Shown here: piece by piece, positions 1-64,000 of the stretch | How positions within the stretch are numbered: position 1 is the stretch's first letter | Layout of the letters: each line of letters starts with the position of its first letter | Sequence record: PX969468.1 | DNA from: a phage | Length of the DNA stretch: 64,000 bases | Reading direction: 5' to 3' (one strand) | Made by a program: the position numbers and the translations under genes | Notes under the pieces: model-generated | What the model was told of the DNA's origin: nothing | The model's input: only the letters and a program-made list of their open reading frames with translations | Databases searched by the model: none

Positions 1-560
1 GACAAGTTTTTCTCCTCTTTGTCAAGTGCTGCATGAAAAATTTACAAACTGGTATGGTAGCATTTTTGCGGCCCTGTTTACATTCAGGAGTGTATGTATA
101 ACCCTTGTTGTGTGGGCGTTTAGACGTCTGGACGGTCAGAAGTCCGCAGGTTAATATCTAATCTATTGGTCGCTAACTATATCCCCCACAAATAATAAGA
201 AATGCAATTGTTATGTGCGTAAACAGTGACTCATGTTATCAATCCCTGTATGTATCGCCAGTGGTGCGCATAATGGGTATTATGTTAAATTGCCCGTAAT
301 GATAACTATTCTCACAATGATAGGTATTCTCATTCAACCCCGCAAAACAGGTTGCAAATGTTGTGCCACTGTGTGAACGGCCTCACCTATTAATCTGCCT
401 CACTGCCCCGATATTTGAGAATTGTTATAAGAATGAGAAGTATTCCCATTTCGTCCGCCTGGCAGCACTCCAGTCGCTACCGGCTCCTGACAGGGAAGCA
501 CTCCTGTTGGTCAGGTCAAAATCGTGGTATAACTGGGTCTATTCAGATATTTCTGGCTGA

Positions 561-1748
561 CTCTTCAGGTCTGTGTGGGAAAAGCCAACCCCTCCGGCGG
601 CTGGGAGGGGGTCAATTAAAAAATTTACGTGGTGTATGAAGCGCTCTTCAGGTAAGGCATGTATTATGGGATGAAACCCTCTTCAGGCAATGATATTTGT
701 AGGTGTGATATTTGCTGGAGAGCCAGATATGACGGGACTCCCGGCGGGGCAGGGGTAGTACAGACAGGGAAAATATGGGGATGTAGTTGGGTGAATTGAT
801 CAGGCAGGTAGAGTATGGAATATGTTACAAGTATGTTAAATATGGAGGGTGAATATCTGCAGGATTTGTGTGTAAAATCAAAGACTTAAGTAGTGTTGTG
901 GTATTTTCTATAAATAATTCAAGTTTAATAGGTAATATTTGTCTCTATCCACTTTGTGTGGTAAACAAATTCAAATGAGGTTGGTTTACAAGTGTATACA
1001 TAATATACAAATTAAAGATACAAGAAACCCCCCTCCCCCTTCGGCTACCATTCACCTTTTCCTCTGACTGGTACTTAAACACTTATTCAGACTCTTCAGG
1101 TTATCACCCATATACCATATGGCAGTGACTGGTGTCCTCCGGCCCCTCTTTCGTCACCCGTCCGCTTCGCCATGCTAATGCCATAGCCAAATGTTCGGTT
1201 GTTCACCCTGTTCACTCAGGTGTATCTCCATACCCCTTCAAACCGAAGAGAACAGAAAACCCGAATTACTCGGTAAAAGAAAAGAGAAGAACTTAATTTT
1301 ATCAGGATAGGCAAGAATGTCAAGGCATGACTGCTCACTAAACAAGCAAACAGTCATGTGTGGGAGGTAAGTGATTGTGGTGGTGGGAAATTTAGTTGAA
1401 AGATGGGTTATAGGTGCTTCCAGCACTTTAGCCGGGCAGCTAATTGTGTGTCAGTCCAGCGGTTCATCCTCTACTTCACTGAAATCAATGTTCATGGTCT
1501 CTTCCCAACCATCGATCTCAGCACAAGAGTGGAGTTATTTAGGGTTTACTCCCAAAGCCTCAGCAACAGAGTCTATATTTAACACCTCTGGCAGGTATGA
1601 TTCATCGAATTCAAGGTAAATCAGGCCACGAGTGTTGTCAGCTCCACCAAATATTTCTATCTTCATGAAATCTCCTCTGGAAATGAGAGTGTGAACAGGG
1701 TTTTATACGTTCCAATGCACTGGAATTATACACGTTTGCCTCTTCAGG
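561..1748 (+). repeat. Five same-orientation copies of the 9-mer CTCTTCAGG (561-569, 644-652, 679-687, 1092-1100, 1740-1748) in an ORF-poor region
   Basis: Read directly from the sequence. About 0.2 copies per strand would be expected by chance in 64 kb. Region 1-1240 has no convincing ORF with an RBS. Confidence 0.5.
1535..1666 (-). CDS. hypothetical small protein (43 aa)
   Basis: ATG preceded by AGGAGA at 4 nt spacing. Below the ORF-track size cutoff. MKIEIFGGADNTRGLIYLEF... Confidence 0.35.
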   Translation of the reverse strand: MKIEIFGGADNTRGLIYLEFDESYLPEVLNIDSVAEALGVNPK

Positions 1749-1787
1749 CCATGCTTTAGCATGAGGAATCTGTGTGGGCTCGGTGCT

Positions 1788-2201
1788 TCATAGTCTACCG
1801 CCCCTAAACTCTTCGTGCTCAGGCATAATAGAGAACCAGATATCTACGATGTCCTCCCACGTCAGGTCATCAGCCTCAGGATCTACCTGGAGCGAAGATG
1901 AAGAGTCATCAGAATCGAAGTTTTCCTCTTTCACTGGCTCAGCCAATGGACATATGGTCACTCCTTCAAATGTCTCTTCAGATACATGTGTGTTGATCAT
2001 GTTCCACCCGTGAGTATTCCGGCAACAGCCGCTATGGACGTAATGATCATCAGGATCACCACTAAAACTTCGGACAGTGTTTTCATTGTGTATTCCATAT
2101 TCTCCAAATGATGTGTGGATATTATCACCGGAGCGGCAATGTGTCAACAGAAACGCCGCGAGGGTTTGGTTAAAATCCGAGCGTATGGTGATTTGGGTCA
2201 A
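1788..2201 (-). CDS. hypothetical acidic protein; start uncertain
   Basis: Track ORF with acidic C-terminus. An alternative 33-aa hydrophobic ORF (1997..2098) overlaps it in another frame. Confidence 0.3.
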   Translation of the reverse strand: MTQITIRSDFNQTLAAFLLTHCRSGDNIHTSFGEYGIHNENTVRSFSGDPDDHYVHSGCCRNTHGWNMINTHVSEETFEGVTICPLAEPVKEENFDSDDSSSSLQVDPEADDLTWEDIVDIWFSIMPEHEEFRGGRL

Positions 2202-2359
2202 AACGGACGTGCGTTCTCGCTACGCTCGAAAAGAGAGTTGTTTGTAGGAAGCTCTTAAACGCTCTGTAATGAGATTATCTGTCCAAGGTATGCAATCGTG
2301 CACCAGATAAAGAAAAGGACGCCACAGAGCGTCCTAGGTGTCTTAAATTTGATATTTTG

Positions 2360-2659
2360 CTATACCCATGATGGCTTATCAAGGTTGGAGTAGCTGAAAG
2401 GTGTCAAAAGGTGACTGTCAAAATCTCTCAAACTATCCAGATCTTTTTCCTCGTCCTGACACCATCTGTGCCTGCATTTATTGTTGTAGTGCATAGAATG
2501 CATGGCGTTCTGCAACTTAACAGGCACAAGCGATTCAGGAGTAGATAGTATTGTTGGGTATGCCAGAACCACTTCAAACAGTGGAAACACATCGAAACTA
2601 AAATCTACCTCTGCAGAGGTTGATGGCATGTAGGAGTATTTAGCCGCCTTTGTAGACAT
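2360..2659 (-). CDS. hypothetical protein
   Basis: Track ORF; start moved to the ATG preceded by GAGGTGG. Confidence 0.5.
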   Translation of the reverse strand: MSTKAAKYSYMPSTSAEVDFSFDVFPLFEVVLAYPTILSTPESLVPVKLQNAMHSMHYNNKCRHRWCQDEEKDLDSLRDFDSHLLTPFSYSNLDKPSWV

Positions 2660-2667
2660 AATCCACC

Positions 2668-3000
2668 TCACACAGGTTTGATAATACCTTCACCGAATAA
2701 CTCTTCGTATCTAATCTTATCCGGATCCCACTCCTGGATAATTTCGAAGATAATATCCAACCCTGGGATAATCACTTCTCCGGTATCAAGCTTAGCAAGA
2801 ACAAAACCGGAAGGTTGAATGGTTTCCCAGTTACGGCGATCAGAATAAAATACTTCGAAAATATCACCAACCTCAATCCGTTTCTGTTGCTCAAGATGCT
2901 CAAGGTTCTCTTTCATACGGATGCAGCGGATTTTTCGTGCAGGCCATAGACCACCTGCATCACGTTCATTCAATTCTTTTACAGTGATCCGTATACCCAT
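2668..3000 (-). CDS. hypothetical protein
   Basis: Track ORF in the co-oriented minus-strand gene array. Confidence 0.5.
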   Translation of the reverse strand: MGIRITVKELNERDAGGLWPARKIRCIRMKENLEHLEQQKRIEVGDIFEVFYSDRRNWETIQPSGFVLAKLDTGEVIIPGLDIIFEIIQEWDPDKIRYEELFGEGIIKPV

Positions 3001-3027
3001 CTCAAATCTCCTTCATAGATAGTAAAA

Positions 3028-3047
3028 AGAGGGGCCCAAGCCCCTCT
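3028..3047 (-). terminator. rho-independent terminator-like hairpin (AGAGGGGC-CCAA-GCCCCTCT)
   Basis: Perfect 8-bp GC-rich stem with 4-nt loop, followed on the minus strand by a T-rich run, just downstream of CDS 3056..3361. Confidence 0.6.
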
Positions 3048-3055
3048 CTTTGTCA

Positions 3056-3361
3056 TTATTCTACAGAGCGTTTGAACAGAATGTCTGCCTCGGACATGTG
3101 CTCAACCTCTTCTTCGATTTTAGCTCGACGTTTTTCAGCCTCATAGCGAATATCGAACTCGGTAGCCACCAGAGATTTGATGAATTTAGGAGAATACAGG
3201 TGATCCTGCTTCTCAACGAGAATGATATCCTTAATGGCATCTTTCAGATCTTTAATCTGAAGTTGGAGTTCCACCAGTTCTTCGATTGTCTTGCGAAGGC
3301 GATCACGCTCTGCAGTGTCAGAAGGAAGGGAGGTGAACAGTTCAACTTTAGATTTAGCCAT
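3056..3361 (-). CDS. hypothetical coiled-coil protein
   Basis: Track ORF; charged heptad-like sequence. Confidence 0.5.
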   Translation of the reverse strand: MAKSKVELFTSLPSDTAERDRLRKTIEELVELQLQIKDLKDAIKDIILVEKQDHLYSPKFIKSLVATEFDIRYEAEKRRAKIEEEVEHMSEADILFKRSVE

Positions 3362-3389
3362 AGTAAGAGTCTCCTTATGTTGTTTTAAA

Positions 3390-3641
3390 TTAACGTTCTA
3401 CAAAAATACCGTTCAGCTCAATAACCAGGAATTTCTGGTCTTCACTATCGTCTCGTGCCAGCACCTCACAGACGTATCGGTCATCTCCATCATCATCGCA
3501 GTCAAATACAAGACTGAGGACTTTATCATGATAAACCTTCGCCACTACCGCCTCGTAAGTATTGCCGATTGTGAATCCAAGATAATCTCCAATGCATTTG
3601 ACAACAACATGATCGCCAGCATTCAAGTCAATCTTCGTCAT
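3390..3641 (-). CDS. hypothetical protein
   Basis: Track ORF; start moved to the internal ATG (MTKIDLN...) preceded by AAGGAG. Confidence 0.5.
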   Translation of the reverse strand: MTKIDLNAGDHVVVKCIGDYLGFTIGNTYEAVVAKVYHDKVLSLVFDCDDDGDDRYVCEVLARDDSEDQKFLVIELNGIFVER

Positions 3642-3796
3642 TACTGCGCTCCTTGGGTAATAATACTGTATGTAAAACTTTAACCAGAGATGTGAATAAC
3701 GCCCCAAAACACACTGATAGCGCTAAAACAGACAAGGCCATCATTAAAGCTTCAGTAAAATCAGTCATTCCTCACCTCTTGTTAGTCACTATACTA

Positions 3797-4060
3797 TCAT
3801 TTATCCTCGCCGTCAAGAACTTTTTTAAATCTTTCAGGTATGTCACCCGTTCTTAGATAGTTCATGACCTCACAAGGTTCCCACTTGAATTTCTTACAGA
3901 GCAGGGCGGCTGAGATTGTCTCATTGCGGAAAGAAAGGATATTAATATCCCACTCTGAGAACCCTAATTTCCGAAGAGTGGCTATAGAAATCCTCACAGC
4001 AACCCAGCAAGAGAGGCACGCAACAAACGCCACTGCTATAACCCACATCAGGATGTTCAT
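3797..4060 (-). CDS. hypothetical membrane protein (N-terminal TM helix)
   Basis: Track ORF; hydrophobic N-terminus; GAGGTG upstream of the ATG. Confidence 0.5.
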   Translation of the reverse strand: MNILMWVIAVAFVACLSCWVAVRISIATLRKLGFSEWDINILSFRNETISAALLCKKFKWEPCEVMNYLRTGDIPERFKKVLDGEDK

Positions 4061-4069
4061 ACAAGCACC

Positions 4070-4153
4070 TCACTGAAATACAAGACACAGTGTTAAGGTT
4101 ACTGACCAGCAAATAATTAACAGTGCCGTTGCAACCTTGGCAAGATTTATCAT
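4070..4153 (-). CDS. small hydrophobic peptide (27 aa)
   Basis: ATG overlaps the stop of the upstream gene (ATGA coupling). MINLAKVATALLIICWSVTLTLCLVFQ. Confidence 0.35.
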   Translation of the reverse strand: MINLAKVATALLIICWSVTLTLCLVFQ

Positions 4154-4437
4154 AGTGCCTCTAAGATTTCATATCCTTCGGGTCGGAATACAAGCCACTC
4201 CGTGGCTCCGTTTGGTCGATACGCTTTATACAGAACAACCTGATCTCGGCACATGCACATAGCTACATAGTTTTCATCCACACCTGCAGCCTGCATTGCA
4301 GCTTCTTCTCCGGCAACTGCTTTGCTTACAACCTCCTTGGTAGGCAGGTGTGCGATCAGCTCGTCACCATCATTAATTCCAAAATGGCTGAGCTCCCCAT
4401 TGGTATCTTTAATCTTAATCTTAACCAGATCTTTCAT
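4150..4437 (-). CDS. hypothetical protein
   Basis: Track ORF; tight coupling with neighbours. Confidence 0.5.
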   Translation of the reverse strand: MKDLVKIKIKDTNGELSHFGINDGDELIAHLPTKEVVSKAVAGEEAAMQAAGVDENYVAMCMCRDQVVLYKAYRPNGATEWLVFRPEGYEILEAL

Positions 4438-4766
4438 TAGTCTTCCTCCAGGTTCAAAGGCCCTAAGATTTCATATGCCAGATTAGAAGTTACCAGAGGG
4501 TCTTCTGCATCTTTAGTATTATACCACCCGTGAATAACCAGAGTCCCACTCTGTTTCATATCCAACTGGAACTGTTCTGCAGTTTCCTCATCCATCTCTA
4601 AGATCTCCATGAGGTATTTGATGTTAGGAAGGTATGCAGCTGTTACAGTTCCCTCCACCAAACCTTCGGGCCAACCTACATCTGGATGACAAGTAGGAAC
4701 CAGGTTGGTCAGCTTAATGGTGTACGCTTTTTCTGCACGAGCCTTCAGTAACGGGTCAATCTTCAT
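4437..4766 (-). CDS. hypothetical protein
   Basis: Track ORF; overlapping stop/start with neighbours. Confidence 0.5.
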   Translation of the reverse strand: MKIDPLLKARAEKAYTIKLTNLVPTCHPDVGWPEGLVEGTVTAAYLPNIKYLMEILEMDEETAEQFQLDMKQSGTLVIHGWYNTKDAEDPLVTSNLAYEILGPLNLEED

Positions 4767-5116
4767 TATTCGTCCTCCTCTTCGGTGCCTGCTTCCAGTA
4801 ATAAGTTAAGAATATCTTCTGCACAAGGCTCATAGAACTCTTGGCCTTCATTATCGATGATTTTGTAGTCATCTCCACGAATAATCAGAGGATCACTCTC
4901 AAAATTATCGAGGCCTTTAACAACGACAACACGATCGATTGCCATCATTGTAAGAACTTTATCGACATCTTCCTCTGCTACACCATACTGCAGCAGAATG
5001 TCTTTGGTAGGAGGAACAGCATCCACCACAACGCCGTTACCAAAACCTTCCGGAAGTTTAGCTAAAATATCTTCCGGAACCACATTCACATCAAAACCGG
5101 TAATTTCTACTTTCAT
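4766..5116 (-). CDS. hypothetical small acidic protein (paralog family A)
   Basis: Track ORF; MKVEITG... N-terminus and acidic C-terminus shared with other family members. Confidence 0.5.
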   Translation of the reverse strand: MKVEITGFDVNVVPEDILAKLPEGFGNGVVVDAVPPTKDILLQYGVAEEDVDKVLTMMAIDRVVVVKGLDNFESDPLIIRGDDYKIIDNEGQEFYEPCAEDILNLLLEAGTEEEDE

Positions 5117-5365
5117 TTACAGCACCTCTTCGTCAACTAATTCATAAAAATGACCAGGAATCATGATTGGATCGTCCTCTTCCCCAATGAAGAGAGTGCC
5201 GTCCATAATTAGCATAATCATTGTTGCCGCACCATCTTCTGCAAAACTATTTACCATTTCTCGGGTAGGAATTTGTGCTTCAATGATATCCCCGTTTTTA
5301 AATGGAAAATCGAAATCGATACCTTCTAAAGCGGCCTCATCAATATTCTTAAGTTTAATTTTCAT
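5117..5365 (-). CDS. hypothetical small acidic protein (paralog family A)
   Basis: Start moved to MKIKLKN..., preceded by AGGAGA. Confidence 0.5.
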   Translation of the reverse strand: MKIKLKNIDEAALEGIDFDFPFKNGDIIEAQIPTREMVNSFAEDGAATMIMLIMDGTLFIGEEDDPIMIPGHFYELVDEEVL

Positions 5366-5445
5366 TATTAAAATCTCCTGTTTTGTTAAGATGGATGTAT
5401 TATTGCACACAGGGTTGGCGTTGTCAATACCTGTGTGCAAGAAAA

Positions 5446-5841
5446 TCACTGAAACAATGCGGATAAATTACCTTCTGGTGGGAACTTATCTGCCAAAAAC
5501 GGTGTTAGCACAGTAGCCTTCTGAAGATCTGGGGTCCACTCGTTGTTCAGAACATCCCAGTAGTACGCAATGTTGCTGTGCGGGTGCCGCATTACGAACT
5601 TTTTCCCTTCGTAGTCATCTGAAACCTCTACAGAAGAAATAACAACAGAATCTTCAAGGGTTTCTTCATAGAAAGACCCGCCTTCAAATTTCCAACGAGA
5701 TGCAAGAGCCCCTGCCTTGAACGCTGCAGATAACGGACTGTCGGCAAGAACATACATTTCTTGCACTCTGTCGCTGCGATCTTTGCTTCTTACGTTGTAC
5801 ACAGTATCTGAGCTATACTCAACACGGTATAGGCTTACCAT
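5446..5841 (-). CDS. hypothetical protein (paralog family B)
   Basis: Shares the C-terminal motif FV..HP.S....YW.....WTP with CDS 7652..8050. Confidence 0.5.
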   Translation of the reverse strand: MVSLYRVEYSSDTVYNVRSKDRSDRVQEMYVLADSPLSAAFKAGALASRWKFEGGSFYEETLEDSVVISSVEVSDDYEGKKFVMRHPHSNIAYYWDVLNNEWTPDLQKATVLTPFLADKFPPEGNLSALFQ

Positions 5842-6200
5842 TACCGCACCTCCTCAATAACTTCCACATCTGAACCCACCACAAATGCAAAAGGACAGGT
5901 TTCATGAAAGACATCCGGATCGCCGCCAAGCTTGCTAACAATTTCTCCACCACTAATAAACACAAGCTCACCGATATTCATCAGATTGCTGAAATAGTAT
6001 CCATAATGATTAAAGAATGCAGCCGGGTCAGGTAAACTAGTAGCCTCAAGTTCTACATCGTTTGAGATTACTTTCCTATCATAACCTCTCGCCTTCTGAG
6101 ATGCAAGATCTGCAGAATCTTCAGGCGACCGGAGATGCACAGGAATTGTTTCACCAATAAATCGTACTTTCATATTCTCACCCAACAACCATAGCTTCAA
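5841..6200 (-). CDS. hypothetical protein (paralog family A-like, ends ...DVEVIEEVR)
   Basis: Track ORF; C-terminus resembles 8052..8306 and 8296..8523. Confidence 0.45.
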   Translation of the reverse strand: MKLWLLGENMKVRFIGETIPVHLRSPEDSADLASQKARGYDRKVISNDVELEATSLPDPAAFFNHYGYYFSNLMNIGELVFISGGEIVSKLGGDPDVFHETCPFAFVVGSDVEVIEEVR

Positions 6201-6441
6201 AAGGAGTCATGAACGAATAAACGGCATCATCATCTGCTTCAGGGAATGCTCCCAAAGACTTCATGTCTGAGCCCTTGACAAATACAAGGTTTTGATCAAA
6301 AGCTTCTTGGGGATCAATCCGATACATATCTCGTAGAATATCGCTTACCTCCTCATCAAGAGGTGAGTATGCTGTGCACGTTTTTCCGATCAAGCTTTGA
6401 GAATCAGGGTATCCACCTGAAGTTTTAAAATAAACAATCAT
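6178..6441 (-). CDS. hypothetical protein
   Basis: Track ORF; GAGGTGAT upstream of the ATG. Confidence 0.45.
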   Translation of the reverse strand: MIVYFKTSGGYPDSQSLIGKTCTAYSPLDEEVSDILRDMYRIDPQEAFDQNLVFVKGSDMKSLGAFPEADDDAVYSFMTPFEAMVVG

Positions 6442-6536
6442 ATAGTATCACCTCTGGCAAGAGATGGGGATTCCTTTCCCACAAATAATTACAAACTTTT
6501 CTTTTTATTGAGAGAAGTATGCTAATCCAAGCAGGA

Positions 6537-6806
6537 TTACTCTTCTACAATCTCATACACATCAGGAGTTACAATCAACTCTTCTCCGTTACCCGGTGCA
6601 ACAAACACCACCAAGCCTTCAGGTGTGTGCTTTTTAGCCATCTCGATAACATCTTCTCGCAGGGCTGGCTCCATCAGATCAAAGCCTTCACCCAAGGCAT
6701 CACGAACTACTTTCATGTAGTCCACTGGTTGTGCTTCAACGATCATGCCTTCAACCAGTCCACAGTTTTTGTCTGCCAGCTCAGTTTTGAATAATTTAAT
6801 TTTCAT
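6537..6806 (-). CDS. hypothetical small acidic protein (paralog family A)
   Basis: MKIKLFKTE... start and ...YEIVEE end. Confidence 0.5.
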   Translation of the reverse strand: MKIKLFKTELADKNCGLVEGMIVEAQPVDYMKVVRDALGEGFDLMEPALREDVIEMAKKHTPEGLVVFVAPGNGEELIVTPDVYEIVEE

Positions 6807-6832
6807 TTAGAGGTCTCCTCAATTATTTGATA

Positions 6833-6934
6833 TTAATAGCCGTAACCTAACATATTAACTACAACTGCGATTGCAAACATAATTTCAAAGCATGCAATCT
6901 CTACATTTGGGACTAATTTCTTAATCACTCCCAT
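6833..6934 (-). CDS. small hydrophobic peptide (33 aa)
   Basis: ATG preceded by GAGGTG at 6 nt, immediately downstream of the HPF-like gene. MGVIKKLVPNVEIACFEIMFAIAVVVNMLGYGY. Confidence 0.4.
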   Translation of the reverse strand: MGVIKKLVPNVEIACFEIMFAIAVVVNMLGYGY

Positions 6935-6943
6935 TATAGCACC

Positions 6944-7261
6944 TCATTCTCCAAAGTCAATCTTTACTTTGCCTTTCCCCTTACCTTTCTTTCCACCGCA
7001 CTTAGCCAGCTGACGTGCTGCAACATCTACCATACGGTCAGTTGCCTCGTAAGCGTCACTGCCTTTAGCTTTGGCAATAACTTCTTTTCCGGAAGTGTCA
7101 AAAATGAACGCCATGACTTCCTGGTGATCATTTTCAACTTTTACACTTACACGTGCATGATTTACAGAAGGATGTAGACGCTCCAGTTTTGACATTTTGT
7201 GGGAAATGAAAGACACCATGCCTTCAGTGATTTCTACGTTGCCAGTGATTTCAATCTGCAT
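6944..7261 (-). CDS. ribosome hibernation promoting factor / RaiA (YfiA) family protein
   Basis: 105 aa; MQIEITGNVEITEGMVSFISHKMSKLERL... and ...DAYEATDRMVDVAARQLAK align by eye with E. coli RaiA/HPF; Lys/Gly-rich tail. Confidence 0.65.
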   Translation of the reverse strand: MQIEITGNVEITEGMVSFISHKMSKLERLHPSVNHARVSVKVENDHQEVMAFIFDTSGKEVIAKAKGSDAYEATDRMVDVAARQLAKCGGKKGKGKGKVKIDFGE

Positions 7262-7343
7262 AACGTGCTCCTTTTAAAGAAGAGGGAACCAAACCCTCTT
7301 TGAAAATAATGATACTAAAGATCAAGTGTTGTGTCAACAGTTT

Positions 7344-7634
7344 TTACAGCTTGTCGTCGATAGTTTTTAAAATATCTACTGCAAGATCTGCCATTTTACG
7401 AACATACTCTGCAAACTCAACAGGATCCTTGATCAATGAGTTCACAGGGTCATACCCTAAAGCGTTTAAAATGGCTACAGCATCCACGACCTTCTCATCA
7501 TTTGCGAAGATCTCACCGTCAAACTTGTAGGTCCATTTTGAGTCAATCTTGGCATGGCAGGATTGGTCCATGCTTATTACACCATCTTTTTTAAACGATT
7601 CGGTGTTATCAGTGTCTAAAACTAAATCCATCAT
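7344..7634 (-). CDS. hypothetical protein
   Basis: Track ORF. Confidence 0.5.
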   Translation of the reverse strand: MMDLVLDTDNTESFKKDGVISMDQSCHAKIDSKWTYKFDGEIFANDEKVVDAVAILNALGYDPVNSLIKDPVEFAEYVRKMADLAVDILKTIDDKL

Positions 7635-7651
7635 GTAAGTACCCCACTATT

Positions 7652-8050
7652 TCAGCTTATCTTTTCTTCAACAACCCCATAGCTTGGGGCAGAGTCAAGA
7701 GCTTTCTGGTTTAAAAGTGGTGTAGCAGAATCTGCAAACGGTGTCCAGGTTTTTGTTCTGGCATTCCAGTAATGCTTCACTCTAGAATCAGGATGCACTA
7801 TAACAAAAACTTTTTCACTTGTCAACACATTAATTTCTTCCACACCCTTGCTGATAATTTCTCCGTCATAGCCACCAGTCTGGTATCCTTCGTACCAGGT
7901 TCTTGCATAGGCATAGCCAGCCTGCCAGCATGCAGCCTCCTCCGAGGTGGAGACTACGTAAAAGTCTTTCTCAAATTCCGGAATACGCCCCTGCTTTACG
8001 CTCCAAGCTCCGCGAATTTTCATTGTTACTTTGAAAAGCTTGTTCTTCAT
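7652..8050 (-). CDS. hypothetical protein (paralog family B)
   Basis: Paralog of 5446..5841 (HPDSRVKHYWNARTKTWTP). Confidence 0.5.
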   Translation of the reverse strand: MKNKLFKVTMKIRGAWSVKQGRIPEFEKDFYVVSTSEEAACWQAGYAYARTWYEGYQTGGYDGEIISKGVEEINVLTSEKVFVIVHPDSRVKHYWNARTKTWTPFADSATPLLNQKALDSAPSYGVVEEKIS

Positions 8051-8051
8051 A

Positions 8052-8306
8052 CTACCGCTCTACAATCTCTACATCTGTTCCTACACCGAAGGCATAGTAA
8101 TGTTCTTCCCCAAAGTAATACTTGGGGACACCCGCTTTGATCAGATCTAACCCGCGAATAAATACCACACAGTGTGATACAGTGGAATGCTTCTGACGCA
8201 CAGGATCGTTGTCAGGCAACCATTCGAAGTATACCGCAGGTACAACCTTCCCTTTAAGAAAGGATTGCCCCAAGTAGACGTTAGAATCAAGAATTTTAAC
8301 CTTCAT
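8052..8306 (-). CDS. hypothetical small protein (paralog family A)
   Basis: MKVKILDS...GLDLIKAG...GTDVEIVER. Confidence 0.5.
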   Translation of the reverse strand: MKVKILDSNVYLGQSFLKGKVVPAVYFEWLPDNDPVRQKHSTVSHCVVFIRGLDLIKAGVPKYYFGEEHYYAFGVGTDVEIVER

Positions 8307-8523
8307 GATCGTCCTCCACTATCTCTACATCCTCACCTAGGGCAAAGTTGTAGGCCCACTGGCTGTCAAAGCAGTCCTGAGATGCTCCAGCGGCAATAAG
8401 ATCTGCACCCTTTATTTTTAAAAGGTCAGGATAATCTTCGTTAGGGACAGCGGTAAACACTTTACCCACTAAAGGCTCCTGACCAATATAGAAGCTTGAA
8501 TCTAAAACTTTAACTTTCATCAA
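8296..8523 (-). CDS. hypothetical small protein (paralog family A)
   Basis: MMKVKVLDS...GADLIAAG...GEDVEIVEDD; tandem duplicate of 8052..8306. Confidence 0.5.
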   Translation of the reverse strand: MMKVKVLDSSFYIGQEPLVGKVFTAVPNEDYPDLLKIKGADLIAAGASQDCFDSQWAYNFALGEDVEIVEDDHEG

Positions 8524-8804
8524 CGGTCTCCCTCAGGTGGTTGGGGGACGTAAACACTGTTACGAATCTCATCAGCGGTGTAGTAGCAGGTTTTTCCAGC
8601 CCTGTCCCTAGCAGCAATATATTCAGCTATACCTACAAGCGCCATGGCTTTGGTAGCATATCTCCCTAATTCATCTGCTCCCCAGTAGAATTTAGACCAA
8701 TATGGGATAAGTCCAAACAAATATACCTTTTGTCTCACTTCCCAATAGGTCTCTTTACTACACACCTTGAACTCCACATCTGTATCGCAAATCTTTTTCA
8801 TCAC
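8520..8804 (-). CDS. hypothetical protein
   Basis: Track ORF trimmed to the internal ATG (MKKICDTD...) that overlaps the upstream stop as ATGA. Confidence 0.45.
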   Translation of the reverse strand: MMKKICDTDVEFKVCSKETYWEVRQKVYLFGLIPYWSKFYWGADELGRYATKAMALVGIAEYIAARDRAGKTCYYTADEIRNSVYVPQPPEGDR

Positions 8805-9097
8805 TGCCCCTCTTCTGTGGTTGGATTGGTAGTAAGATATTGTGCATTGGCCGGAGGTACACCAGACATCTTCCACACAATCATACATTTATACCCAGGA
8901 ATTCTCCTAAAAGATGCTCCTGAGGTATCCGTGCAGGAATATTTCCGTTTACCGAACCCGTTCTCAAGCATGATCCAGTATCCCGTGTCTTTATCACCTG
9001 GAATTGGTAATCCCTCATCGTCCACCCACTGAATGGACCACGGCACGATGGCTACAGCTTTATATTTAAACTTTTTAAACCACTCAAAAAGTTTCAT
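8801..9097 (-). CDS. hypothetical protein
   Basis: Track ORF. Confidence 0.45.
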   Translation of the reverse strand: MKLFEWFKKFKYKAVAIVPWSIQWVDDEGLPIPGDKDTGYWIMLENGFGKRKYSCTDTSGASFRRIPGYKCMIVWKMSGVPPANAQYLTTNPTTEEGQ

Positions 9098-9100
9098 AAT

Positions 9101-9190
9101 TCAGCCTCGCATAGACATAATCACTATAAACAGGCAAACAATGAATCCGAATGCCACGCCACCCATAAACGTTAATATTGATGCAATCAT
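9101..9190 (-). CDS. small hydrophobic peptide (29 aa)
   Basis: MIASILTFMGGVAFGFIVCLFIVIMSMRG; only a weak RBS. Confidence 0.3.
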   Translation of the reverse strand: MIASILTFMGGVAFGFIVCLFIVIMSMRG

Positions 9191-9192
9191 AG

Positions 9193-9378
9193 TCAATCAG
9201 TCTCGCTTGGCAACTCTTCCACCTTAACATGCCGAAAAGTGTTACCGTAATGGTTGATCCATGACATCAGCTCACTTTCTTGCTCTTCCTCTGGAATGAA
9301 CTCTCGAATACTGACAAGTTTTAAGAAAACCCAATCACAATCTGCACCCATTCTACCAGACAGACAATAGTGCTTCAT
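9193..9378 (-). CDS. hypothetical protein
   Basis: Track ORF. Confidence 0.4.
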   Translation of the reverse strand: MKHYCLSGRMGADCDWVFLKLVSIREFIPEEEQESELMSWINHYGNTFRHVKVEELPSETD

Positions 9379-9397
9379 AAAAACCCTCCATCCTGGT

Positions 9398-9598
9398 TTA
9401 GAATACTGCCTCTTTTAATGATCCAAGGAGCAGCAGGTGTGAAATCTGATCCACATTCATGGTAGATTCAATCTCCTCTCCTTTGAAAGGTTCTCGGCAA
9501 AACAGTACTACATTCGGGTTTTCGCTACGCACTATATAATACAGATCGTTCAAATAATTCTCATAGTAGGTATTAAATTTAAGAATTTTGTCACTCAT
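9398..9598 (-). CDS. hypothetical protein
   Basis: Track ORF. Confidence 0.45.
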   Translation of the reverse strand: MSDKILKFNTYYENYLNDLYYIVRSENPNVVLFCREPFKGEEIESTMNVDQISHLLLLGSLKEAVF

Positions 9599-9882
9599 TT
9601 TCTACTCCTCTTCTTAGATTTTTGGGGAGAAACGCTTTCTGCAATACGAGACAAACGTTCTTCTGAAGCCTTGCCTATTCCAGGTTTTTTGAGTGGATTA
9701 TCTTTATGACCACAATCCAATTGGATATCGGATACCTCTCCAACCTTGTAAGTCAATTCTAGCAAAAGGTTGTCGTCCTTGTCAAATGTTTTTACGATAA
9801 ATTTTTTATCGTCCTCCTGAACCTCATATCGGGTACCTGCAGTATACAGCATGGTGCCATCAGTATAGGATATCCAGATCAT
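9595..9882 (-). CDS. hypothetical protein (basic C-terminus)
   Basis: Track ORF; overlapping stop/start. Confidence 0.45.
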   Translation of the reverse strand: MIWISYTDGTMLYTAGTRYEVQEDDKKFIVKTFDKDDNLLLELTYKVGEVSDIQLDCGHKDNPLKKPGIGKASEERLSRIAESVSPQKSKKRSRK

Positions 9883-10226
9883 TGAGCCTCCTTCTGCTGC
9901 AACAGCATTAACTCTTTGTTAGAGATCTTTACTGCTGTTTTTATTGTTCCATCTTCACGGAACCACGACCAGAACTCTACAGTGTCACCACTATCAAGCA
10001 AAGCATGCCCATGGTAAAAATCCTTGTCCTTAGACAGTTTCTCATCTATATCTGCATCAACACATTCGTGATCCATAGCATTTTGCCTGAATGCATCGGT
10101 TATGCCAATGCATGCCTTGCTCTCAAGACTGGTATATCCGATATCTTTTAATTCAGTTTCCCAAGTCCAGTATCCTACAAAAGCTACAACAGCTGCCCAC
10201 ATTAATACCGACTTAATCTTTGGCAT
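9879..10226 (-). CDS. hypothetical membrane-anchored protein
   Basis: N-terminal TM helix (VLMWAAVVAFVGYWTW). Confidence 0.45.
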   Translation of the reverse strand: MPKIKSVLMWAAVVAFVGYWTWETELKDIGYTSLESKACIGITDAFRQNAMDHECVDADIDEKLSKDKDFYHGHALLDSGDTVEFWSWFREDGTIKTAVKISNKELMLLQQKEAQ

Positions 10227-10286
10227 TCTCTCTACCTCTTTCTTAGTTTATTTAATCATGGCACATCCTTTGTGCCTTGTTGCACA

Positions 10287-10748
10287 CTACTTGAACAACA
10301 GTTCAAGATAGTGCAAAATTAACAGAAGTTGAATTACGCCTAGCACAACGGCGAGTATGTTAATCTTAGAATCAAAAAACTTCTTAACTTTTACCCTAAA
10401 AGGCTCTTTAATGTCCTTTACGATCCTATTTATAGATGATTTCATATCCCTGATTACCATCCTAAACATTAGAGACGGATCCTCCTTCTCTGTAACAGAA
10501 TCGAAAACATACTCTCTTCGGTCATAAGGCCCTCCAGATCTGCGTATTAACCTCTCCACAGAGACCTCGTACGACACACCTGTAACGTAATCATCTATGA
10601 CAAGTAGTGACGGGTCTTTATCATCCAAGGGTATCAAAGTTATCTTTCCAGATTTTGTTAAAATTTCTCCTTTTTCAAGCAAGGTGTACCAATGCTCTCT
10701 ACCAAGGTTGTTGAGGCACGTTTTTACATATTTAACAAACATCGTCAC
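10287..10748 (-). CDS. hypothetical protein with C-terminal TM helix
   Basis: Track ORF; hydrophobic C-terminus (ILAVVLGVIQLLLILHYL). Confidence 0.45.
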   Translation of the reverse strand: MTMFVKYVKTCLNNLGREHWYTLLEKGEILTKSGKITLIPLDDKDPSLLVIDDYVTGVSYEVSVERLIRRSGGPYDRREYVFDSVTEKEDPSLMFRMVIRDMKSSINRIVKDIKEPFRVKVKKFFDSKINILAVVLGVIQLLLILHYLELLFK

Positions 10749-10948
10749 CCCTCATCACACGTCTGATATAACCATTCTATGAAATCTTGATACCACTCTC
10801 CCTCTGAGCGCTCCGTAGGCCAATAATCTTCCCCCTCTCTTGCATTAAAATCTGAGTATTCGACTTTCCACTCCTTTACCAGCTCGTGGAGAAGGTTTTC
10901 AGCCTGTTCTAAGGATTTATTTTTTGTCATTACTGTCCCCTTTTTCAA
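10745..10948 (-). CDS. hypothetical protein
   Basis: Track ORF; start could be the internal MTKNK. Confidence 0.4.
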   Translation of the reverse strand: MKKGTVMTKNKSLEQAENLLHELVKEWKVEYSDFNAREGEDYWPTERSEGEWYQDFIEWLYQTCDEG

Positions 10949-11036
10949 GATAATTATACATTAGTGCCGCACCACCCAAAATGGCTACCAGCAGTAATAC
11001 TCCGGAGAGCATTTCAATAAACATGGCTTGAAACAT
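10917..11036 (-). CDS. small hydrophobic peptide (39 aa)
   Basis: ATG preceded by GAGGGG at 8 nt. MFQAMFIEMLSGVLLLVAILGGAALMYNYLEKGDSNDKK. Confidence 0.4.
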   Translation of the reverse strand: MFQAMFIEMLSGVLLLVAILGGAALMYNYLEKGDSNDKK

Positions 11037-11150
11037 TAGAAGGTCCCCTCTAATTTCACGCACCATTTTAAATACACACTCTTTTCCCATGAAGATACTG
11101 AACTAAGGTCTGTATAGAATGCAATCTCCCTAAGAACAGTATAAACAGTT

Positions 11151-11387
11151 TCAGTCACTGTTACCATTCTTATCTGCCTCCTTCATTTTTCTGACGGTTT
11201 TACAGTGATCTACCAAGCACATAACAACAATGAAGAGAACGACAGGCCAAAAAGGTGCGGCAGTGATTATAGTTATAAAGTCGTCAAACTTAATTTTTCT
11301 ACAAGATATGATGCAAAGAGTTGCTAAAACAACCATTGTCAGAAAGGTCAATGCGCAATACCAAACCAACACAGTATCTATGGCCAT
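11151..11387 (-). CDS. small membrane protein, two TM helices, charged C-terminus (holin-like topology)
   Basis: Hydrophobicity pattern only; not adjacent to the endolysin. Confidence 0.4.
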   Translation of the reverse strand: MAIDTVLVWYCALTFLTMVVLATLCIISCRKIKFDDFITIITAAPFWPVVLFIVVMCLVDHCKTVRKMKEADKNGNSD

Positions 11388-11388
11388 A

Positions 11389-11916
11389 TTACATCTCCTG
11401 GTTCAAACTGTTAAGAAAGGATACTCTGTCTTCGCTATTTTTCTCTGTGATATACCTTCCAAACATGGAAAGAATCACATGCTTCAAGTAATCTTTTTCT
11501 GGGTCGCTTAGATGATTGCGTGGCTTTATTTCCACATCATGGTAGTCATACAATCCACAATCATGATACCCCCAGTATCGACACACCTCAATACTGATCG
11601 GGAGTTTTTTGTCACACGAAACTTTCCAACGGGTTACGTTGTTACCAGGGGATAAATCCTCGCCCACCTTCACGAATGACAAATCGTAATTCATAAACTT
11701 TTCGTACAGTTTAAGTACAAAACCCTCTACCTGTGGAGAAACACCAGCCACTAGCTGGGCGTATCTATATTTACTTTCAATAATTTTTCGGCGCTTTGCT
11801 GTAAGGTTTATTGCAGCAATTTGACTCTCTGAGTATCTCCAAGGCTTATATATAAATGCTTTCGGGTCTTTATCGCCATAAAAATCTTTCCAATCAACCA
11901 GTAGCATACCTGTCAC
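11389..11916 (-). CDS. hypothetical protein
   Basis: Track ORF. Confidence 0.5.
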   Translation of the reverse strand: MTGMLLVDWKDFYGDKDPKAFIYKPWRYSESQIAAINLTAKRRKIIESKYRYAQLVAGVSPQVEGFVLKLYEKFMNYDLSFVKVGEDLSPGNNVTRWKVSCDKKLPISIEVCRYWGYHDCGLYDYHDVEIKPRNHLSDPEKDYLKHVILSMFGRYITEKNSEDRVSFLNSLNQEM

Positions 11917-12146
11917 TCCTCCACAACTTCAAGGCCTTTGCCGCCTCGTTCTGGTAGATTACTTAAAGACAGGTAATACGTATAGTCAGGAGAGATCCTG
12001 CCAGACTCTGCACCTGCAGATAGTAAATCTTTTCCCTTAACCATGACAACATTATCGTTTGCAGATAGTCGTTTTGCTTCCACAATTTTACCAACGCAGT
12101 CAACCAAGGAAGGGTACCCTAAATCTGTAAGAAATTTAACTTTCAT
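11913..12146 (-). CDS. hypothetical small protein (paralog family A)
   Basis: MKVKFLTDL...GKDLLSAG...GLEVVEE. Confidence 0.5.
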   Translation of the reverse strand: MKVKFLTDLGYPSLVDCVGKIVEAKRLSANDNVVMVKGKDLLSAGAESGRISPDYTYYLSLSNLPERGGKGLEVVEE

Positions 12147-12185
12147 GCTACCTCCTACTTCTACCGTCCCTGGTAAGATAAATTA

Positions 12186-12584
12186 TTACTGAACAGAGCG
12201 CGGAGCTGGGAAGGATAACTCTTCTAAAGAGAAGATTTCATTCCCCACAATCCATGTTGCAGGATCATCTGGGTTGACTGGATAGATAATCATCACCTCG
12301 TCAGTGTTACATACCCGCTTTTTACCTGTGGAGTCATCAGCGACCAGCATGCGCGGTTCTTCAGAAATGCACAGGTAGCCTCCTCGGCCCACTGTTCCTT
12401 CCACAGGATCTTGTCCTTTGATCACGATGATTATCTTCTCTCCTGAGGTGATATTACCTTGCACACTCACCGTTTGACCAACTTTAGATGTGCCGAACTT
12501 GGTGGTTTCAAACATTAAATCTCGAATTACTGTTGCATAGTCTCCAGACACTTTCTTACCTTCTTTAGTGATCTCAATCTTCAT
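12186..12584 (-). CDS. hypothetical protein
   Basis: Track ORF. Confidence 0.5.
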   Translation of the reverse strand: MKIEITKEGKKVSGDYATVIRDLMFETTKFGTSKVGQTVSVQGNITSGEKIIIVIKGQDPVEGTVGRGGYLCISEEPRMLVADDSTGKKRVCNTDEVMIIYPVNPDDPATWIVGNEIFSLEELSFPAPRSVQ

Positions 12585-12847
12585 ACACTGGGCTCCTTAA
12601 ATGAATCTATGTAATCAATTAAATCCCAAGCATCCCTATGACCTGTCAGAGGGTATACTTCTCCAAGAGGGATCATAGCAATAAGTCTATCAAAAACCCA
12701 ATCTGGACGCAACATTTTATGGTGATATTCCCACTCACCTTCTACAGATTTTTTCTGAGTAATCAGGATCTCTGTGTAGTGTTTCGCCTGTCTTGAGTAA
12801 ATTGAAAATGACTTGTACATAAATGACCCCCTTGTTGAGAACAACAA
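12581..12847 (-). CDS. hypothetical protein
   Basis: Track ORF. Confidence 0.45.
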   Translation of the reverse strand: MLFSTRGSFMYKSFSIYSRQAKHYTEILITQKKSVEGEWEYHHKMLRPDWVFDRLIAMIPLGEVYPLTGHRDAWDLIDYIDSFKEPSV

Positions 12848-12854
12848 TACATAA

Positions 12855-13139
12855 CTACCAGGTTACTGTCAAGTAGGCAACCGTGTTATTTTTCTCTGGA
12901 GAGATGCCAACAACATCTACCTGCAGACCTCCTGCCCTCAAATCCCCAACAATATGCGGGAAGTAATCTGAGAGATGTGAGGGTAGATTTATCGAAAATC
13001 CGCATCCCAGAAAGCCTGCTAACGCTTTATTTTGTATCTCCCCTACAATCGCATCATAAATGGAGTTAAGCTCGTCAGGGAGCGTTACAGGACGTTTTAG
13101 CGCTAACTGGTGCAACTTGTCCTTAGCACTCATTTTCAT
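12855..13139 (-). CDS. hypothetical protein
   Basis: Start moved to MKMSAKDK..., which overlaps the upstream stop as ATGA. Confidence 0.45.
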   Translation of the reverse strand: MKMSAKDKLHQLALKRPVTLPDELNSIYDAIVGEIQNKALAGFLGCGFSINLPSHLSDYFPHIVGDLRAGGLQVDVVGISPEKNNTVAYLTVTW

Positions 13140-13669
13140 TTCAAATCTACCTCTGGTGGTGCCAACCACATAAATGGCGGCAAGTCTAGACGGTTTTTCT
13201 TGTCCCATACAAAATATGCATATGCCTGCCCATCCGTTCTACCATTGGATTGGAATGACGGGCGCTTAGATATTGTGATCACAGTGGTAGGTGCATTATC
13301 AAGCCACCATTCAAATCTGGCCTTGCTTTCCAGAAAATTAAGACGCAAAAGCATAATAACTACGTCGGCATCTTTCAACGCCTTGTCCACAAACTCACGG
13401 GCCAGGCTGTACGGCGGGTTGGTGATAATACAGTCAACATGGTTGTATTCTGTATTCAGATAGTCAACACCTTCTTGGATTTCTCCCCATGCAGATCCTA
13501 ACGGCATACGGGAGTAGAACACACCTGAGGCACTATTCCTGCAAGGCTCTAAGTAGGTCCAGTCTTCTGGGAACGGAATAAGGTCATACAGCCCTTCTGC
13601 ACACCACTCCGGTGTCACATACTCATCGTAGGCGTTACGTTGTTCATCAGGTTTTCTAGCACAAGTCAT
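13136..13669 (-). CDS. DNA N6-adenine (or N4-cytosine) methyltransferase, small phage Dam-like
   Basis: ITNPPY catalytic motif (motif IV of amino-methyltransferases). Confidence 0.55.
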   Translation of the reverse strand: MTCARKPDEQRNAYDEYVTPEWCAEGLYDLIPFPEDWTYLEPCRNSASGVFYSRMPLGSAWGEIQEGVDYLNTEYNHVDCIITNPPYSLAREFVDKALKDADVVIMLLRLNFLESKARFEWWLDNAPTTVITISKRPSFQSNGRTDGQAYAYFVWDKKNRLDLPPFMWLAPPEVDLK

Positions 13670-13720
13670 GCAAATCTCCAGATCATAAAAGCCCTCCGAA
13701 GAGGGCTTTAGAATTAATGT

Positions 13721-14770
13721 TTAAGCTTCTTCGACAATTCCTGCACCCAGGATTTTTTCATTGAGCTCTTTTGCTGTTTTAATAATATTGTCCACCAGAC
13801 GCTTGCGCGTCTTATCTTTCACCTTAACCTCTTCACCGCCGTTCAGAGTAGTCTTCAATTGAGACAGAATATCCTGAAGTTCAACGACAGAGAATCTCTG
13901 CAGATCTTCTGAAGTAATCTCACCCAGGGCAATTCTGACGGTCTCGCCACTTTCCATCTGCAGATTCAGGAACACAGTGTGAACATCACCTTTCGAACCA
14001 CCCGCTTTTGCAGATTCAACAGCATGAACTAACTCATCTAAAGATGTGCACTGGTGAATCTCCGGAAGACCTGCTTCACCTAACACGCCTTCTTCATCAC
14101 CTTTTGCCAGAAGCTTTTTCGGTTTTTGTCCGTTCTGGATGCGTTGTATGTTGCCTTCATCCAGAATAATAGCTCCAGTGCGTGCTGCCAGCTCTTCTCC
14201 GTCCAACCACACTTCGCCACCAGCTGTGATGGATGCGATCTCATCTTCTGTCAGCACCCCACCGTAGTATTTTTCGATCAGGCGTTCAAAACGTTTTTTC
14301 CAGTAGCTGACCTGAGTATTCATGTTCACACCGTTACCATAAGTGCCACCTTGATAGTAGTGGAACATAAACTCTGTGTCCGGAGCCACAGTACGTTCTT
14401 TACAACCAAGCCATAAGATTGTTCCAGCAGAGCAGCACATCCCTTCAGCATGTGCAACAACGCTTGCCTGAGACTCGCGGAATGCCTGCAGATAAGCCAT
14501 TGCAATGTGCACGCAACCTCCAGGGCTATTGATGATCACCCGAATGCTTTCTTCCGGCTGAGCCATACGGATCGTCTGCAGACGAGACATATGATCTTGT
14601 AAGTCTTCCAAATCGTCGATATAAAGAACGTGGTCAACAACAGGTGTTGGGTAGCTGTATGTTTCCATAATACCACCCGGCATACCAAACATTTTATTAC
14701 TCATAGGTTCGAAACCGTTCTGTTTTTCTTTCATGCCGTGTACCATGGTGCTGCGAGGTGTTAAATTCAT
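13721..14770 (-). CDS. ClpP/S49-fold serine protease with charged coiled-coil C-terminal extension (possible prohead protease-scaffold type)
   Basis: INSPGGCVHIAMAYLQAF and GMCCSAGTILWLGC resemble ClpP/SppA motifs; the C-terminal third is charged and helical. Confidence 0.55.
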   Translation of the reverse strand: MNLTPRSTMVHGMKEKQNGFEPMSNKMFGMPGGIMETYSYPTPVVDHVLYIDDLEDLQDHMSRLQTIRMAQPEESIRVIINSPGGCVHIAMAYLQAFRESQASVVAHAEGMCCSAGTILWLGCKERTVAPDTEFMFHYYQGGTYGNGVNMNTQVSYWKKRFERLIEKYYGGVLTEDEIASITAGGEVWLDGEELAARTGAIILDEGNIQRIQNGQKPKKLLAKGDEEGVLGEAGLPEIHQCTSLDELVHAVESAKAGGSKGDVHTVFLNLQMESGETVRIALGEITSEDLQRFSVVELQDILSQLKTTLNGGEEVKVKDKTRKRLVDNIIKTAKELNEKILGAGIVEEA

Positions 14771-14830
14771 GAGAAATCCTTAATATTGGAAGTTGAAAGC
14801 TATTTATTTAAACCTGATTCACATTTACCT

Positions 14831-15142
14831 TTATTTAGCAATCACTAGGGAATACTTACGATTGTTAGAAGCATCACAGCTCAATGATTGCCAGTCTACC
14901 ACATACCACGTATCATTGTCAACAATTACTTTATCGCCTGTTCTGTAGCAGGTACTGCTTTCAATAATCCGAGACTCGATAAAGAATCTGTGTCGGCGCT
15001 CACGTAGCAACGCTAAGTTGATTATATCACCACCACTGTCCTTGATCCACACATTCTTGGATCCTTTATTTGCCAAAATTGTCTCGCCGTTGTAGACAAA
15101 CAGGCAGTATATTTTATTCAGTCTCTCTTGTATTGTAGCCAT
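14831..15142 (-). CDS. hypothetical protein
   Basis: Track ORF; AGGAGA upstream; downstream of promoter 15173..15201. Confidence 0.5.
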   Translation of the reverse strand: MATIQERLNKIYCLFVYNGETILANKGSKNVWIKDSGGDIINLALLRERRHRFFIESRIIESSTCYRTGDKVIVDNDTWYVVDWQSLSCDASNNRKYSLVIAK

Positions 15143-15172
15143 ACTATCTCCTTCTACTTGTCTTGTCCGATA

Positions 15173-15201
15173 ATAATATCTAAAGCTTACCTGTTTGTCA
15201 A
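15173..15201 (-). promoter_or_regulatory. sigma70-like promoter (TTGACA-17-TATTAT)
   Basis: Consensus hexamers at 17-bp spacing on the minus strand upstream of CDS 14831..15142. Confidence 0.5.
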
Positions 15202-15245
15202 CAACTGTTTTAGATATTTAAGGGTGGAATAACCACCCTTCTATA

Positions 15246-16034
15246 TTACTCGGAAACAGGGGTCCAAATATGATTTGCACGATCCTCGATAAGATTGAGT
15301 GCAATCTGACGACCCAACCCGGAACGAACGACATCATCTGGACTATCAAAGCTGATCATTCCAACCTCAGGATCTGGATGGCGAGTAAAGAAATCCGTCA
15401 CCCATGCAAGGCCAGATTTACCAGGGATGTCACGTTGGCTATTATCACCCATAATTACAAGAGTGGCTTGATCAGAGATCCTTGTGATAATTGACAACAT
15501 TTCTTCAGGGTTAGTTTGCTGTGCCTCGTCAATCAGGACAAAGCATCGCTCATCGAAACTACGACCACGAATGCTTTCAACTTCACAAATCTCTATACGA
15601 CTGTTCTGACCGTCTCCCAGCATTGCGGCAAAAGCACCTTTGCCAACACGGCGACAAATCGTGTCCATCATGCTTCGAAGATAGGGCCACAGTTTCTGCA
15701 TTGCATTTCCAGGTTTAAATCCTGAAGTCTTTCCTGTCTGAACGTAAGGGCGTGCAACAATGATCTTATCAATCTCGTTCTTACGCAGAAGATCACCTGC
15801 ATATGCAGATGCCATGAACGTCTTACCGGATCCAAACACACCGTTTACAATGATAATCTTACGCGACCCTAGATAATCAAGATACTTTTGCTGCTTTTTA
15901 TTCATTGGTCGGAGAGCTGGAGCGGTGTGCTCTCGTTCGTCAGCAAATTTTTCAGCAGCCTTACGCAGGCGATCAGATTTGCGAGCCTCTCTAGCTTCAT
16001 CACGCATGCGTTTTGTTTCTTTAGCTCGACCCAT
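15246..16034 (-). CDS. phoH: PhoH-like ATPase
   Basis: Walker A GVFGSGKTFMA, Walker B VLIDEAQ, and overall PhoH-like sequence. Confidence 0.75.
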   Translation of the reverse strand: MGRAKETKRMRDEAREARKSDRLRKAAEKFADEREHTAPALRPMNKKQQKYLDYLGSRKIIIVNGVFGSGKTFMASAYAGDLLRKNEIDKIIVARPYVQTGKTSGFKPGNAMQKLWPYLRSMMDTICRRVGKGAFAAMLGDGQNSRIEICEVESIRGRSFDERCFVLIDEAQQTNPEEMLSIITRISDQATLVIMGDNSQRDIPGKSGLAWVTDFFTRHPDPEVGMISFDSPDDVVRSGLGRQIALNLIEDRANHIWTPVSE

Positions 16035-16072
16035 GTTGGGACTCCTTTCAGATTGAGATGTGTCAAGTGCTT

Positions 16073-16423
16073 TTACTGCAATAGTTTTTCAATAGCCGCT
16101 TCCATACTGCTTGCAACAGCCTGAACTCGGATATTCATCTCTTCTTGGTGGATCAGCTCCTTAAGCTCTTTAATGGTAAATTCTTTAGAGAAACCTTCCA
16201 CCATAATCTTGTGTAAGGCTTCTTGCGTGTCTACCTGCAAGAACTTTTCCAGTTTGTTGGCAGAGGCTTCTAAATCAGCCCGAATGCGAGGGTCATCTGT
16301 GCGATTCAGCATTAGGCGTAAGCCATCAAGATTAGTAGAAATAGCGTCTGCATGTTGAGTAACTAACCGTGGCAAAATGAGATCTACAAACTTATTAGCC
16401 AAATCGATACGTTCTTGTGTCAC
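16073..16423 (-). CDS. hypothetical protein
   Basis: Track ORF; GTG start overlaps the stop of the upstream peptide gene. Confidence 0.45.
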   Translation of the reverse strand: MTQERIDLANKFVDLILPRLVTQHADAISTNLDGLRLMLNRTDDPRIRADLEASANKLEKFLQVDTQEALHKIMVEGFSKEFTIKELKELIHQEEMNIRVQAVASSMEAAIEKLLQ

Positions 16424-16533
16424 TGTTGCACCCCCTCTTCATCTTCATGATGTTTCTTTTCACGCTTGTGTTTTTTCTTAAGCTCAAGCGCAATCTCTTT
16501 CTTGTACGCCTTCTTCAAGGCTTTTTTAGCCAT
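16420..16533 (-). CDS. small Lys-rich basic peptide (37 aa)
   Basis: GGAGG RBS; MAKKALKKAYKKEIALELKKKHKREKKHHEDEEGVQQ. Confidence 0.45.
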   Translation of the reverse strand: MAKKALKKAYKKEIALELKKKHKREKKHHEDEEGVQQ

Positions 16534-16597
16534 TTGGCACCTCCTCTGCTTTCATTTTACGATAATTATACCTATCTAAACAAAGCTTTGTCAACAA

Positions 16598-17071
16598 CTA
16601 GTCTACCTGGACCCAACCGCCTGCTACTTTTTTAAACATTCTTTGGTTATCGCTACCTCGGAACGGTTTCTTGGTTGGTAAATCTTTTACATACTTACCG
16701 TCAATGATGATATCAGCCAGTTTAAGAACATCACTAGAGATATGGTCAAATGTGAACCCAGTATATACAAGAATAGTTTTCTTGTCACCAAATTTTTCCT
16801 TAATTTTCTCCATCAGGCTAATAATATCTGGCTCATTATAGTATGCTAAGGGTTCTCCACCCAGCAGAGAGATACCGCACACAGACGGGTTATCTAAATC
16901 TGACAAGATTTTTTGCAAGTCTTCTTCAGTGAACTCTCTTCCCTTATCTTTTGACCAAAATGCCTGATTAAAGCAACCAGGGCAAGCGTGTGGGCACCCA
17001 GATACCCACAAGGCAGTTCTAATACCTGGCCCTTCGGTATAAGATATTTCTGTGTATCCGGCAATGTTCAT
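16598..17071 (-). CDS. nrdG: anaerobic ribonucleotide reductase activating protein (radical SAM)
   Basis: CxxxCxxC-type cluster (GCPHACPGC), GGEPL motif, NrdG size, adjacent to nrdD. Confidence 0.8.
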   Translation of the reverse strand: MNIAGYTEISYTEGPGIRTALWVSGCPHACPGCFNQAFWSKDKGREFTEEDLQKILSDLDNPSVCGISLLGGEPLAYYNEPDIISLMEKIKEKFGDKKTILVYTGFTFDHISSDVLKLADIIIDGKYVKDLPTKKPFRGSDNQRMFKKVAGGWVQVD

Positions 17072-17193
17072 AGATACTCCGCATCACATTCAGGACAATG
17101 CCAAATAAAATCATCAAGTGCCTTGCACCAACGAAGATTGCACTTACAACCGCAGTGTTTACAAATTTTTACTTTAAAGCCACCAGATGACAT
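17068..17193 (-). CDS. small Cys-rich zinc-ribbon-like protein (41 aa)
   Basis: AAGGAG RBS at 5 nt; seven Cys (CKHCGCKC...C...CPEC); stop overlaps the nrdG start. Confidence 0.5.
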   Translation of the reverse strand: MSSGGFKVKICKHCGCKCNLRWCKALDDFIWHCPECDAEYL

Positions 17194-17254
17194 AACAACT
17201 CCTTAATTTACAACGGACTGAAGGGCTAGAATAAAGCTGGCCCTTTGTGTGTTA

Positions 17255-18415
17255 TTATTTATTAGCAAATTTCTTCAAATGTTCTTCTACTAGCTCGAAT
17301 ACCTCCGGTCTGTAGTAGAAGAACTCTCGACAGCCATCAAACTTCTCTGTGAAGTTGATTTTGTATTGGCTCAAGGCTTGGTGCATAGCTTTTTCTAAAG
17401 TTTGCATGTCGTCTGTTGTTCCTTCCCAAGTTTTTATAACATGTAGATCAGAGAATCTAGCACCAGCTTTTTTAGCTCTTTTTAACACATCTTTTCTTCG
17501 TTCATCTACCCGGACACTCACACCAATTTTCATCATAGTTGGTACTTCCAGATCGTCAACCATGATATAAAGGCTACCATGTTCATGAGATAAGAAGCCG
17601 ACTTTAGCACATTTTTGACAGCCAGCTTTTTGGTTGATGTGGACAAACGGTTTTTGTGTGAACTCCCCGTGAATCGGACAGATGATAGTGACCTCTGTCT
17701 CCCTATTAACATATTCCACCCCGGAATAATCGTATTTATCTTTATGGATAGCTCTGGCTCTTGCCTCAAACCTTTTAGCCACCTCAGATGCTTTCTTTCT
17801 CTGCGTCTTCCTACTAACCTCGGCCACCTTCTTCTTCCCGCACTCGGGGCAACCTTTTCCACTTGGTGCATGGTCATGAGGTCTTTGTGGGAAGTGAGCA
17901 CCACATGTATTACAGATTATCTCCACTTTATCATTACCGGTTTTATAATTTACAAGAGAGTAATCATACTTATCGCCATGAAGCGCTTTTGCCTCAGCGA
18001 TCCACTCTTCAGTAGTCTTTCTCTCAGTTCCTCCACACTTACGGCAACCCCCCTCGCGGAGATGGTTATCAGGCTTTTGCTCAAACTCGCCGTGAACAGG
18101 ACAAACAATCACAACTTTAGTTTTAGCATTTACATACTCTACCTTAGAGTAATCATATTTATAATTATACTTAGCCTCGGCCTCCGCTTTAAATTTTTCA
18201 GCAGAAGCCGCTCTTTCTGCTTCAATCTGACATTTTGGGCAACCCTGTTTTTTACGGAGGTGATCTCCAAGAGTTTTCTTAAATTCTCCATGCTCAGGGC
18301 ATATAATTACAACCTTGGTGTGTGCACCCACATATTTGACTTTGGAATAATCATATTTATCACCATGAACTGCTTTCGCCCCCTCTATAAAATCTTCGGT
18401 TGTAAGTTTTCTCAC
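17255..18415 (-). CDS. repeat protein: four tandem ~60-aa zinc-ribbon-like modules plus C-terminal T5orf172/GIY-YIG-like domain (possible mobile endonuclease-like protein)
   Basis: Four repeats of YDYSKV.YV...TKVVIICPxHGEF...HL...GCxKC; C-terminus LYIM...MKIGVS...R...DLHVIK...REFF. Family assignment is from memory. Confidence 0.45.
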   Translation of the reverse strand: MRKLTTEDFIEGAKAVHGDKYDYSKVKYVGAHTKVVIICPEHGEFKKTLGDHLRKKQGCPKCQIEAERAASAEKFKAEAEAKYNYKYDYSKVEYVNAKTKVVIVCPVHGEFEQKPDNHLREGGCRKCGGTERKTTEEWIAEAKALHGDKYDYSLVNYKTGNDKVEIICNTCGAHFPQRPHDHAPSGKGCPECGKKKVAEVSRKTQRKKASEVAKRFEARARAIHKDKYDYSGVEYVNRETEVTIICPIHGEFTQKPFVHINQKAGCQKCAKVGFLSHEHGSLYIMVDDLEVPTMMKIGVSVRVDERRKDVLKRAKKAGARFSDLHVIKTWEGTTDDMQTLEKAMHQALSQYKINFTEKFDGCREFFYYRPEVFELVEEHLKKFANK

Positions 18416-18481
18416 TGCTGAATCCTCTTAGTTCTCGTCTTTGAACTAAGGGTGCCACATCCTTGTGGCTTTTGTCAAGTA

Positions 18482-19744
18482 TCAGCAACCACAACTTCCG
18501 TAGTGCTTAACTCGCTCGATAACTTCCGCTTGCTTACCTTTATTGTAAGGACGGGAGTTAGGACTGGAAAGGTATCCAGATACACGCCTGATCACACTGA
18601 TCGTACCTTCCTCATGGTTTCCACAACAAGGGCATATAAAACCTCTTGGAGAGGCTTTAAATTCTCCCTGGAAACCGCACTTGAAGCATTGGTCAACAGG
18701 CTGGTTTATACCGAAGTACATAATGTGTTTATACCCGAAGTCAACAAGAGCCTCTAAAGCATCCAGGTTGTTTTTCAGGTTAGGTGTTTCTACGTATCCG
18801 ATGTTGCCACCAGAGGAGATCATAGCAAAACCTTCCTCATACTCCCACTTATCAAAAGGAGAGCTATTTATCCATACTGGCTGATGGAAACTGTTGGTGA
18901 GATATTCATGCTCGTGCTTCAACACTTCCGGATATTCACGATCCAGACAGGTTGCAGCTTTATAGCATAGACTCTCAGAAGGAGTGCCGTACAAGCTAAA
19001 TGCTAGTCTACTTTCCTTCTTGTATCGCTCACAAGCATCTCTCATGTGCTGAAGGATTTCAAGAGCTAAAGCCTTGTCACCCTCTCTACCCAAAATCTGA
19101 CAGGTTTCATACACACCGATATACCCAATACTGATGGAAGCGTACCCGTCATAGAAGAGTTTATCAATACTCTCTTCAGGATCCAGGCGAGCAAGAGCGC
19201 CTTCACACCACATGATGGGGTTCTGCCCTGCCTTTGTTCCTTTTAGACGATTAACCCTTACAAGGTGAGCCTCGTATGCAAGATCCAAGTATTCGTCAAG
19301 AACTGCAAAGAAATCAACACCTTCCGTCTTGGCTTTTGCCGCAATCATTGGCAGGTTAAGGCTAACAACACCTAAGTTAAATCTACCAAGGTATTTCTCC
19401 TCGCCTGTTTCCAAGTCATTGTATTTGCTAAGAAAACTCCGGCAACCCATGCTCGTTACTTTGCCATCTGTCGAGCCTGTCACTTTTCTATTTAGTGGTA
19501 CAGATACGAAGTCAGGGTAGATACGTTCTGCACAGCATTCCAGAGCTAATCGTTTCAAATCATAGTTAGGATCCCCAGGGTTCATGTTGACACCCTCTTC
19601 CAGGAAGAACAGCACTTTAGGGAACACAGGTGTGATACGTTCTTCACCAAGACCCATTTTGTGGACTTTCAAGTAGTTTTTGGTAATCATTCTACCAAAG
19701 ACCGAGGTATCCAGTCCTAAACTTAATGTGATGAATGGAGTCTG
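18482..19744 (-). CDS. nrdD: anaerobic ribonucleoside-triphosphate reductase, exon 2
   Basis: In-frame extension upstream of the track ATG reads QTPFITLSLGLDTSVFGRM..., continuing T4 NrdD-like sequence; glycyl-radical motif RVSGYL and CxxC pairs at the C-terminus. Confidence 0.7.
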   Translation of the reverse strand, partial: QTPFITLSLGLDTSVFGRMITKNYLKVHKMGLGEERITPVFPKVLFFLEEGVNMNPGDPNYDLKRLALECCAERIYPDFVSVPLNRKVTGSTDGKVTSMGCRSFLSKYNDLETGEEKYLGRFNLGVVSLNLPMIAAKAKTEGVDFFAVLDEYLDLAYEAHLVRVNRLKGTKAGQNPIMWCEGALARLDPEESIDKLFYDGYASISIGYIGVYETCQILGREGDKALALEILQHMRDACERYKKESRLAFSLYGTPSESLCYKAATCLDREYPEVLKHEHEYLTNSFHQPVWINSSPFDKWEYEEGFAMISSGGNIGYVETPNLKNNLDALEALVDFGYKHIMYFGINQPVDQCFKCGFQGEFKASPRGFICPCCGNHEEGTISVIRRVSGYLSSPNSRPYNKGKQAEVIERVKHYGSCGC

Positions 19745-20541
19745 CTGTCTCCTCTCTGTGTTTCCACAGGGCCAGACTATCTCTTACTCTACTTCAATAA
19801 GATAATAACCCTTTATTGTGAGATGCTTACCTTCGGCATTTCCTTCGATAGCCCTATGAACGTTACCTACGTTCAAATTTAAGGCTTTTGCACAGGCATA
19901 AAGTGAAGGATATTCACCCACCAAGGTTTTCCCTTTATATGCCTGCACTTTCCTATAGCACTTACCTGGACAAAGTCCTGTTCGGAAAGCATGTCTCTTA
20001 TTATCTTCCGGCAAAACCCACTCTAGGTTAGACGGATGATCATTCAATGTATTGCCATCTTTATGATTCACTTCCCAGTTTTCAGGATCTTCTGGGACAT
20101 CTGGCAAACAATACAAGGCAACAATCCTTGAGGTTTGGATTCGAATCTTTTTACCTTTGTGGTTGAAAGAGTACATATAACGGCGTTTAACATGCTTGTT
20201 ACCTTTTCCATAACCTCCCCACAATATTGGGTGTAGCATTCCACGTTTTCCGTATACGTTTCCAACCTCATCAATCACATAGTTTGATTCTTCACCATTA
20301 AGAATGATCTTTTTCATAGAGCCTCTCCATTTCGAAGTTAGTATTTCAACTAACCCCTACACTACTTGGTTCAGAAATGTTTGTCAAGCATCTCTGCCTT
20401 TCGTTAGTCGTTACAACCGTTCCAACTCCTGTAAGAACTAGTCACGGGATTGGCATAGCTTTCGCCTTAGCGTTCCCCGTTAGCCGGATTTACCGACCCC
20501 TCTTATGAGGTTAGGAGAGTTTTACAACGGCCAGTTTGTTA
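19745..20541 (-). mobile_element. putative group I intron interrupting nrdD (about 797 nt) carrying an HNH endonuclease ORF
   Basis: Exon 1 ends ...TSVNG on a U; exon 2 resumes at QTPF after a G; the interval holds 224 nt non-coding, an HNH ORF, and 39 nt. T4 nrdD is known to carry a group I intron. Confidence 0.65.
19784..20317 (-). CDS. HNH homing endonuclease (intron-encoded)
   Basis: HNH motif VNHKDGNTLNDHPSNLEWVLPEDNKRHA. Confidence 0.65.
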   Translation of the reverse strand: MKKIILNGEESNYVIDEVGNVYGKRGMLHPILWGGYGKGNKHVKRRYMYSFNHKGKKIRIQTSRIVALYCLPDVPEDPENWEVNHKDGNTLNDHPSNLEWVLPEDNKRHAFRTGLCPGKCYRKVQAYKGKTLVGEYPSLYACAKALNLNVGNVHRAIEGNAEGKHLTIKGYYLIEVE

Positions 20542-21402
20542 ACCGTTGACAGAAGTTAACGTATTGATTTGGTAGAGCAAAGTCTGCATACTATCAAACA
20601 CGTCTTTATCTGTCATTTGCATTGCAACAGTCTCAGCATCTGGCAACCAATGTTCCTGACAAAATTTAAGGTTCTTCTCGTAGGTTGCTTCAGCATACTG
20701 TGCCAGATAATGATCAATATGGCTCATGGTCTGACCACCATATTGAGCACTAGCTACTGCACTAGAGATTTGGCTAAGGATTGTTGTTGCAACCCCTATT
20801 GACTTCGGCTTACTGACATGGGCGTTGCCAATGTTGAATCCGTTTTCCAGCATATCCGGATAATTTACCAAACAACAGTTTGTTAACGGACTGATCAGGT
20901 AGTCAAGATCATGCACATGGATGAAGCCTTTGTTGTGCTCTTCGGAGACACGGTCTGGCAGGATCTGTGTTGATGCAAGATGTTTGCTAAGGATGCCTGC
21001 AAGCAGGTCACGATGAGTATGAACATGATTAGTAGGCTTATTTGCGTTTTCTTTTGTAAATTCATCACAAGTTCGATCCAAGAAGCCACTAATATCTGCA
21101 AGCAGTTTTCCACCTGCCTCTCTGTTATTATCTCTTGTCTGTCTGTACTGGATGTATTCTCTGGCTGCACATTTTAAACCCATATCCATAAGAGCATCTT
21201 CAACAAGGATATGGATATTTTTTACAGAGATCGTGCACTGATCGGTTGGTAGATTGTTAGCAACAACTTCATTAACCGCACAGGCGATCCGGTAAGCTTC
21301 TTCTTCAGTATGTCCAGACTCAAGTAAGGCGGACTCTGCCGCCTTGATCACCTTAATTCCGTTATAGAACTCTTCTCTACCGTCCCGTTTTACAACTTTC
21401 AC
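20542..21402 (-). CDS. nrdD: anaerobic ribonucleoside-triphosphate reductase, exon 1
   Basis: ATP-cone N-terminus (KVVKRDGREEFYNGIKVIKA); ...KGFIHVHDLDY...GFNIGNAHVSKPKSIGVATTI... matches T4 NrdD from memory; ends at an in-frame stop inside the intron. Confidence 0.7.
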
Positions 21403-21677
21403 TTTTTCTCTCCAAAACCATTCTTAACAAAAGAGATGAAATCGTCGGCACCGCCTATATGGACACTGTCAAGATCGCTTTCTAAGAAGATCTGCGGCAA
21501 CGTTCTGGGGACGATTGGACTACACTTCTCAATAAGCTCTTCTTTTGTGTAGCCCTCGCCAAGTGTCTTATATACAAAAGGCAGACCTTTACTGACTGCA
21601 AATTCTTTTGCTCTTACACAATGTGGGCAGTTATCTTTACCGTAAATAATAAAGAAAAAAGATTTTTCACAGCTCAT
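21399..21677 (-). CDS. glutaredoxin/thioredoxin-like protein
   Basis: CPHC active-site motif after a beta-strand start (FFFIIYGKDNCPHC). Confidence 0.6.
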   Translation of the reverse strand: MSCEKSFFFIIYGKDNCPHCVRAKEFAVSKGLPFVYKTLGEGYTKEELIEKCSPIVPRTLPQIFLESDLDSVHIGGADDFISFVKNGFGEKK

Positions 21678-21680
21678 GTA

Positions 21681-22769
21681 TTAAAACTCCCAAATTTCTT
21701 CTTCAGCGTCATTAACAGTTGTGTTGACGCGGTAGTCAGTGTTCGACATTTCTTGGTTCGCCGTCTGTTGCAATGAAGGTTTCATCCACACCTGCATAAA
21801 CGGTAGAGGGTCCTTTGTTGGCGGCACAAAGTCTTTGTCGATGCCGTAGTAATCATAAATCGGTGAGCAGTTATAGTCAACCCATTCTTTAAGCAACGGT
21901 GAGTTAAGACCTATAATCGCTCTTCCTTCGCTGAAAATATAGTCACTCCAACCGTACTCTTTGGTTCGTACTTCATCAAGAATCTCTTTTAACTCCCCTT
22001 TTATCTCAAGGAAGCTTTTCTCCCATGCCGGATCATTAAGCAGGATATCAATGATGGCAAAATCACCTTTCGAATGTAGCATTTCGTCAAGCATGATTTT
22101 TTGAACAAGCTGCGCCACCTGAACAAAAATACCCTGTTCAGCTACTGCGAAAGTGCATGCAAAACTTGCAATAAACTCAATACTTTCCAGGGCTAAAAGT
22201 GCAAAAAGCGCTCTAAGAATGCATTTCCGCACAATATCTTCTTCAACACTAGAAGGATCCAGTCGGTATTTTGCACCAATAACCTCAAGCTCTTGCATGT
22301 ATTTGACAATAACGCCAGATCTGCTCAGAACGTTTTGGTTTTCCTGAATCTCTTCTATAATCTCACGGGCATTGGGGAGGCATTGTCTAACAATCTCTGA
22401 GTAAGTTAGTGCGTGAAGAACTTCAATCTCTGACTGTTTCATCAATAGAGTGAAAAGCTCACTATTAGTGATGAATGGTGAAAAGAGGCAGATGATCGAT
22501 CTTGCCGCAACGCTATCAGCCTCCCATTGCCACATCAAGGTCTGCACCATCACATCATAAGTTGACTTGGAGCATGTTACAAAATCTGAAATAGATTGCG
22601 ACAAATCCACTTCATCCTCTGCCCAGTCTTGTTCTTTTTGTTTTTTGTACAGTTCGAACAGTTGTGGATATTTTTTGTTGATAGAGTCGTACATACCCAT
22701 TTGCTGTCCCAGAAACAGCGGATAGTCACCAGTTTTATGAGCGGTGTTCTCAGCATTAAATACAGCCAT
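21681..22769 (-). CDS. nrdB: ribonucleotide reductase class I small subunit
   Basis: Ferritin-like iron-ligand pattern and R2 length; start moved to the ATG (MAVFNAEN...) with an AGAGGT RBS. Confidence 0.7.
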   Translation of the reverse strand: MAVFNAENTAHKTGDYPLFLGQQMGMYDSINKKYPQLFELYKKQKEQDWAEDEVDLSQSISDFVTCSKSTYDVMVQTLMWQWEADSVAARSIICLFSPFITNSELFTLLMKQSEIEVLHALTYSEIVRQCLPNAREIIEEIQENQNVLSRSGVIVKYMQELEVIGAKYRLDPSSVEEDIVRKCILRALFALLALESIEFIASFACTFAVAEQGIFVQVAQLVQKIMLDEMLHSKGDFAIIDILLNDPAWEKSFLEIKGELKEILDEVRTKEYGWSDYIFSEGRAIIGLNSPLLKEWVDYNCSPIYDYYGIDKDFVPPTKDPLPFMQVWMKPSLQQTANQEMSNTDYRVNTTVNDAEEEIWEF

Positions 22770-22807
22770 TATTCTACCTCTAAAATGGGGCCGAAGCCCC
22801 TTTAAAA

Positions 22808-25123
22808 TTATAGTGCACAGCTTTCGCAATACGGATCTTCAACTGAACTATCTGCAATCAAAGGGTAGTTCTTTCTGGTTTCATCTTCAGCCTGTTTCTT
22901 GGCATGAAGTTCCTCTGCCAAGGAGTCACCAGCACCAACCCTAGAGTTTAAATAATACCATGTCTTCATCCCGAATTTAGTGGCACGGATAAGGTACCCT
23001 AGCTGCTCCTTCATTGAAATTTTACCATCTTTCAACTTGGTGTAGTCTATGTATAAATCCGCGCTGATTGCCTGACCTGTGAATTTTTGAATCACAGCAT
23101 ACATATCGATCATGTCGTTAGTATCAACGTCCCAAGCCGAAGTGTAATACTCTTTCAACTCATCATAGTCAGGAACGATAAACAGCACCTGCCCTTGTGG
23201 CGACTTTTTAAAGATAATGTGCTCACGGACAGGATAAACCCCGTTAGTGGTGTTTGTTGCCAGCGAAGAGCTTTCATTAGGCATATATGCTTCAAGAACG
23301 CTATTACGTAGCCCACCATTTTCAATGATTTCTTTACGTAACCCTTCCCAATCCTGTTTAAGAGAAGGATCTTTCACCACGCTATCGACCTCTTTGTTAT
23401 AGGTGTCGATTGGTAACCAACCTTCTGGATATTTTGTTTTATGCATCCACTCGCAGACACCACGCTCTTTTGCCAACCGTAAACTTGCCTTATGCAAGCT
23501 GTAGCTGTGAAGTTCTGCAAGATCGTGAACAAGCTGTTTACTTTCAGGAGATCCGTAAGTAATCTTGTGGCTGGCAATAAAATGTGCAACGTTGGTAAGG
23601 CCAACCCCGATGGATCTGCGTTTTTTAACAGTGCTCTCCATATTTTCATACGGATATGTCATGATTTCCATAACATTGTCAATCATAAGCACCGTGTAGT
23701 ATGCAACATCCTCATACTCTTCTGGAGTAACCCTTCCAGCTACAAGGGATGACAGGAAGCACAATGCAACTTCGCCGTCATCAACATCGTGCTTGAAGAT
23801 ATTACGCATATCTGAATAGCCTTTTGTCGGGAGGGCTATTTCTGCACACAGGTTACTTGAATAGATCACATCTTTAAAAGGTGTATGTCTATTCATCTCG
23901 TCTGTCCAGTATACGTACAGCCTTCCAACCTCAGTACGCTGCGTGATCAGCTCAACAGCAAGATCTCTAGCTCGGATCCATGTTTTAGGAATACTATCAT
24001 CTTTAGCTATACGATCAACCTCTGCATCAAACTCCTCCATAGACATGGTGAAGATACCTTCATGCAGTTGAGGCGCGTGCTTATAAGAAACAAGCATCCA
24101 ATCTAAATTCTTAGCCACACGGTTGATAAACGACCTATTAATACCTATAGAGTAGTCCATGGTGTTGATTCTTTTTGAAGCAACAGTCATAGGGTTTCTC
24201 AAACGGATTAGCTCATCAATCTGCGGGTCTAGTGCAAGAAATGATACTGTTGCAGAACCGCCACGTGATTGTTGTCTGTTCTCCTTAACCCCAGCATCAA
24301 TACCTCGATAATATGGAATCTTACCCATGTGTTTAATAGTGTTACCACGAACACCATCGCCTGCAGATCTTGATGATAAATAGTAGCCGATACCTGCTTG
24401 GTTAACCGTCATTGTGTACGCAACTTCACGTGCCACACCAATAGATTTTGCTGTATCGTCAGCTTTTATTACACAACAAGATGCATACCCTGTCTTACCT
24501 GTGCGCAGCCCGTTTAAGTACGGTGTCGGGGCATTGATCTTTAAGTCGGACAGATAAGTGTATAATTTTACAACATCGTTGATACGACGTTCTTTCGGCA
24601 TATTCTTCATGACAGCCATTGCTATCCCCATAAACATCATCTGGGGAGATTCAAACAAGGTGTCTTTAAGAGTATCCTTGATCCCGTATTTGTCGCGAAA
24701 CTGTTTAAGGACTGCATAGCCATAACCGAGATCTTTACTGTGGTCAATAACAGCGTCTAAAGTGTTTAGCTCGGTAAAGCTATAGCCCATATCCTCCCAA
24801 TACCCTTTCTCAACCATGGTATTGTAAAATGATGGTAAGGAAGGGATCTTTGTAAACCCTCCAAAAGCCTCTTTATAAATCTGACCAATAAGAACACGAC
24901 CAGCCATACGGGAATGTGCTTCGTCTTTACGGCTAACACAGGAGTCTATGATAGCTTGGTTAACTTCTTTGGTTGTACATCCATCATACAGTCGTTTGTA
25001 TGCATCCAGTGCAATGTGTGACCAATTGCCGTTACCGTCGTCACCGAAAATAGCTGCCTTATTTAAACGTTCTGGATCGAATGCCACTTCACATCCGTTG
25101 CTTTTAATTACCTTGGTGATCAA
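22808..25123 (-). CDS. nrdA: ribonucleotide reductase class I large subunit
   Basis: 771 aa; N-terminal ATP-cone; C-terminal Cys pair (YCESCAL); immediately upstream of nrdB. Confidence 0.8.
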   Translation of the reverse strand: MITKVIKSNGCEVAFDPERLNKAAIFGDDGNGNWSHIALDAYKRLYDGCTTKEVNQAIIDSCVSRKDEAHSRMAGRVLIGQIYKEAFGGFTKIPSLPSFYNTMVEKGYWEDMGYSFTELNTLDAVIDHSKDLGYGYAVLKQFRDKYGIKDTLKDTLFESPQMMFMGIAMAVMKNMPKERRINDVVKLYTYLSDLKINAPTPYLNGLRTGKTGYASCCVIKADDTAKSIGVAREVAYTMTVNQAGIGYYLSSRSAGDGVRGNTIKHMGKIPYYRGIDAGVKENRQQSRGGSATVSFLALDPQIDELIRLRNPMTVASKRINTMDYSIGINRSFINRVAKNLDWMLVSYKHAPQLHEGIFTMSMEEFDAEVDRIAKDDSIPKTWIRARDLAVELITQRTEVGRLYVYWTDEMNRHTPFKDVIYSSNLCAEIALPTKGYSDMRNIFKHDVDDGEVALCFLSSLVAGRVTPEEYEDVAYYTVLMIDNVMEIMTYPYENMESTVKKRRSIGVGLTNVAHFIASHKITYGSPESKQLVHDLAELHSYSLHKASLRLAKERGVCEWMHKTKYPEGWLPIDTYNKEVDSVVKDPSLKQDWEGLRKEIIENGGLRNSVLEAYMPNESSSLATNTTNGVYPVREHIIFKKSPQGQVLFIVPDYDELKEYYTSAWDVDTNDMIDMYAVIQKFTGQAISADLYIDYTKLKDGKISMKEQLGYLIRATKFGMKTWYYLNSRVGAGDSLAEELHAKKQAEDETRKNYPLIADSSVEDPYCESCAL

Positions 25124-25350
25124 TTTGCTTCCTCCACTTCACTAACGTATTTATCAAGGCAGGTATCAGTATCTTGCTGGATAAAAGTATCCTCTTCTAC
25201 AGAGATATTTATAATTTTACCTGTATACTCGTCATAATAGACATCATCATACATTTTAATATCGTTTGTCAGGCCATTGAACCAAAGCCAACCAACATAC
25301 TCTGCCCGACTTGCAAAACCAAGATCCTTCCACTTGGAGTTATGACTCAT
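25120..25350 (-). CDS. hypothetical protein
   Basis: Start moved to MSHNSKWK..., preceded by AAGGTGGTG. Confidence 0.45.
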   Translation of the reverse strand: MSHNSKWKDLGFASRAEYVGWLWFNGLTNDIKMYDDVYYDEYTGKIINISVEEDTFIQQDTDTCLDKYVSEVEEAN

Positions 25351-25360
25351 CTTCACCACC

Positions 25361-25822
25361 TTAGCTTTCAATACCGAATAATTTTTCCAGGCGATGCAGA
25401 TCTTCAAAATTGAAAGGTTCATCAACAATATGAATATCTTCAGCCTTTTCAGATTGTTTTGTATACTTTCTTACATTAACACGATCCTCTACAGGGATAT
25501 CATACGGAAGATCTTGAACAAGCATTGCCTCACCGGGTGCTTTATCTACATCTAAAATATCTACACCGTTATACATTTGCGGGTATCTAAAGTCTGCACG
25601 CATGACACCAGCAAATACATCTGCCTTTCGATAATGTGTTGGCTTATTTTTGCATCGAACATTTTTTCCACGAAGAACATCAATACTTTTTAAATCAAAA
25701 CCTACGGCAAAGAGTGCAGCTCGGAGACCGTTTCGTGTGCGAACGTTAAACCCGGGAACGGTAGATAGGAAATCCAAAGTAACTGAAATAAATGTCTTTT
25801 TAGGAATCATAACATTACTCAT
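25361..25822 (-). CDS. hypothetical protein
   Basis: Start moved to MSNVMIPKK... (GGAGA RBS) because the track ATG lies inside the -10 element of promoter 25863..25891. Confidence 0.45.
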   Translation of the reverse strand: MSNVMIPKKTFISVTLDFLSTVPGFNVRTRNGLRAALFAVGFDLKSIDVLRGKNVRCKNKPTHYRKADVFAGVMRADFRYPQMYNGVDILDVDKAPGEAMLVQDLPYDIPVEDRVNVRKYTKQSEKAEDIHIVDEPFNFEDLHRLEKLFGIES

Positions 25823-25862
25823 ATCTGTCTCCATTTCTGGCTCACTAACAAAGTGAGCCATT

Positions 25863-25891
25863 ATTATAGATTATCTAATACTATTAGTCAA
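25863..25891 (-). promoter_or_regulatory. sigma70 consensus promoter (TTGACT-17-TATAAT)
   Basis: Perfect -10 and near-perfect -35 at 17-bp spacing on the minus strand, between thyX and the downstream gene. Confidence 0.55.
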
Positions 25892-25920
25892 CACAAAAGT
25901 TACCTATCGCTGTGATAGGA

Positions 25921-26904
25921 TTAACCTTTCACGAAGTGGTTATTAAGCAGCTGTCTGTGCTGAACCCACCCACAAAAGTTGGCAGACCAGAATTTACCAT
26001 CACGGTCTTGATGGGTTACACCTTCCTGCCAAGTACTAATGTCTTGTGTGATTTCACATGAAGACAGGTAGTAGTTTAAACGTTCCATTGCGTTATCATG
26101 ATCCATAGGTGTTGCCTGGTGTTCGTAAGGGCTTGCATGAATACGATCCCCACCAATCAACTTTTTAGCCACACTGTCTGCCTTTTCAAACGTACTGTCA
26201 ATATTTCGATAAGATACTTGTGCACAGCAACTAGCACTAATAGACAGAGCTTCTTTAGTATCAAGAATGCAGAGCTTTCCTTCTGTGTCACGTACAGCGT
26301 AGTTAAACTCTCCGTCCAAATAAACGTGCTCTACGTATGGAGTGTGCCATTGACCTGGTTTAAGGATTTCAGGAGTGCTATTCACAAGAGCTTCCCACAT
26401 ACAATTAGCCAACATCTGAATCGTAGGATCCGCATCGTGCCAGCAACGGAGATGGAAAAAATTATTCCACTCTGTGCTTGTTACAACTGTTTTCATGCGC
26501 TGAAACGGCTCCACTAAGCGGTTACATACTTGTTTATGGTAACCAGCAAGGGCGAACTTCTCTGCATGCCAAGCGGCGTTTTTTGCAGCTTCTTTCCAAA
26601 ACTCTTCAGGGGTTAGCTCCATGTCAGTGTACTCTACACGGATCTTTTGATCGTGTTCCCCACCATCTTCCATCCCTCGCTTATTTACACCGAAGCGAAC
26701 TGGCATTGCCGGATTCTCCACAATCTGTTGCAGCATCTTGCCGACAGGCACTGCACGGGAAGACATGGCGTTTCGGCTGAACACTCGGTGCGTCATAAGC
26801 TCTGAGTGAATAATTCGAGGATACTCTAGTTCAAAAGTGGTGATACGCTTACCTTTCTCGGAAATGCTGTCAGCAATGATCTTTGCAGTGCACAGTTTTA
26901 GCAT
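25921..26904 (-). CDS. thyX: flavin-dependent thymidylate synthase (ThyX-like)
   Basis: THRVFSRNAMSSRAV resembles the ThyX RHRxxxxxxxSxR signature; nucleotide-metabolism context. Confidence 0.5.
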   Translation of the reverse strand: MLKLCTAKIIADSISEKGKRITTFELEYPRIIHSELMTHRVFSRNAMSSRAVPVGKMLQQIVENPAMPVRFGVNKRGMEDGGEHDQKIRVEYTDMELTPEEFWKEAAKNAAWHAEKFALAGYHKQVCNRLVEPFQRMKTVVTSTEWNNFFHLRCWHDADPTIQMLANCMWEALVNSTPEILKPGQWHTPYVEHVYLDGEFNYAVRDTEGKLCILDTKEALSISASCCAQVSYRNIDSTFEKADSVAKKLIGGDRIHASPYEHQATPMDHDNAMERLNYYLSSCEITQDISTWQEGVTHQDRDGKFWSANFCGWVQHRQLLNNHFVKG

Positions 26905-27104
26905 TATTTAGCTCTCCTTGTTTTAATTTTGGAAATTTCGTCTGGGTTTATGTTAGCCTTAAATGCAAGGTATCTGTTGAACATATCGGAGCACATGTCT
27001 TGGGTGATCCTGGAGGCATACACCAGCTTACCTCCCAGATCATACACCTCTAGCCAGTCACCGTATCTGACTACAGGATCGCCACCTTTAGAACATCTGC
27101 CCAT
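26904..27104 (-). CDS. hypothetical protein
   Basis: Track ORF. Confidence 0.45.
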   Translation of the reverse strand: MGRCSKGGDPVVRYGDWLEVYDLGGKLVYASRITQDMCSDMFNRYLAFKANINPDEISKIKTRRAK

Positions 27105-27105
27105 T

Positions 27106-27699
27106 TCAAATACCTTCTAAAAACTTTCCTATTTTATACCAGCTATCAGCGGTATAGTCAACACTGACCTTTAACTCCTCAAATTGCTCATAAGGCGTAT
27201 CTTTTAAGATTTTAATAACTTCAGGTCGTGAAGCGAATTGGTTCAGGTATTCATGCCTGTCGTCAATTATAACATCTACAGCCACATTTCCTTTAAAATG
27301 TGTGGCGTAGAATCCGTGGCCCTGGGTGTGATCGTCCAGATCCATAAACTCACTTGTCCAACGCTTTAAGAACCTTGATTTAGATGCAAGGTGACCTTTC
27401 TTGCATACCGAGATAAATGCAAGCTTGTGACCACGAGCCACCAAATCTTTCATAACCTCAATAGCCCCCTCTTCAGGCTTAAGGAAGTCGTAGAGGAACG
27501 GATCACTCCAGAAATCAAAAGGTCCTATGATGTTTTCTTTGGGGCGATCAGGCCAATACTTTGACAGATCGTAATACATCAGCCCATTAGAAGGTTTAAC
27601 GACTGTCTTACTGGCTGGACCATACAAACGCTCCAACCACTCCCACCATGCTGTTCCTGAATCTACCAGTGTCAAATCTACATCAATTCCGATTAACAT
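27106..27699 (-). CDS. HAD-superfamily hydrolase, 5'(3')-deoxyribonucleotidase-like
   Basis: N-terminal DxDxT motif (IGIDVDLTLVDS); about 190 aa. Confidence 0.5.
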   Translation of the reverse strand: MLIGIDVDLTLVDSGTAWWEWLERLYGPASKTVVKPSNGLMYYDLSKYWPDRPKENIIGPFDFWSDPFLYDFLKPEEGAIEVMKDLVARGHKLAFISVCKKGHLASKSRFLKRWTSEFMDLDDHTQGHGFYATHFKGNVAVDVIIDDRHEYLNQFASRPEVIKILKDTPYEQFEELKVSVDYTADSWYKIGKFLEGI

Positions 27700-28310
27700 T
27701 CTTCTTGGGCCTCTTTAGCATCAATATACTTGCACACAATCTCCGATGCACATCCCCAAGGTGCACCTTCAGGATTTACAACATCGAACTCAATCCCTTT
27801 TATTCCATTCTTTTCCAGACTTAGATAGGTTCTGGAATCATTTCCCCAGTCATATCCAACACGGTGAATACGGAACAACAACAGATCTCCACCTGTGCTG
27901 TATGCGTACTCACTAAGGCATGCCAGCTCCTCTTTGAATCCACCATCGGAGTAAACAACAACCCCTTTACCTTTAGGGAAATCTTTCTTCAAGGATGTGA
28001 CTGCGGCCTTACCGAAAGCATCTTCACCAAAGATAGGTTTAATCAGATTTTCACTACAATGGATCATCCACTCTCGCGGAGAAACATGCTTACCGTCTAT
28101 CATTAAGAAAGGGCAAGGCTCTTCTTTGTAGTGGCGGTCATAAAGTGCATTCCAGAGTTGAGGAGTTACACCAGCTGCCTTAATTGCCACGCTGAAGAGC
28201 ATCTCCTTAACCTCACGATGGTGTGAGTTAGGAATAGCTTCCAACAAGAGATCTGCAATGTGATCCTTACCACTACTAGGTGGGGCGTTAAGAACAATAA
28301 TATCCATCAA
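27693..28310 (-). CDS. deoxynucleoside monophosphate kinase-like P-loop kinase
   Basis: P-loop NAPPSSGKDHIADLL resembles the T4 gene 1 dNMP kinase N-terminus. Confidence 0.5.
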   Translation of the reverse strand: MMDIIVLNAPPSSGKDHIADLLLEAIPNSHHREVKEMLFSVAIKAAGVTPQLWNALYDRHYKEEPCPFLMIDGKHVSPREWMIHCSENLIKPIFGEDAFGKAAVTSLKKDFPKGKGVVVYSDGGFKEELACLSEYAYSTGGDLLLFRIHRVGYDWGNDSRTYLSLEKNGIKGIEFDVVNPEGAPWGCASEIVCKYIDAKEAQEEC

Positions 28311-28510
28311 AAACCTCCGTGGTATTCTTCAACTGCATCAATAATACTTTTACACTCATCTACCAGCTCGTTAGCCACTACAGCATCGTCTTCCCAAACA
28401 GCCTCTTCAATCTGATCAAGCAATGATCGCATCTTATCCATCATTTCTGGGATAAAGTTTTCTGAAAAGCTGTCTGGAACTGTTAACTTTAGTGTCATTG
28501 CGGTCTCCAA
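28307..28510 (-). CDS. hypothetical protein
   Basis: Track ORF. Confidence 0.45.
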   Translation of the reverse strand: METAMTLKLTVPDSFSENFIPEMMDKMRSLLDQIEEAVWEDDAVVANELVDECKSIIDAVEEYHGGF

Positions 28511-28525
28511 TCATACTATGCGTTA

Positions 28526-28984
28526 TTAGAAGTTTGTTTTTACACGTCCCTTTTCATCTACCTCATTGTTAGCTAAAAGCGTTACAAAGTCTGTGAAACG
28601 GACATGAAGAACTCTTTTCTTGTCAAGGTATCCTAAAGCCACCCCTGAAAAATTTAGCATCAAGGGGGCTAAAGAAGCTCTAGCACTGAAATGCTGTTGT
28701 TCTACTCTTCCTACACCCTTAGTGTAGGATGGGTTAAGATTGTAAGTTCTGAATCCCAGTTTTGTTGGAGCTTTAGAATTAAAAACAACTTTATAGCGTT
28801 TCTTACTCAACTTATGCTCCAGGATAAGAATTCCCTTATCACCCTTGATAAGTTGAAAATCTGTAAAGTGCTCTTTTAAGACGAAAGGTAGTGCCAGTCC
28901 CATAGCCTGGCCTCTTTGTACCGCTGTCTCACCAAAAGCTTTTGCATCAGTAAGTTCTTTGGTCAAGTCTATGCTTTTGATCAT
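28526..28984 (-). CDS. hypothetical protein (downstream of methyltransferase)
   Basis: Track ORF overlapping the 3' end of the methyltransferase gene. Confidence 0.45.
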   Translation of the reverse strand: MIKSIDLTKELTDAKAFGETAVQRGQAMGLALPFVLKEHFTDFQLIKGDKGILILEHKLSKKRYKVVFNSKAPTKLGFRTYNLNPSYTKGVGRVEQQHFSARASLAPLMLNFSGVALGYLDKKRVLHVRFTDFVTLLANNEVDEKGRVKTNF

Positions 28985-29765
28985 ACCGGGTCTCCAAAAT
29001 GTATTGTAGTTCTTTCTTGCCTATACTCTTCATTCCAGCAGTCTTACCTGCTTCTTCTTGAAAAGAAGAATAGCATTCAGCAAACACTCTGTCAACACCG
29101 TCAACTAAAGATTTTATGAAATATGTAGATTCTTCAGATTTTGGATCATCATCACCCAATACTTTTCCAGCGTTATACCCAACACGTCTTACACAGAAGT
29201 CGTAGTCATCCGGTGTGCCAAAAGAAAATAACTTATTCTCTCCAATCTCTACAGGATCCCTATTGCACGCCTTTTTCTCCCAAATTTGGAAAACACATGG
29301 CACGTCATAAGGTTTGCCATTAAGTAAAAACGAGTTCTTAGGGCACCTTTCGCTGTAGACAAGGTGCATAGACATGTCCAGCCTGTTTGAAAAAAATATT
29401 TTTTCAAATGTCCGTGGCAAGATGAAGGCTATAGCCCCGCCAAGCTCTAGCAATGATGCACAATGGTTAAAGAATTTGCAAGCTAAAGATGAATTCTTAC
29501 CAAACGGTGGGTTACCTATGAAGACATCTGCCTTGGGGTGCACCTCCAAGAAGTTTGCCTGAATGCACGGTGTTGGTCCTTCAAATTCAGGATCTGGTAC
29601 TAAATCGTACGACAGTATCTCTGAAAATAGTTTTGAAAAAGAACCTCTTCCAGCAGAAGGCTCAACGTATGCACAATTCCCATACTTATCTTTTACTTTA
29701 CCAACAAGATATTCTGCATACTCAGGGTTTGTGTAATATTTGTCGTTGGACTCTTTCTTACTCAA
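28947..29765 (-). CDS. DNA N6-adenine methyltransferase
   Basis: Motif I-like VEPSAGRGSF and motif IV FIGNPPFG; probable TTG start preceded by GGAGG. Confidence 0.6.
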   Translation of the reverse strand: MSKKESNDKYYTNPEYAEYLVGKVKDKYGNCAYVEPSAGRGSFSKLFSEILSYDLVPDPEFEGPTPCIQANFLEVHPKADVFIGNPPFGKNSSLACKFFNHCASLLELGGAIAFILPRTFEKIFFSNRLDMSMHLVYSERCPKNSFLLNGKPYDVPCVFQIWEKKACNRDPVEIGENKLFSFGTPDDYDFCVRRVGYNAGKVLGDDDPKSEESTYFIKSLVDGVDRVFAECYSSFQEEAGKTAGMKSIGKKELQYILETRYDQKHRLDQRTY

Positions 29766-29770
29766 AGTGC

Positions 29771-29802
29771 CTCCAAAAGGAAAAGGGAGGCGCAAGCCTC
29801 CC
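29771..29802 (-). terminator. rho-independent terminator (GGGAGGC-GCAA-GCCTCCC plus T-run)
   Basis: 7-bp GC stem with GNRA loop, followed on the minus strand by TTTTCCTTTT; lies between the exonuclease and methyltransferase genes. Confidence 0.6.
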
Positions 29803-29810
29803 TATACTTG

Positions 29811-30794
29811 TTAGATTATCTGAATCAGGGTGTTTTTCATCTCTTCTCGGGTACGGATGTTGTTACGATCACGAACAACAGATCCACAACCTTCGCAGCG
29901 GTATGTTTTAAATGCACTCAGCTGAGTATATGCCAAAGCTTCTTCCTCGTGAAGGTGTTCTCCACCACAGCGTGGGCAACGAACCTTTGGCTCCTCGTCC
30001 TGGTAATACAATGACATGTTTGGGTGTTGCTTAGCAAACGGGCGAGCCAGCAAATACAGTCCTTCCAGAGACAGGATATCACCAACATTATACTCCCGCA
30101 TCTGCTTAAATGCCTCAAGATCACCATGGACACACTTGATCCACATTTCAAATGTGTGATCAATCAGTTTCTGTCGGGCCAGTTGGAAGTATTTGCATGC
30201 ATACTCCAAAGTGTTTGCATTCAAACGGAATGCCTTCTTGATCATTTTAAGGGTGTCAACCTCTTTGTAGGGGCTTGTTGGAGGCAACCCGTGAAATGCA
30301 AATCGTTGGTTGGCCCACCCGCAGTCAAAACCTGAATTGTGGGCTACTGCGACATCGCATTTATCCAGATAATACCACAAATCCTGAATCAATTCGAGAT
30401 CATTGTGAATATCTTCATCCCACATTTTGTAATCTGGAAGAGCGCAGTCAACTACACTAGGGCTGTCTAACCACTTACCTGCGAAAGTTAGCATATAGGG
30501 CATAACTTCAATACCACAGGTTTGAATGTTGGTCTTATAGTGCCCAAAGAACCAGCCGTTTGTTGGGGATGTCTCTGTATCATACACCCAAACTTTAGCA
30601 CCTTTGTGCTCTTCAAGGAAGCGCTCCGTTGCTTCTCCTACAATCTCTGACATATTCTCTTGTGCACGTTTAAGCTGTAGTCGGATCCAGCTCTCACGTG
30701 ACTCACGGCCTAAAAATTCACGAGCAATTTGTCTATTAGTGTATCCCTGTTGCTTTAGTGTTAAAATTTGCTCAAGAGTTAACTTTGTCATCAT
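29811..30794 (-). CDS. DnaQ-like (DEDDy) 3'-5' exonuclease with N-terminal HTH and C-terminal zinc ribbon
   Basis: Exo motifs VWVYDTETSP, AHNSGFDCGW and YNVGDILSLE; C-terminal CPRCG...CEGCG. Confidence 0.55.
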   Translation of the reverse strand: MMTKLTLEQILTLKQQGYTNRQIAREFLGRESRESWIRLQLKRAQENMSEIVGEATERFLEEHKGAKVWVYDTETSPTNGWFFGHYKTNIQTCGIEVMPYMLTFAGKWLDSPSVVDCALPDYKMWDEDIHNDLELIQDLWYYLDKCDVAVAHNSGFDCGWANQRFAFHGLPPTSPYKEVDTLKMIKKAFRLNANTLEYACKYFQLARQKLIDHTFEMWIKCVHGDLEAFKQMREYNVGDILSLEGLYLLARPFAKQHPNMSLYYQDEEPKVRCPRCGGEHLHEEEALAYTQLSAFKTYRCEGCGSVVRDRNNIRTREEMKNTLIQII

Positions 30795-30806
30795 CGTTAA
30801 GATTCC

Positions 30807-31028
30807 TTAGTAAAACTGAAGAATGTCTTTTAAAGCGAAGTCACGATATTCGCCCTTGTCTACATCGAAGGCACGCATCAACCACTGCTCTTCTTTATGA
30901 TACTCTGTAGAGCCAAACCATAAATTAGGCTCAGTAACGCAGCGATCTGCAACAACACCTTTCCAGTTACGGTATTTCATCCTGATCAGGACTGAGTCGC
31001 AAGGATTGAATACCTTTTTCATCCCCAT
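30807..31028 (-). CDS. hypothetical protein
   Basis: Track ORF; overlaps the 3' end of the upstream gene. Confidence 0.4.
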   Translation of the reverse strand: MGMKKVFNPCDSVLIRMKYRNWKGVVADRCVTEPNLWFGSTEYHKEEQWLMRAFDVDKGEYRDFALKDILQFY

Positions 31029-31572
31029 AGAAATCTCTCTCCTCAGTTTTCTTTATAAACTCTTGCATGTAGAACTCAATAGCCTCATGCTTGGTGCACT
31101 CCGGATCAATGACAAGATTGAGATCTGATTCTGCTCGTGCAATAATCGTAGCTTTAGAGCATCTCCTCAAGAACTTTGTCATATCATCTCTGTAGTTTTT
31201 GTGGAGCGGGAAGTCGCTGTAGTCTTTCTCCAAATAGTCAGCCATCCGGCGCAACGCCTCTGATAAACTGCAATCTGTATACTCGTTACAGTATTTCATC
31301 CAGTATTTAAGCACATACCCCTCAAAGGTATTAGTGCATTGAGACAAAACACCCCTGCAACGACCAGTCAGATGATCATGATCTAAACAAGGCTTACGAA
31401 GTGGCTCGCACAAGATCGGATCAAGACCATCCTGCTCCTCTGACAATTCTTTTCGAAAGTTGGCTATGTCCTTAGAATCTTTTAACCACCCGTTATGAAC
31501 GGGGGCTTTGACAGCTTTCTTTCTTATTTTACGCTTTGCGATAATCCCTCCAGATGCGCCCTGCCTATCCAA
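30967..31572 (-). CDS. endonuclease VII-like (T4 gp49-type) junction-resolving nuclease; start uncertain
   Basis: CLDHDHLTGRCRGVLSQCTN matches the EndoVII DHDHxxGxxRGxLCxxCN core. Confidence 0.5.
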   Translation of the reverse strand: MDRQGASGGIIAKRKIRKKAVKAPVHNGWLKDSKDIANFRKELSEEQDGLDPILCEPLRKPCLDHDHLTGRCRGVLSQCTNTFEGYVLKYWMKYCNEYTDCSLSEALRRMADYLEKDYSDFPLHKNYRDDMTKFLRRCSKATIIARAESDLNLVIDPECTKHEAIEFYMQEFIKKTEERDFYGDEKGIQSLRLSPDQDEIP

Positions 31573-32153
31573 TAAGCATCTGCGAGATCGGCCTTACCTT
31601 GTACCAAATTGATCCCATCTAGGAACCCAGGTTCAGATACTTCGCAGGCCTTAACCATCAACTTTTTATCCATTGTAACAGGTTTCTTCACAGTATGCTC
31701 TTTACCTGTCTTTTTGTCAAGCTTTTTCTTCTCCTCGAAAGCAAGTTCCTCAGGAAGATGACTACGAGCAAACTTTTTGGCAGTTGTTGGTGTCACTGTG
31801 TGGACCTTAAACAGGCCGTCATTTTCACAATCAGCTAAGGCATCCCAAAGCATAACTTCAAGACCGTAAAACAACCCAGCCAGTTCACGTGTGGCATCCC
31901 CGCGTGATCCAAAGGAAAGCCCTTCCATAACTACGGTGTCAACGCCGTGCGTGTGGATATAATATCTGACCTGTTTGCAGATCCAGTCAATACGCTCAGC
32001 AGCTGTTGCAAAAGAAACCGTCCCTGGTTTCTTCTCTTTTGCAGATGAGCTTTGAGTTCGTAACACAACCTTATGAACAGGCTTTCCATCGTCCCATACA
32101 ACGCAAGCTGTGTGTGTCAACGACTGGTCTATGGATAATAGACGCTCTCTCAT
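31524..32153 (-). CDS. RuvC-like Holliday junction resolvase (RNase H fold)
   Basis: N-terminal LLSIDQSLTHTACVV and VVMEGLSFG resemble RuvC/YqgF catalytic strands. Confidence 0.45.
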   Translation of the reverse strand: MRERLLSIDQSLTHTACVVWDDGKPVHKVVLRTQSSSAKEKKPGTVSFATAAERIDWICKQVRYYIHTHGVDTVVMEGLSFGSRGDATRELAGLFYGLEVMLWDALADCENDGLFKVHTVTPTTAKKFARSHLPEELAFEEKKKLDKKTGKEHTVKKPVTMDKKLMVKACEVSEPGFLDGINLVQGKADLADAYWIGRAHLEGLSQSVK

Positions 32154-32485
32154 GCTTCCTCATCCTCCTCTCCTTCATCAGGAGCATAAGCCTTATCTTT
32201 GAACAAGACGAGAGAGCAAAGCTTAACATCTGTTTCCACACTGGTGAACATGCATAACCGCTCGCCCTCAATCAGCTCACAATCCTCTTTTAAAACAGCA
32301 GACCATACACGGTCATCTGCGTAATCATCCGTGTACAGGATGTATGAAATGGTGTCATCTTCATACAACCGCCACATACCTGTGGCAACAACGAATGTGT
32401 TTTTTGTTTTAAGTGTCCCTGTTGTATGATCATCCTCAAAAACAGCTTCCATAATTGCGTTATCTACAGCATTTTTAGTCATCAA
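32150..32485 (-). CDS. hypothetical acidic protein
   Basis: Track ORF. Confidence 0.45.
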   Translation of the reverse strand: MMTKNAVDNAIMEAVFEDDHTTGTLKTKNTFVVATGMWRLYEDDTISYILYTDDYADDRVWSAVLKEDCELIEGERLCMFTSVETDVKLCSLVLFKDKAYAPDEGEEDEEA

Positions 32486-33621
32486 ATTGCTCCAACATTT
32501 CTAAGAACATTAACAAGTTTTGTTTGATCATTGAATGTTCGCTTCATATACAAACAGTCAAAAATTATACTCATCCATTGACCTACGGAAATTCTGCGAT
32601 CAATACCATTGAAGTCAGTATACTTAACAACACCTTTCGGGAACCACTTCTTGTACTGATCAATAATAGCCACCCACATCTCCTTTGGAGTGCTGCACTG
32701 AGACAGTAGGTAGAATGCTGAGGCATCCCCGAACTTACCCTTACCGATAAGTCCTTGATACGGCTTGATATTGTCAGCAGAGTCACCACACAGCATTTGG
32801 TATCCGAAGAACAGCATCCCGTAACCACCAACCTCTCCATTAGGCTTCATGAAGATGTTCCCCATACCGTTATCGATCAGCATAGGGGTTTCCCTTACAA
32901 AATCTCCCTTATCGTTTCGCATGGGATCGAACACAAGCCCCGGTAGTGTTCTTTGGTCCTTATCAATAGAGATAATAAACTTGTTGAACTTACCTGTTTT
33001 TTGGTAGTGGTTCCAACCTTCAAATTGCTGGATAGCTAACCAGTCGTCAGCCTCGATACCGTTGATCACTTGAGCATTATACTGCTTTTGGAGATACTGT
33101 CTTGCATCTCCAAGCAGCAGTGGTCGAAGAGTATTGTTACGGTTGGCTTTATATCTTTCCGGCATGGGAAGATCTAGTCTGAAATTACCTGTGCCTCCAA
33201 GTACCCCTACGCACCGATCTTCCGGAATACCGAGATAATTAAGGACTGCATTAGCTTTACACTTAATTGTGTGCAAGCAGTTCTCTACAGGATCAGGGGT
33301 TTGGATATCCAAGACATCGAAATCTTCTCGTGTCCACGGAATAAACTCCTTGCCAGCCTTTTTACATGCAGCTTCACGGTTGGTATTCTCAGCTTTTAAC
33401 CAACCACCAACGGTGTTCTTCTGCCGCCCCCAGAACTCTGTTCGTGTTTTAAACATCTTCTTACGTCCGGAGGCTTTGTGTGTTACCTCAATTGTCCTTT
33501 TTTCACAACTTGCTGCAGCTTGATATGCAACCTGATCGAAGTCATAATAAACTATAGCGTCAGGTTCAAGAAGATCAGCCAGACAATCTATGGACTCAAT
33601 AAGTGGATATTCTCTACTCAA
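32482..33621 (-). CDS. 5'-3' exonuclease / flap endonuclease (RNase H-like)
   Basis: GIEADDWLAIQQ matches the GxEADD motif of 5' nucleases. Confidence 0.6.
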   Translation of the reverse strand: MSREYPLIESIDCLADLLEPDAIVYYDFDQVAYQAAASCEKRTIEVTHKASGRKKMFKTRTEFWGRQKNTVGGWLKAENTNREAACKKAGKEFIPWTREDFDVLDIQTPDPVENCLHTIKCKANAVLNYLGIPEDRCVGVLGGTGNFRLDLPMPERYKANRNNTLRPLLLGDARQYLQKQYNAQVINGIEADDWLAIQQFEGWNHYQKTGKFNKFIISIDKDQRTLPGLVFDPMRNDKGDFVRETPMLIDNGMGNIFMKPNGEVGGYGMLFFGYQMLCGDSADNIKPYQGLIGKGKFGDASAFYLLSQCSTPKEMWVAIIDQYKKWFPKGVVKYTDFNGIDRRISVGQWMSIIFDCLYMKRTFNDQTKLVNVLRNVGAI

Positions 33622-33922
33622 AGACCCTCCTGTTAGTTATTCTGCAAGATGGTTGGATGCTGTAATGGAATGCATCATCACTCTCTGCAATAAGTGACTC
33701 AACATCCCAATACTTTTCAAAAAGGAACGGATTAGACCCCCAGTGGTGGGTTATTTTCATCAAGGAGTCTGGTATCATATAACCACAGATCTTAATTACA
33801 TCGCCAGGTTGAATTGTGTTTTCATGAAGGTTGCTTGCCTTCTTCAGAATCATACCTTTATGATTCTCGTTTGCATACAACTGGACAATATCTTTATCTT
33901 CAACAATAAAAATTTTAAGCAT
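33614..33922 (-). CDS. hypothetical protein
   Basis: Track ORF. Confidence 0.45.
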   Translation of the reverse strand: MLKIFIVEDKDIVQLYANENHKGMILKKASNLHENTIQPGDVIKICGYMIPDSLMKITHHWGSNPFLFEKYWDVESLIAESDDAFHYSIQPSCRITNRRVFE

Positions 33923-33981
33923 ATCTAGTTCTCCTAGTTTATAGATATCTGACCGATAATATCAGATTAATAACACTTTTG

Positions 33982-34275
33982 TCAAGACTTTTTAGTCTTT
34001 CTTGGAGAGCTTTTTGTTGATCTTTTCCTTTTGTGGTAGATTCCAAGTGCAGCGTTTTCTTGGGCGCACGTTTTAACAGTTCTCAGACAAGAACTTTCAG
34101 CTTTAGGCAGGTTTAACTCCCACCAACCAAGCCAGTAAAGTTCTGATTCAGACAACTGCTCAGATTCAGCCTTCCGATACAAGGCTTGCATACCTCTGAT
34201 GATATCGTCCAGAGGTGTATCGAATACAAAAGCTGTCTTATCGAATTTCTCTTTTACAGGTCTCTTAGCCATCAA
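33982..34275 (-). CDS. hypothetical protein (basic C-terminus)
   Basis: Track ORF. Confidence 0.45.
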   Translation of the reverse strand: MMAKRPVKEKFDKTAFVFDTPLDDIIRGMQALYRKAESEQLSESELYWLGWWELNLPKAESSCLRTVKTCAQENAALGIYHKRKRSTKSSPRKTKKS

Positions 34276-34729
34276 GGTAACCCTCTATCCACGAAAAGTC
34301 AGTCTTCCATTCTGGAACTTTACTAAGCTCACGCCACTCTGCAAAGCAGTCTCTGTAATACGCCTCTGCCATACCTTTGGTGATCTTATTCACCTTAGCC
34401 AACTGATTAACTGCCTGAGCATACTTTCCACGGATATTTGCTAACCCAGGATGCACCGATGTGTGACAATCTGGGCACAACGCTATCAGTCCGACAAGCC
34501 GGATCACTCCATCTTCGAAAGTGTAAAGTTCATGACACTCCACTGGGTGTTTGCTGCCTTTACCGCCGCACACCTCACAGGTGTAGTTGGCTTCTCTATA
34601 GCACTTCTTGCGGATCTTATCCCACTCACTCTTCTTTACAGCGTTTCGGAGGTTATTATACCAAGCTGTTTCTGGGATCAGTTGCACAATAAGCCTGCGT
34701 TCAGACTTCATTAAACGTCCGTCTTCCAC
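34265..34729 (-). CDS. HNH-like zinc-finger nuclease family protein
   Basis: CEVCGG...HPVECHELY...LCPDCH pattern. Confidence 0.4.
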   Translation of the reverse strand: MEDGRLMKSERRLIVQLIPETAWYNNLRNAVKKSEWDKIRKKCYREANYTCEVCGGKGSKHPVECHELYTFEDGVIRLVGLIALCPDCHTSVHPGLANIRGKYAQAVNQLAKVNKITKGMAEAYYRDCFAEWRELSKVPEWKTDFSWIEGYLDG

Positions 34730-34738
34730 GTATTCTCC

Positions 34739-34945
34739 TCATTCAAAGAAATGGGTGCGAGGACAAGATCCAGCCTCGCCTTGTTTCACAAGCTCGTAGA
34801 GCTCACCTTGACTTGTCTCATAAAGGCAAATACGTTTACCATTGTCCCGGTATACATCGACAAGATACGCTGTTTCACCTGCAAACACGACACCACAGGC
34901 CAGACATGCTGCCATGAACAAAATTGCCAACAGAAAATCTTTCAT
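34739..34945 (-). CDS. small secreted protein or lipoprotein (signal peptide)
   Basis: N-terminal hydrophobic signal (MKDFLLAILFMAACLACGVVFAG). Confidence 0.45.
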   Translation of the reverse strand: MKDFLLAILFMAACLACGVVFAGETAYLVDVYRDNGKRICLYETSQGELYELVKQGEAGSCPRTHFFE

Positions 34946-35008
34946 GGTTAAACCCTCCTAAACATTTTATGAGGTAACAATACCACGTCCGTGTGGTTAT
35001 GTCAATGA

Positions 35009-35770
35009 TCAATCCTTAACACAAGGTCTTGGATAGCCTCTGGATAACTTCCACTCAGTTAGTGACATCTCTCCGTAGAGACAGTTTACTTCCCAAGACT
35101 TTCTTGCACAAACTGCCTCCCACCACGGATTTAGCCACTTCCTGTCGTTGAAGCACCTTAAGTTTCTTCCTTTGTTATCTCGTGCCCTCCAACAGGTATC
35201 TTTCTTAGACCAATCAATACCGGGCAGGATATTATTCTTGTGCGGGTTTGGAACTATCTTTAAAGCCTCTTCCGGGTTGGCTATCGACCATTCAATCCTA
35301 GATTTAGCCTCTTCGAAAGTGTCAAAATCTCCCAACCTAACATTTACCCTATTTATCCTTCTACTTGCCCTCCACTTACCCTCTCTTTTCAGCCATACCA
35401 CACCAGTCACTGTAGAGGTATTATTGCTTTGTACATTTTCCAAGGCTCTCTTACAGTAGTTATCCCATGGCTTCAACATTTGAAGGTTTTCTATCTTGTC
35501 TACAGGCACTCCGTTAGTAGAATTTTTCTTAGATACGATATGATCGATATGCCAAGTATCTGTGACACATCCGTAAAACATGTCAAAAATTTCCCTATGT
35601 CTGCCACGTTTAACATTTGTCAGCTTATTGTACACTTGGAAATATCCAGTCTTTTTGTTGTAGTGTCCAGCCCTATTTCCATTCCTACTGTAGCCAGGTT
35701 TCCAAAAGATTAGATCACCATCCTTGTACCAATAAGGGTAATGATCATTAAAAAAGAAATGTATCTTCAT
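35009..35770 (-). CDS. free-standing HNH homing endonuclease with AP2-like DNA-binding domain
   Basis: HNH motif HIDHIVSKKNSTNGVPVDKIENLQML; AP2-like VTGVVWLKREGKWRASRRINRVNVRLGDFDTFEEA. Confidence 0.65.
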   Translation of the reverse strand: MKIHFFFNDHYPYWYKDGDLIFWKPGYSRNGNRAGHYNKKTGYFQVYNKLTNVKRGRHREIFDMFYGCVTDTWHIDHIVSKKNSTNGVPVDKIENLQMLKPWDNYCKRALENVQSNNTSTVTGVVWLKREGKWRASRRINRVNVRLGDFDTFEEAKSRIEWSIANPEEALKIVPNPHKNNILPGIDWSKKDTCWRARDNKGRNLRCFNDRKWLNPWWEAVCARKSWEVNCLYGEMSLTEWKLSRGYPRPCVKD

Positions 35771-35824
35771 ATCTCAACACACCTCTGGTGTAGAAAGGTA
35801 GGCGAGTGGCCTACCTTTTGATCA

Positions 35825-36322
35825 TTAATCCAGAACAACACCTCCAAACTCTACAAATTTCTTAAGCAACTTGTCAATGGTTTTTGGATTTTGGTCGTAC
35901 TGGTTGTATGGGAACGAAGCCCAAATATTTGAGGTCTTACGTATAGCAGATTTAATATGACCGTTATCTATGTCTTCAAGTGCTTTACGTTCCCTGATCA
36001 ACTGGATTGCCCACTTATCCTGGCTATCTGGTCCAAAATCCGGCAACTTAAGCTGTTTTTTGTAGTGTTCCCAGTATTTGACAAGAAATTGATATTTACC
36101 GCAGGCTGTAGTTCTTTGCCCTTTTGAGTTAAACACTTTACCAGGGCGACCGTTTGCAAAAGGGTGTGTAGAAAAATCTGTAAAGATTTCAGGTTTTCCG
36201 TCCATCCCGTATGCTACAACATCGTATCCTCCACATTTGGTGGCAGGGTGGGTTGTTGTTCCCTCTGCCCAGCCAATAAGATCCAAGAAAGCTTTTCGTT
36301 GAATATTTTTATCAAGTTTCAT
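35825..36322 (-). CDS. endolysin, lambda R-like lytic transglycosylase
   Basis: NIQRKAFLDLIGWAEGT... aligns by eye with lambda R (NNQRKAFLDMLAWSEGT), including the catalytic Glu context; 165 aa. Confidence 0.8.
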   Translation of the reverse strand: MKLDKNIQRKAFLDLIGWAEGTTTHPATKCGGYDVVAYGMDGKPEIFTDFSTHPFANGRPGKVFNSKGQRTTACGKYQFLVKYWEHYKKQLKLPDFGPDSQDKWAIQLIRERKALEDIDNGHIKSAIRKTSNIWASFPYNQYDQNPKTIDKLLKKFVEFGGVVLD

Positions 36323-36464
36323 TTTTCATACTCTCCAGTTCACTCATAACGAGCCCCGATCAGCACCACTGTGTGGTGTGGCTAGGTTGCCCAGTTCATA
36401 CATCAGGGCATATGTAGGTGCAAATTGAAAACACTTATTCAATTGGCTACTAAACATACCTAAA

Positions 36465-37748
36465 TTATTCCAGCACCTCCCAAGTGTCTGGGTTAACATT
36501 TCGGACGCAGATACCGACAGGGAATTGGTAGTTATTGTCTTCTGTCCTTGCTTGATATTTGAAGGTGACAAACTTGCCGATCATTTCCTGCATTCTGTCA
36601 TAGCTACGCTCCTCGTGCGTACCTTTCATCTTCATTTTAACAACAATACCTTCCTTGTCAACACAGATAAGAACACCTTCATCATTCTTATCTTTCTCAA
36701 CGTCAATAACTTTCACCTCTGCGTCGTTGAACTTTTTCCATTTCAATGCTTCAGATGTTCGCTGACCGTACTCGTATTTACCGCAGAAATTACGCATGAT
36801 AGTACCTTCATATCCTTCGGACATGAATATACCAACAGATTCTTCGCAATGATCAACTGTGTACGCAAGCTCTGCGTCAACAACCTTGATATGGTCAAGC
36901 ATCAGAGTGGTAACGGTATCCTCTGCATCCATAAGATCCTTGCAGCGTCCAGACTCTGTTTCTGGATCCCACCACACCTTGTCGCTAGGAATATCAAAAA
37001 TGTGATACTCCAGATCGTAGCTACAGTACCCACCGTAACGCAAATCATCACGAACAGGCTCAACATCGACAGGAATATCTACCTTGTTGAAGTTTTTGTA
37101 TGTTGATAAGCCTGCCTTAATTGCGGCATGACGGCGTTTTTTATCTGCCTCATAGTCTTTATCGATCTCGGCCTGAATCTCTTCCTGTGTGCGCCACCGT
37201 TTAGCAAGAGACACTATTTTCTGCAAAGGAAGACCATGAATGTATAGTTCCCCATCAAGTTGTTTAATCCCAGTGGTAGAATGGAAAGAACGAAGTTGCT
37301 CTAAAAGCTTTCCTTGAATAGGGTAGGACTTATTACCACGGGAAATAAATTTAGGCTCACCGTTTTGGAAAACAACTAGTAGACGAAGGCCATCTAACTT
37401 ACGCAAGATCCAGCAAGGTAATTTAAGTGCCTTTCCACGCTTCAGGTAGTCATGCACCAGCATGGGTAAAAGGTCAACACCCTGCTCGCAATCTTCCATA
37501 TTTTCAACATACCCCAGACGGACTTGTTTTTCCCACTTACTGATCGCTTCCAGCTCAGCCTGTTGCTCAGCTGTAGTTTCATTGGCACGACCCACGTTCT
37601 TAGGTGTGCAGATCGTCTCTTTGTATTGCAGTTTACCATCAAGCTTGCCAAACTCTACGATAACCTTATCACCATCCGTGAATACTTTCCACTGTTGGTA
37701 GCTGCCATCTTTATTCAGTGCGTACAGTGTTGTTTTGATTTGATGCAT
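36465..37748 (-). CDS. ATP-dependent DNA ligase
   Basis: Nucleotidyltransferase motifs KLDGLR (I), DGELY (III), EGYEGTIMR (IV), LKWKK (V). Confidence 0.65.
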   Translation of the reverse strand: MHQIKTTLYALNKDGSYQQWKVFTDGDKVIVEFGKLDGKLQYKETICTPKNVGRANETTAEQQAELEAISKWEKQVRLGYVENMEDCEQGVDLLPMLVHDYLKRGKALKLPCWILRKLDGLRLLVVFQNGEPKFISRGNKSYPIQGKLLEQLRSFHSTTGIKQLDGELYIHGLPLQKIVSLAKRWRTQEEIQAEIDKDYEADKKRRHAAIKAGLSTYKNFNKVDIPVDVEPVRDDLRYGGYCSYDLEYHIFDIPSDKVWWDPETESGRCKDLMDAEDTVTTLMLDHIKVVDAELAYTVDHCEESVGIFMSEGYEGTIMRNFCGKYEYGQRTSEALKWKKFNDAEVKVIDVEKDKNDEGVLICVDKEGIVVKMKMKGTHEERSYDRMQEMIGKFVTFKYQARTEDNNYQFPVGICVRNVNPDTWEVLE

Positions 37749-38017
37749 TACTCGGCCTCTTCCTTAAAAATTTTAAACATCTCTTCTTTACTCATTACCA
37801 ACCAGTCTCCCATAAAGTCAACTAACCAATCTCCCTGGTACAAGACTAGGTTACCAAACGGCTCTACAAGCTCACACATGCGACGAAGATCTCTGGTCCG
37901 AACAGGTGACGATGTAAACACACCTGTATCAATCCACCGTTGCAGATCAGATACTGATGAAGAGCTTCCGTCAAACTGGTGTGCTTCTACAGGTTTAGCA
38001 AGATTAAATAACGGCAT
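37748..38017 (-). CDS. hypothetical protein
   Basis: Track ORF. Confidence 0.45.
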   Translation of the reverse strand: MPLFNLAKPVEAHQFDGSSSSVSDLQRWIDTGVFTSSPVRTRDLRRMCELVEPFGNLVLYQGDWLVDFMGDWLVMSKEEMFKIFKEEAE

Positions 38018-38312
38018 TACAGTCCTCCTTATCTAATAGGTCTTTTATCGGGTAAACAAGCAGGTGTGGATCGTAATAATTTATAGTTTTATTCTGCCAC
38101 ACTATGAACTTAATTACAACTAAATTTACCACATCTTTATCTCCATGTAGTCCAACACACAGATTTGTCCATATTTTGTGGTTGAATACTTTGCTGTCGA
38201 TGTAGATCTTAGTGTCAAACTTATCCTCTATCCTGCCTATGAGTTTAACCAACTCTTTCATCTGATCCCCAAACACAGCATCGTTTTCAAGATCTCTAGA
38301 GTGCTTGTACAT
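38004..38312 (-). CDS. hypothetical protein
   Basis: Track ORF. Confidence 0.45.
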   Translation of the reverse strand: MYKHSRDLENDAVFGDQMKELVKLIGRIEDKFDTKIYIDSKVFNHKIWTNLCVGLHGDKDVVNLVVIKFIVWQNKTINYYDPHLLVYPIKDLLDKEDCNAVI

Positions 38313-38376
38313 AACTTTCTACCTCACTTGCATACTTTCCTAAACAAGTAAAGCCGGGATCGCCCCGGCTATGTTA

Positions 38377-39090
38377 TTAAATATATTCTGTTACATCCTT
38401 GAAGCTTGAAGGCTTCATAATCTTACCTTTACTGTCGAGGAATATGATAACTTTATTTCCGTTGTAGAATTCTTCTTTAGCAACAAAACCTTCATAGCGA
38501 CCATCAAAGCGTCGCTCAAGATCTTTAATCTCCAACTCGATGAGTTGTTCAACAGGCATATCTGCACTGGCACCGTGTGAATACCGCAGATGGTTGACGC
38601 GTGCAAACTTGCTGTCATTAGATTTTAGAACCTTCCGCATCATCCCGCACACATCACCGCGAAGCTGGAACAGCAAAGCTGTTGACAACTCTGCTAAGCG
38701 GTAAGCAGACGCTCTTTGCTTAGAGGTATTTTTCGCAGCGATCAGTGTATCATAAAATTCACCGATCTTAAACTTAAGACCTCGCGGATTATCAAACAGG
38801 TTTGACCACTTTTCATGGTTATCGTTAACAAGATAAGCGGCATAACTTGTGACAACATGAAGATCGCAGGCCTCTTTTAGGAGATGATCCCCACCATCAC
38901 CTTTCTCCAACTCTTCCAAAACCTCATTGAACTCTTCCTCAATGAAACTCAGCTGAAGTTCGAATGGTGTGTATGATTTTTTCACTTTAGCTGCTACACG
39001 GTTCCAGTTTTCCACCCAGTTGGCAGACCAAAGGTAGTTTTCAGGCTGGGACAGTTTTTCCAGGTTGTCGATCAGTTTAGTATTCAGCAT
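38377..39090 (-). CDS. hypothetical protein (possible MazG-like NTP pyrophosphohydrolase)
   Basis: Acidic helical EE..E pattern (FIEEEFNEVLEELEKGDGGDHLLKEACDL); weak. Confidence 0.35.
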   Translation of the reverse strand: MLNTKLIDNLEKLSQPENYLWSANWVENWNRVAAKVKKSYTPFELQLSFIEEEFNEVLEELEKGDGGDHLLKEACDLHVVTSYAAYLVNDNHEKWSNLFDNPRGLKFKIGEFYDTLIAAKNTSKQRASAYRLAELSTALLFQLRGDVCGMMRKVLKSNDSKFARVNHLRYSHGASADMPVEQLIELEIKDLERRFDGRYEGFVAKEEFYNGNKVIIFLDSKGKIMKPSSFKDVTEYI

Positions 39091-39104
39091 TAAAAGGCCT
39101 CCGC

Positions 39105-39866
39105 TTACAGTTCCATAAAGTTTTCTACGATGTCAATAAATGTTTTATCAGAGAAAGCGTCAACCGCCCCGTTAAACCAAACTGGGATGCCGCGATCCTC
39201 ATATTGATAAAGGTCGCTACGTGAAATGCCGCTTCCATCTGCACTCTGCGAATCATACTTGTTTACAATCAGTAGTTTTGTGCCTTTACAAGTAGCAGGA
39301 AACAATTCCCAGTTAAAATTAATAACTGTGTTAGAACAACCCACCAGAATCACCATATCATTGCTGGTAAGAGATGTCAATAGGTCATACATGTCTGTAT
39401 ACTTAGGAGCAACCTCACCGAAGAACACCACATTGGGCTTAACCCAAGTATACTTGCCTGTATCTACCTCCGTGTATCCGATATTTTTAATTACATCATT
39501 ACCTTCAGCATCTTCGTAGGTGATTTCAGGCAAATACCCGTGGACATGTAAGATATCTTCATGTTTAACACCAGCACGCTCCAGCAAATCATCTATATTG
39601 GTTGTCAGGTTGATCACACGACCAGACCAACGTGAATACCACTCAGCGATCCGGAGATGTGCAAGGTTAGGATCAACACTGCCCAGAGCTACACGCCGTG
39701 CATTGTAAAAGTCATGCACCTTATAGTAGTTCTTGGCAAAGGTGTGGATGTTACACACCTCATCGATGCTGAAATTCTCCCACATTGCAGTTTGACCAGA
39801 ACGAAAAGTTGGGATCCCAGATTCTGCGCTCAAGCCAGCACCAGAAATAACAATAAGTCGTCGCAT
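39105..39866 (-). CDS. Sir2-family NAD-dependent enzyme
   Basis: ISGAGLSAESGIPTFRSG NAD-binding signature; 253 aa. Confidence 0.65.
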   Translation of the reverse strand: MRRLIVISGAGLSAESGIPTFRSGQTAMWENFSIDEVCNIHTFAKNYYKVHDFYNARRVALGSVDPNLAHLRIAEWYSRWSGRVINLTTNIDDLLERAGVKHEDILHVHGYLPEITYEDAEGNDVIKNIGYTEVDTGKYTWVKPNVVFFGEVAPKYTDMYDLLTSLTSNDMVILVGCSNTVINFNWELFPATCKGTKLLIVNKYDSQSADGSGISRSDLYQYEDRGIPVWFNGAVDAFSDKTFIDIVENFMEL

Positions 39867-39874
39867 AAATGTCC

Positions 39875-40225
39875 TTAGTAGATGTTTTGGTTGATCTCTA
39901 TTCCAAACTTCTTGAATGAGTCAGCAGCAAGCATAAATTTACGAGCCGCTGATGGGTTAGAAGTATGCACGAAAATCTTCACGTTGTCAACTACAGGAGG
40001 CTTACCAAATACAAATTTTTCCTCCAACATAGATAGGCAATCGTACCCTTCAAATACCTCTCCAAGATCGTTGTCCATGTGCCACTCAGAAACGCGCCTG
40101 TAGAGCTTTCCCTTATCGTTAATAAAATCCATAAACTCAGAGGAATTCTTTAGCCAAATAGCATCGGGGATCCCATAATTTGACGGATCTCTCAAGTCAT
40201 CCAGCCACACGATCAACTTCTTCAT
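39875..40225 (-). CDS. hypothetical protein
   Basis: Track ORF between the Sir2-like and RNA ligase genes. Confidence 0.45.
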   Translation of the reverse strand: MKKLIVWLDDLRDPSNYGIPDAIWLKNSSEFMDFINDKGKLYRRVSEWHMDNDLGEVFEGYDCLSMLEEKFVFGKPPVVDNVKIFVHTSNPSAARKFMLAADSFKKFGIEINQNIY

Positions 40226-41157
40226 TGCATATAGTCCTCGTTGTGGAAATAGCAGTCAAGTATCTCACGGCGTTCCTGCTCTAGGAGGCAGTTCCACACA
40301 TCTTCTGTGTAATTGTTACGAATGAAGTTTACCATGCCGTAAAACTCTTCGTCAATACGTTTAAAGATATCATCATCCCAAATCTTCCAAGCTTTACCCC
40401 TCATTACGGCCTTCCGTGCCAAATAGTATGGAGACTTGATCTTCAGCTGCAGATCATAAGGGTAGTAAGGCTTACGAATCATATACCCTTCACCTCTTGT
40501 TTCTGCAGCTAATTCTTTTGCATAGCTGAACGGAATTTCACGCACAGTGTGAGGACGTTTTGCACCAAGGTATTTGGCAATCCCATCTAAAGCTGCTTCT
40601 GGTAGCATTATTCCAGAATCATTATATCTGCAACCTATCAAATATGCGCCATGATCTTCCTGAACAATATGCGGATCTGAAGGGTGACAAATTTCAAACA
40701 TGAATGTCATGTTTTCATGGCCCATAACCTTCTTGATAAGATCTAAATTACCACATTGCTCCTGGATGGTTTCCTTTGCAAGGTTACAATATGGAGAATC
40801 AAGAGACCCGGTTGTTGAAAACAATAGTTCACCTTTATGAGATGATACCACACCAAGGAATCCGTTCTTTTTCTCTACCGCCGTCACAAGTTTATTGTCA
40901 GGCAGGTTGGTGGAGTTTTCTCCCAAATTAAACACTTTTGTGAAGGGCCATGCCACAACATTTCCTTCATTACCGACAACAATGCCTCGGCACTCTAGTA
41001 AACGCGGAGACAAATGCCATAAATTGTTGTAGAATACTTTTCTGGCATATTTGTAGATCTTTAATCCAAGATCTGGGTAATATCTGCTGGTTACAAGACC
41101 TTTGTCAACCAGGTCGTCTGCATTAAAATACTTCATCATACATTCCTCATTTGTCAT
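40222..41157 (-). CDS. RNA ligase-like nucleotidyltransferase
   Basis: Putative adenylylation motif VEKKNGFLGVV (KxxG); sits next to a polynucleotide kinase and separately from the DNA ligase. Confidence 0.45.
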   Translation of the reverse strand: MTNEECMMKYFNADDLVDKGLVTSRYYPDLGLKIYKYARKVFYNNLWHLSPRLLECRGIVVGNEGNVVAWPFTKVFNLGENSTNLPDNKLVTAVEKKNGFLGVVSSHKGELLFSTTGSLDSPYCNLAKETIQEQCGNLDLIKKVMGHENMTFMFEICHPSDPHIVQEDHGAYLIGCRYNDSGIMLPEAALDGIAKYLGAKRPHTVREIPFSYAKELAAETRGEGYMIRKPYYPYDLQLKIKSPYYLARKAVMRGKAWKIWDDDIFKRIDEEFYGMVNFIRNNYTEDVWNCLLEQERREILDCYFHNEDYMQ

Positions 41158-41200
41158 TTTGTCCCTTTATTCTGCCACACAAATAACCTGGTGTCAACAC

Positions 41201-41229
41201 TTGAAATTAACAAAACAGTTAGGTATACT
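41201..41229 (+). promoter_or_regulatory. sigma70-like promoter (TTGAAA-17-TATACT)
   Basis: Hexamers at 17-bp spacing, about 30 nt upstream of the first plus-strand gene. Confidence 0.5.
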
Positions 41230-41257
41230 CTCATTAAAATTAAAACGGAGAGTTACT

Positions 41258-41668
41258 ATGTCTAAAATGCTATATATCGTGCGTGGTCTACCAGGGTCTG
41301 GCAAATCAACACTGGCAAATGCGCTATCTTTAGAAGGTCTGTATCCACATTTTGAGAACGATATGTTCTGGTACGACGATGACGGCAATTACAATTGGGA
41401 TGCAAGTAAAGTAACACTTGCAGCAAAATGGTGCAAAGATAACGTAGAAGATATGATGCGTATGGGCTACGACCGTATCGTGGTAAGTAATACGTTTACA
41501 AAAGAAAAATATGTGCAAGAATATATTGACATGGCGATCAGTCATGGATATAGTTATACCGTGATCGTGGTTGAAAACCGCCATGGTAATAAAAGCATTC
41601 ATGATGTTCCAGACAGGGTTGTGGATCGTATGGAACGCCAGCTTAAAAACTGCATTAAACTTAAATGA
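41258..41668 (+). CDS. polynucleotide kinase-like P-loop kinase (Pnk kinase domain)
   Basis: LYIVRGLPGSGKSTLANAL resembles the T4 Pnkp kinase N-terminus; GGAGAG RBS. Confidence 0.55.
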   Translation: MSKMLYIVRGLPGSGKSTLANALSLEGLYPHFENDMFWYDDDGNYNWDASKVTLAAKWCKDNVEDMMRMGYDRIVVSNTFTKEKYVQEYIDMAISHGYSYTVIVVENRHGNKSIHDVPDRVVDRMERQLKNCIKLK

Positions 41669-41675
41669 GGAATGT

Positions 41676-42230
41676 ATGAAATACTTTGTAACAAGCGACA
41701 CACACTTTCTCCACCAGCGGGTAATGGAGTTCGACTCATGTCAAAAACACAGATCTCAGTATGATCACAATCTTGACAGTATGAATGCGGGAATCATCAC
41801 CAAGTGGAACTCTGTTGTGTCACCTGCAGACACTGTGTTTCACTTGGGGGATATTGCGTGCACTAATGATAAGAATATCAACAAATTGCTTCCAGATGTT
41901 CTAAATATGTTGAACGGACATATTATTCTTGTTCGTGGTAACCATGACACAAGGACGACTGTCAGAATTATGAAAGAGTTCGGTCATGAGGTTGTAGATT
42001 ATTACGAGCTTCGCCACAACAAGAATTTGATCTGTATGAGCCATTACCAGTTTGCAAAGTGGAACAGAAAGCCTCACGGATCAGTCCAACTGTTCGGTCA
42101 TGCTCACGGAACCACACAGCAGTTGTTTGGCAGGCAGTTTGATGTCGGTTGGGATGTGTGGGGGAGACTCTTACCATTAGAAGAGGCATACCGTATTGCA
42201 ATGAGTCTTGCTATTGACAGCGGGGAGTAA
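41676..42230 (+). CDS. calcineurin-like metallophosphoesterase
   Basis: Motifs DTHF, GDI and GNHD; GAGGAA RBS. Confidence 0.6.
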   Translation: MKYFVTSDTHFLHQRVMEFDSCQKHRSQYDHNLDSMNAGIITKWNSVVSPADTVFHLGDIACTNDKNINKLLPDVLNMLNGHIILVRGNHDTRTTVRIMKEFGHEVVDYYELRHNKNLICMSHYQFAKWNRKPHGSVQLFGHAHGTTQQLFGRQFDVGWDVWGRLLPLEEAYRIAMSLAIDSGE

Positions 42231-42277
42231 TCCCTGCTATTTTAAAGAAAATTGCCACACAAGGAGAATCAGGAGAT

Positions 42278-42628
42278 ATGAAAGATGAGGATAAGCTGCT
42301 ATATCTTAAAGTCCCCCTTGAAATACTGTCTATGTCAAAAGTTTTGAATGGCACAACTGGGGAGGTTGTTGTTCTTGACTTATATGACAAGATCGTATAC
42401 TGCTACCTGCACAACTGGTATAAGCTTGGAGAAAATTCACGCTTCACACCCAGCACCAGGAAAATTGCAGCAGATGTTGGGATAAAGAAAACAAAAGCAG
42501 CAGCGTGCGTTAAAACTTTAGAATGTGCAGGAGTGGTTGAAATATCCACACAAGGGAGAGGTAAAAGATGCACATTTTCCAAAGTTTTGCCACCAGAAGA
42601 AGTTATTCGAATGTCAACAACTGGTTAG
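42278..42628 (+). CDS. helix-turn-helix DNA-binding protein (putative regulator or initiator)
   Basis: HTH-like segment RKIAADVGIKKTKAAACVKTLECAGVV; directly upstream of the iteron array. Confidence 0.45.
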   Translation: MKDEDKLLYLKVPLEILSMSKVLNGTTGEVVVLDLYDKIVYCYLHNWYKLGENSRFTPSTRKIAADVGIKKTKAAACVKTLECAGVVEISTQGRGKRCTFSKVLPPEEVIRMSTTG

Positions 42629-42700
42629 ACCAGTAAAAACTTAAACATCTGTACTATAAGGATTTGTATGTTTTATGTTCACTCTGGAGCAGAAGTTAGT

Positions 42701-42785
42701 AACTGTCCGTGATACGGACACTACTGTCCGTCACGCGGACACATCTGCCCGTAATACGGACACTAACTGTCCGTGATACGGACAC
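42701..42785 (+). repeat. Four tandem 21-bp direct repeats, each with a 15-bp palindrome GTCCGT-N3-ACGGAC (iteron/operator array)
   Basis: Repeat cores at 42705-42719, 42726-42740, 42747-42761 and 42769-42783; 21-bp period. Confidence 0.7.
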
Positions 42786-42925
42786 ATAAAGAATATAACT
42801 AAAATAACTAAATAATAAAAAATAAAAGATCTAGTACTTATGGTACTAAAGTACATATACTTAACTTATGTAGAATATACTAGATCCTAAGTACCATGTT
42901 TTAAATTTATTACTTATTATGGGTA
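42786..42925 (+). other. AT-rich block with a 9-bp inverted repeat (GATCTAGTA ... TACTAGATC); possible DNA-unwinding element
   Basis: Strongly AT-rich by eye, directly after the iterons. Confidence 0.5.
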
Positions 42926-43160
42926 GTGTCGGCCCTTCATTGGCACTCGCCTACGAGGGGCGAGATGCCGGGCCTCCATAGTGCACACAATAACAGAAGT
43001 GCATACATGCAGGACTGTTAACATGTGTGGGAACGAAGCGATAGCGCAGGCCAAAGGCCGAGCACTAATGTGGACCACCGACGAAAGCTTGCCAGCGCCG
43101 GAAGGAGTCGGTTGAGAGCCTCCCGCGCGAGTTCGGATAAAGTTTATGTGTGGAAACTGA
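42926..43160 (+). other. GC-rich ORF-free segment; candidate structured non-coding RNA
   Basis: No ORF of 60 aa or more in any frame between 42628 and 43290; abrupt rise in GC; multiple stem-forming segments. Confidence 0.35.
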
Positions 43161-43289
43161 CAAGAAGGACCCTAAATCGCTCCACAGCTATATAAACTAT
43201 ACCAAGTAAGGCAATCGCACCAGTTTGATAGAAAAGCTCGTTACAAAGCGATACAGTGAGTTTTTCTATAACTTGAAGAGGAGGCTGCT

Positions 43290-43868
43290 ATGAGTTCACG
43301 CAAAGATGCCAGTGAAAAGATTGCAAAACGTTATCAGAATGAAGAACAGATGGAGAAAACTTTCAAGTGGAAGCCAGGTTTCCAGCGTAATCATTCTAAC
43401 GCTCGTGATCGTAAGCATCCTGATAAGTGGCTAACACCGCCAAATGATGGCATGCAGGTTGGTGATGAGAAGGAGCTATCACCTGGAAAAGATGGCAACT
43501 ACATTCGCACTAAGGACGCTAGTCCAAAGGATGACAGCTATCTTGTAGATAAGGTTCTTAATGGTATTGATGTAGATGTTGACACTACACGGAACTTTTT
43601 TCTTGGGTGGTATCGCACAGGTTTTTTCGACATCAAGGCCATTCGTCGTGTTTGTGATATTAAAAAGTCTGCATATGATGACGACTCGTTACATCGCACA
43701 CTGAGACAATATTCAGAAAGATATGGTCATCCGGTTATCACTCTTGACGATGTTAACGAAGTGATGTATCATGCAGAGGTTGTTGCAGGCAGATTTGGTG
43801 ATGCATATCTTGATATCCTTTCTGCAAACGATGAGGTAATGTTGAATAAGATTTACTACGAACGTTGA
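43290..43868 (+). CDS. hypothetical protein
   Basis: Track ORF; GAGGAGG RBS. Confidence 0.55.
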   Translation: MSSRKDASEKIAKRYQNEEQMEKTFKWKPGFQRNHSNARDRKHPDKWLTPPNDGMQVGDEKELSPGKDGNYIRTKDASPKDDSYLVDKVLNGIDVDVDTTRNFFLGWYRTGFFDIKAIRRVCDIKKSAYDDDSLHRTLRQYSERYGHPVITLDDVNEVMYHAEVVAGRFGDAYLDILSANDEVMLNKIYYER

Positions 43869-43878
43869 GGAGAGCTTA

Positions 43879-44067
43879 ATGAACAATCCGGTAGCAAAGA
43901 ATTGTAATAAGTTCAACAAGTCTGCAATTCACACTGACAGGAAAAAGAGCTGGTCACCGGACATTGACGAGGAGCTGGAGAATTACTTTGAAGATCTGGT
44001 TACCAATGCAGGCGAGGTTGCGATTAAAGAATACGCAGACAGGAGGGATAAGGCCGGAATCTGTTGA
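43879..44067 (+). CDS. hypothetical protein
   Basis: Track ORF; GAGGAG RBS. Confidence 0.45.
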   Translation: MNNPVAKNCNKFNKSAIHTDRKKSWSPDIDEELENYFEDLVTNAGEVAIKEYADRRDKAGIC

Positions 44068-44143
44068 CAAAAATAATGTTACCTGATAAGATCTGCAATA
44101 TGATGTGATACAATTTTAACTTACGAGGTCTACAGGTAATGCT

Positions 44144-44386
44144 ATGTTTAAGGTTAAGCTCGTTTTCCGTTCCATGAATGAGGATTATTTAGAAGATGAA
44201 GGTGAATTTCGTGCACTAGATGATGCAATAGATTTTGCCAACGACTTAGCTTGTATGAATACGGGTTATGGTTTATGTTGTTGGGATGGTGGTGTTCAGA
44301 TTGGTGATAGCAAGATCTTCTACTTCTACCCTGAGCCCGATAACAAACAAATTAAGTATGTTTTATTTATTTGTGCTTTACAATGA
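44144..44386 (+). CDS. hypothetical protein
   Basis: Track ORF. Confidence 0.45.
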   Translation: MFKVKLVFRSMNEDYLEDEGEFRALDDAIDFANDLACMNTGYGLCCWDGGVQIGDSKIFYFYPEPDNKQIKYVLFICALQ

Positions 44387-44399
44387 GGTTGTTTTCGTG

Positions 44400-44720
44400 T
44401 ATCATGATGAATATCCAATTTAAAGATGAGTTTGATGGCTTTATCTCCGGATGCTTTGAAACAGGGTTCGGAGAAGGCTGAGTTACCCTTAGAGGGCTTG
44501 ATAGTGCACCACACTTAAAATGGTAGGGGCAGCCAGCACATGACGATGTGACCCCAGCCAACCTGTAATAAGGTCGAGCCAGAGCGCGGTAATGGGTATC
44601 TGGTAACCCACTCGTTGGGTCTTGTTGGTCCAGGACGCTGGGCAAGTCGCAGGGAACACCACCCTGCGGCGAACTTGACAATCAGTATTTGCCGTGATAA
44701 AATCCACCTATCACGTGATA
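44400..44720 (+). other. GC-rich segment upstream of the tRNA cluster; candidate stable structured RNA
   Basis: Only mutually overlapping ORFs on both strands; GC-rich with hairpins such as CAGGG-aacaccac-CCCTG. Confidence 0.35.
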
Positions 44721-44731
44721 ATGGAGGAAAC

Positions 44732-45070
44732 ATGGCGGATACAACTAAAAAGCGTCGCCGTAGAGGCAGACCTCTGAAAGAGGAGTCCAACGCCATTCAG
44801 CTAGAGAAGAACATTCTTGATATGAAGGAATCTTTTATAGCGATGGTTCCAGAAGCTCACAAAGTTTTAAGAGAGCTGATGTTGGATCCGAAAACCAAGC
44901 AAAATATTCGTCAAAGCATTGCAGAGTATGTCCTTGATAAGGCAGACCGAATGCAGGAAGAATATGATGAGATGTTTGGTGAAGAGGAAGAGGTGGTAGT
45001 AGAAGAGGCTGAAAAACCAGCACCTTTTATGCCATTTACCACAGAGATACAGCCTGTTGGCAATAGTTAA
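44732..45070 (+). CDS. small basic protein with AT-hook-like KKRRRRGRP segment
   Basis: Start moved to the ATG preceded by GGAGG. Confidence 0.5.
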   Translation: MADTTKKRRRRGRPLKEESNAIQLEKNILDMKESFIAMVPEAHKVLRELMLDPKTKQNIRQSIAEYVLDKADRMQEEYDEMFGEEEEVVVEEAEKPAPFMPFTTEIQPVGNS

Positions 45071-45079
45071 AATATTTTC

Positions 45080-45108
45080 TTGACAAACTTTGCTTAACAG
45101 TGTAATAT
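45080..45108 (+). promoter_or_regulatory. sigma70 consensus promoter upstream of the tRNA cluster (TTGACA-17-TAATAT)
   Basis: Perfect -35, 17-bp spacer, near-consensus -10; about 60 nt before the first tRNA. Confidence 0.6.
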
Positions 45109-45166
45109 TATAAACATGGTCTCCCACCTTTTCTGGCGGCTCAGGTGTAAAAGAAAGCCACCCAGT

Positions 45167-45241
45167 GCCCTGTTAGCTTAGTGGATAAAGCAGCGGCCTT
45201 CTAAGCCGTTGACACTGGTTCGAGTCCAGTACGGGGTGCCA
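45167..45241 (+). tRNA. tRNA-Arg (anticodon TCT)
   Basis: Cloverleaf folded by eye: 7-bp acceptor stem, D-arm GCTT/AAGC, anticodon loop CTTCTAA, T-arm ACTGG-TTCGAGT-CCAGT, encoded CCA. Confidence 0.75.
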
Positions 45242-45245
45242 AATT

Positions 45246-45332
45246 GGGGAGTTATCCCGTAGAGGTAGCGGTGTAGACTGTAAATCTATTGTCATTGCGA
45301 CTCGGGTGGTTCGACTCCACCACTCCCCACCA
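45246..45332 (+). tRNA. tRNA-Tyr (anticodon GTA), type II with long variable arm
   Basis: Acceptor GGGGAGT/ACTCCCC, anticodon loop CTGTAAA, T-arm GGTGG-TTCGACT-CCACC, CCA. Confidence 0.75.
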
Positions 45333-45446
45333 AATTTATATTTTTAAATGCATAAATCATACAGATAATGACATTGATATTTATCGTCGTTTATACTAGT
45401 CACTAACTGCTCGAAAATCAGTGTCATTATCAGTGTAATTTATAAA

Positions 45447-45537
45447 GGAGGGTAGGGAGCAATGGTGCTCAAGCGGTCTTGAAAACCGTCCCGTTGAGGA
45501 TGACTCGATGATGGTTCGATTCCATTACTCTCCGCCA
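45447..45537 (+). tRNA. tRNA-Ser (anticodon TGA), type II
   Basis: Acceptor GGAGGGT/ACTCTCC, anticodon loop CTTGAAA, long variable arm, T-loop TTCGATT, CCA. Confidence 0.65.
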
Positions 45538-45635
45538 CATTGTTGACCTTGTAATTAAGCGAAAGCCGGAAGCAGAACCGGATTATCAAATGTTACAGTC
45601 GTCATCGCCGACTAGCCACATGGTCAACATATTGC

Positions 45636-45734
45636 GCTAGGTAAGCCCTTTGGCAAGGGCGAGGATTTTTAATCCTGAAAATAGACGAGGTAGTCGTTGA
45701 ATACATAGGTGGTTCGATTCCATCACCTAGCACC
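45636..45734 (+). tRNA. atypical tRNA-like gene (about 99 nt; Lys TTT-like anticodon loop; about 29-nt extra region); possible pseudogene
   Basis: Perfect 7-bp acceptor (GCTAGGT/ACCTAGC), D-arm, T-arm GGTGG-TTCGATT-CCATC, anticodon loop TTTTTAA with a 4-bp stem; insertion too long for a canonical type I tRNA; no full CCA. Confidence 0.35.
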
Positions 45735-45738
45735 TTTT

Positions 45739-45814
45739 GCTGATGTAGCACAATTGGCAGTGCAATTGATTTGTAATCAATAGGTTGCAGGTTCAAGTCC
45801 TGCCATCAGCACCA
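45739..45814 (+). tRNA. tRNA-Thr (anticodon TGT)
   Basis: Acceptor GCTGATG/CATCAGC, D-arm GCAC/GTGC, anticodon stem ATTGA/TCAAT, loop TTTGTAA, T-arm GCAGG-TTCAAGT-CCTGC, CCA. Confidence 0.8.
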
Positions 45815-45815
45815 T

Positions 45816-45890
45816 GGCCCTGTAGCTGGAAGGTTCAAGCAAGCGACTCATAATCGCCAGACGGTGGTTCAATTCCACCCAGGGCCACCA
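45816..45890 (+). tRNA. tRNA-Met or Ile2 (anticodon CAT)
   Basis: Acceptor GGCCCTG/CAGGGCC, anticodon loop CTCATAA, T-arm GGTGG-TTCAATT-CCACC, CCA; G1-C72 argues against initiator. Confidence 0.7.
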
Positions 45891-45901
45891 AATAATAAAT
45901 A

Positions 45902-45978
45902 CTCCGCGTAGCTCAGCTTGGTAGAGCGCCTGATTTGGGATCAGGAGGTCGAGTGTTCGAATCACTCCGTGGAGACCA
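45902..45978 (+). tRNA. tRNA-Pro (anticodon TGG)
   Basis: C1-G72 acceptor, D-arm GCTCAGCTTGGTAGAGC, anticodon stem CCTGA/TCAGG, loop TTTGGGA, T-arm GAGTG-TTCGAAT-CACTC, CCA. Confidence 0.8.
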
Positions 45979-46024
45979 CCTTTAGTTATACTTTAAATAT
46001 ATACACACAAAAGGAACCTTTAAA

Positions 46025-46294
46025 ATGTATACACTTAAAATTGTAGAACGTGTAAATCCAACCCATACTTTAGATCTTCGTGACGATTTCAACCCTCTTG
46101 CTGTAAATCTTCGAGAGTCGTATCATGAACTAAGCTGCGATGCAGTTGTGGTCTTCTTTGAAGACAACTCTGAAGGGGCAGTAGCTTGTGTTGTTGATAG
46201 CGAGCAGAAGTTTTATATTTACAGAGATGTGGATGCTTACTTGATGAATGAGAATGCGGTTACTGTCAGAATCATCCACCGAGTGCCTCGATAA
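46025..46294 (+). CDS. hypothetical protein
   Basis: Track ORF; AAGGAA RBS. Confidence 0.5.
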   Translation: MYTLKIVERVNPTHTLDLRDDFNPLAVNLRESYHELSCDAVVVFFEDNSEGAVACVVDSEQKFYIYRDVDAYLMNENAVTVRIIHRVPR

Positions 46295-46347
46295 GTATTA
46301 GTCTCCTTTTAGTTAGTTTCGATCTATTTAGGTTACTCAATTTTAAC

Positions 46348-46382
46348 CCGCCCCGTTAGCTGTATAGCTGCGGGGTTTTTTC
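46348..46382 (+). terminator. rho-independent terminator (GC hairpin plus TTTTTT)
   Basis: CCCCG...CGGGG stem followed by a T6 run downstream of CDS 46025..46294. Confidence 0.55.
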
Positions 46383-46399
46383 GTTTCTGGAGCCTTAAA

Positions 46400-46798
46400 A
46401 TGATTTCAGTCTTAACATTGATGAGTAAATACAGAGGGATCATAAAAGGTTTAGTTTTTGCAGCGGCTATAGGCATGGCTTATCTTGGGGCCGTGTATTG
46501 GTTTAACTCTAAGCTCAATGATGCTTATCAGGAAGGTGTGTCAGCAACAGAGTTAAAGTGGGAACGGATCCTTGACCAACAACAAAAGCAGGCCGACAAA
46601 ATTAAAATGGGCCACGCAGAGGAGGTTAAAAACCTTGAAAAATCTCTTTCTGATCTACAGGATAAATTAAATATGGCTGAGAAGGCAGGTAAAGAAAAGC
46701 AGATTATCTACCTCCAATCTCCTGAAGGTAAGAAGTCAACACTTCCTGATCAGCTAATAGATATTTATAATGAGAGTATCAATCAGGAGGTTCGATGA
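46400..46798 (+). CDS. i-spanin (Rz-like): N-terminal TM helix plus periplasmic coiled coil
   Basis: TM segment GLVFAAAIGMAYLGAVYWF then charged coiled-coil; immediately followed by a lipoprotein gene. Confidence 0.6.
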   Translation: MISVLTLMSKYRGIIKGLVFAAAIGMAYLGAVYWFNSKLNDAYQEGVSATELKWERILDQQQKQADKIKMGHAEEVKNLEKSLSDLQDKLNMAEKAGKEKQIIYLQSPEGKKSTLPDQLIDIYNESINQEVR

Positions 46799-47082
46799 GA
46801 GTTACTGCACTGGTTGTTTTGTGCTTGTTATTGTGTGGGTGTGCAACCAGCGTTGAGAGAGAATACAAGATTGACCCTCCGGATGTAGGAAGGTTGATTG
46901 TTAAACCTCCCGAGGGTGCTATGAAACCACCTGCTAAAGCTATCCCTTTGAAGAAAGGTGCGCCAGATGCGGTGAATTCTGGCATTATGAGGGATAATAA
47001 CCTGTCTTGTAGTAATGATAGAGCTAAATTGATCATTTTGCAAGACTATATAAGAACACTGTTTCCAAAGGAGAGAGGTTAA
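46795..47082 (+). CDS. o-spanin (Rz1-like) outer-membrane lipoprotein
   Basis: Signal peptide with lipobox-like LLCGC, proline-rich mature region; start overlaps the i-spanin stop (separate architecture). Confidence 0.6.
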   Translation: MRVTALVVLCLLLCGCATSVEREYKIDPPDVGRLIVKPPEGAMKPPAKAIPLKKGAPDAVNSGIMRDNNLSCSNDRAKLIILQDYIRTLFPKERG

Positions 47083-47507
47083 TGTCTAAGATTTACGGAC
47101 CGTGTTCTGAAAAGCAGAAGATGATCCTAGAGAACGATGCAGATATTTTGGTGATCGGAGGTGCAGCTGGGTCTGGAAAGTCGTTCCTCTTGCAGCTAAT
47201 GCCACTTAAAATTATTGATGACCCACACAGCTCTGTGGTTATGTTCCGAAGAACAACTCCACAGTTGGAAGGTGAGGGTGGGCTATGGCCTAAAGCAGTA
47301 GCTATTTACAGTGATCTGCCTGAAAACATTAAACCAAAGTTCAGAGAGAAGGATCATAAGTTTATTTTTCCACGGTTTGATCCGAGCACTGGCAAGTGGG
47401 ACAGGAGCAAAAAAGGGGCCGTTGTAAAATACTGCCACATGGAGTATGTCCAAGATAAGCTTAACCATCAAGGCCTTGAGTACACCATGGTTTGCTTCGA
47501 TGAGGGT
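47082..47507 (+). CDS. terminase large subunit, exon 1 (ATPase N-terminal part)
   Basis: Walker A GGAAGSGKS, Walker B-like MVCFDEG; reading frame stops right after the Walker B region. Confidence 0.65.
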
Positions 47508-47557
47508 TAATTTGTAGCTCTCGTAAAACCTCCCTAATTGCGGGGAAATCTTTATTA

Positions 47558-47586
47558 TTGACACCACCAACCTGTTATGGTAACAT
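47558..47586 (+). promoter_or_regulatory. sigma70-like promoter inside the intron (TTGACA-17-TAACAT)
   Basis: Hexamers at 17-bp spacing about 140 nt upstream of the endonuclease ORF. Confidence 0.4.
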
Positions 47587-47725
47587 GATAGAGGCTTCGA
47601 AGAGAGATCGAAGGTATGGTAACAGTGTGTTGATTTAGATAATCCGCAGCGAAGCATCCGAGAGGATGAACGTTCAACGACTAGTCGAAAGACGTAGAAT
47701 CAAGCGATTCGAAACGGGAGGGTGA

Positions 47726-48316
47726 ATGTGTAATACTAAAAAATGTATGGATTGCCAAAGAGTTCTACCTCTTGATGATTTCTTTTTATCATCTAAGAGC
47801 CAGGATGGATACTCAGGTACATGCAAGGAATGCTATATGTACTACAGGAAGAATGGATCTCGTAGAAACAAAAATATGGTTAAGAGAGATGATGCAGCAT
47901 CTTTTATTCAAGACTTACTGAAGAAAGGTGAGCTTTTTGAATGTAAATCTTGTCATGAAAGTATGCTTGCTGATAGTTTTTACACAAAACGCGACTATGG
48001 TAAAGTGTATCTAGTCACGAACAGGTGTAAGATGTGTGAAAAGTTTTATCAGATTGAGAAGAAATTTCACATAACAAAAGATGAATACTATCGTCTACTC
48101 TCAGATCAAGATCATAAGTGTGCAATCTGTAGAATATCTCTTGATGAGTATAAGACTCAAGGATATAGAGATTTCTTTTGTGTTGATCATGACCATAAAA
48201 CTGGTGCTGTAAGAGGGTTGCTTTGTGATAAATGCAACAGGGCTTTAGGTTTCTTCCAAGAGGATGAGGAAACCATTCTTAGAGCGGCAGAGTATTTACA
48301 CATTCATAAGATATAG
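47726..48316 (+). CDS. endonuclease VII-like / HNH-family zinc-finger homing endonuclease (intron-encoded)
   Basis: CVDHDHKTGAVRGLLCDKCNRALGF matches the EndoVII core; several upstream CxxC pairs. Confidence 0.6.
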   Translation: MCNTKKCMDCQRVLPLDDFFLSSKSQDGYSGTCKECYMYYRKNGSRRNKNMVKRDDAASFIQDLLKKGELFECKSCHESMLADSFYTKRDYGKVYLVTNRCKMCEKFYQIEKKFHITKDEYYRLLSDQDHKCAICRISLDEYKTQGYRDFFCVDHDHKTGAVRGLLCDKCNRALGFFQEDEETILRAAEYLHIHKI

Positions 48317-48390
48317 TCTGGTCTGCATGGAGACATGCAGCTGCCTGAAAATGGCGGGGCAAGACTAGCGACCTTGCCCGAACATAAACG

Positions 48391-49512
48391 ACGCAATTCG
48401 AATGGGAGCAGATAGACTATTTGATGTCTCGTCTGCGATCTCAGTCAAAGTATCCATCAAGAATGGTTATCAGCTGTAACCCCGACTCAGAACACATGCT
48501 TGCCAAACTGGTTAGGTGGTGGTTGGACGATGAAGGGTATCCAGATCCGGAGAAATGCGGTAAGAAAAGATATTTTATCCGACGCGACGGGGAATTTATC
48601 TGGGGAGATTCTAAAGAAGAGTTGATAGAGAAATACACCACGGTTAACGGACTTGGCGTAGAGATCAAGCCAAGACCGTTGTCATTCTCGTTCATAGGCG
48701 CAACAATATTCGATAATCCTGTCTGTTTGAGAGACAACCCAGAATACCTTGCTTTCCTCGAAGGTCTACCAGAGCTGGAAAAAGCTCAGCTTCTCCATGG
48801 TAACTGGTTTGCAAAGCCTGAGGGTGCAAACTATTTTCAAAGATCTTTCCTTCGTGATGCCGATAGAGTACCTCTTGGGTCAGTATCTTGCAGGGCATGG
48901 GATAAGGCAGGAACCGAGAGAACTTCCGGTAATAAATTTCCTGACTTTACTGCCAGTATTAAGGTAAGTAAAGATAGCGACGGATTTTATTACCTGTCCG
49001 GTGATTATTGTCCTGAGAACGTGGATGACGGGAGGTATTCCACAGGTCTGGAAGGCAAGTTCTGTAAAAAGGCTGGTGAACGAGATGTGATCATCAGGAA
49101 ACAGGCGCAGTTCGATGGTGATGATTGCATAATCGTCTTCTCTGTGGACCCAGGGCAGGCAGGTAAGAGTGAGTTCTTAACCTCCTCCAGATCCTTGCTT
49201 GCCGAAGGGTTCAGGGTTGAAGAAGACCCAATGCCTTCCAACAAGTCTAAACTGACAAGGTTCTCACCTTTTGCCAATCTTGCCCAACAAGGAATGGTGA
49301 GGATTGTAAAATCCAGTTTCCATCCTGATACTCTGGAAGCATTTCTGACTGAACTTGAAAAATTCAACGGGGAAAGATCAACATTTAACAGAAAAGACGA
49401 CTGGGCCGACTGCGTAGCTTCTGCGATTAATTTCCTGGAGAAAGAGGAGGTAGCACTTCCTTGTGTGATTCCATCAATCTCATCACCTTCTATGTTCAAG
49501 CGTTTTATCTAA
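48391..49512 (+). CDS. terminase large subunit, exon 2 (ATPase motif C plus nuclease domain)
   Basis: In-frame region upstream of the track start reads TQFEWEQIDYLMSRLRS...; ISCNPD coupling motif; nuclease Asp contexts RAWDKAGT, IVFSVDPGQ, DDWADCVASA. Confidence 0.65.
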   Translation, partial: TQFEWEQIDYLMSRLRSQSKYPSRMVISCNPDSEHMLAKLVRWWLDDEGYPDPEKCGKKRYFIRRDGEFIWGDSKEELIEKYTTVNGLGVEIKPRPLSFSFIGATIFDNPVCLRDNPEYLAFLEGLPELEKAQLLHGNWFAKPEGANYFQRSFLRDADRVPLGSVSCRAWDKAGTERTSGNKFPDFTASIKVSKDSDGFYYLSGDYCPENVDDGRYSTGLEGKFCKKAGERDVIIRKQAQFDGDDCIIVFSVDPGQAGKSEFLTSSRSLLAEGFRVEEDPMPSNKSKLTRFSPFANLAQQGMVRIVKSSFHPDTLEAFLTELEKFNGERSTFNRKDDWADCVASAINFLEKEEVALPCVIPSISSPSMFKRFI

Positions 49513-49562
49513 GTGTTGCCAATCTTAATTAGATGTGGTACAATAAAGTAATTGGAGATACT

Positions 49563-49588
49563 AGCCCTCTGACGAGGGCTATTTTGTT
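49563..49588 (+). terminator. terminator-like hairpin (AGCCCTC-TGAC-GAGGGCT plus T-rich tail)
   Basis: 7-bp stem then ATTTTGTT, after the terminase gene. Confidence 0.45.
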
Positions 49589-49612
49589 ATACTGTTTTGA
49601 GGGGTAAAGCTT

Positions 49613-51169
49613 GTGTCCAAAAAGAACCGCAGGAAACACAACGCCACAGCCAAAACTGTGAATAAATCTGGGAACGCAGGCGCACCAACTCATAATGTTC
49701 GTATGAGTGAGATCGGTTCTGGCGCACTTTCCCAAATTATGGCAGAATCGCAATCTATGATGGTTGAGGAATTGCGTTGGCCTCAGCTGATTGCCACAGT
49801 GGAGACTATGAAATGTGATTCCACAGTTGCTACTGCCTTAGATACAAAATATGTTTTCATCACGAAAGCATTCAATGATTTTAAGATCCTTTATAATGTT
49901 AAAAGTGAAGACTCTAAGAAAGCTGCCGAGCTTATAGAGTATTCTTTGCGTAATTTGGCAAACCAACAAACTCTTCGAGATATTGCAAGAAGCGCAGCTA
50001 CCTTTAACGAGTATGGTTTTTCACTGTTTGAGAAAGTATACCGCAGAGAGAAAGAAGGTAAATACGCCGGGATGCTTCTTATTGATAAAATTGCATTCCG
50101 ACCTCAGGCCAGTTTGTCCAGATCAGAGCCGTTTGTCTTTGACAAGAATAGTAGAACACTGACAGGTATTTATCAATCACCTAATGCATTTCTAAACACG
50201 CAGAATGCACGCTGGGCTGGTCCTCTTGCTGCAATGCCTTCAAAAGGCTTTAATGAGCCTGAAATTTTCATCCCTGCTAAAAAGCTTATGCTCATGACTC
50301 TGTCAGGAACAGAATCTAACCCTGCAGGTGTGTCACCAATGATAGGTTGCTACAGATCTTTCCGTGAGAAAGTCTTGATTGAAAACCTTGAGGTAGTTGG
50401 CTGCTCCAAAGACCTTGGTGGTGTGCTTGAGCTGAAAATTCCTTCCAATATTCTGAACAAGGCCAGCATTGACCCGAATTCAATGGAAGGGAGAATGGTT
50501 GCAGATCTTATGCTTGACGCAGCAAATGCCCATAGTGGGGAGCAAAGTTTCTTTATACTTCCGTCTGATAGAGATAAGTCTGGTAAAGAGCTTTACTCCA
50601 TGACCCTGAAGGGGGTTGATGGTATGGGCAAGCAGTATTCGACTAAAGATTTGATTGATGCCCGTAAGAAGGCGATTCTTGACCGTTTCGGTGCTGGCTT
50701 TATTAACCTCGGTAACGATAACGTTGGATCCTTCTCTCTGTCTGAGTCAAAACAGTCTATCCATGGTCATTTTGTTCAGCGTGATATAGATATTATCACT
50801 GAAGCCTTCAATAAGGATCTTATTCCACAGCTTCTGGCATTGAATGGTATCATCCTTGAAGATGATGATATGCCTAAACTGAAACCTGGTCTGATTGAAG
50901 AGGTGGACATGGAGAGCTTCTCCAAATTTGTCCAGAGGATCGGTGCTGTAGGTTACTTGCCAAAAACTCCTGCAGTAATTAATAAGATTCTTGAAGTAGG
51001 CGGGTTTGATGAAAGATTTGACGAGGACATGGATCAGGAAGAGCTGATGAAGCTCTTGGGCCAGGATATCAGTAGGGCTGGTGATGGAATGGCTGCAGGA
51101 TCCACTGGTAACGGCACTTCTAAGATGTCATCAACCAGAGATAATTCCATATCCAACATGGAAAATTAA
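49613..51169 (+). CDS. portal protein (putative)
   Basis: 518 aa immediately after the terminase; GTG start with GAGGGG RBS; position and size only. Confidence 0.5.
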   Translation: MSKKNRRKHNATAKTVNKSGNAGAPTHNVRMSEIGSGALSQIMAESQSMMVEELRWPQLIATVETMKCDSTVATALDTKYVFITKAFNDFKILYNVKSEDSKKAAELIEYSLRNLANQQTLRDIARSAATFNEYGFSLFEKVYRREKEGKYAGMLLIDKIAFRPQASLSRSEPFVFDKNSRTLTGIYQSPNAFLNTQNARWAGPLAAMPSKGFNEPEIFIPAKKLMLMTLSGTESNPAGVSPMIGCYRSFREKVLIENLEVVGCSKDLGGVLELKIPSNILNKASIDPNSMEGRMVADLMLDAANAHSGEQSFFILPSDRDKSGKELYSMTLKGVDGMGKQYSTKDLIDARKKAILDRFGAGFINLGNDNVGSFSLSESKQSIHGHFVQRDIDIITEAFNKDLIPQLLALNGIILEDDDMPKLKPGLIEEVDMESFSKFVQRIGAVGYLPKTPAVINKILEVGGFDERFDEDMDQEELMKLLGQDISRAGDGMAAGSTGNGTSKMSSTRDNSISNMEN

Positions 51170-51236
51170 AAATTATCAACACAGGGGGTTGCAAAACCTC
51201 CTTTGGCGTGATAAAATAATCCACATGGGGAATAAG

Positions 51237-51656
51237 ATGCCACAGGAAGAAATGATTTCCTACGAAATCATCTACGAGCCTGACACTAAAGATGCTCACG
51301 GTGAGTGGATGAGTAAAGACACCATCAAAAAGGCTAAAGATAACTGGGACGCAGCATACGCCGCAGGCCTAGTTTCTGAAAACCTTTTTCACTTGACCTC
51401 TACAGATGCTTTCACTATTGAAAAGACGTGGATTCAAGAAGAGTTTGATGTTGTAGTAATTGGCACTGAGCAGGTCATCAAGGCTGGCTCTTGGGTTGCT
51501 AAAGTTAAATACAATAATCCTGAACTATGGGAAGCTAAGAAGGCTGGCATTGTTGGTGGCCTAAGCATTCAGGCAACAGGTAATGTTGATGAAGAAACTG
51601 GTGAAATTACCAACGTAAACTTCGGGATCAGTGTTGTAGAAGAGGGCAATGAATAA
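51237..51656 (+). CDS. hypothetical head-module protein; start uncertain
   Basis: Track ORF between portal and scaffold. Confidence 0.4.
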   Translation: MPQEEMISYEIIYEPDTKDAHGEWMSKDTIKKAKDNWDAAYAAGLVSENLFHLTSTDAFTIEKTWIQEEFDVVVIGTEQVIKAGSWVAKVKYNNPELWEAKKAGIVGGLSIQATGNVDEETGEITNVNFGISVVEEGNE

Positions 51657-52633
51657 TGTCTGAAAAAACGATTACTATTAAAGAGAAGGGGATTGCCCTG
51701 TGCCATAAGGCGCAAGGCTATAGCGCTAACAACAGACCTGTATCTCTTTTGATGAAGAGTGATCTTAAGCCTGAGCAGTTAACAGACGACATTGTTAAGG
51801 CACTTCGCCAAGTTACTGTGGAGCTTAGTTTTGAAGAATACCTGCGTCGTTTCTTCGATATGTGGTATGATGATGCTAAAGCACTTGCACACATGCTTGG
51901 TTTTGAGATTGAAGAGGAGGCTTGGGCTAAAGAGCATCCTGATTGGGAATGGGCGCAAGCTGACGCAGAGTCTTGTATTGCATGGCTGGAAGAGCGTTGT
52001 GATAACGTGACCATTCATAAAGCTGCAAAAGAAGGCAAACAGCTTAGTGTGGTAGATCAATACAGCCTGTTAAAAACACAACAGATTTTTGAACAAGTAA
52101 CCGCTGATCTCTTCGATAAAGAAGGGAACCTGATCAAGGCGGTACAGGAACCTGCTGAGGTGGATAAAACTACCGAGGTGGATGATGTTGCAAAATCCGC
52201 AAATACCGAGGAGAATCCGGTGGACGTAACCAAAACTAAAGAGTATCTGGATCTGCTGAAGCAAGTAGAAGAGCTGAAAGCAACCCAGAGTAAAGCTGAA
52301 GAAATCATCAAGGCCCAGGTTGAAGTTGAAAAAGCTAAAATGCTGACTAAGGCTCAAGCTTTAAGCTTTGTTGGTGAAGAAGATCACGCAACCCTGGTTG
52401 ACTTCATGCTGGAAAAAGCTAACGAACCTATCGTAGCTATGCTGGAGAAAGCTCAAGCAAAAATTGAAGAGCTGGAAGCAGAGGTGCATAAAACTAAAGA
52501 AGAGTTTGCCACCACTGAACATGGTAATGATGGCGAACCTGTTGTGGATGATATTGCAAAATCCGCAGAAGAAATTCTTGCTGAAAACGTTGCAAAAGCA
52601 CTTGCTCGTGCACGTGCAGAATCTGCCAAATAA
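51656..52633 (+). CDS. scaffolding protein (putative)
   Basis: Long charged helical region (KAEEIIKAQVEVEKAKMLTKAQALS...) upstream of the capsid genes. Confidence 0.5.
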   Translation: MSEKTITIKEKGIALCHKAQGYSANNRPVSLLMKSDLKPEQLTDDIVKALRQVTVELSFEEYLRRFFDMWYDDAKALAHMLGFEIEEEAWAKEHPDWEWAQADAESCIAWLEERCDNVTIHKAAKEGKQLSVVDQYSLLKTQQIFEQVTADLFDKEGNLIKAVQEPAEVDKTTEVDDVAKSANTEENPVDVTKTKEYLDLLKQVEELKATQSKAEEIIKAQVEVEKAKMLTKAQALSFVGEEDHATLVDFMLEKANEPIVAMLEKAQAKIEELEAEVHKTKEEFATTEHGNDGEPVVDDIAKSAEEILAENVAKALARARAESAK

Positions 52634-52653
52634 GACATTAACGGGGGAAATAA

Positions 52654-53043
52654 ATGATTACCGCTCAATATTCTGATATCGTGCTCGGCAAAGTTGATTC
52701 TAGCGATGCTGGCTACAATTTTAAAGAGATGGAAATTACACTGACAGAGCACCATCATGCTGGTACTGTTGTAACAAAAACTGGCACTATCGCTAACGAT
52801 GATGGCTCAGACGTTTATGGTGTTCTCGTAGACCGAGCTCTGGTAAAAGATGCAGGAAAAGTTCATCTCGCTGAGCCTCTGCAAACAGGTCAGAAATATA
52901 AACTGGTTGTTGCAGTTCACGGTGTTACCTTTGCAAAAGATAAGCTGCTGGGGTCTAACGGTGAAGCAGCTAAGCAGGCTGTTCTTGAAAAGCTGGAAGC
53001 TCTGGGTAACAAAGTTCACGTCCAGACTCTTGGTGAAGAGTAA
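52654..53043 (+). CDS. head decoration or minor capsid protein (putative)
   Basis: 129 aa directly before the major capsid gene; codon use typical of highly expressed genes. Confidence 0.4.
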   Translation: MITAQYSDIVLGKVDSSDAGYNFKEMEITLTEHHHAGTVVTKTGTIANDDGSDVYGVLVDRALVKDAGKVHLAEPLQTGQKYKLVVAVHGVTFAKDKLLGSNGEAAKQAVLEKLEALGNKVHVQTLGEE

Positions 53044-53091
53044 GCCCTAAATTGTTCGGGAAAATATTTAAGTTTTACTTTGGAGAAATAA

Positions 53092-54102
53092 ATGATTACT
53101 CGTAAAGATGAATTTGGCATTGTCGATTTAGGTGCTACTCTGGACCTTGTTCCGCGTCAATTTCGCCTGATTACCGGTATGGATCTGTTCGAAACTCGTC
53201 TCGGCACCTCAACAATTGCTCAGATTGAACGTGTTGATGAAGTTGTAACCGACATTCCGGCACGCCGTCGTGGTGGTGAGCGTAACTACGTGGGTAGTGA
53301 ACGTGCTCAGGTTAAAAACCTGAACATCCCGTTCTTCCCTCTGGACAAAGGCATCACCGCAGCAGATGTTCAGAACTTCCGTCGTTACTTCACCCCTGAT
53401 GCTCCGAAAACTGTTCAGGACGTAGTAACCCGCGTTGTTCGCCGTATCCGTGTTTCTCATGAAGCACTGCGTGAGAAAGCACTGTTCCAGGCTATTCTGG
53501 GTAAATCCTATGCGCCTGGTGACACAACCTGTCAGTATGACTACTACACTCTGTGGGGTGTGTCTCAGAAGTCTGTTGAGATTGACCCTGCAAAAGCAGA
53601 TCAGGATCCGATGGAGGTTCTGGAAGAAGCTCGTCTGCACATCGCGCTGCAAGCTGGCGATAACGCAGCTGGCTATCGTATTGTAGCCCTGTGCTCACCA
53701 GAGTTCTTCAGTGCTATTACCCATCACCCTCTGGTAGAACTGGCATACACCTATTACGGCTCTGCTCAGGAACCTCTGCGTCGCCGTCTGGGTGCTGGCG
53801 GTCAAGACAGCGTATACCGTGTGTTTGAGCATAAAGGTATCACCTTTATCGAAGATATCTCTGGCAATATTCCTAAGAAAGAAGCTCGCATTCTGCCGAT
53901 GGGTATTGATCAGATGTTCCAGCTGCACTTTGCTCCGGCAGACGATGTTAACGAAGCAAACACCCCAGCACAGGAACTGTACATGTGGTATAAACACTCT
54001 GCATACCTGCGTGAAGAGAAGATTGAATCTGAAACTTCTATGCTGGCAGTTAACACCCGTCCAGAGCTGGTTGTTAAAGTAACTCTGAAAAACGGTGACT
54101 AA
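53092..54102 (+). CDS. major capsid protein (putative)
   Basis: 336 aa after scaffold and decoration genes; strong codon bias; followed by the strongest terminator in the window. Confidence 0.55.
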   Translation: MITRKDEFGIVDLGATLDLVPRQFRLITGMDLFETRLGTSTIAQIERVDEVVTDIPARRRGGERNYVGSERAQVKNLNIPFFPLDKGITAADVQNFRRYFTPDAPKTVQDVVTRVVRRIRVSHEALREKALFQAILGKSYAPGDTTCQYDYYTLWGVSQKSVEIDPAKADQDPMEVLEEARLHIALQAGDNAAGYRIVALCSPEFFSAITHHPLVELAYTYYGSAQEPLRRRLGAGGQDSVYRVFEHKGITFIEDISGNIPKKEARILPMGIDQMFQLHFAPADDVNEANTPAQELYMWYKHSAYLREEKIESETSMLAVNTRPELVVKVTLKNGD

Positions 54103-54126
54103 TCACTAAGGTGATTCATCCCATAC

Positions 54127-54160
54127 GGGGAGGGGGTTCTCCCCTCCCCTTTTTATTTAT
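54127..54160 (+). terminator. rho-independent terminator (GGGGAGGGG-TTCT-CCCCTCCCC plus TTTTTATTT)
   Basis: 9-bp G/C stem and T-run immediately after the capsid gene. Confidence 0.8.
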
Positions 54161-54182
54161 TAGGGTTTAACAGGAGTGTCCC

Positions 54183-55010
54183 GTGAAGAGAGCCGTATAT
54201 CCAGTTGAGTATGATCCTCTATTAAGAGTTTTCAACAATCAGTTAAGTTTTTATCAATTTTTAGCACAATATAACCCAGAAATCAATGTTGGTTTATCAG
54301 CCCTGCTGCCACCAACAGAATTCGTTATTGGCAGTGTTCACTATCCATGCAGAACGATTGTAGACTTCTTCGAGAAGATTGCAAAACATACAGGCCTGCC
54401 AATTGATACTGGTATTTCAACTATCCGTATGGGTGTTATTCTTCTGTTCTTCACAGAAAACCTTGATGAAAGCACTTTAACACTGCAAAGCGGGGATGTC
54501 AATATCACACTCACTCCGTCAGTGTTTAAAGAGGTAGATGCTGCTTTCCAAGTTTCCGTGGCAGAGGGCCATTTATGGGACCCTGTAGGGATGCCTAAAA
54601 AAGTGACCATAAACGATGAGCAATGCAACATTGTTTATGAAGAAGATACCCAAACTTTCACCATTGAGTGGCCTAAGAAACGTTCTCAGGTTGTAAATCT
54701 TGGACTGGTCTCTACGATAGCTCCACCTCCTGAACCAGAGCCGGAGCCGCCTGTAGGTCCTACTGAACCTAGTGGTGACGGTGAAGTTACTGTAGCAGAT
54801 CCGCAAGATGTGACTGTATCATCTTCCTCATTTGTAGCCATTGAGAATAAGGATGAAATCCTTAAACAGGCCGCAGCTCTTAACAACGAAGATGACAAAA
54901 GTGGTTCAAAAGATGCACTCCAAACCTTCGCTAAAGAGTACGGTGTTACCTTAAGTAAGGCAAAAACTTTCCAAAATATGATGAAAGATTTTGAGGCTGC
55001 ACTGGCATAA
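54183..55010 (+). CDS. hypothetical structural protein with Pro/Glu-rich linker
   Basis: GTG start with AGGAG RBS; linker PPPEPEPEPPVGPTEPSGDGE. Confidence 0.5.
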   Translation: MKRAVYPVEYDPLLRVFNNQLSFYQFLAQYNPEINVGLSALLPPTEFVIGSVHYPCRTIVDFFEKIAKHTGLPIDTGISTIRMGVILLFFTENLDESTLTLQSGDVNITLTPSVFKEVDAAFQVSVAEGHLWDPVGMPKKVTINDEQCNIVYEEDTQTFTIEWPKKRSQVVNLGLVSTIAPPPEPEPEPPVGPTEPSGDGEVTVADPQDVTVSSSSFVAIENKDEILKQAAALNNEDDKSGSKDALQTFAKEYGVTLSKAKTFQNMMKDFEAALA

Positions 55011-55019
55011 TTTTGTTAA

Positions 55020-55055
55020 GGCCCCTTCCAAATCAGGAATGGGGCTTTATTTTTA
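55020..55055 (+). terminator. terminator-like hairpin plus T-run
   Basis: GCCCCTTCC...GGAATGGGGC followed by TTTATTTTT. Confidence 0.5.
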
Positions 55056-55069
55056 CGAGGTATTTTCAA

Positions 55070-55690
55070 ATGGCATGGTATGAAGATGAAGAGATTATCC
55101 CGTCACCGCCTAACCATGATGGTGTAGTCGATACCCCAGAAGAGCCACCAAAAGAAGATCCTGTACCTCCAGAACCTGATCCAGACCAACCTCTTATTAA
55201 TATTATGAGGTTGTTGCTCGGCAATGTTGATGAGGAAACTCTCCCTGATGAGGTAATTAAAACATTCCTTGACATGGAGAAGTTGAAACTAAATTATCCG
55301 GCAGATCCTGATAAGCTACCTCTACTTAAATACAATGTGCTTGTGCAACTTGTGCGGTGGCTGATGATGCAGGAAGTGTCCAGCGGTAATGCAAGTATAA
55401 CTTCCCGTCTGGAAAAAATAGGTGATGAGACTATAGAGATTCGTGGTGGGTCTTCCTACGCTCAATGGAAAGATTTCCTTGATTGGCTGCTGGCACACCC
55501 CGACTATGTAGATTCTGAGCTAGATGCTTACAGCAGAATGATTATCATTGGTGGTGTTCGTGTAGATGAAGGAATTCGGGTTAAATTTAATGAAAACAGC
55601 AACGGGCCGTTCGATGTCCAGGGTATTACACCTATCAGTGGTCTAAATAACCAACCTCCTCGCCACCCAAGACGCAAACGCAGTTTTTAA
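55070..55690 (+). CDS. hypothetical head-tail joining region protein
   Basis: Start moved to MAWYEDEE... downstream of the terminator hairpin. Confidence 0.5.
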   Translation: MAWYEDEEIIPSPPNHDGVVDTPEEPPKEDPVPPEPDPDQPLINIMRLLLGNVDEETLPDEVIKTFLDMEKLKLNYPADPDKLPLLKYNVLVQLVRWLMMQEVSSGNASITSRLEKIGDETIEIRGGSSYAQWKDFLDWLLAHPDYVDSELDAYSRMIIIGGVRVDEGIRVKFNENSNGPFDVQGITPISGLNNQPPRHPRRKRSF

Positions 55691-55696
55691 AAATTG

Positions 55697-55725
55697 TTGC
55701 TTTTGATGTATCTTTGTGGTAAAAT
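55697..55725 (+). promoter_or_regulatory. sigma70-like promoter with extended -10 (TTGCTT-17-TGgTAAAAT)
   Basis: Shares the tGGTAAAATAC motif with the promoter at 59218..59246. Confidence 0.5.
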
Positions 55726-55743
55726 ACATTAGTGAGGGATATA

Positions 55744-56202
55744 ATGCTAAAGGTTAAATGTCAAACAAGGTTCAACCTAAAGCGTTTAGATCGCTTCTAC
55801 AAAGAACTTGTGAGACTTGAAAGTAAAACAATAACCTACGGCTTTTATGACGAACCTCACCCGTCAGGCTTAAATATGGCAACATTGGCAGCCATTCACA
55901 ACTTCGGTTGGAACGGGCTGCCTGTTCGCAATTTCATGGAGACAGCCTTTGCATTTCACAGCACTCAACTACAGACCTTGACAGAAAAATTGTTGAGAGC
56001 TATGGCTAGAGGATCAAGTGCAGAGGCTATTCTTAAGCAGATGGGGGACACAGGGGCCAAAGCTATCCAGTTTGTTATTGAGGCTGGTCAGTTTAGTAAC
56101 CCTACTGTTAGTGAGCAGTGGGCACAAGAAAAGGGCTTCAACGAGGCTATGCGGCATTACGATGTGCTGCTTGAATCTGCAACCTTTAAAATTGGACAGT
56201 AA
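55744..56202 (+). CDS. hypothetical structural protein (neck/tail completion region)
   Basis: ATG preceded by GAGGGA. Confidence 0.5.
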   Translation: MLKVKCQTRFNLKRLDRFYKELVRLESKTITYGFYDEPHPSGLNMATLAAIHNFGWNGLPVRNFMETAFAFHSTQLQTLTEKLLRAMARGSSAEAILKQMGDTGAKAIQFVIEAGQFSNPTVSEQWAQEKGFNEAMRHYDVLLESATFKIGQ

Positions 56203-56217
56203 AAATAAGGGGGTTGA

Positions 56218-56643
56218 GTGGCAGCAGGTTATAAGCTGATAGGAAAGAACAGGCTAATACCTCGTAAAACATTCAAAGGTCGCCACAGAGTGTATAACAA
56301 AACAGTTGGTGGTCCTTTTGCTAACGAGGGGTTAGAACTTAAGTATGAAGAGTTTGATGTCTTAGAGTGTGTTGTGCAGCCGTTGACAGGAAGGGCAGCC
56401 AAAGATTACTCCTCTCAAATAAACCCTGAAGGTGACAGACAGTACGAGGCTTTTACAGTTTACTCCTCAACCAAGTTGTATAGTCCGGATGAAGGAACAT
56501 ATGCAATGGCTGACCAAATTCAGCTGCCCGACATCCGTGGTGACTTGAAATGGTTTACTGTTTTAAAATGCGATGCATATGTTACCTCTGGTGGTGGGAG
56601 ATATAGATTTTTTGTGGTAGAAGAGCCTGAAGGAGAAAACTGA
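56218..56643 (+). CDS. hypothetical structural protein
   Basis: GTG start with GGGGG RBS. Confidence 0.5.
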   Translation: MAAGYKLIGKNRLIPRKTFKGRHRVYNKTVGGPFANEGLELKYEEFDVLECVVQPLTGRAAKDYSSQINPEGDRQYEAFTVYSSTKLYSPDEGTYAMADQIQLPDIRGDLKWFTVLKCDAYVTSGGGRYRFFVVEEPEGEN

Positions 56644-57194
56644 TGGAAGCTTTCGAAAAAGTTTTTTCTGATCTTGAAACAACCATTGCTAAGCTCGTCA
56701 AGGTTGCCACAGGAAGAACTGTAGTTCTGGCAGAAAGCTCTACCATACCTAAGCCGGAAGGTGAGTTTGTACTTTTACAAACCTTGGCGATCAATCCAAC
56801 CACTTGGGAAGATAATGAGTTTCAAGACGCGGAGGGTAATGCCTACGTCACCCACAGTTACACTGTTACTTATCTGTTAACAGCTTATCGTGGCAGGGCA
56901 TATGCTGCACTTAGCAGAGTATTGCAAGCAATAAACCTTCCGATGTTTTATGACAAGTATTTCCCTCTGGGATCGTGCTTTGCCTACTCTAACAATTCAA
57001 CAATCTCACCTCAAAGAGTGCCGTTGAATAAGCAGACGTATGAAAATAGAGCCACTGTGATGCTGACATTTAACGTAAGGTTTGTTGAAACAGACATTGG
57101 GGCTTTTGAGGATCTTGAGGGAATTAAGGCTGAAATAACCACACACTTCCCTTCACCCAATTCTGGTAAAGCGGTTACAGACAGTGGTCAGTAA
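56643..57194 (+). CDS. hypothetical structural protein
   Basis: Translationally coupled (ATGA overlap). Confidence 0.5.
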   Translation: MEAFEKVFSDLETTIAKLVKVATGRTVVLAESSTIPKPEGEFVLLQTLAINPTTWEDNEFQDAEGNAYVTHSYTVTYLLTAYRGRAYAALSRVLQAINLPMFYDKYFPLGSCFAYSNNSTISPQRVPLNKQTYENRATVMLTFNVRFVETDIGAFEDLEGIKAEITTHFPSPNSGKAVTDSGQ

Positions 57195-57266
57195 TCGTTA
57201 TAATTGTGTAGTGTAATGATTACACTGCGTGTTTGATATCCGTGCACAGATATTAAGAGGAAACAA

Positions 57267-58643
57267 ATGCCATATTTAGATAAAGTGGTAGATGTTACAG
57301 TTAACCTCGGAACCCAGCCTATTGACACTGTAGGTTTCGAAACTCCCCTGTTCATCGCTATCCACAACAACTTTACTGAGCGAGCTCGCGTATATGCAGA
57401 GCTGGATCAGATGGTGGAAGATGGTTTCGCACAAGGCTCTGCAGCGTATGAGTTTGCAGCAAAAGCTTTTGGTGGTGTATTCCCTCCACAATACGTTATG
57501 ATCGGTAGACAGGCCAAAGAAAAGACCACTGTAGATTTTAAAGGTATTGCTGCCGCAGCTGATACCGATGTCGTAATGACTATTGCAAAAGGTAGCTACA
57601 ATACCTCTTTGATAGTCCCTATCTCTGGTGGAACAGCTGCAACTCAGATTGCAGAATCAATGAAGACTAAAATCGAAGCAGATGATAACTTGGACGATAT
57701 CACTGTAGAGGCTGCTGATGGTGTTATCACCATCACTGGTGACTGTACTGTTGGTTACCATACTGGTAACTATACAATCAAAAATATCGCCAATGCTGAA
57801 AAACCTTCTACAGTAGTTGATAAGATCAATGCTGAGCGTGACAATTGGTACTTCCTGTGCCATGAAGACCACACCGACATTGAAGCATGTGCTAAGTGGG
57901 CTCAGGCTAACTACAAGCTGCATGTCTACTCTACGGCAGAAGATGTGACTGGTAAAGATAATAACATCGCCACCAAACTGAAAGCTGCACAATATGACAG
58001 TGTCGGCATGTACGATCCTCGCGCAGATAAGGACTTCCCAGAGGGTGGTATCGTAGGCGCTATGGCATCCAACGATCCGTCTTACGGTGACAGCTTGCAT
58101 TTAAAACAGATGCCGGGTGTGATTGCACCATCTATGACTTTAACTCAGCGTATGGCGATTTGGGAAAACCACGTTAACTTCTACAGAATGATTAACGGTG
58201 TTGGTGCTTTCTGGGAAGGCAAGTGTGCTTCAGGTCAGTATGCAGACGCTATTCGTTTTGCACACTGGATCAAGTTCAGATCTGAAGAATCTATGTTTGG
58301 GTACATGCATCGTCGCTCCAACATGGGTTTAAGCATGAAGATGTCTGATGATGATCTTCCGGTTATCAAGTCTGTCCTGATGAACAACCCAATCAACACT
58401 GGCATTAAGAATGGTGCGATCCTGACAGGTTTTGACGAAGACAACAATGTGTTCTACGACCCGATCATCACAGTTCCTAAACGTGCAGAGATTCCAACCA
58501 ATCAGTTGGCTGCTCGTGTTCTGGAAGGTGTGAAAGTAGAACTGGTGTATAACAACGCCCTGCACTTCGTTCGTATCCGGATCAACGTCCTTCTGGACAA
58601 AGTTGGTTCTAAATCCACCAATGCTGTTGCAATGACTGAATAA
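57267..58643 (+). CDS. tail sheath protein (putative)
   Basis: 458 aa immediately followed by a 157-aa tube-sized protein, chaperone and tape measure (contractile-tail gene order); strong codon bias. Confidence 0.5.
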   Translation: MPYLDKVVDVTVNLGTQPIDTVGFETPLFIAIHNNFTERARVYAELDQMVEDGFAQGSAAYEFAAKAFGGVFPPQYVMIGRQAKEKTTVDFKGIAAAADTDVVMTIAKGSYNTSLIVPISGGTAATQIAESMKTKIEADDNLDDITVEAADGVITITGDCTVGYHTGNYTIKNIANAEKPSTVVDKINAERDNWYFLCHEDHTDIEACAKWAQANYKLHVYSTAEDVTGKDNNIATKLKAAQYDSVGMYDPRADKDFPEGGIVGAMASNDPSYGDSLHLKQMPGVIAPSMTLTQRMAIWENHVNFYRMINGVGAFWEGKCASGQYADAIRFAHWIKFRSEESMFGYMHRRSNMGLSMKMSDDDLPVIKSVLMNNPINTGIKNGAILTGFDEDNNVFYDPIITVPKRAEIPTNQLAARVLEGVKVELVYNNALHFVRIRINVLLDKVGSKSTNAVAMTE

Positions 58644-58653
58644 GGAAGACTAG

Positions 58654-59127
58654 ATGGAAACTCAAATTTTAACTCCTTATGCTTATGATCCTAAAAAGGT
58701 CAAACTGTATCTGATGCAGCAGCGTGTCACTGGCTTCGCTGCTGACACCAAGATCGTTGTTTCAAGAAACGAAGACAACATCTACCCTCACGTTGGTGTG
58801 GATGGCGAAATGTCTGCTGCCCTGTCTCGTAACCAATCTGGTGTTATGACTGTATCTTTGCAGAACACTTCTGTATGGAACGCTTACCTTTCTGACTGGC
58901 AGAAACAGGCATCGATTACTGGCCTGGTATTCTTCCCGGTTCTGCTGGAAGGTAGCCAGGGCCCTGGTATTTCCACAATTGGTTGGATCCAGAAACAGCC
59001 TGACCTGACTTACGGAACCGAAGTAGGTCAGCTGGACTGGGATATCGGTATTCTGGATGCATGGCTCAACCGTGATAACATCACTGGTGCTCTTACTGGC
59101 CTCGCAGGTCTTGCAGGTATTATCTAA
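58654..59127 (+). CDS. tail tube protein (putative)
   Basis: 157 aa between sheath and chaperone genes. Confidence 0.5.
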   Translation: METQILTPYAYDPKKVKLYLMQQRVTGFAADTKIVVSRNEDNIYPHVGVDGEMSAALSRNQSGVMTVSLQNTSVWNAYLSDWQKQASITGLVFFPVLLEGSQGPGISTIGWIQKQPDLTYGTEVGQLDWDIGILDAWLNRDNITGALTGLAGLAGII

Positions 59128-59145
59128 GGGCACACTTTAGCATAA

Positions 59146-59170
59146 GCCTCACCTTCGGGTGGGGCTTTTT
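59146..59170 (+). terminator. rho-independent terminator (8-bp stem, TTCG loop, T5)
   Basis: GCCTCACC-TTCG-GGTGGGGC followed by TTTTT. Confidence 0.7.
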
Positions 59171-59217
59171 GCTTTTATGGTTTTGACACACGTTCTTGAA
59201 TTGCTTGAAAGGTTAAA

Positions 59218-59246
59218 TTGACAATGCACCATAATCATGGTAAAAT
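59218..59246 (+). promoter_or_regulatory. sigma70-like promoter (TTGACA-17-TGgTAAAAT)
   Basis: Consensus -35 and extended -10 upstream of the chaperone gene. Confidence 0.55.
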
Positions 59247-59289
59247 ACACAAATATGGTGCACAACATGACTAATAAGGATGCTATAAA

Positions 59290-59763
59290 ATGGCTATAAA
59301 CTTTAGACCTACAACAGAGATTGATTTAGCAGGGCACAACTTTGTGATCACCCACTGGGGACCGATGAAAGCAATGAAAAACATGCCTAAAATCGGTAAG
59401 ATTGTGGCTGTCCCGCTAGGTGCTATCGGTGGATCTATTATCTCAGGCGGTCAGAACATGGCAGAGGTCCTTCCTACAGCTCTGGCTTACCTGTTCCAAG
59501 AACTTGATGATAACTCTATTGAAGAGCTATTTAAAATCTTGTTCGAAGATATTACCGTAGATGGTGTGGATAAGCTTAACCCGGATGTTGTGTTTGCAGG
59601 GCATCTGCTGGAGATGATTAAGCTGGCAGGTAAGGTTCTGGAGGTTAACTACGGCTGTTTTTTCACACAAGACGGTTTAGGAAGCCTTCTGGAGATGTTA
59701 CAGCAGATGGGTATGATTCAGCAGGTGAACAACCTGGATCAGACTCCGGAAGAGCAGGAATAA
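59290..59763 (+). CDS. tail assembly chaperone (short form)
   Basis: Located between tube and tape measure genes; contains a slippery heptamer and an overlapping -1 frame ORF. Confidence 0.6.
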   Translation: MAINFRPTTEIDLAGHNFVITHWGPMKAMKNMPKIGKIVAVPLGAIGGSIISGGQNMAEVLPTALAYLFQELDDNSIEELFKILFEDITVDGVDKLNPDVVFAGHLLEMIKLAGKVLEVNYGCFFTQDGLGSLLEMLQQMGMIQQVNNLDQTPEEQE

Positions 59764-60023
59764 GCAAGGTTGTTGTGAGGGCCAGTGAGTGGGCAGCCAA
59801 GAACAGTTCACTCAACTGGTTCGACTTTCTTTGGTGCAGGGTGCTCAAGAATTTCAAAGGGGAAAATTTTGAATCGCTAAATCTTGCAGATATGGCGTAT
59901 TTCCTGAAGCTCTGTGAGTATCTTGATATCGAAGAATTCCTAGATACCGTCCAAAACAGGGAAATGGAGCGGGAGCAGAAGGCTGCCGCAGCTGCTGCGA
60001 AAGCTAAGCGCAGGAGAGGATAA
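59290..60023 (+). CDS. tail assembly chaperone, predicted -1 frameshift-extended form (about 244 aa)
   Basis: Slippery T TTT TTC at 59658-59664; the -1 frame is open from 59649 to 60023 and covers track ORF 59775..60023. Confidence 0.5.
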
Positions 60024-60027
60024 TCTA

Positions 60028-60066
60028 AGGGCCGGATTCCTTTTCTGGGATCTGGCCCTTTTTATT
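60028..60066 (+). terminator. terminator-like hairpin plus T-run
   Basis: AGGGCCGGA...TCTGGCCCT followed by TTTTTATT. Confidence 0.5.
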
Positions 60067-60077
60067 ATGAGGAAACC

Positions 60078-62411
60078 ATGGCTACAAACAAAATAGTTGC
60101 CACAACAGTCAACAAGATTGGCTTTGAGATAGAGAACTCCTCCTACAAAAAAGCTGTAGAGAAAATTCGCAGTATTGGGAGGGAGTTCAGGAAACTGGGC
60201 GAGGATTTTAACTCAGCCAACCCCATGAGTAGATGGCAGGCGGTAGCTGTTAAAACCCAGCAGACAATGCAGAGGGTTGCCAGACAGCAATCTCAGGCAA
60301 ATGCTAAACTGCACAGAGAGAGCGTAGCACAGGCCAAGAAAGAGGCTGCAGTAAGGGCTGCAATAGAACGTAGGGAGAATGCGAGACGTAAACAAGCTGT
60401 AGGTAATCTTACCGCTAAAAATCCAGAAATGGCTAGGATGCGTAAGTTCTACCAGCAGCAAGCTAAAGAGGCCAAAAAGGCTGCCAAATCTGCACCAGTG
60501 TCTTACGGCGGTTATAAGCCACCTAAGGCAAGAGTTCTGGCTAATGCTAAAGCTTTCAAATATATCCCCGGTAACCCTAATATGGGTGGTGTGGCTTCCG
60601 ACCCTAATCTTGTGAAAGCTCAGACAGCTGCTATGAATCGTTATCATAGACAGCTAAGAAGGGACGGTAAAGCTGGTATGGATAATAGGCTTATGTCGGA
60701 TCGTGAGGCAAGAAGAACCCACCTCTACAACTCCGCGATAAGACTTTCTGCCAAGTATGGTGCCGGATTCCGTGGAAGCTTGCCAGGATACTCAGAGTTA
60801 GAGTCCAGGTTTGCTCGCGGGGAGATGAAAAAGTCAACCTTTAACGCCCACCTGTCAGCGCTGCAGTCTGGATTTAAAAGTGCCACCAGCCAAACGCTTA
60901 CACTAGGCGATGCCATGAGAGACTTACGTAGATCTGTTATTAATGCAACAGCTGCGTATACAGCTTTTTCTGGATTTGCTGCGGTTAACAGATCCGGTCA
61001 CATGATGGAGGGGGCAAGTGCTGCTCTTACTGCTGTTACTGGAGATCCAAACAAAGCCAACAGTGAGGTTGCGTTTGTCCAGCAAGAGGCTATGCGTCTT
61101 GGTTTTGATCTCAAATCTGGTCTTCAAGGTTACGCCCAAATGTCGGTAAACGCCAAAAACCAGATGACAAACCAGGAAGTGCATGAGCTGTTTTCTGCAT
61201 ATTCCCAGTATGCTGCTGCTTATGGTGCTGATGAGGTAAAATACCAGCGCGGTATTATGGCAATCCAACAGATGCTCGGTAAGGGACAAGTAATGTCCGA
61301 AGAGCTGAAGCAACAACTCGCTGAAGCATTGCCTGGTGCATATGAACCTTTTATCAAGGCCACCAAAGAGGCTTTTGGTCTTTCTGAACTCTCCATGGAT
61401 CAGTTCATGGACATGATGAAGAAAGGTGAGGTTAAAACAGCCAAGATCATGAAGTATGTAGCTAAGTACATGAACGAGGCATCTGCAGCTGGTTATGAAA
61501 GAATGCAGAAGTCTAACGTGCTGGCAGAAAACAGACTGAAAACCTTCATCGAACTGACTCGTCAGAAACTGTTCACCCGTTGGTCTGACGAACTAACAGA
61601 GTTCTATTATACACTAATCCGCACTGGTGAGACTCTGCAATTTGTGTGGGATGCCTCTGGTGATTTTGTTAGCGGGTTTGTGAGAGGCCTTAACTGGGTA
61701 GTTGGTGAACTAAACAATACTATAGTTAAGATCCGCATGTTTTTCCTTGAATGGGGTATTAAATGGGGATTCATAACAGCTAAGACGAAGGAATATTCTG
61801 AAGAGCTTCATGACACCTTTAGCTATGCTAAATGGGCAGGGTTTGCTGCTGCCATCATGCTGGTCGTCAACGCCCTAACAAAAGGTTTTGTCATGGCATC
61901 TATGCTTGTAAAAACCTTTAAATTCCTTAATTCTCTAAGAGGTGCAGCTGGAGCAGCAGGTGCAGCTACTGCAGAAGGATCTGGTGGTGGCGCGGCAGGA
62001 AAAGGTGGAGGTGGCCTCAAGACACCTGGTGGTAAAGTTGGTCTGCTTGGCAAGCTGGGCATTATCGGTACAATATTAAGCGCCGGGGAATTATTTAATG
62101 ACCGTTTCAACCCGCTGAGTGAAAGAAATCAGCAACTGGATACTATCAGCGATATGATTCGCAAAGATATCATATCGGGAGGTAACGGGTTTGTTAATCC
62201 TTTGGACACCTTGCCGGGTGGGACTCTTCCGTTGCCAGGTGGTCCTGGTTTTGCTTCTCAATTAAGAACTATGGAAATGCTACCTTTAGAGATCAGTGAT
62301 GGGAAAATCACGCTTTCCATAGATGAGGGCGAGTTTAGCAAAATACTTGATGCAAAACTTGAGTGGGAGAACAGTAAAGATATCAACTTCATGTCTACCG
62401 ACCTTTGGTAG
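60078..62411 (+). CDS. tail tape measure protein
   Basis: 777 aa, Ala/Gln-rich helical N-terminus, Gly-rich tract (GAAGAAGAATAEGSGGGAAGKGGGG), directly after the chaperone pair. Confidence 0.7.
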   Translation: MATNKIVATTVNKIGFEIENSSYKKAVEKIRSIGREFRKLGEDFNSANPMSRWQAVAVKTQQTMQRVARQQSQANAKLHRESVAQAKKEAAVRAAIERRENARRKQAVGNLTAKNPEMARMRKFYQQQAKEAKKAAKSAPVSYGGYKPPKARVLANAKAFKYIPGNPNMGGVASDPNLVKAQTAAMNRYHRQLRRDGKAGMDNRLMSDREARRTHLYNSAIRLSAKYGAGFRGSLPGYSELESRFARGEMKKSTFNAHLSALQSGFKSATSQTLTLGDAMRDLRRSVINATAAYTAFSGFAAVNRSGHMMEGASAALTAVTGDPNKANSEVAFVQQEAMRLGFDLKSGLQGYAQMSVNAKNQMTNQEVHELFSAYSQYAAAYGADEVKYQRGIMAIQQMLGKGQVMSEELKQQLAEALPGAYEPFIKATKEAFGLSELSMDQFMDMMKKGEVKTAKIMKYVAKYMNEASAAGYERMQKSNVLAENRLKTFIELTRQKLFTRWSDELTEFYYTLIRTGETLQFVWDASGDFVSGFVRGLNWVVGELNNTIVKIRMFFLEWGIKWGFITAKTKEYSEELHDTFSYAKWAGFAAAIMLVVNALTKGFVMASMLVKTFKFLNSLRGAAGAAGAATAEGSGGGAAGKGGGGLKTPGGKVGLLGKLGIIGTILSAGELFNDRFNPLSERNQQLDTISDMIRKDIISGGNGFVNPLDTLPGGTLPLPGGPGFASQLRTMEMLPLEISDGKITLSIDEGEFSKILDAKLEWENSKDINFMSTDLW

Positions 62412-62421
62412 TAAACTGTGT

Positions 62422-62447
62422 AGGGGGCTCTGGCCCCCTTTATTTTA
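62422..62447 (+). terminator. rho-independent terminator (AGGGGGC-TCTG-GCCCCCT plus T-rich)
   Basis: 7-bp stem followed by TTATTTTAT. Confidence 0.6.
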
Positions 62448-62515
62448 TCAGTGTTGTAAAAACGGCTATTTTATGATACAATATTTAGATGGTATCGGAG
62501 TGTCCTGGAGAGGTT

Positions 62516-63400
62516 ATGCAAAGTAATATAGTTGATGAAAAAGACCTGTACAAGCCTCAAGAGGTTAAATCTCCAAAGGCTGAAAAGGCAGAGCAGCAAA
62601 CCGAAAGCGATGTAAAGTACACTATGTTTGTCAGCGGTCTTAACTATGGCGGTCGCAACATAGAAATGAAGGGTAAAAACTTTACTAACGATCTTGCCAT
62701 TATCTTCGATCAGGTTGAGAATTACTCTTTCAAACATTCTGTTGATAAGACGGGGTTTGCGGTGGAAGATAAATCTACCCTGTCAGACCACGCTGTAATT
62801 AAAGATGGTGTATTTTCTTTTACCGGTAGGGTAAATACATCTCCACATATAATCTATGAGCAAAACTACATCGATAGGAATACTGACTCTAAAAACCCTG
62901 CAGCATCTATGCGACCAAGTGCTGCACTGGAGGCTTTGACTGAGATCATTAACAAGCGACAGTTGGTTTCTTTGGTTACCGAGGAGAGACTTCTTGAGAA
63001 CTACATCATAACCAGCCTTTCTGCCAGCAAGTCTGTTGGTGAAGGTGCTGCAATGGTTTTTGATGTAGAACTTACAGAGTTCCGCACATTCTACTTGAAC
63101 AAAGTTGTTAATGCAACTGTATACAGCAATCCTAAGAAAGTAGGCAAGACCCAACAAAAAGGTGCTGTCAACGACTGTAAGAATGGTAGTAACGTAGGTA
63201 ACAAGAGGGACACAGGAGCATTCGCAGACACCGCATCCACAAATGCTGCAGAGGAGTGGCAGCCATATAAATCTATGATGTGGACAGATGAAAACGGTGT
63301 TACCCAATCGGCTGCGGATTGGTATTACCAGGAATATGGAAGACCTTCTACCATAGTCCCATCTGAGCAGGGAAACTACGACAAAGTTAACGGGAAATAA
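62516..63400 (+). CDS. hypothetical tail/baseplate-region protein
   Basis: Start moved to MQSNIVDEK... (GGAGAGG RBS) downstream of a TTGTAA/TACAAT promoter-like element; start coordinate may be off by 1. Confidence 0.5.
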   Translation: MQSNIVDEKDLYKPQEVKSPKAEKAEQQTESDVKYTMFVSGLNYGGRNIEMKGKNFTNDLAIIFDQVENYSFKHSVDKTGFAVEDKSTLSDHAVIKDGVFSFTGRVNTSPHIIYEQNYIDRNTDSKNPAASMRPSAALEALTEIINKRQLVSLVTEERLLENYIITSLSASKSVGEGAAMVFDVELTEFRTFYLNKVVNATVYSNPKKVGKTQQKGAVNDCKNGSNVGNKRDTGAFADTASTNAAEEWQPYKSMMWTDENGVTQSAADWYYQEYGRPSTIVPSEQGNYDKVNGK

Positions 63401-63412
63401 GGGGAGCGTATA

Positions 63413-63793
63413 ATGGAGCTTAAAGATTGGTGCATAATCACCTTTGTGTGGGACATTGACGGCTTTCCTGATCAAACCATGCGTGTTGTTTTAGACAATG
63501 AAACGTATGAAATGCGTATGCAATGGAATGAGAGGGATGAGTCCTGGTGGTTATCTCTTGGTCCAGTAGGTGACAGCCCTTTAGTAACCAGAAAAGTAAC
63601 AGCTTGTCAAGATATTTTAGACGGACTGCATTACAGAGATGATTTACCAAAAGGTAGACTGATGGCGCTGTCGTTTAAAGACGATCAATATTGGGGTAGG
63701 GTTGGAAGATATAACCTTGGGGCGAGATCTGAGCTACAGCTTGTATACGGCACCCCGGTTGATCTTTACAAGGAACAGCAAGGGTTAGAATAA
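63413..63793 (+). CDS. hypothetical tail/baseplate-region protein
   Basis: Track ORF; GGGGAG RBS. Confidence 0.5.
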   Translation: MELKDWCIITFVWDIDGFPDQTMRVVLDNETYEMRMQWNERDESWWLSLGPVGDSPLVTRKVTACQDILDGLHYRDDLPKGRLMALSFKDDQYWGRVGRYNLGARSELQLVYGTPVDLYKEQQGLE

Positions 63794-64000
63794 TGGCAGA
63801 GTACAGACGTAGAACATGGCGATTATTGTTTGGTCGTCCGGTAGAGCATGGGGGTAAATCAAAAACCAATATCCCAAAATCTGTTGAAAAGAAAGGGGAT
63901 AGTGATTCCGGAGTTTATGAAGTTAGCTCAGACACTGGTGCTGCCAATATAGAGTTTGACATACAAAAGGACAATACCAAAGAGCCGAACAAAGGTTATG
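63793..64000 (+). CDS. hypothetical protein, 5' partial (runs off the window)
   Basis: ATG overlaps the upstream stop; open to the window end. Confidence 0.4.
   Translation, partial: MAEYRRRTWRLLFGRPVEHGGKSKTNIPKSVEKKGDSDSGVYEVSSDTGAANIEFDIQKDNTKEPNKGY

Follow-up and report, generated by a model that had tools for sequence, protein, structure and literature searches.

A conserved near-cognate AUC codon as the probable start of an endonuclease VII-like gene overlapping a RuvC-like gene in rV5-like phages and their relatives

Where does translation of an endonuclease VII (EndoVII)-like gene begin when its reading frame offers no ATG ahead of the catalytic motif? The question arises in a 64,000-nucleotide stretch of phage DNA (PX969468.1; here, the window) that belongs to a Vequintavirus (rV5-like) and shares about 99% identity with isolated phages. 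An earlier note on this DNA had described adjacent EndoVII-like and RuvC-like ORFs with a 49-nt overlap and had suggested unusual initiation at a TTG inside the upstream gene. The ORF list confirmed the arrangement: the two ORFs lie back to back, the EndoVII-like ORF read from the TTG overlaps the RuvC-like gene at 31524..31572 (49 nt), and the first in-frame ATG (Met92) comes only after the LDHDH catalytic motif. Beyond the in-frame stop upstream, the EndoVII frame reads GGC CGA TCT CGC AGA TGC TTA TTG, and this TTG (31572) is its first ATG/GTG/TTG codon. The idea of an unusual initiation inside the upstream gene held up, but the TTG fared poorly as its site, having no Shine-Dalgarno (SD) sequence, no conservation, and TAG variants downstream. 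A conserved GGAGG-N4-AUC signal lies 30 nt downstream of the TTG and would shorten the overlap to 19 nt. From comparison of related sequences, we consider it probable that EndoVII initiates at this near-cognate AUC, which lies 19 nt within the RuvC-like gene, and that its expression would consequently be low and coupled.

The RuvC-like/EndoVII-like pair is syntenic in 121 near-identical phage genomes and across several genera; thus, it is no chance pattern of ORFs. Both genes sit in a compact, probable operon that encodes DNA-processing nucleases (Table 1) and runs in the order 5'-exonuclease, 111-aa ORF, RuvC-like, EndoVII-like, 73-aa ORF, and DnaQ-like exonuclease, with 4-nt start/stop overlaps between ORFs within the unit. 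The 73-aa gene overlaps the nonconserved C-terminal tail of EndoVII by 62 nt. We note that the start of the 73-aa gene is annotated inconsistently among relatives. A sigma-70-like promoter within the RuvC-like gene (31720..31692) was set aside as a consensus match only, the total count of such matches being no higher than in shuffles.

Table 1. Features of the RuvC-like/EndoVII-like locus (window coordinates)
Feature	Position	Strand	Remarks
Probable transcription unit	29784..33985	minus	promoter-like site to terminator-like hairpin
Promoter-like site	33985..33956	minus	consensus scan only
5'-Exonuclease gene	33621..32482	minus	followed by the 111-aa ORF, then the RuvC-like gene
RuvC-like nuclease gene	32153..31524	minus	209 aa, ATG start; TAA stop at 31526..31524; PHROG 159
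RuvC-like catalytic-position residues	D9, 32129..32127; E77, 31925..31923; D189, 31589..31587; D192, 31580..31578	minus	
EndoVII-like ORF, TTG version	31572..30967	minus	201 aa
TTG used as EndoVII start in public records	31570..31572	minus	probably unused
Shine-Dalgarno GGAGG	31551..31547	minus	4 nt 5' of the AUC; within RuvC codons Leu-Glu-Gly
Proposed near-cognate initiation codon AUC	31542..31540	minus	conserved AT[C/A] across junctions
EndoVII-like nuclease gene as proposed	30967..31542	minus	191 codons, AUC to TAA; start inferred
Dual-coding overlap, 19 nt	31524..31542	minus	last 6 RuvC codons plus stop; first 6 EndoVII codons
A_AAA_T, RuvC frame, directly 5' of the stop	31526..31530	minus	sole candidate -1 slip site
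EndoVII HNH catalytic core, L63-D-H-D-H67 ... N81 ... E84 (201-aa numbering)	31321..31386	minus	by alignment to T4 endonuclease VII
73-aa downstream gene of unknown function	30807..31028	minus	PHROG 3715
DnaQ-like exonuclease gene	30794..29811	minus	after the 73-aa ORF
Terminator-like hairpin	29803..29784	minus	consensus scan; phage Murica has a terminator annotated at the same place

That the pair encodes two different junction-resolvase-type folds (HNH EndoVII and RNase-H-like RuvC), as the earlier note had also proposed, was borne out by profile and fold searches. For the EndoVII-like ORF, the HMM search agreed with the family assignment: PF02945 (Recombination endonuclease VII) matched residues 38-116 at 31.6 bits, above the gathering cutoff of 23.6 (E = 1.5e-7), and PHROG 423 ("endonuclease VII") matched at 8e-37. 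The family profile retrieved T4 endonuclease VII from the PDB (2.7e-14; T4 residues 9-154 of 157), which was also the only PDB match of the fold search (Foldseek E = 2.4e-5, prob 1.00, 153 columns). The rmsd of this Foldseek match was high, which we suspect reflects the comparison of a monomer model with chains of the T4 dimer. As modeled, the overall fold matches that of T4 endonuclease VII, including the C-terminal helical (dimerization) domain. Like the T4 enzyme (gene 49; PF02945; PDB entries 1EN7, 1E7D, and 2QNC), the protein has an HNH (beta-beta-alpha-Me) core, in which D64, H65, H67, N81, and E84 (201-aa numbering) align with T4 D40, H41, H43, N62, and E65; these catalytic D, H, H, N, and E residues are invariant among 30 homologues. 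In contrast to the T4 enzyme, the positions aligned with zinc ligands C23, C26, C58, and C61 are occupied by D, L, S, and T, the other cysteines (C55, C62, C72, and C79) are not conserved, and the clade has no invariant Cys. Because the T4 zinc-site cysteines are missing, and with the four-Cys site taken as a feature of the T4 protein rather than as defining PF02945 membership, the protein probably represents a divergent, zinc-less subgroup of PF02945. It further differs in its 20-30-residue Lys/Arg-rich N-terminal tail and in the placement of its gene, directly after a RuvC-like gene and with no canonical start codon.

Profile searches of the RuvC-like ORF gave a divided answer. PHROG 159 ("RuvC-like Holliday junction resolvase") matched at 3.3e-39 and the fold search returned RuvC, but there was no Pfam match at E <= 0.1 and no NCBIfam match; a single-sequence PDB search was likewise without matches, and fold prediction was therefore needed. 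The best 12 PDB matches of the AlphaFold (AF2) model (pLDDT 92.9, pTM 0.89) in Foldseek were bacterial RuvC, 7xhj (8.7e-8), 4ld0, 6lw3, and 1hjr among them, and RuvC of phage bIL67 (4ktw) was also matched. On this model, the protein has an RNase-H-like RuvC fold. The family profile matched Deinococcus radiodurans RuvC weakly (E = 0.55), and two distant homologues (P0030 and P0032; E of 1e-10 to 1e-8 to the query) carry PF02075. The catalytic acidic residues of Escherichia coli RuvC are D7, E66, D138, and D141. The RuvC-like protein resembles RuvC (E. coli, T. thermophilus, PF02075; bIL67 4KTW) both in fold (target-normalized TM of about 0.72-0.79) and in its acidic residues D9, E77, D189, and D192, which lie in the motifs IDxS, xxE, and DxADA. 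In the alignment to D. radiodurans RuvC, D9 and E77 fall on its first two catalytic positions; among 30 homologues, D9 is at least 90% conserved, and E77, D189, and D192 do not vary. Unlike RuvC (roughly 155-170 aa), the protein has 209 aa, with extra segments around residues 36-50 and 135-160, and the last six codons of its gene would hold the ribosome-binding site (RBS) and start of the next gene. We infer junction-resolving activity for both proteins. Their conserved pairing raises the question of how labor is divided between two resolvases in one phage; the searchable literature yielded no discussion of a RuvC and EndoVII pairing in Vequintavirinae.

The case for the AUC was built on loci that were picked only by the protein motifs of both genes and that have the RuvC-like gene immediately 5' in a -1 arrangement. 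This gave 25 unique junctions from Vequintavirus, Seunavirus, Henunavirus, Stephanstirmvirinae, and uncultured relatives. An in-frame GG[A/G]GG-N4-AT[C/A] is present in all of them (25/25, two phage subfamilies). The SD is an invariant GGAGG (GGGGG in one lineage) at a fixed spacing of 4 nt, and the codon at the start position is AUC (AUA in two lineages); the spacer and the flanking codons are hypervariable. The A of the AUC falls on a RuvC-frame third position and never varies, and the RuvC codon ending in it changes among TTA, CTA, ATA, GTA, AAA, TCA, and GCA. At the SD, the RuvC-frame Glu is always GAG, and the codon before it always ends in G. The overlap measures 19 nt in 19/25 junctions. 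From the in-frame stop upstream as far as the AUC, 17/25 junctions, among them those of nine near-identical isolates with a TAG (see below), have no ATG, GTG, or TTG (the window itself has the TTG), and four have none before the invariant Trp. The same GGAGG-N4-start geometry is the commonest among the RBSs of the window's own genes (7/22), and the RefSeq record of PVP-SE1 already sets the EndoVII coding sequence to start on this ATC. GGAGG-N4-ATC was found twice in the 64 kb, compared with 1.4 occurrences expected; thus, its presence in a single genome proves nothing, and the argument rests on conservation across lineages.

The substitution spectra bear on where EndoVII coding begins. Within the rV5-like set, 30/32 substitutions upstream of the AUC are RuvC-synonymous and 31/32 are nonsynonymous or nonsense when read in the EndoVII frame; past +38, the majority are EndoVII-synonymous. 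No substitution occurs in the 19-nt overlap among the nine unique rV5-like junctions. For the Seunavirus-like set, the stretch upstream of the AUC has synonymous/nonsynonymous counts of 3/26 when read in the EndoVII frame, against 24/5 for the RuvC frame; from the RuvC stop to the first GTG beyond it, the EndoVII frame gives 12/5 and the other frames 1/16 and 4/13. Judged by these counts, the coding signature switches reading frame at the AUC. The Seunavirus-like counts indicate that the basic N-terminal tail is translated and that the EndoVII start falls within the 19-nt overlap.

Relatives with an ATG or GTG begin EndoVII at the homologous residue. A GTG with GGAGG stands at the residue homologous to the AUC in phiTE/CR3, an ATG directly after a stop in L018/L039, and an ATG in A5-4; PhAER-4 has a GTG after a stop. 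The window reads (I)AKRKIRKK where such proteins begin MARTSKRR (P0060), MAKRNKVR (P0064), and MAKKPIIR (P0079). Two lineages, Henunavirus L062 and Stephanstirmvirinae L064, have an AUA that overlaps the stop of the RuvC-like gene (TAATA and ATAG). As a point against the signal, the SD is absent from Vibrio phage 5P1b, which has a different frame arrangement. The ORF phiTE_168, between both genes in Certrevirus, was considered as a RuvC fragment and proved unrelated (PHROG 12410; BLASTP E = 1.6).

In the mechanism that we propose, the EndoVII-like protein would be made as a separate 191-aa polypeptide. The strong SD embedded in the last RuvC-like codons would position the AUC, which the initiator tRNA would read as fMet, and ribosomes translating or terminating on the RuvC-like gene (which ends 19 nt downstream) would keep the site open, that is, couple the two translationally. 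Little of this potentially toxic branch-cutting nuclease would then be made, and its amount would follow RuvC-like synthesis. T4 gene 49 is itself subject to low, tightly controlled expression, and by analogy similar control of the EndoVII-like gene is plausible. The dose would be low because in E. coli AUC supports initiation, with an N-terminal Met, at roughly 0.02-3% of the AUG level (bioRxiv 10.1101/063800). The window has a 7-bp stem (CAGAUGC/GCAUCUG) extending over the SD. An SD-masking hairpin that enforces coupling was nevertheless rejected, since shuffled sequences fold as well as the 121-nt stretch (z = 0.34) and pairing of the SD in 23 junctions was not consistently more probable than in flank-shuffled controls.

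Some observations weigh against the AUC or limit how its conservation is to be read. Three relatives (L056, L060, and L061) have an in-frame ATG or GTG 4-6 codons 5' of the AUC and might use it. Each conserved SD or AUC base is nonsynonymous in one of the two frames, so the conservation could partly reflect RuvC residues (Glu, Ser) rather than a start signal. Because AUC and AUA both encode Ile, a conserved Ile is formally possible wherever an upstream start exists. The nearby ATT at 31545 was discarded as a start, since a single nucleotide separates it from the SD and its sequence varies (GTT, TTT, AGT, and others). The rV5 proteomics paper makes no mention of the EndoVII-like gene, and literature searches on this start codon and on phage AUC/AUA starts found nothing relevant.

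If TTG 31572 were the true start, a 201-aa EndoVII would arise by SD-independent or coupled internal initiation, possibly beside the AUC product as two isoforms. No canonical start precedes the TTG in the open frame, every annotator of TTG-bearing genomes uses it (as in the public records of nomine, JohannBauhin, FFH2, and Murica), and T4 gene 49 makes two nested products. It has no SD, however, the nearest purine run ending 19 nt upstream, and the codon exists only because RuvC-frame Tyr-Trp is spelled TAT TGG; other genera have TTT at its position. A TAG separates the TTG from the conserved protein in L008/L030, L029, L068, and L069; in L008/L030, L029, and nine isolated, viable rV5-like phages, this stop comes after the TTG and before the SD, and the EndoVII ORF is otherwise intact. 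Moreover, all substitutions in the TTG-to-AUC interval of rV5-like phages (6/6) are RuvC-synonymous and nonsynonymous or nonsense in the EndoVII frame. We regard initiation at the TTG as unlikely; very probably, the sequence comparisons suggest, it is an incidental codon and not a functional EndoVII start.

A programmed -1 frameshift at A_AAA_T would instead yield a RuvC-EndoVII fusion of about 394 aa, with GGAGG acting as a dnaX-type stimulator and not as an RBS. In dnaX, an SD 10-14 nt upstream stimulates -1 shifting; here, the EndoVII frame is -1 relative to RuvC, the Lys AAA at the stop is preceded by A, and A_AAA_N with GGAGG 12-16 nt upstream recurs in the rV5-like and PVP-SE1-like clades. 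Yet there is no X_XXY_YYZ heptamer and no significant downstream structure (z = 0.34), and A_AAA_N is absent from 6/25 junctions (L010, L016, L056, L061, L062, and L064), all of which have SD-N4-AUC/AUA. The Certrevirus clade has a different gene upstream of EndoVII, a +1 frame relation, and a canonical GTG/ATG; no fusion occurs among 48 EndoVII-family and 33 RuvC-like-family clusters (longest members, 201 and 230 aa); and the invariant A of the AUC is left unexplained. Such a frameshift is therefore highly unlikely. We give a very slender chance to a dual role of GGAGG in the rV5-like and PVP-SE1-like clades, as the RBS of an AUC-started EndoVII and as a dnaX-type stimulator of an occasional -1 slip on A_AAA_N that would produce a minor fusion; if true, one polypeptide would carry two unrelated junction-resolving active sites. 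An equally slim prospect is a shorter protein from a downstream start, either AUA 31527, which shares bases with the RuvC stop (ATAA), or codon 33 of the AUC ORF, a TTG (the EduardKellenberger annotation), TAG-variant phages having been annotated with downstream TTG or ATG starts. The AUA is not conserved (GTA in PVP-SE1 and BIS47) and has no SD at a usable distance, and the TTG would drop the invariant Pro24 and Trp29 together with a stretch also conserved in PVP-SE1 and showing coding-type evolution; the still shorter call in NHEP1 (110 aa) lacks the catalytic motif altogether.

Initiation at the AUC would resemble that of coupled overlapping genes (ATGA/TAATG) in that the upstream gene carries both the start and the SD within its 3' end, in one operon; the AUA of L062 and L064 overlaps the stop as the ATG does in classic TAATG/ATGA coupling. 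It departs from the classic cases in its near-cognate start codon and in the 19-nt overlap of most lineages. In E. coli, only two natural noncanonical starts, the AUU codons of infC and pcnB, are regarded as confirmed (bioRxiv 10.1101/063800). The EndoVII-like gene would share with them an AUH initiator codon, an SD, and low or regulated expression (proposed here). Unlike them, its codon is AUC (AUA in two lineages) and lies inside an upstream gene in another frame, the case for it is comparative, and nothing points to IF3-type autoregulation. If selection has indeed maintained an AUC/AUA start in two phage subfamilies, this would add a clean natural case to the known noncanonical starts. It would also suggest a way to hold a potentially toxic branch-cutting nuclease low and tied to the synthesis of a second resolvase.

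An AUC start would also explain the misannotation of the EndoVII-like gene in many phage genomes. Gene callers limited to ATG, GTG, and TTG assign it at least four starts (201, 164, 159, and 110 aa), most of them wrong, the shortest call losing the active site. A spurious "endonuclease" family, PHROG 29095, covers only a C-terminal EndoVII fragment.

Profile searches and AlphaFold models compared with the PDB uphold the earlier note's claim that two different junction-nuclease folds are encoded back to back. The downstream protein proved to be an EndoVII homologue, scoring 31.6 bits against Pfam Endonuclease_7 (gathering score, 23.6) and matching PHROG 423; its family profile aligned with residues 9 to 154 of 157 of T4 endonuclease VII (E = 2.7e-14). 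A PDB search with its model (pLDDT 87.6) returned the T4 enzyme alone. Both share D40, H41, H43, N62, and E65 (T4 numbering), positions that are invariant in 30 homologues, whereas the four zinc-ligand cysteines of T4 are replaced here by D, L, S, and T. No invariant cysteine was found among the 30 homologues, and this clade may represent a zinc-less EndoVII variant (EndoVII residues ~55 to 84; window positions 31321-31410). The upstream protein is RuvC-like, retrieved by PHROG 159 (RuvC-like Holliday junction resolvase; 3.3e-39), although searches of Pfam and NCBIfam gave no match; PF02075 is present in distant homologues. Residues E77, D189, and D192 are invariant and D9 nearly so. The twelve best PDB matches of its model (pLDDT 92.9) were all bacterial RuvC, with phage bIL67 RuvC also matching. 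The protein is ~40 to 50 residues longer than bacterial RuvC, and its extra strands (~139 to 158) and a segment at ~36 to 50 lack an equivalent in the PDB matches (TM score, 0.60 on query and 0.78 on target).

Over the 1.7 kb surrounding the gene pair, the window shares 99.1 to 99.5% identity with many isolated rV5-like Escherichia phages (genus Vequintavirus), including nomine, JohannBauhin, FFH2, and Murica; 121 phage records gave matches covering at least 80% of the query. The pair is already annotated in public records, some of which name it RuvC-like Holliday junction resolvase and endonuclease VII, and its adjacency is ordinary for this phage group. The two genes stay side by side in Vequintavirus, Seunavirus, Henunavirus, Stephanstirmvirinae, and some Vibrio and Aeromonas phages. 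The genes of this region are all minus-strand, in the order 5'-exonuclease, 111-aa ORF, RuvC-like, EndoVII, 73-aa ORF, and DnaQ-like, and neighbors abut or overlap. Consensus matches place a promoter-like site upstream of this run and a terminator-like hairpin downstream, where the Murica record annotates a terminator.

Features of the nuclease run and of corresponding loci in relatives
Feature	Coordinates	Strand	Remarks
5'-exonuclease	33621..32482	-	379 aa; first of the abutting or overlapping run
111-aa ORF	between 5'-exonuclease and RuvC-like gene	-	
RuvC-like ORF	32153..31524	-	209 aa; ATG
EndoVII-like ORF	31572..30967	-	201 aa; TTG as annotated
73-aa ORF	30807-31028	-	PHROG 3715; weak sub-threshold WYL/SH3-like Pfam matches
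DnaQ-like 3'-5' exonuclease	30794..29811	-	last of the run
N6-adenine methyltransferase region	28947-29795	-	282-aa TTG ORF
Truncated EndoVII annotation, locus L068 (MZ501061.1)	1050-1529		159 aa
Truncated EndoVII annotation, locus L069 (PQ511146.1)	1197-1529		110 aa; without HNH motif/active site
Intervening ORF, phiTE locus L006 (phiTE_168)	903-1454		PHROG 12410
Intervening ORF, A5-4 locus L063	207-860		PHROG 12410
Methyltransferase region, nomine locus L001	827-2066		two overlapping CDSs, 459 and 819 nt

The ORF listing reproduces the 49-nt overlap of the two nuclease genes. It also bears out that EndoVII lacks an ATG after the upstream stop: TTG is the first ATG/GTG/TTG codon, and the first in-frame ATG is Met92, past the catalytic motif. 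Public records use these exact coordinates, TTG included. Judged from the sequence, however, TTG is a weak start. The closest SD-like run stops 19 nt upstream of it, and the codon simply results from reading RuvC-frame TAT TGG (Tyr-Trp) in the overlapping frame; genera that encode Tyr-Leu in the RuvC frame have TTT at this position. In several genomes, a RuvC-synonymous change from GGC to GGT creates an EndoVII-frame TAG that separates the TTG from the remainder of the gene. They comprise L008/L030 (a relative with 91% identity), the metagenomic contig L029 (96% identity), and nine phage isolates (EduardKellenberger, NHEP1, B9-1, S127 BCL3, three SA_NWU phages, ECP2303, and ECP2309). Annotators of genomes with this variant chose a 159-aa or 110-aa product. 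The unusual initiation proposed in the earlier note stands in that the start is not ATG, but that start is probably a conserved near-cognate AUC/AUA rather than TTG.

Junction loci were picked solely by the protein motifs of both genes. Wherever the RuvC-like gene lies directly upstream in the -1 arrangement (25 unique junctions), we found an in-frame GG[A/G]GG, four variable bases, and ATC, or ATA in Henunavirus and Klebsiella phage KP13-16, with the caveats that AUC and AUA are both Ile codons and that a change at any of the conserved bases is non-synonymous in one frame or the other. Vibrio phage 5P1b departs from this pattern, and in three relatives an ATG or GTG occurs a few codons before AUC. 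The window's signal is GGAGGGATTATC (31551..31540). The codon preceding ATC is hypervariable (ATT, GTT, TTT, AGT, TAT, GCT, GAT, CCT, TTC, AAA, and GAA), and the RuvC-frame Glu at the SD is GAG without exception. The A of ATC, a RuvC-frame third position, is unchanged across TTA, CTA, ATA, GTA, AAA, TCA, and GCA codons; in this phage, only 16 to 25% of Leu, Ile, and Val codons end in A. GGAGG-N4-start is the top geometry among the window's own genes (7/22, including the neighboring exonuclease gene). In most lineages, ATC is the sole start-like codon within the 19-nt overlap. In L062 (Henunavirus) and L064 (Stephanstirmvirinae), AUA overlaps the RuvC stop (TAATA, ATAG), as ATG overlaps the stop in classic coupled genes.

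As read from the alignments, substitution spectra change frame at the AUC codon. Upstream of ATC in the rV5-like set (9 unique junctions), 31 of 32 substitutions are non-synonymous or nonsense in the EndoVII frame and 30 are synonymous in the RuvC frame. These nine junctions have zero substitutions in either frame from 0 to +37, and those beyond +38 are mostly synonymous in the EndoVII frame. In the Seunavirus-like set (9 junctions), synonymous/non-synonymous counts upstream of ATC are 3/26 (EndoVII frame) and 24/5 (RuvC frame); from the RuvC stop to the first downstream GTG, they are 12/5 in the EndoVII frame and 1/16 and 4/13 in the other two. The Lys/Arg-rich tail is therefore translated, and initiation must fall within the 19-nt overlap.

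Relatives with canonical starts begin EndoVII at the residue homologous to AUC: GTG located 6 nt past GGAGG in phiTE and CR3, ATG directly behind a stop codon in two relatives (L018 and L039), ATG in A5-4, and GTG after a stop in Aeromonas phage PhAER-4, where the gene is unannotated. Protein clusters P0060 (MARTSKRR...), P0064 (MAKRNKVR...), and P0079 (MAKKPIIR...) align to the window's (I)AKRKIRKK.... In Certrevirus-like phages and A5-4, an unrelated ORF separates the two genes; its 3' end (...MEGIS...) holds the EndoVII SD and GTG/ATG start, with EndoVII in frame +1, not -1, relative to it.

We consider it likely that EndoVII starts at AUC (31542..31540). The initiator tRNA would act at this codon, which lies 19 nt ahead of the RuvC-like stop on a polycistronic mRNA, under the direction of the embedded SD. 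A weak start behind a strong SD would keep EndoVII levels low and couple them to translation of the RuvC-like gene. We infer AUC use, low expression, coupling, and both enzymatic activities. The codons AUC, AUA, AUU, and CUG support initiation in E. coli at ~0.02 to 3% of the AUG level, with N-terminal Met, and infC and pcnB, both AUU, are the only natural cases considered confirmed (bioRxiv 10.1101/063800).

Given its poor context and the TAG variants, use of TTG in the window phage, possibly for a second isoform, seems unlikely. More improbable still is a -1 frameshift at A_AAA_T (31530..31526) joining both nucleases. The EndoVII frame is indeed -1, and in two clades GGAGG precedes A_AAA_N by 12 to 16 nt, but six junctions without such a site retain SD-N4-AUC/AUA, the Certrevirus clade combines a +1 relation with a canonical start, no fused homologue exists in the EndoVII- and RuvC-like-family clusters, and the junction has neither a heptamer nor significant structure. 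Other downstream starts, which would drop conserved, coding-like sequence, are scarcely probable, and what probability remains goes to an unforeseen mechanism.

If true, the AUC/AUA start would add EndoVII to a small known class of near-cognate starts and would account for its widespread mis-annotation. The PVP-SE1 RefSeq CDS already begins on ATC; no publication discussing this start was found in the literature. PHROG 29095 ("endonuclease") matches residues 110 to 201 only and probably derives from truncated calls.

A conserved SD-masking structure was sought and none was found. In rV5-like phages, a 7-bp inverted repeat, CAGAUGC ... GCAUCUG (31551-31590, minus strand), extended by pairing between GAUCUC and the SD, could occlude the ribosome-binding site of EndoVII; this hairpin is not conserved in other genera and is no better than shuffled controls. 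The operon has recurring non-ATG starts on strong SDs, a further case being the 5'-exonuclease, which starts at TTG with GGAGG-N4 geometry (CAGGAGGGTCT TTG). The 73-aa ORF shares 62 nt with the non-conserved EndoVII C-terminal tail and has three annotated starts among relatives (73, 71, and 57 aa). Beside the operon, the N6-adenine methyltransferase region may contain a gene that is split, frameshifted, or mis-started. Finally, twenty "Campylobacter phage" records (GenBank MG0656xx; host, C. jejuni) match E. coli rV5-like phages at ~99% identity across 30700-32400, which suggests that these genomes are mislabeled or contaminants and not those of true Campylobacter phages.

Follow-up and report, generated by a model that had tools for sequence, protein, structure and literature searches.

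The 253-aa open reading frame at 35009..35770 on the minus strand of the window (the whole 64,000-nt stretch of DNA analysed here) appears to encode an intact, free-standing HNH-AP2 homing endonuclease. The mobile unit at this locus is not the endonuclease gene alone but a 1.27-kb block that contains it and swaps in an endolysin gene 50% identical to the resident one. A sequence-only reading had proposed a free-standing HNH-AP2 homing endonuclease beside the endolysin gene; profile, fold and comparative evidence agree with this designation, in which the nuclease role is a prediction. In architecture the protein belongs to the known HNH-AP2 class, and in behaviour the gene matches the free-standing endonuclease genes of T4-type phages. 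The ORF is already labelled as a putative HNH or homing endonuclease in GenBank. Our literature searches found no paper on this endolysin-endonuclease locus and no biochemical study of any member of the HNH-AP2 clade to which the protein belongs.

The window derives from an rV5-like E. coli myophage of the genus Vequintavirus. Its segment 33500-38000 was matched by 125 phage records at 90-99% identity; the top match was a record labelled 'Campylobacter phage C2' (99.1%), and the top annotated match was Escherichia phage SophiaRose (98.1%). The minus strand encodes, in this order, ATP-dependent DNA ligase (36465..37748), endolysin (35825..36322), endonuclease, a 68-aa predicted membrane/lipoprotein-like gene (34739..34945; PHROG_4641, E 4e-28), a 154-aa HNH protein (34265..34729; PHROG_5200, E 1e-72), two small ORFs and a 5'-exonuclease. 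The endonuclease ORF, running from ATG to TGA, is co-oriented with its neighbours and has the endolysin gene directly upstream. The endolysin is a 165-aa protein of the lambda-R/GH104 type (PHROG_90, E 4e-51), and its allele is hereafter called B. The lipoprotein-like character of the 68-aa protein is predicted from inspection of its sequence only. The 68-aa gene follows the endolysin or the endonuclease gene in all the locus types described below and in a metagenomic relative (L005), and it is the left homology arm, outside the mobile block. An Rfam search of 34700-36500 gave no match at E<=1, so that no intron RNA was detected around the endonuclease gene, and the ORFs on both sides of it (endolysin upstream, 68-aa gene downstream) are complete. 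These facts indicate that the gene is free-standing, that is, a separate ORF lying between genes and not in an intron or intein. It also has its own Shine-Dalgarno sequence.

The Pfam scores of the protein searched alone were low. AP2 matched residues 121-156 with 22.5 bits (E 1.4e-4; gathering threshold 33.3 bits) and HNH (PF01844) matched residues 71-99 with 14.9 bits (E 0.03; threshold 21.4), while HNH_3 (PF13392) gave no match at E<=0.1, so that the single protein passed the gathering threshold of none of the three models. The HNH and AP2 matches on which the sequence-only reading had staked its case were thus present, on Pfam alone only just. NCBIfam had nothing for the endonuclease or for the endolysin, and PHROG_99, 'HNH endonuclease', matched the endonuclease at E 2.5e-20. 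A word-indexed protein search gave four clusters only, and the family was therefore placed by searching 1.84 billion representatives exhaustively with phmmer. This search returned 1240 homologues, mostly of about 160 aa, which align over residues 13-156. When 54 of them were aligned, 50 matched HNH_3 and 44 matched AP2 at E<=0.001. His77 and Asn95 (H77 and N95) are invariant in this alignment, H58, R59, D76 and N104 are nearly so, and G18, G42 and Y43 are also nearly invariant. The window protein has all of the nuclease-motif residues (H58, R59, D76, H77, N95, L96 and N104) and keeps all of the AP2 residues (G123, V124, W133, A135, G147, F149 and A155).

The profile of the homologue alignment matched I-HmuI (PDB 1U3E) at E 5e-11, profile positions 22-108 aligning with residues 18-110 of that structure, and the plant AP2/ERF structures WRI1, TEM1 and ERF096 at E 2e-9. 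A search of the PDB with the single sequence had given glutathione transferases at E of about 0.7; these were rejected as chance matches, and the family profile was needed instead. The gene for I-HmuI lies in a group I intron of Bacillus phage SPO1, and the enzyme binds DNA with a C-terminal helix-turn-helix region. The window gene, in contrast, is free-standing, its product has predicted AP2 DNA-binding domains, and the identity between the two proteins in the structural alignment is about 11%.

An AlphaFold model built from 60 sequences (mean pLDDT 81.9) consists, in order, of a beta-rich N-terminal module, the HNH core and a pair of consecutive units, each with three strands and a helix. 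The N-terminal module (aa 1-56, 35603..35770, minus strand) aligns with the N-terminal part of I-HmuI, has predicted strands at residues 5-7, 13-16, 19-22, 36-38, 43-48 and 53-56, and is presumed, by analogy, to contact DNA. The catalytic core, a predicted His-Me finger of the HNH_3/I-HmuI type (aa 53-111, 35438..35614, minus strand), was delimited from the alignment and the model, in which it follows a strand-helix-strand-strand-helix order. The catalytic His and the Asn/Asn or His residues expected of a His-Me finger are present, as is the beta-beta-alpha metal finger. The core holds a clade-specific loop insertion, SKKNSTNGVPVDK, which is the likely cause of the weak Pfam HNH score. The first AP2 DNA-binding domain (aa 121-164, 35279..35410, minus strand) was identified by the Pfam match and the conserved residues; it has the three-stranded antiparallel sheet, the single helix and the G-V...W.A...LG.F..EEA pattern of the AP2 fold. 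A second, degenerate AP2-like domain (aa 183-231, 35078..35224, minus strand) is suggested by the model, with strands at 185-188, 193-197 and 203-207 and a long helix at 215-231, and by its alignment with the second AP2 repeat of homologues that have two; it has no Pfam match of its own. It is followed by a conserved C-terminal motif, WWEAVCARKSWE. Both the second AP2-like unit and this motif are missing from the majority of homologues of about 160 aa. We regard the prediction that the ORF encodes an HNH-AP2 endonuclease as solid, despite the sub-threshold Pfam scores of the single protein.

According to Magnani et al. (2004, PMC520932), as cited in PMC10448857, HNH-AP2 homing endonucleases are known from phages, cyanobacteria and ciliates. 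Those of phages include the 'IPA-HNH' genes of vibriophage ICP1, and homing endonuclease genes mark the boundaries of exchanged segments (PMC10448857). The window protein resembles this class in its N-terminal HNH followed by one or more AP2 domains, in an HNH too divergent for the Pfam HNH_3 model and recovered by profile methods, and in being encoded by a free-standing gene at the boundary of an exchanged segment. It differs in that its clade shares only 25-40% identity with most of the family (about 160 aa, one AP2) and has the loop insertion in the HNH core, the second degenerate AP2 domain and a C-terminal WW[ED]AVC.RKS motif.

The unit that is present or absent among related phages was delimited by comparison with endonuclease-free relatives, to which the block 35015..36280 has no blastn similarity. 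The blastn breakpoints are 35014/36281 against Mangalyan and 35009/36281 against rV5_ev168. In Mangalyan, which has no endonuclease gene, similarity extends up to 35014 and resumes at 36281 with about 424 bp between, so that the block measures 1266 bp here vs ~424 bp in endonuclease-free relatives. From these breakpoints, the block comprises the endonuclease gene, a 54-nt spacer and nearly the whole endolysin gene. The flanking anchors lie 1295 nt apart in 10/10 B-type loci, and both junctions are identical in all ten. The endonuclease gene was never found alone, always within a block that also replaces the resident endolysin.

The B endolysin is 50% identical in amino acids to the common allele, A (156 aa), and about 57% identical to lysozymes of P2-like prophages. 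Its gene is mosaic, with 42 nt of resident A sequence at the start, a foreign core and a 3' end (about the last 20 nt, or six or so codons, GGVVLD-stop) that resembles resident alleles. More generally, A-, B- and D-like segments are patched together in the endolysin gene, and this shows that recombination has occurred inside it. At the left junction (34977..35014, minus strand), the GATTGA stop of the endonuclease gene runs into TCATTGACAT, the -35 element of a conserved promoter-like site of the sigma-70 kind for the downstream 68-aa gene; this site reads TTGACA-17-TATTGT and has a TG upstream. In genomes without the cassette, the endolysin gene ends with the same GAT TGA TCATTGACAT. An imperfect copy of this motif, GATTAATGATCA, lies after the stop of the B endolysin at about 35815-35829, so that the spacer and the endonuclease gene are bracketed by a short imperfect repeat.

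Among about 120 related records, the B cassette was found in 20, with 96-100% identity of the endonuclease protein, and the B endolysin (at >=99%) was found in the same 20 records. The counts at this locus are of GenBank records, and some phages are entered twice. The insertion beside the endolysin, which the sequence-only reading had inferred and proposed to check in related phages, was borne out: the gene is absent from about 80 related records, in which the A-type endolysin is directly followed by the downstream promoter. Mangalyan, FFH2, AlexBoehm and MaxBurger are examples of type A, DrSchubert is one of type B, and RudolfGeigy belongs to type C, which is described next. Eleven further records (type C), including FV3 and rV5 derivatives, carry a second HNH-AP2 gene. 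Its 227-aa product, 35% identical to the window protein, matches Pfam HNH_3 with 52.5 bits; the gene lies at the same spot as the B endonuclease, overlapping the endolysin stop, and the last ~130 nt of the accompanying endolysin gene are recoded to D-like sequence. Four records (type D: VB-EcoM-WM, YP-6, HMD-6 and EduardKellenberger) carry a third HNH-AP2 gene (238 aa, 29% identical) upstream of a fourth endolysin allele, and its product shares with the window protein an N-terminus of the form MINFFFND... and the C-terminal motif WWDAVC.RKS. Decayed copies of the D gene were also observed. In JEP1, an in-frame remnant lacks aa 21-162 through a 426-nt deletion between 9-nt repeats, and in V18 the last 30 codons remain, fused to the ligase. 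The endolysin locus is thus a hot spot used by three distantly related HNH-AP2 genes.

The spacer of 54 nt (35771..35824, minus strand) runs from the endolysin stop to the endonuclease start. It contains a 10-bp hairpin just after the endolysin stop (35794..35818, minus strand) and a GAGGTG Shine-Dalgarno sequence 9 nt upstream of the endonuclease ATG (35780..35785, minus strand). A second stem is predicted in which the Shine-Dalgarno region pairs with codons 2-5, and the RNA fold of the hairpin and this stem together has -24.6 kcal/mol (z -3.2). The spacer has 4 variable sites in 10 aligned copies. The hairpin sequence is the same in nine of the ten; in 241Ecol014PP a G to T change at 35803 breaks the closing pair of the stem. 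A terminator scan found no intrinsic terminator, and the hairpin was rejected as one for its short T run. A promoter-like site lies at 35848..35877, so that the endonuclease gene might be transcribed from there or by read-through of the endolysin transcript past the hairpin. In T4-type phages, sequestration of the ribosome-binding site limits endonuclease expression. A regulatory role of the spacer, including such sequestration, is a prediction from the RNA fold.

The ten aligned Vequintavirus copies of the endonuclease gene are all intact and have a pairwise dN/dS of 0.06-0.11; against or among metagenomic relatives the value is 0.05-0.10 where dS is not saturated. The gene is therefore under purifying selection (dN/dS 0.05-0.11). 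The carriers are 97.5-100% identical to each other in the cassette, 96-98% in the left flanks and 87-96% in the right flanks. The flanks of non-carriers are as near to the window as those of carriers, Mangalyan being the closest on the left and JES2013 on the right, and in neighbour-joining trees of both flanks the A, B and C phages are intermixed. The distribution of the cassette is thus polyphyletic: its presence or absence at a fixed site is incongruent with the phylogeny of the flanks. In a sample of 19 hand-picked genomes, with 3 left-hand and 17 right-hand informative SNPs within 200 bp, r2 between the cassette and SNPs at 25-200 bp was 0.02-0.16. Between SNPs, the mean r2 was 0.5-0.75 below 100 bp and about 0.1 beyond 400-800 bp. 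Since the cassette is unlinked to near SNPs and the flank trees are mixed, the edges of the block seem to behave as recombination hot spots, and the block seems to have been placed in many backgrounds. Since linkage between SNPs decays by 400-800 bp and background recombination is accordingly high, this scatter by itself needs no nuclease. In classical homing, flanking markers are usually co-converted, so that their linkage to the cassette would be expected to rise and not to fall. No such co-conversion signature was found in the linkage of the cassette to flanking SNPs in the 19 genomes, and the measurement of conversion tracts from these genomes was dropped for this reason.

Close relatives of the endonuclease formed the four protein clusters of the word-indexed search, one of which is the window's own (98% identical) and three of which are metagenomic (70-79% identical). 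In the metagenomic copies, the gene lies directly after a B-type endolysin gene (75-80% identical) wherever the contig reaches that far upstream, and the endonuclease start overlaps the endolysin stop as ATGA. The pair occurs there in two gene neighbourhoods that differ from that of the window. A small membrane-type gene follows it in each contig, and it is confirmed as a homologue of the 68-aa gene (66% identical) in L005 only. A second contig, L038, has the same neighbourhood as L005, and its endonuclease gene has lost 422 nt internally, and with them the HNH domain, the first AP2 domain and the reading frame. Because metagenomic relatives already carry the two genes linked, the pair appears to be an old linked unit. 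We infer that it entered Vequintavirus from an unsampled relative of the metagenomic Vequintavirinae-like phages, and on entry it would have gained the resident-type ends of the endolysin gene and the 54-nt spacer with its own ribosome-binding site. An origin of the pair from P2-like prophages was rejected, their endolysins being less close than those of the metagenomic phages, in which the pair is already linked.

The ORF probably encodes an active free-standing homing endonuclease, which nicks or cuts endonuclease-free genomes in or near the A-type endolysin gene; repair of the break would then bring its gene into them along with a divergent endolysin allele that is presumably immune. When an endonuclease-free rV5-like phage and a carrier infect the same cell, the enzyme would nick or cut the rival genome within the common A-type endolysin gene or beside it. 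Resection would extend from the break into conserved sequence, namely the first 42 nt of the endolysin gene and the ligase side to the right, and the promoter of the 68-aa gene to the left. Repair would then copy from the endonuclease-carrying genome, transferring the whole 1.27-kb block with the endonuclease gene, the spacer and the divergent, target-free endolysin allele. Such a process would be intronless homing with co-conversion, also called marker exclusion, and inheritance of the cassette would be super-Mendelian. Two of its details may differ. I-HmuI-type enzymes are nickases, and a double-strand break cannot therefore be assumed. In addition, a B-type endolysin goes with the endonuclease gene, be it intact or decayed, in every lineage seen, and the natural target of the enzyme could therefore be B-type endonuclease-free genomes and not the A allele.

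That constant pairing, seen in 20/20 phage records and again in the metagenomes, would also suit another interpretation, to which we give a minor share of the probability. The intact endonuclease may be a passenger that does not spread the cassette, the B endolysin being spread by ordinary homologous recombination and selection, for example in particular hosts; the true target of the enzyme would then lie elsewhere, such as in genomes of the donor lineage that are B-type but endonuclease-free, or would have been lost. The high background recombination, with linkage disequilibrium gone by 400-800 bp, and the patchwork of A-, B- and D-like segments in the endolysin gene are in line with this interpretation, as is the linkage to flanking SNPs, which is not elevated, unlike in classical co-conversion. 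The low dN/dS among recent copies of the endonuclease gene (0.05-0.11), however, implies that its activity is selected, and the occurrence of three different HNH-AP2 genes at the same 0.5-kb gene is hard to explain without nuclease-driven insertion. In addition, related endonuclease genes decay by deletion elsewhere, as expected after drive stops, whereas the ten aligned copies are intact.

Purifying selection of this strength could also mean that the protein has been domesticated to the benefit of the phage, its gene being no selfish element, and serves as an AP2 transcription factor or helps in host DNA degradation or packaging. Its two AP2 domains, of a fold used by transcription factors, and the position of the gene just upstream of a conserved promoter are compatible with such a role. 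We nevertheless consider it highly improbable, for the gene is missing from about five-sixths of the close relatives with the same surrounding genes, related endonuclease genes have been deleted in otherwise intact genomes or long contigs, and the catalytic His and Asn residues are retained. A use as a weapon of interference, instead of or besides self-copying, is improbable to a lesser degree; the enzyme would then mainly damage rival A, C or D genomes, lowering their yield and excluding nearby markers. Goodrich-Blair and Shub reportedly described, in 1996, competing intron endonucleases of the Bacillus phages SPO1 and SP82 with marker exclusion and interference. At the present locus, the mutually exclusive endonuclease genes, each tied to its own endolysin variant, and the I-HmuI-like fold would be consistent with such a use, and marker exclusion by free-standing endonucleases is documented in T4-type phages (PMC2988022, PMC2790892). 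The same cut, however, yields homing too, so that sequence data cannot separate the two. The interference reading overlaps with that of homing.

Among known systems, the free-standing endonuclease genes segF, segG and mobE of T4-type phages are similar to the window gene in that each stands alone between conserved genes, is present or absent among relatives and has an adjacent gene that has diverged on the endonuclease-carrying genome. Sandegren et al. are said to have described, in 2005, alternative endonuclease genes at one locus in T4-related phages. The Seg proteins differ in belonging to the GIY-YIG family and MobE in being an HNH protein without AP2. Moreover, the neighbouring gene here is replaced by a 50%-identical allele except for its first 14 and last few codons, vs few polymorphisms there. 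Flanking DNA is inherited along with the endonuclease gene in T4-type phages (PMC2790892). The 'HEG-islands' of Barth, Dunham and Seed (2023, PMC10448857) have at least two flanking endonuclease genes and diffuse boundaries. The window cassette is like them in that an endonuclease gene is linked to cargo of the core life cycle, here the endolysin, and the pair moves together between genomes. It is unlike them in having one endonuclease gene and sharp, fixed junctions; the HNH ORF at 34265..34729 lies outside the block, and the cargo is thus not flanked by two or more endonuclease genes.

That ORF had also been cited, together with two intron-borne endonucleases, as a sign of heavy endonuclease traffic in the window. 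It cannot serve as such a sign, for it is a core gene, found in synteny in all the relatives examined no matter what occupies the endolysin locus. Both intron-borne endonucleases are plausible, with unequal support. The terL gene is split (47082..47510 and 48421..49512), and between its parts an Intron_gpI match at 47498..48340 (48.3 bits, E 1.4e-10) comes near the gathering score of 50; an ORF of the Endonuclease_7 (EndoVII) type lies inside this intron at 47726..48316. The nrdD gene falls into two parts (20539..21402 and 18482..19690) on either side of an HNH_3 ORF at 19784..20317, and the intron match there reaches only 28 bits, which is weak. A further nuclease ORF, of the T5orf172/DUF723 type, is found at 17255..18415. 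The window does hold at least four endonuclease-type genes, as had been counted, and heavy endonuclease traffic is a fair description of it.

In itself, the gene is one more selfish phage endonuclease, and what adds a modest interest is the multi-endonuclease hot spot at an essential lysis gene. The five configurations of the locus, namely the empty form, the three HNH-AP2 genes on either side of the endolysin and the decayed remnants, make a clean natural system, with sharp junctions and a strict pairing of each endonuclease with one endolysin allele. The BASEL collection has phages of each configuration that share an E. coli K-12 host, so that homing, co-conversion of the essential cargo gene and competition between the endonucleases could be measured directly. 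In phage-therapy cocktails, alleles of the lysis gene may be exchanged or excluded when rV5-like phages co-infect. We tentatively raise a further idea, which we hold to be possible rather than probable: the three rival HNH-AP2 endonucleases may fight over the endolysin gene, each welded to a cleavage-immune variant and each perhaps cutting the alleles of the others, so that endonuclease attack, not host adaptation, would drive the replacement and mosaic diversification of the lysis gene. If this is true, the endolysin locus of these phages would be a natural multi-allele gene drive acting on a cargo gene.

The HNH protein of 154 residues encoded at 34265..34729 (minus strand), which carries a CxxC...CxxC motif, was assigned to PHROG_5200 with an E-value of 1e-72. 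Its ORF is syntenic in all types of the endolysin locus, both the empty form and those carrying one of the HNH-AP2 genes, and is therefore a core gene. The similarity of the protein to the HNH region of IscB was weak (NCBIfam E-value of 2.8e-4) and fell far short of the cut-off. In phage V18, the annotated ORF at the position of this gene is much shorter (270 nt).

Endolysin-linked HNH-AP2 genes have decayed independently in three cases: phage JEP1, the metagenomic contig L038 and V18. The JEP1 remnant (1077..1367 of locus L041) results from an in-frame deletion of 426 nt between 9-nt repeats, and that of L038 (4493..4868) from a frameshifting deletion of 422 nt with a 7-nt overlap. The HNH and the first AP2 domains were lost in both of these internal deletions. 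In V18 (3547..4869 of locus L040), only the 3'-terminal 30 codons of the endonuclease gene remain, fused to the ligase.

The large terminase gene of the window is present in two pieces (47082..47510 and 48421..49512, plus strand), interrupted by a match to the Rfam group I intron at 47498..48340 (48.3 bits, E-value of 1.4e-10). This score is slightly below the Rfam gathering score of 50, and the match was absent from the results of the scan at the gathering threshold. An ORF of the Endonuclease_7 type (47726..48316, plus strand) is located inside the match.

The nrdD gene of the window is also found in two pieces (20539..21402 and 18482..19690, minus strand), separated by an HNH_3 ORF at 19784..20317 on the same strand. 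The Intron_gpI match in this gap, at 19754..20041, is weak (28 bits, E-value of 2.8e-4) and overlaps the 3' end of the HNH_3 ORF. The interruption may be an intron that is spliced out, or nrdD may be a split gene. Directly 3' of nrdD lies an ORF of 386 codons (17255..18415, minus strand) with DUF723, treble-clef zinc finger and T5orf172/MUG113 (GIY-YIG-like) domains. Its counterpart in SophiaRose, the best match among annotated records, is annotated as a GIY-YIG nuclease and is followed by a 126-nt 'nrdD' fragment.

Another endonuclease site is apparently present in its empty form in the region 14831..16034, where the PhoH ORF (15246..16034) and an ORF of 103 codons (14831..15142), both on the minus strand, are about 100 nt apart. 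In SophiaRose, a GIY-YIG nuclease gene of 930 nt is located between ORFs of matching lengths (795 and 312 nt).

Six tRNA matches are clustered at 45167..45975 (plus strand). Two of them score low: one at 45636..45732 (35.5 bits), which is unusually long at 97 nt, and one at 45248..45327 (29.9 bits). The corresponding cluster of SophiaRose includes an annotated 'tRNA-Stop(tta)'.

The comparison loci L011, L012, L015 and L025 were taken from the MG0656xx series, 20 GenBank records titled 'UNVERIFIED: Campylobacter phage' with C. jejuni given as the host. These records are Vequintavirus genomes with 96-99% identity to the window, which is from an E. coli phage. The C. jejuni host label looks doubtful.

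In most contigs of the metagenomic lineage carrying P0157/P0003 (L030-L036), nrdD lies directly 3' of the endolysin-endonuclease pair. An HNH_3 gene, together with other inserts, breaks it there into at least three ORFs, while nrdD appears as one ORF of 388 codons in L036. A load of endonuclease genes seems to characterise this group of phages in general.

Follow-up and report, generated by a model that had tools for sequence, protein, structure and literature searches.

The question raised by this locus is what genes resembling those of an RNA ligase, a polynucleotide kinase and a phosphoesterase are doing in a phage genome next to a gene for a Sir2-like, NAD+-dependent enzyme, and whether all of them serve a single pathway. 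The stretch of DNA analysed (64,000 nucleotides of sequence record PX969468.1, hereafter the window) belongs to a Vequintavirus having 95–98% identity to ECP26, FV3 and rV5; the cluster is a real and intact set of RNA break-repair genes of an rV5-like E. coli phage, and the cassette is found in more than 100 sequenced phages. We consider it probable that these genes constitute an RNA break-repair cassette, dispensable on a laboratory host, in which a three-enzyme core is joined by a three-enzyme accessory branch. As a heal-and-seal RNA repair cassette it is well supported; the role of the sirtuin is unproven.

Organization of the locus

The features of the locus are the following:

36465-37748, few kb from the cassette: ATP-dependent DNA ligase (separate gene)
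38352-38370, minus strand: terminator-like hairpin (consensus scan; 8-bp stem, 6 G-C pairs, T-rich tail)
38377-39090, minus strand: candidate MazG-like NTP pyrophosphohydrolase, 237 aa (phrog_671)
39105-39866, minus strand: Sir2-like sirtuin, 253 aa (PF02146)
39875-40225, minus strand: cREC domain protein, 116 aa (PF20274)
40222-41157, minus strand: Rnl1-family ATP-dependent RNA ligase, 311 aa (PF09511)
41158-41257, no strand: divergent control region, 100 bp (consensus scan and sequence)
TTGACA at 41197 to CAGAAT at 41169, minus strand: leftward sigma-70-like match (extended TG)
TTGAAA at 41201 to TATACT at 41229, plus strand: rightward sigma-70-like match (consensus scan)
41258-41668, plus strand: P-loop polynucleotide-kinase-like protein, 136 aa (AAA_33)
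41676-42230, plus strand: calcineurin-type binuclear metallophosphoesterase, 184 aa (Metallophos_2 and Metallophos)

All five open reading frames of the initial annotation are present at the coordinates it gave, the kinase starting inside the program-made frame 41102-41668 (its length of 136 aa agrees with the FV3 coding sequence) and the phosphoesterase inside the frame 41571-42230. The minus-strand run containing the Sir2-like gene and a 116-aa protein of unassigned family is likewise there, but the 116-aa protein is a cREC domain protein and the run ends with a further, MazG-like gene; with this sixth gene and the terminal hairpin the feature really extends from about 38352 to 42230. Judging from dN/dS values of 0.01–0.23 against FV3 and rV5, all six are real genes and not chance reading frames.

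The leftward unit begins with the RNA ligase, followed by the cREC, sirtuin and MazG-like genes, and a purine-rich Shine-Dalgarno-like motif lies 5′ of each of the five genes annotated initially. The genes are tightly packed (gaps or overlaps of -4, 8, 14 and 7 nt), the cREC gene overlapping the stop codon of the RNA ligase and the sirtuin starting 8 nt past cREC, inside the ligase transcription unit. The units are bounded by the shared 100-bp divergent region, in which the consensus scan finds back-to-back sigma-70-like promoters that are pattern matches only, and by the hairpin located 6 nt past the MazG-like stop codon. The latter probably marks the 3′ terminus of the leftward unit of four genes, being itself a pattern match only in a region whose terminator-like sites are not above shuffled expectation. 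A stronger sigma-70-like pattern match (11/12) occurs at 41526-41554, within the kinase gene, at the place corresponding to the sigma-70 promoter “P80” annotated in the rV5 record. As to the tRNA cluster, which the cassette had been said to adjoin, the proximity is loose: the first tRNA, at 45167, is 2.9 kb beyond the phosphoesterase, with a regulator gene, an iteron array and several small open reading frames in between, and the adjacency is not conserved.

A probable heal-and-seal core

The families predicted initially (SIR2, RNA_lig_T4_1, AAA_33 and Metallophos) all exceed the curated Pfam cut-offs. The ligase scores 55.7 bits against RNA_lig_T4_1 (cut-off 28.3) and matches phrog_562 with an E-value of 1.8e-66. 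Searched against solved structures, the profile of its family (28 sequences) finds T4 Rnl1 (2C5U, 9DO4; E 1e-12) and nothing else meaningful, the Trl1 ligase domain being absent from the matches up to an E-value of 1. By its profile the protein is thus an RNA ligase, as initially proposed, of the Rnl1 type, and neither a DNA ligase nor a capping enzyme; the DNA ligase is the separate gene at 36465-37748. The ten residues invariant in the family (R57, K74, F76, K96, G99, E155, E223, G224, K239 and K241) align with R54, K75, F77, K99, G102, E159, E227, G228, K240 and K242 of T4 Rnl1, which we take to be essential in the T4 enzyme. On the other hand, the phage protein is shorter than its T4 counterpart (311 vs 374 aa), has an invariant Thr116 at the position of T4 K119, and resembles T4 Rnl1 within the nucleotidyltransferase domain only (T4 residues 50–249), no match to the C-terminal domain being detectable in the ligase; its score against the T4 RnlA equivalog model (39 bits) is far under the 242-bit cut-off.

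The kinase scores 41.1 bits against AAA_33 (cut-off 27) and matches phrog_2071 (E 2e-58) and phrog_505, “polynucleotide kinase” (E 3e-10). The solved structures that align with its profile (6 sequences) over the greatest length are those of RNA-repair polynucleotide kinases, namely the CthPnkp kinase domain (4GP7), which gives the longest alignment (positions 5–134) with a nearly best E-value of 1.2e-5, T4 Pnk (1LY1, E 1.1e-4; 1LTQ, 2.4e-4) and Pnkp1 (4XRP, 2.3e-4). Its invariant residues comprise the P-loop (G10, G13, G15, K16, S17), E33 and D35, and E106, N107, R108, H109 and G110; Asp35 occupies the position of the general base of T4 Pnk. In 11 IMG/VR loci kinase and ligase are fused in a single reading frame. 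With E-values of 1e-5 to 2e-4 the kinase is only modestly similar to the polynucleotide kinases of solved structure, a point that counts against the core reading.

The phosphoesterase exceeds the cut-offs of both Metallophos_2 (28.5 bits vs 27) and Metallophos (27.8 vs 21.5), matches phrog_547 (E 5e-51), and has all six motifs invariant (D8-x-H10; G58, D59; G88, N89, H90; H123; G141, H142; H144). It is a candidate 3′-end healing enzyme. Its best solved relative, Aquifex aq_1665 (1XM7; E 5.5e-17), is an uncharacterised protein, which also weighs against the core reading.

Given these families, the Rnl1 type of the ligase and the RNA-repair kinases among the relatives of the kinase profile, the heal-and-seal set originally proposed is well supported, and we regard the core reading as likely. 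The P-loop kinase would phosphorylate 5′-OH ends of RNA, the binuclear metallophosphoesterase would strip 2′,3′-cyclic, 3′- or 2′-phosphates to leave a 3′-OH, and the ligase, adenylylated at Lys96, would seal the break. The likely substrates would be tRNAs or other RNAs cleaved by metal-independent ribonucleases of the host, for instance anticodon nucleases or RNases that act as toxins.

The logic of such a pathway would be that of T4 Pnkp (pseT) and Rnl1 (rnlA) acting against the anticodon nuclease PrrC. In common with T4 the cassette would have a 5′ kinase, with the P-loop and the Asp at the general-base position, the healing of 3′ ends, and a ligase of the Rnl1 family. Unlike in T4, where a HAD phosphatase is fused to the kinase, 3′ healing would be entrusted to a separate calcineurin-type metallophosphoesterase, and extra cREC, sirtuin and MazG genes are present. 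The end-healing chemistry would be of the Clostridium thermocellum Pnkp type, the Pnkp-Hen1 system likewise combining a P-loop polynucleotide kinase and a binuclear metallophosphoesterase with an ATP-dependent ligase. CthPnkp carries all three functions on a single polypeptide, its ligase domain belongs to another clade, and its partner is Hen1, a 2′-O-methyltransferase. Here, by contrast, the activities would be split over three separate genes, with an Rnl1-type ligase, and the genes from the DNA ligase to the regulator include neither Hen1 nor another methyltransferase.

The distribution of the genes separates the core from its additions. Partners were counted within 10 kb of the ligase at 80 IMG/VR loci (32 clusters): the kinase is found at 63 loci (29 clusters) and the phosphoesterase at 62 (30 clusters), a tight linkage of the triad that reinforces the heal-and-seal reading, whereas sirtuin, cREC or MazG occur at only 10–12 loci (3 clusters) and the triad stands without any of these three in 29 clusters. 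The three core genes lie side by side in Mydovirus, Henunavirus, Phapecoctavirus, Pakpunavirus and three metagenomic contigs. Kinase, phosphoesterase and ligase are therefore a widespread core and sirtuin, cREC and MazG lineage-restricted additions.

A proposed accessory branch

The 116-aa protein scores 54.3 bits against cREC_REC, the “cyclic-phosphate processing receiver” (cut-off 27), and has a receiver fold in which the acidic phosphate pocket is intact; it is predicted to be a cyclic-phosphate-processing enzyme. The MazG-like protein matches phrog_671, “nucleotide pyrophosphohydrolase” (E 5.5e-22), and no Pfam or NCBIfam model, and the best match of its profile in the PDB, HisE, is not significant (E 0.17). 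E52, E53, E56 and D76 are kept in the Mydovirus and Henunavirus orthologues and dN/dS is 0.01–0.05. The protein is a candidate all-alpha NTP pyrophosphohydrolase.

The sirtuin scores 99.2 bits against SIR2 (cut-off 24) and matches phrog_2162 (E 7e-108). Across 24 phage homologues the invariant residues are G9, A10, G11, S16, F21, R22, Y54-x-x-R57, N90, D92, H109, G110, F148, F149, E151, G176, S178 and N179, with C38 as the sole invariant cysteine. All NAD+-binding and catalytic motifs and the class-III Y-x-x-R anion pocket are thus retained, and the protein is a candidate class-III-like, NAD+-dependent enzyme of the accessory branch.

This branch, which appears confined to rV5-like phages, might operate as follows. 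cREC would convert the 2′,3′-cyclic phosphate into a 2′-phosphate and/or open ADP-ribose 1″,2″-cyclic phosphate; the sirtuin would remove the RNA 2′-phosphate at the expense of NAD+ in the manner of Tpt1/KptA, the phosphate oxygen attacking C1″ of NAD+ and the ribose 2″-OH, activated by His109, then attacking the phosphorus; the MazG-like protein would dispose of the nucleotide by-product. Present in 3 of the 32 ligase clusters, the sirtuin is an accessory companion of the ligase limited to certain lineages, and a 2′-phosphotransferase step is a possibility that we entertain only tentatively.

The premise is not new. Iyer, Burroughs, Anantharaman & Aravind 2022 (Viruses 14:1977, PMC9503650) reported precisely this set of neighbouring genes as a sirtuin-centred “type 2” RNA-repair system, with Escherichia phage V5 and Proteus phage Mydo as prototypes, and proposed, as a computational prediction, that the sirtuin removes the RNA 2′-phosphate as Tpt1/KptA does. 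Their list of sirtuin, T4-like RNA ligase, cREC, nucleotide kinase, MazG-superfamily pyrophosphatase and “occasional” calcineurin-like phosphoesterase is that found here, in the same virus genus as V5, and nothing substantive differs. That a sirtuin accompanies an RNA ligase, initially deemed unusual, is therefore already known; an experimental test of the 2′-phosphate idea or a biochemical study of the “type 2” system was not found in the literature. What the present analysis adds are checks of individual residues, a description of how the operon is laid out, and survey counts separating the widespread core from the lineage-restricted genes.

In its logic the branch would resemble the fungal and plant Trl1/AtRNL-Tpt1 route, in which the cyclic phosphate becomes a 2′-phosphate, the 5′ end is phosphorylated and the break sealed, ending with NAD+-dependent removal of the 2′-phosphate and ADP-ribose 1″-2″ cyclic phosphate as by-product. 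Trl1/AtRNL combines ligase, kinase and 2H cyclic phosphodiesterase, and Tpt1 is the NAD+-dependent 2′-phosphotransferase. The phage parts are not homologous, cREC standing for the 2H enzyme and the sirtuin for Tpt1, and, unlike in that route, a phosphoesterase is also present and could bypass the whole branch; were it able to take off a 2′-phosphate, a Tpt1-like step would be unnecessary. E. coli has, moreover, a KptA of its own.

What else could the sirtuin be doing? It may be an ordinary enzyme acting on proteins, whether a lysine desuccinylase or deacetylase of the CobB/SIRT5 kind or an ADP-ribosyltransferase of proteins, that retunes host or phage proteins and lies beside RNA repair genes through shared ancestry and the clustering of early genes rather than for a common function; we give this a limited though real chance. 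Its closest solved relative is indeed E. coli CobB (1S5P, E 2e-21), with SIRT5 next, and the AF2 model (pLDDT 89.6) leads Foldseek to the same two deacylases in the same order (CobB, TM 0.72–0.84). With these class III sirtuins it shares the GAG-x-S, F-R, N-x-D, catalytic His-Gly, FGE-type and Y-x-x-R motifs, the last of which binds the succinyl or malonyl carboxylate. Identity is, on the other hand, 24–27%, the scores against two CobB equivalog models fall far short (124 and 105, cut-offs 243 and 320), and the Zn-binding Cys4 of the small, substrate-facing domain is gone throughout the phage clade, which argues for an altered substrate site.

The genomic context cuts both ways. The clade is present in 988 phage records, many without a ligase nearby (KVP40, SE131, phAPEC8 and three metagenomic contigs are examples), and at 37 of 80 IMG/VR sirtuin loci the profiles used detect no RNA-repair neighbour; conversely, as seen above, most triads have no sirtuin. 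Yet at the other 43 loci an RNA-end-processing enzyme of one of three kinds (Rnl1 module, HAD_SAK_2 or cREC) is a neighbour, a HAD_SAK_2-like RNA-repair phosphatase being present at 28 of the 80 with a median gap of 151 bp, and in three Vequintavirinae genera the sirtuin lies less than about 2 kb from ligase and kinase though gene order differs. Ancestry alone is hard-pressed to account for these 43 loci with their three kinds of neighbour. In the window the gene is, moreover, packed behind cREC in the ligase unit, and the partners are RNA-end enzymes, not acyl-CoA or protein-acylation genes.

It is unlikely that sirtuin, cREC and MazG make up a module of their own for NAD+ and ADP-ribose metabolites, destroying or reshaping host immune signalling nucleotides or ADP-ribose adducts and merely sharing a counter-defence island with the triad. 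cREC does adjoin the sirtuin, with no ligase, in two jumbo-size contigs (L163 and L166), NAD+ salvage genes (NAMPT and Prs) lie a few kb from the cassette in KB57, Hena1 and JG004, and the 2022 survey (PMC9503650), which lists a MazG-superfamily member in the sirtuin neighbourhood, describes fusions of cREC to Nudix and predicts that ADP-ribose 1″-2″ cyclic phosphate is processed. Families of signalling-nucleotide enzymes are, however, not detected at the locus, and the overlap of cREC with the ligase stop codon suggests co-expression with the ligase. Furthermore, Phapecoctavirus keeps cREC and MazG with the triad without a nearby sirtuin (none within 9 kb of the ESCO5 cassette), so that sirtuin, cREC and MazG do not behave as one unit. 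The phAPEC8 sirtuin, for its part, has none of the cassette genes within 8 kb, and the two Phapecoctavirus loci together also weigh against a part of the sirtuin in RNA repair.

Substrate of the core and dispensability

Returning to the core, its kinase and phosphoesterase could heal 3′-phosphate and 5′-OH ends or nicks in DNA for the neighbouring ATP-dependent DNA ligase, RNA not being their main substrate. T4 Pnkp acts on DNA ends too, the phosphoesterase weakly resembles the ligase-associated PdeM family, at a score below threshold (20.6 bits, cut-off 150), and a DNA ligase lies a few kb away here and near 24 of the 80 ligase loci. We nevertheless consider this improbable: kinase and phosphoesterase track the RNA ligase far better (29–30 of 32 clusters) than the DNA ligase (9 of 32), kinase and RNA ligase share one reading frame in 11 loci, and the ligase profile matches T4 Rnl1 alone among solved structures.

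For the related phage Bas54, a screen of transposon insertions on E. coli K-12 has been published; it calls five of the six orthologues non-essential and cREC “Intermediate”. That the ligase should serve mainly to catalyse tail-fibre attachment, the second activity of T4 gp63, is very improbable, for what speaks in its favour is a transferred annotation only (“RNA ligase 1 and tail attachment protein”, in many database records), whereas its likeness to T4 Rnl1 does not extend beyond the nucleotidyltransferase domain, its gene lies next to kinase and phosphoesterase in a region of early and nucleotide-metabolism genes and not with the tail genes, and its non-essential Bas54 orthologue takes insertions at 93% of TA sites while the N-terminal domain of T4 rnlA is, in the same study, intolerant of them. 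In the Bas54 comparison rows retrieved, the cassette genes are not significantly depleted (q 0.75 or higher), which counts against the repair reading. The calls on K-12 fit a conditional, counter-defence role of the cassette, whose dispensability on ordinary laboratory hosts is a further likeness to the T4 pathway. T4 pseT and rnlA mutants likewise grow on ordinary hosts.

Organization and conservation of the cassette

The five open reading frames (ORFs) that the initial annotation had described are present where it had placed them and four of them belong to the families that it had named (SIR2, RNA_lig_T4_1, AAA_33 and Metallophos by Pfam), the PHROGs assignments being in agreement with those of Pfam. 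The cassette is real and intact and its family-level reading was correct, with three corrections: the 116-aa protein listed as an unknown carries a cREC domain (PF20274, 54.3 bits); the minus-strand run, which does exist, includes one gene more than had been recognized, the MazG-like gene; and the tRNA cluster, said to lie next to the set, is in the window but begins 2.9 kb away. All six genes are contained within 3.9 kb.

Genes of the cassette and neighboring features (Pfam scores are above the curated cut-offs throughout)
36465-37748: ATP-dependent DNA ligase, separate gene
38377-39090, minus strand: MazG-like gene (PHROGs 'nucleotide pyrophosphohydrolase', E 5.5e-22)
39105-39866, minus strand: Sir2-like protein (sirtuin), 253 aa (SIR2, 99.2 bits)
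39875-40225, minus strand: cREC protein, 116 aa (cREC_REC, 54.3 bits)
40222-41157, minus strand: ligase-like protein, 311 aa (RNA_lig_T4_1, 55.7 bits)
41258-41668, plus strand, opposite to the ligase: P-loop kinase, 136 aa (AAA_33, 41.1 bits)
41676-42230, plus strand: phosphoesterase, 184 aa (Metallophos/Metallophos_2, 27.8/28.5 bits)
45167-45978: tRNA cluster

The two gene arms diverge from a 100-bp region containing back-to-back sigma-70-like matches, and a stronger promoter match is found inside the kinase gene at the position of the promoter annotated in the rV5 record, both being matches to a consensus only. Shine-Dalgarno-like motifs are located upstream of all five described ORFs, the true start of the kinase being at 41258. 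In the minus-strand arm ligase and cREC overlap by 4 nt and are followed by gaps of 8 and 14 nt (cREC, sirtuin, MazG), the gap between kinase and phosphoesterase is 7 nt, and a G+C-rich hairpin that ends in a T-rich tail, recognized by consensus pattern match, lies 6 nt 3' of the MazG stop codon.

Over 4.4 kb the region shares 95-98% identity with Escherichia phages ECP26, FV3, rV5 relatives and ~120 other Vequintavirus records, in which an RNA ligase, a Sir2-like protein, an ATPase/polynucleotide kinase, a phosphoesterase and a nucleotide pyrophosphohydrolase are already annotated; purifying selection on all six is strong (dN/dS 0.01-0.23 in comparison with FV3 and rV5). Furthermore, all the components of the type-2 neighborhood described by Iyer et al. 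(2022, Viruses 14:1977, PMC9503650), namely a sirtuin accompanied by a T4-like ligase, cREC, a nucleotide kinase, MazG and, in some cases, a calcineurin-like phosphoesterase in medium-sized proteobacterial phages, phage V5 being named among them, are clustered in the window, which is of Vequintavirus origin. Having been both annotated and interpreted in rV5-like phages, the cassette is therefore not novel.

The dS of the sirtuin with respect to FV3 is 0.62, with 0.03-0.32 for the flanking genes, and that of cREC with respect to rV5 is 0.69, with 0.10-0.32 for its neighbors; the dN/dS of these patches is low throughout (0.05-0.11) and the same split of sirtuin and cREC is visible in the identity bands of the homologue listings. 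These values suggest that exactly the sirtuin and cREC genes may have undergone allelic exchange among Vequintaviruses, leaving gene-sized mosaic patches.

The RNA ligase

The ligase scores 55.7 bits against RNA_lig_T4_1 (PF09511, gathering threshold 28.3), profile positions 1-227 of 227 being covered. A single-sequence search against solved structures returned nothing meaningful and a family profile was needed; that built from 28 diverse homologues matched T4 Rnl1 (2C5U and 9DO4, E 1e-12) and, of the ligases in the whole PDB, no other. Since the profile matches Rnl1 only and the DNA ligase is encoded by a separate gene, the protein is an RNA ligase, as had been proposed, and a DNA ligase or capping enzyme is ruled out.

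Mutagenesis by the Shuman laboratory has identified eleven residues essential in T4 Rnl1. Aligned to 2C5U, ten of these, including the motif I lysine (K-x-x-G), are invariant in the 28 homologues, the correspondence between T4 Rnl1 and the window ligase being R54/R57, K75/K74, F77/F76, K99/K96, G102/G99, E159/E155, E227/E223, G228/G224, K240/K239 and K242/K241, whereas the eleventh, K119, is an invariant threonine (Thr116) in the phage family. The score against TIGR02308, the NCBIfam equivalog model of T4 RnlA, is 39 bits with a cut-off of 242, the profile alignment covers T4 residues 50-249 and stops there, and the window ligase is 63 aa shorter than T4 RnlA; because of these differences the protein is considered a member of the Rnl1 family and not an equivalent of T4 RnlA with its C-terminal tRNA-specificity domain. 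Judged by its sequence, the enzyme is an Rnl1-family RNA ligase predicted to seal 3'-OH and 5'-PO4 ends by way of a ligase-AMP intermediate.

The kinase and the phosphoesterase

The P-loop of the kinase (G10, G13, G15, K16 and S17), Asp35 at the general-base position and the ENRHG motif are invariant. Here too, a single-sequence search against solved structures gave nothing meaningful and a family profile was needed, which matched the kinase domain of Clostridium thermocellum Pnkp (4GP7, E 1.2e-5), T4 Pnk (1LY1, E 1.1e-4; 1LTQ, E 2.4e-4) and Capnocytophaga Pnkp1 (E 2.3e-4), the kinase domains of these three being the longest-aligning solved relatives; the protein also matches phrog_505 'polynucleotide kinase' (E 3e-10). 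The P-loop 5'-kinase domain and its general-base Asp are common to this protein and T4 Pnkp; however, the window kinase is a stand-alone protein of 136 aa without the fused C-terminal HAD (DxDxT) 3'-phosphatase, and the gene adjoining it encodes a calcineurin-type metallophosphoesterase. With C. thermocellum Pnkp/Hen1 the match is limited to the domain chemistries, which are distributed over three genes here and united in one polypeptide there, and no Hen1 or other methyltransferase was found in the interval bounded by the DNA ligase and regulator genes.

The phosphoesterase has all six calcineurin-like motifs (DxH, GD, GNH[D/E], H, GH and GHxH), with D8/H10, G58 D59, G88 N89 H90, H123, G141 H142 and H144 invariant in six orthologues; the solved structure closest to it is that of an Aquifex protein, itself uncharacterised.

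The sirtuin, cREC and the MazG-like protein

The sirtuin matches PF02146 with 99.2 bits (cut-off 24) and its model has a pLDDT of 89.6. The NAD+ and catalytic motifs (GAG, S16, F21 R22, N90 D92 and H109 G110) are invariant in 24 homologues and the class-III Tyr-x-x-Arg motif is kept. The Cys4 zinc module is missing, there being no cysteines in residues 112-147 and no zinc cysteines in any of the 24 homologues, across which C38 is the only invariant cysteine. Members of this clade are present in 988 phage records.

Both by sequence and by fold the nearest relatives are E. coli CobB, then SIRT5, the scores remaining well below the cut-offs of the CobB equivalogs (NCBIfam NF040867, NF001755 and related models; 105 vs 320 and 96 vs 318 bits) and of the CobB subfamily model (124 vs 243 bits). 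That the protein is a plain protein deacylase or ADP-ribosyltransferase is possible, if somewhat unlikely. No protein of the locus matches the Tpt1/KptA family, to which the sirtuin, a Rossmann-fold enzyme, is unrelated, the proposed likeness being one of function only.

The cREC protein (PF20274) scores above the Pfam threshold, has the receiver fold with a conserved acidic pocket and is not accompanied by a histidine-kinase partner; a single-sequence search against solved structures gave nothing meaningful, and the family is experimentally uncharacterised (PMC9503650). The 161-aa protein at the cREC position in Henunavirus Hena1 has no informative Pfam match. In the RefSeq record of Phapecoctavirus ESCO5 (locus L017, 7603-7947) the cREC gene is erroneously named 'putative RNA ligase and tail attachment protein'.

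Of the six assignments, that to MazG is the weakest. The protein has no Pfam or NCBIfam match, the one match in favor being that to PHROGs (E 5.5e-22), and E52 E53 E56 and D76, candidate residues of an EExxE...D metal motif, are conserved in three orthologues; since the match of its profile to HisE in the PDB, over the motif region, is non-significant (E 0.17), the label is taken from PHROGs and from the 2022 paper.

Distribution of the cassette genes

Eighty IMG/VR loci having a ligase relative (37-89% identity), grouped in 32 clusters at 60% ligase identity, were surveyed by searching the ORFs of all six frames with profiles of the cassette proteins; each survey comprised at most 80 loci and some contigs are truncated.

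Genes within 10 kb of the RNA ligase (loci; clusters)
Kinase: 63/80; 29/32
Phosphoesterase: 62/80; 30/32
DNA ligase: 24/80; 9/32
MazG-like: 12/80; 3/32
Sirtuin: 11/80; 3/32
cREC: 10/80; 3/32

The kinase lies no more than 3 kb from the ligase in 61 loci and the phosphoesterase in 60, and when at least 6 kb is available on both sides (40 loci) the kinase is found in 35, the phosphoesterase in 34, the sirtuin in nine and cREC in seven. Kinase and Rnl1-type ligase are joined in one ORF, of ~430 aa in ten cases, in 11 IMG/VR loci from environmental viral contigs (L052, L055, L057-L059, L061, L063 and L065-L068), a natural fusion that supports their functional coupling; the profile scan detected no homologous phosphoesterase in any of the eleven.

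Among named genomes, Mydovirus KB57 and Hena1 have the complete or almost complete set of six, in a changed order on a single strand, and Pakpunavirus JG004, like three metagenomic contigs, has the kinase-phosphoesterase-ligase triad only. In Phapecoctavirus, ESCO5 has five of the genes (cREC, phosphoesterase, ligase, kinase and MazG) and no sirtuin within 9 kb, and phAPEC8 has a sirtuin with no cassette gene within 8 kb, the genes flanking it giving no informative Pfam match. A conserved linkage to tRNA clusters was rejected, since of the eight lineages checked only Vequintavirus and Phapecoctavirus have tRNAs close to the cassette.

A sirtuin-centered survey of 80 IMG/VR loci found the ligase and the kinase in 12 each and cREC in 10, two of the latter being without ligase on contigs of 109 and 360 kb. 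A HAD_SAK_2-type homologue of a phage SP15 protein, HAD_SAK_2 being an RNA-repair phosphatase domain according to the Pfam call on that protein, occurs in 28 loci with a median gap of 151 bp. At least one RNA-end-processing neighbor is present in 43 of the 80 loci, and none was detected by the profiles in the other 37. It is mainly because this survey independently reproduces the three neighborhood types of the 2022 survey (PMC9503650) that an RNA-related reading of the sirtuin is kept alive, and it stays uncertain because of those 37 loci and of the Phapecoctavirus separation. In the RefSeq record of SP15 (locus L003, 9142-9648) the HAD_SAK_2 phosphatase gene is erroneously named 'Sir2 (NAD-dependent deacetylase)'.

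Proposed pathway and alternative explanations

Family membership, the intact state of the catalytic residues and very strong linkage lead us to infer that the core of the cassette is a heal-and-seal pathway, in which the kinase would place a 5'-phosphate on RNA ends, the metallophosphoesterase would clear 2',3'-cyclic, 3'- or 2'-phosphates and the Rnl1-type ligase would seal the healed ends. The logic would be that of T4 Pnkp/Rnl1, and the end-healing chemistries those of C. thermocellum Pnkp, split over separate genes. More weakly, an accessory branch may be envisaged in which cREC opens cyclic phosphates, the sirtuin moves the RNA 2'-phosphate to NAD+-derived ADP-ribose and MazG removes the nucleotide by-product.

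Tpt1 transfers an RNA 2'-phosphate to NAD+, the products being ADP-ribose 1''-2'' cyclic phosphate and nicotinamide. There is a formal parallel between this reaction and that of sirtuins: in both, an oxygen nucleophile attacks C1'' of NAD+ with expulsion of nicotinamide and, in a second step, the transferred group is attacked by the ribose 2''-OH. An anionic group is bound by the class-III Tyr/Arg pair. Because of this parallelism and anion binding the 2'-phosphate proposal is chemically reasonable, albeit not thereby true. The sirtuin would then be a non-orthologous replacement of Tpt1/KptA, with Tyr54/Arg57 of its class-III anion pocket holding the 2'-phosphate, His109 driving formation of ADP-ribose 1''-2'' cyclic phosphate and cREC feeding or clearing the reaction, and the phage would carry both a T4-like and a yeast-like route of RNA repair; we regard this as tentative and, overall, unlikely. 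KptA-like removal of a 2'-phosphate was proposed for the sirtuin in the 2022 survey (PMC9503650), so that only a demonstrated activity would be new; literature searches for a biochemical test of the sirtuin or cREC proposal, or for work on the Vequintavirus ligase, yielded no such test but only that survey, one of jumbo phages, some reviews and reports of genomes.

Sirtuin, cREC and MazG could instead constitute a module of their own for NAD+/ADP-ribose metabolites, located in a counter-defence island. This is rather improbable. In its favor, NAD+ salvage genes (nicotinamide/nicotinate phosphoribosyltransferase and ribose-phosphate pyrophosphokinase) adjoin the cassette, at a few kb, in three genera (KB57, locus L002, 454-2995; Hena1, locus L005, 614-3357; JG004, locus L018, 8325-11160). 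Pakpunavirus has these genes and no sirtuin within the 7-kb flanks examined, and none is annotated in the part of FV3 corresponding to the window.

As to the core, kinase and phosphoesterase might serve the neighboring DNA ligase, but the linkage numbers (29-30 of 32 clusters for association with the RNA ligase, 9 of 32 for the DNA ligase) make this very improbable. Transposon-insertion data are available for Bas54, a Vequintavirus whose genes are arranged in the same order and are almost equal in length (2025 preprint, doi 10.1101/2025.11.20.689424): bas54_0206 to 0211, the cassette orthologues, accept insertions at 76-96% of TA sites, all are classified as non-essential on E. coli K-12 except cREC, classified as 'Intermediate', and the comparison rows retrieved display no significant depletion (q at least 0.75). 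These insertion data and the domain limits of the T4 Rnl1 match led to rejection of tail-fibre attachment as the main role of the ligase, a scarcely credible reading.

Significance

Defences that cleave tRNA and other RNAs are common in bacteria and, to our knowledge, little is established about phage countermeasures other than T4 Pnkp/Rnl1 and phage-borne tRNAs; the triad, found in 29-30 of 32 ligase clusters of the IMG/VR sample, looks like a widespread alternative solution. The practical value for the window is modest, its close relatives being annotated and the hypothesis published, and the interest lies in an easily testable question, the role of the Zn-less phage sirtuin and of cREC. Should RNA ends with a 2'-phosphate or cyclic phosphate prove to be the substrates of these two, the chemistry of sirtuins would reach as far as nucleic acids and the receiver fold would be endowed with an enzymatic function, which would also help to explain the presence of a Zn-less sirtuin in about a thousand phage genomes. 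The Tpt1 replacement, if true, would provide the first sirtuin having a nucleic-acid 2'-phosphate instead of acyl-lysine as substrate, and cREC would be a new receiver-fold cyclic phosphodiesterase.

The tRNA region and other sites

Between 42200 and 46500 Rfam detects tRNAs and no other RNA. A tRNA-like gene of 97-99 nt inside the tRNA cluster (45636-45734, plus strand; Rfam tRNA, 35.5 bits) has a variable region of unusual length (~27 nt), which includes a 5-bp extra arm, and, as aligned by Infernal, a 7-nt anticodon loop UUUUUAA, so that its anticodon is read as UUU (Lys) or, with a shift of one, as UUA; ARAGORN assigns it a 4-base anticodon. Conservation of the gene reaches 95% or more in 116 related phage records, which list it as tRNA-OTHER, tRNA-TERM or tRNA-Lys or omit it. 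Since tRNA-Lys(UUU) is a classic target of anticodon nucleases, it could be a resistant substitute or a decoy.

Four tandem iterons of 21-22 nt (TAACTGTCCGTGATACGGACAC), each containing the inverted repeat GTCCGT...ACGGAC, occupy 42700-42785 within an ORF-free gap (42629-43289), directly downstream of the following gene:

42278-42628: HTH gene, 116 aa (HTH_36; PHROG 'replication initiation protein')

The GC skew changes sign at ~41-42 kb, and the array is a candidate iteron origin or operator.

The GC skew also flips in an ORF-poor stretch of ~2.2 kb at ~590-2850, corresponding by linear coordinate mapping to the unannotated gap 104328-106594 between divergent units of FV3. It is probably the counterpart of a ~2-kb intergenic region between oppositely transcribed genes of Bas54 in which no insertions are tolerated (doi 10.1101/2025.11.20.689424), which implies an essential non-coding function.

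Finally, ~18-25 GenBank 'Campylobacter phage' records within MG065645-MG065690, the stated host of which is Campylobacter jejuni, are at least 95% identical to E. coli Vequintavirus in this region, and are probably mislabelled or derived from contaminating coliphages.
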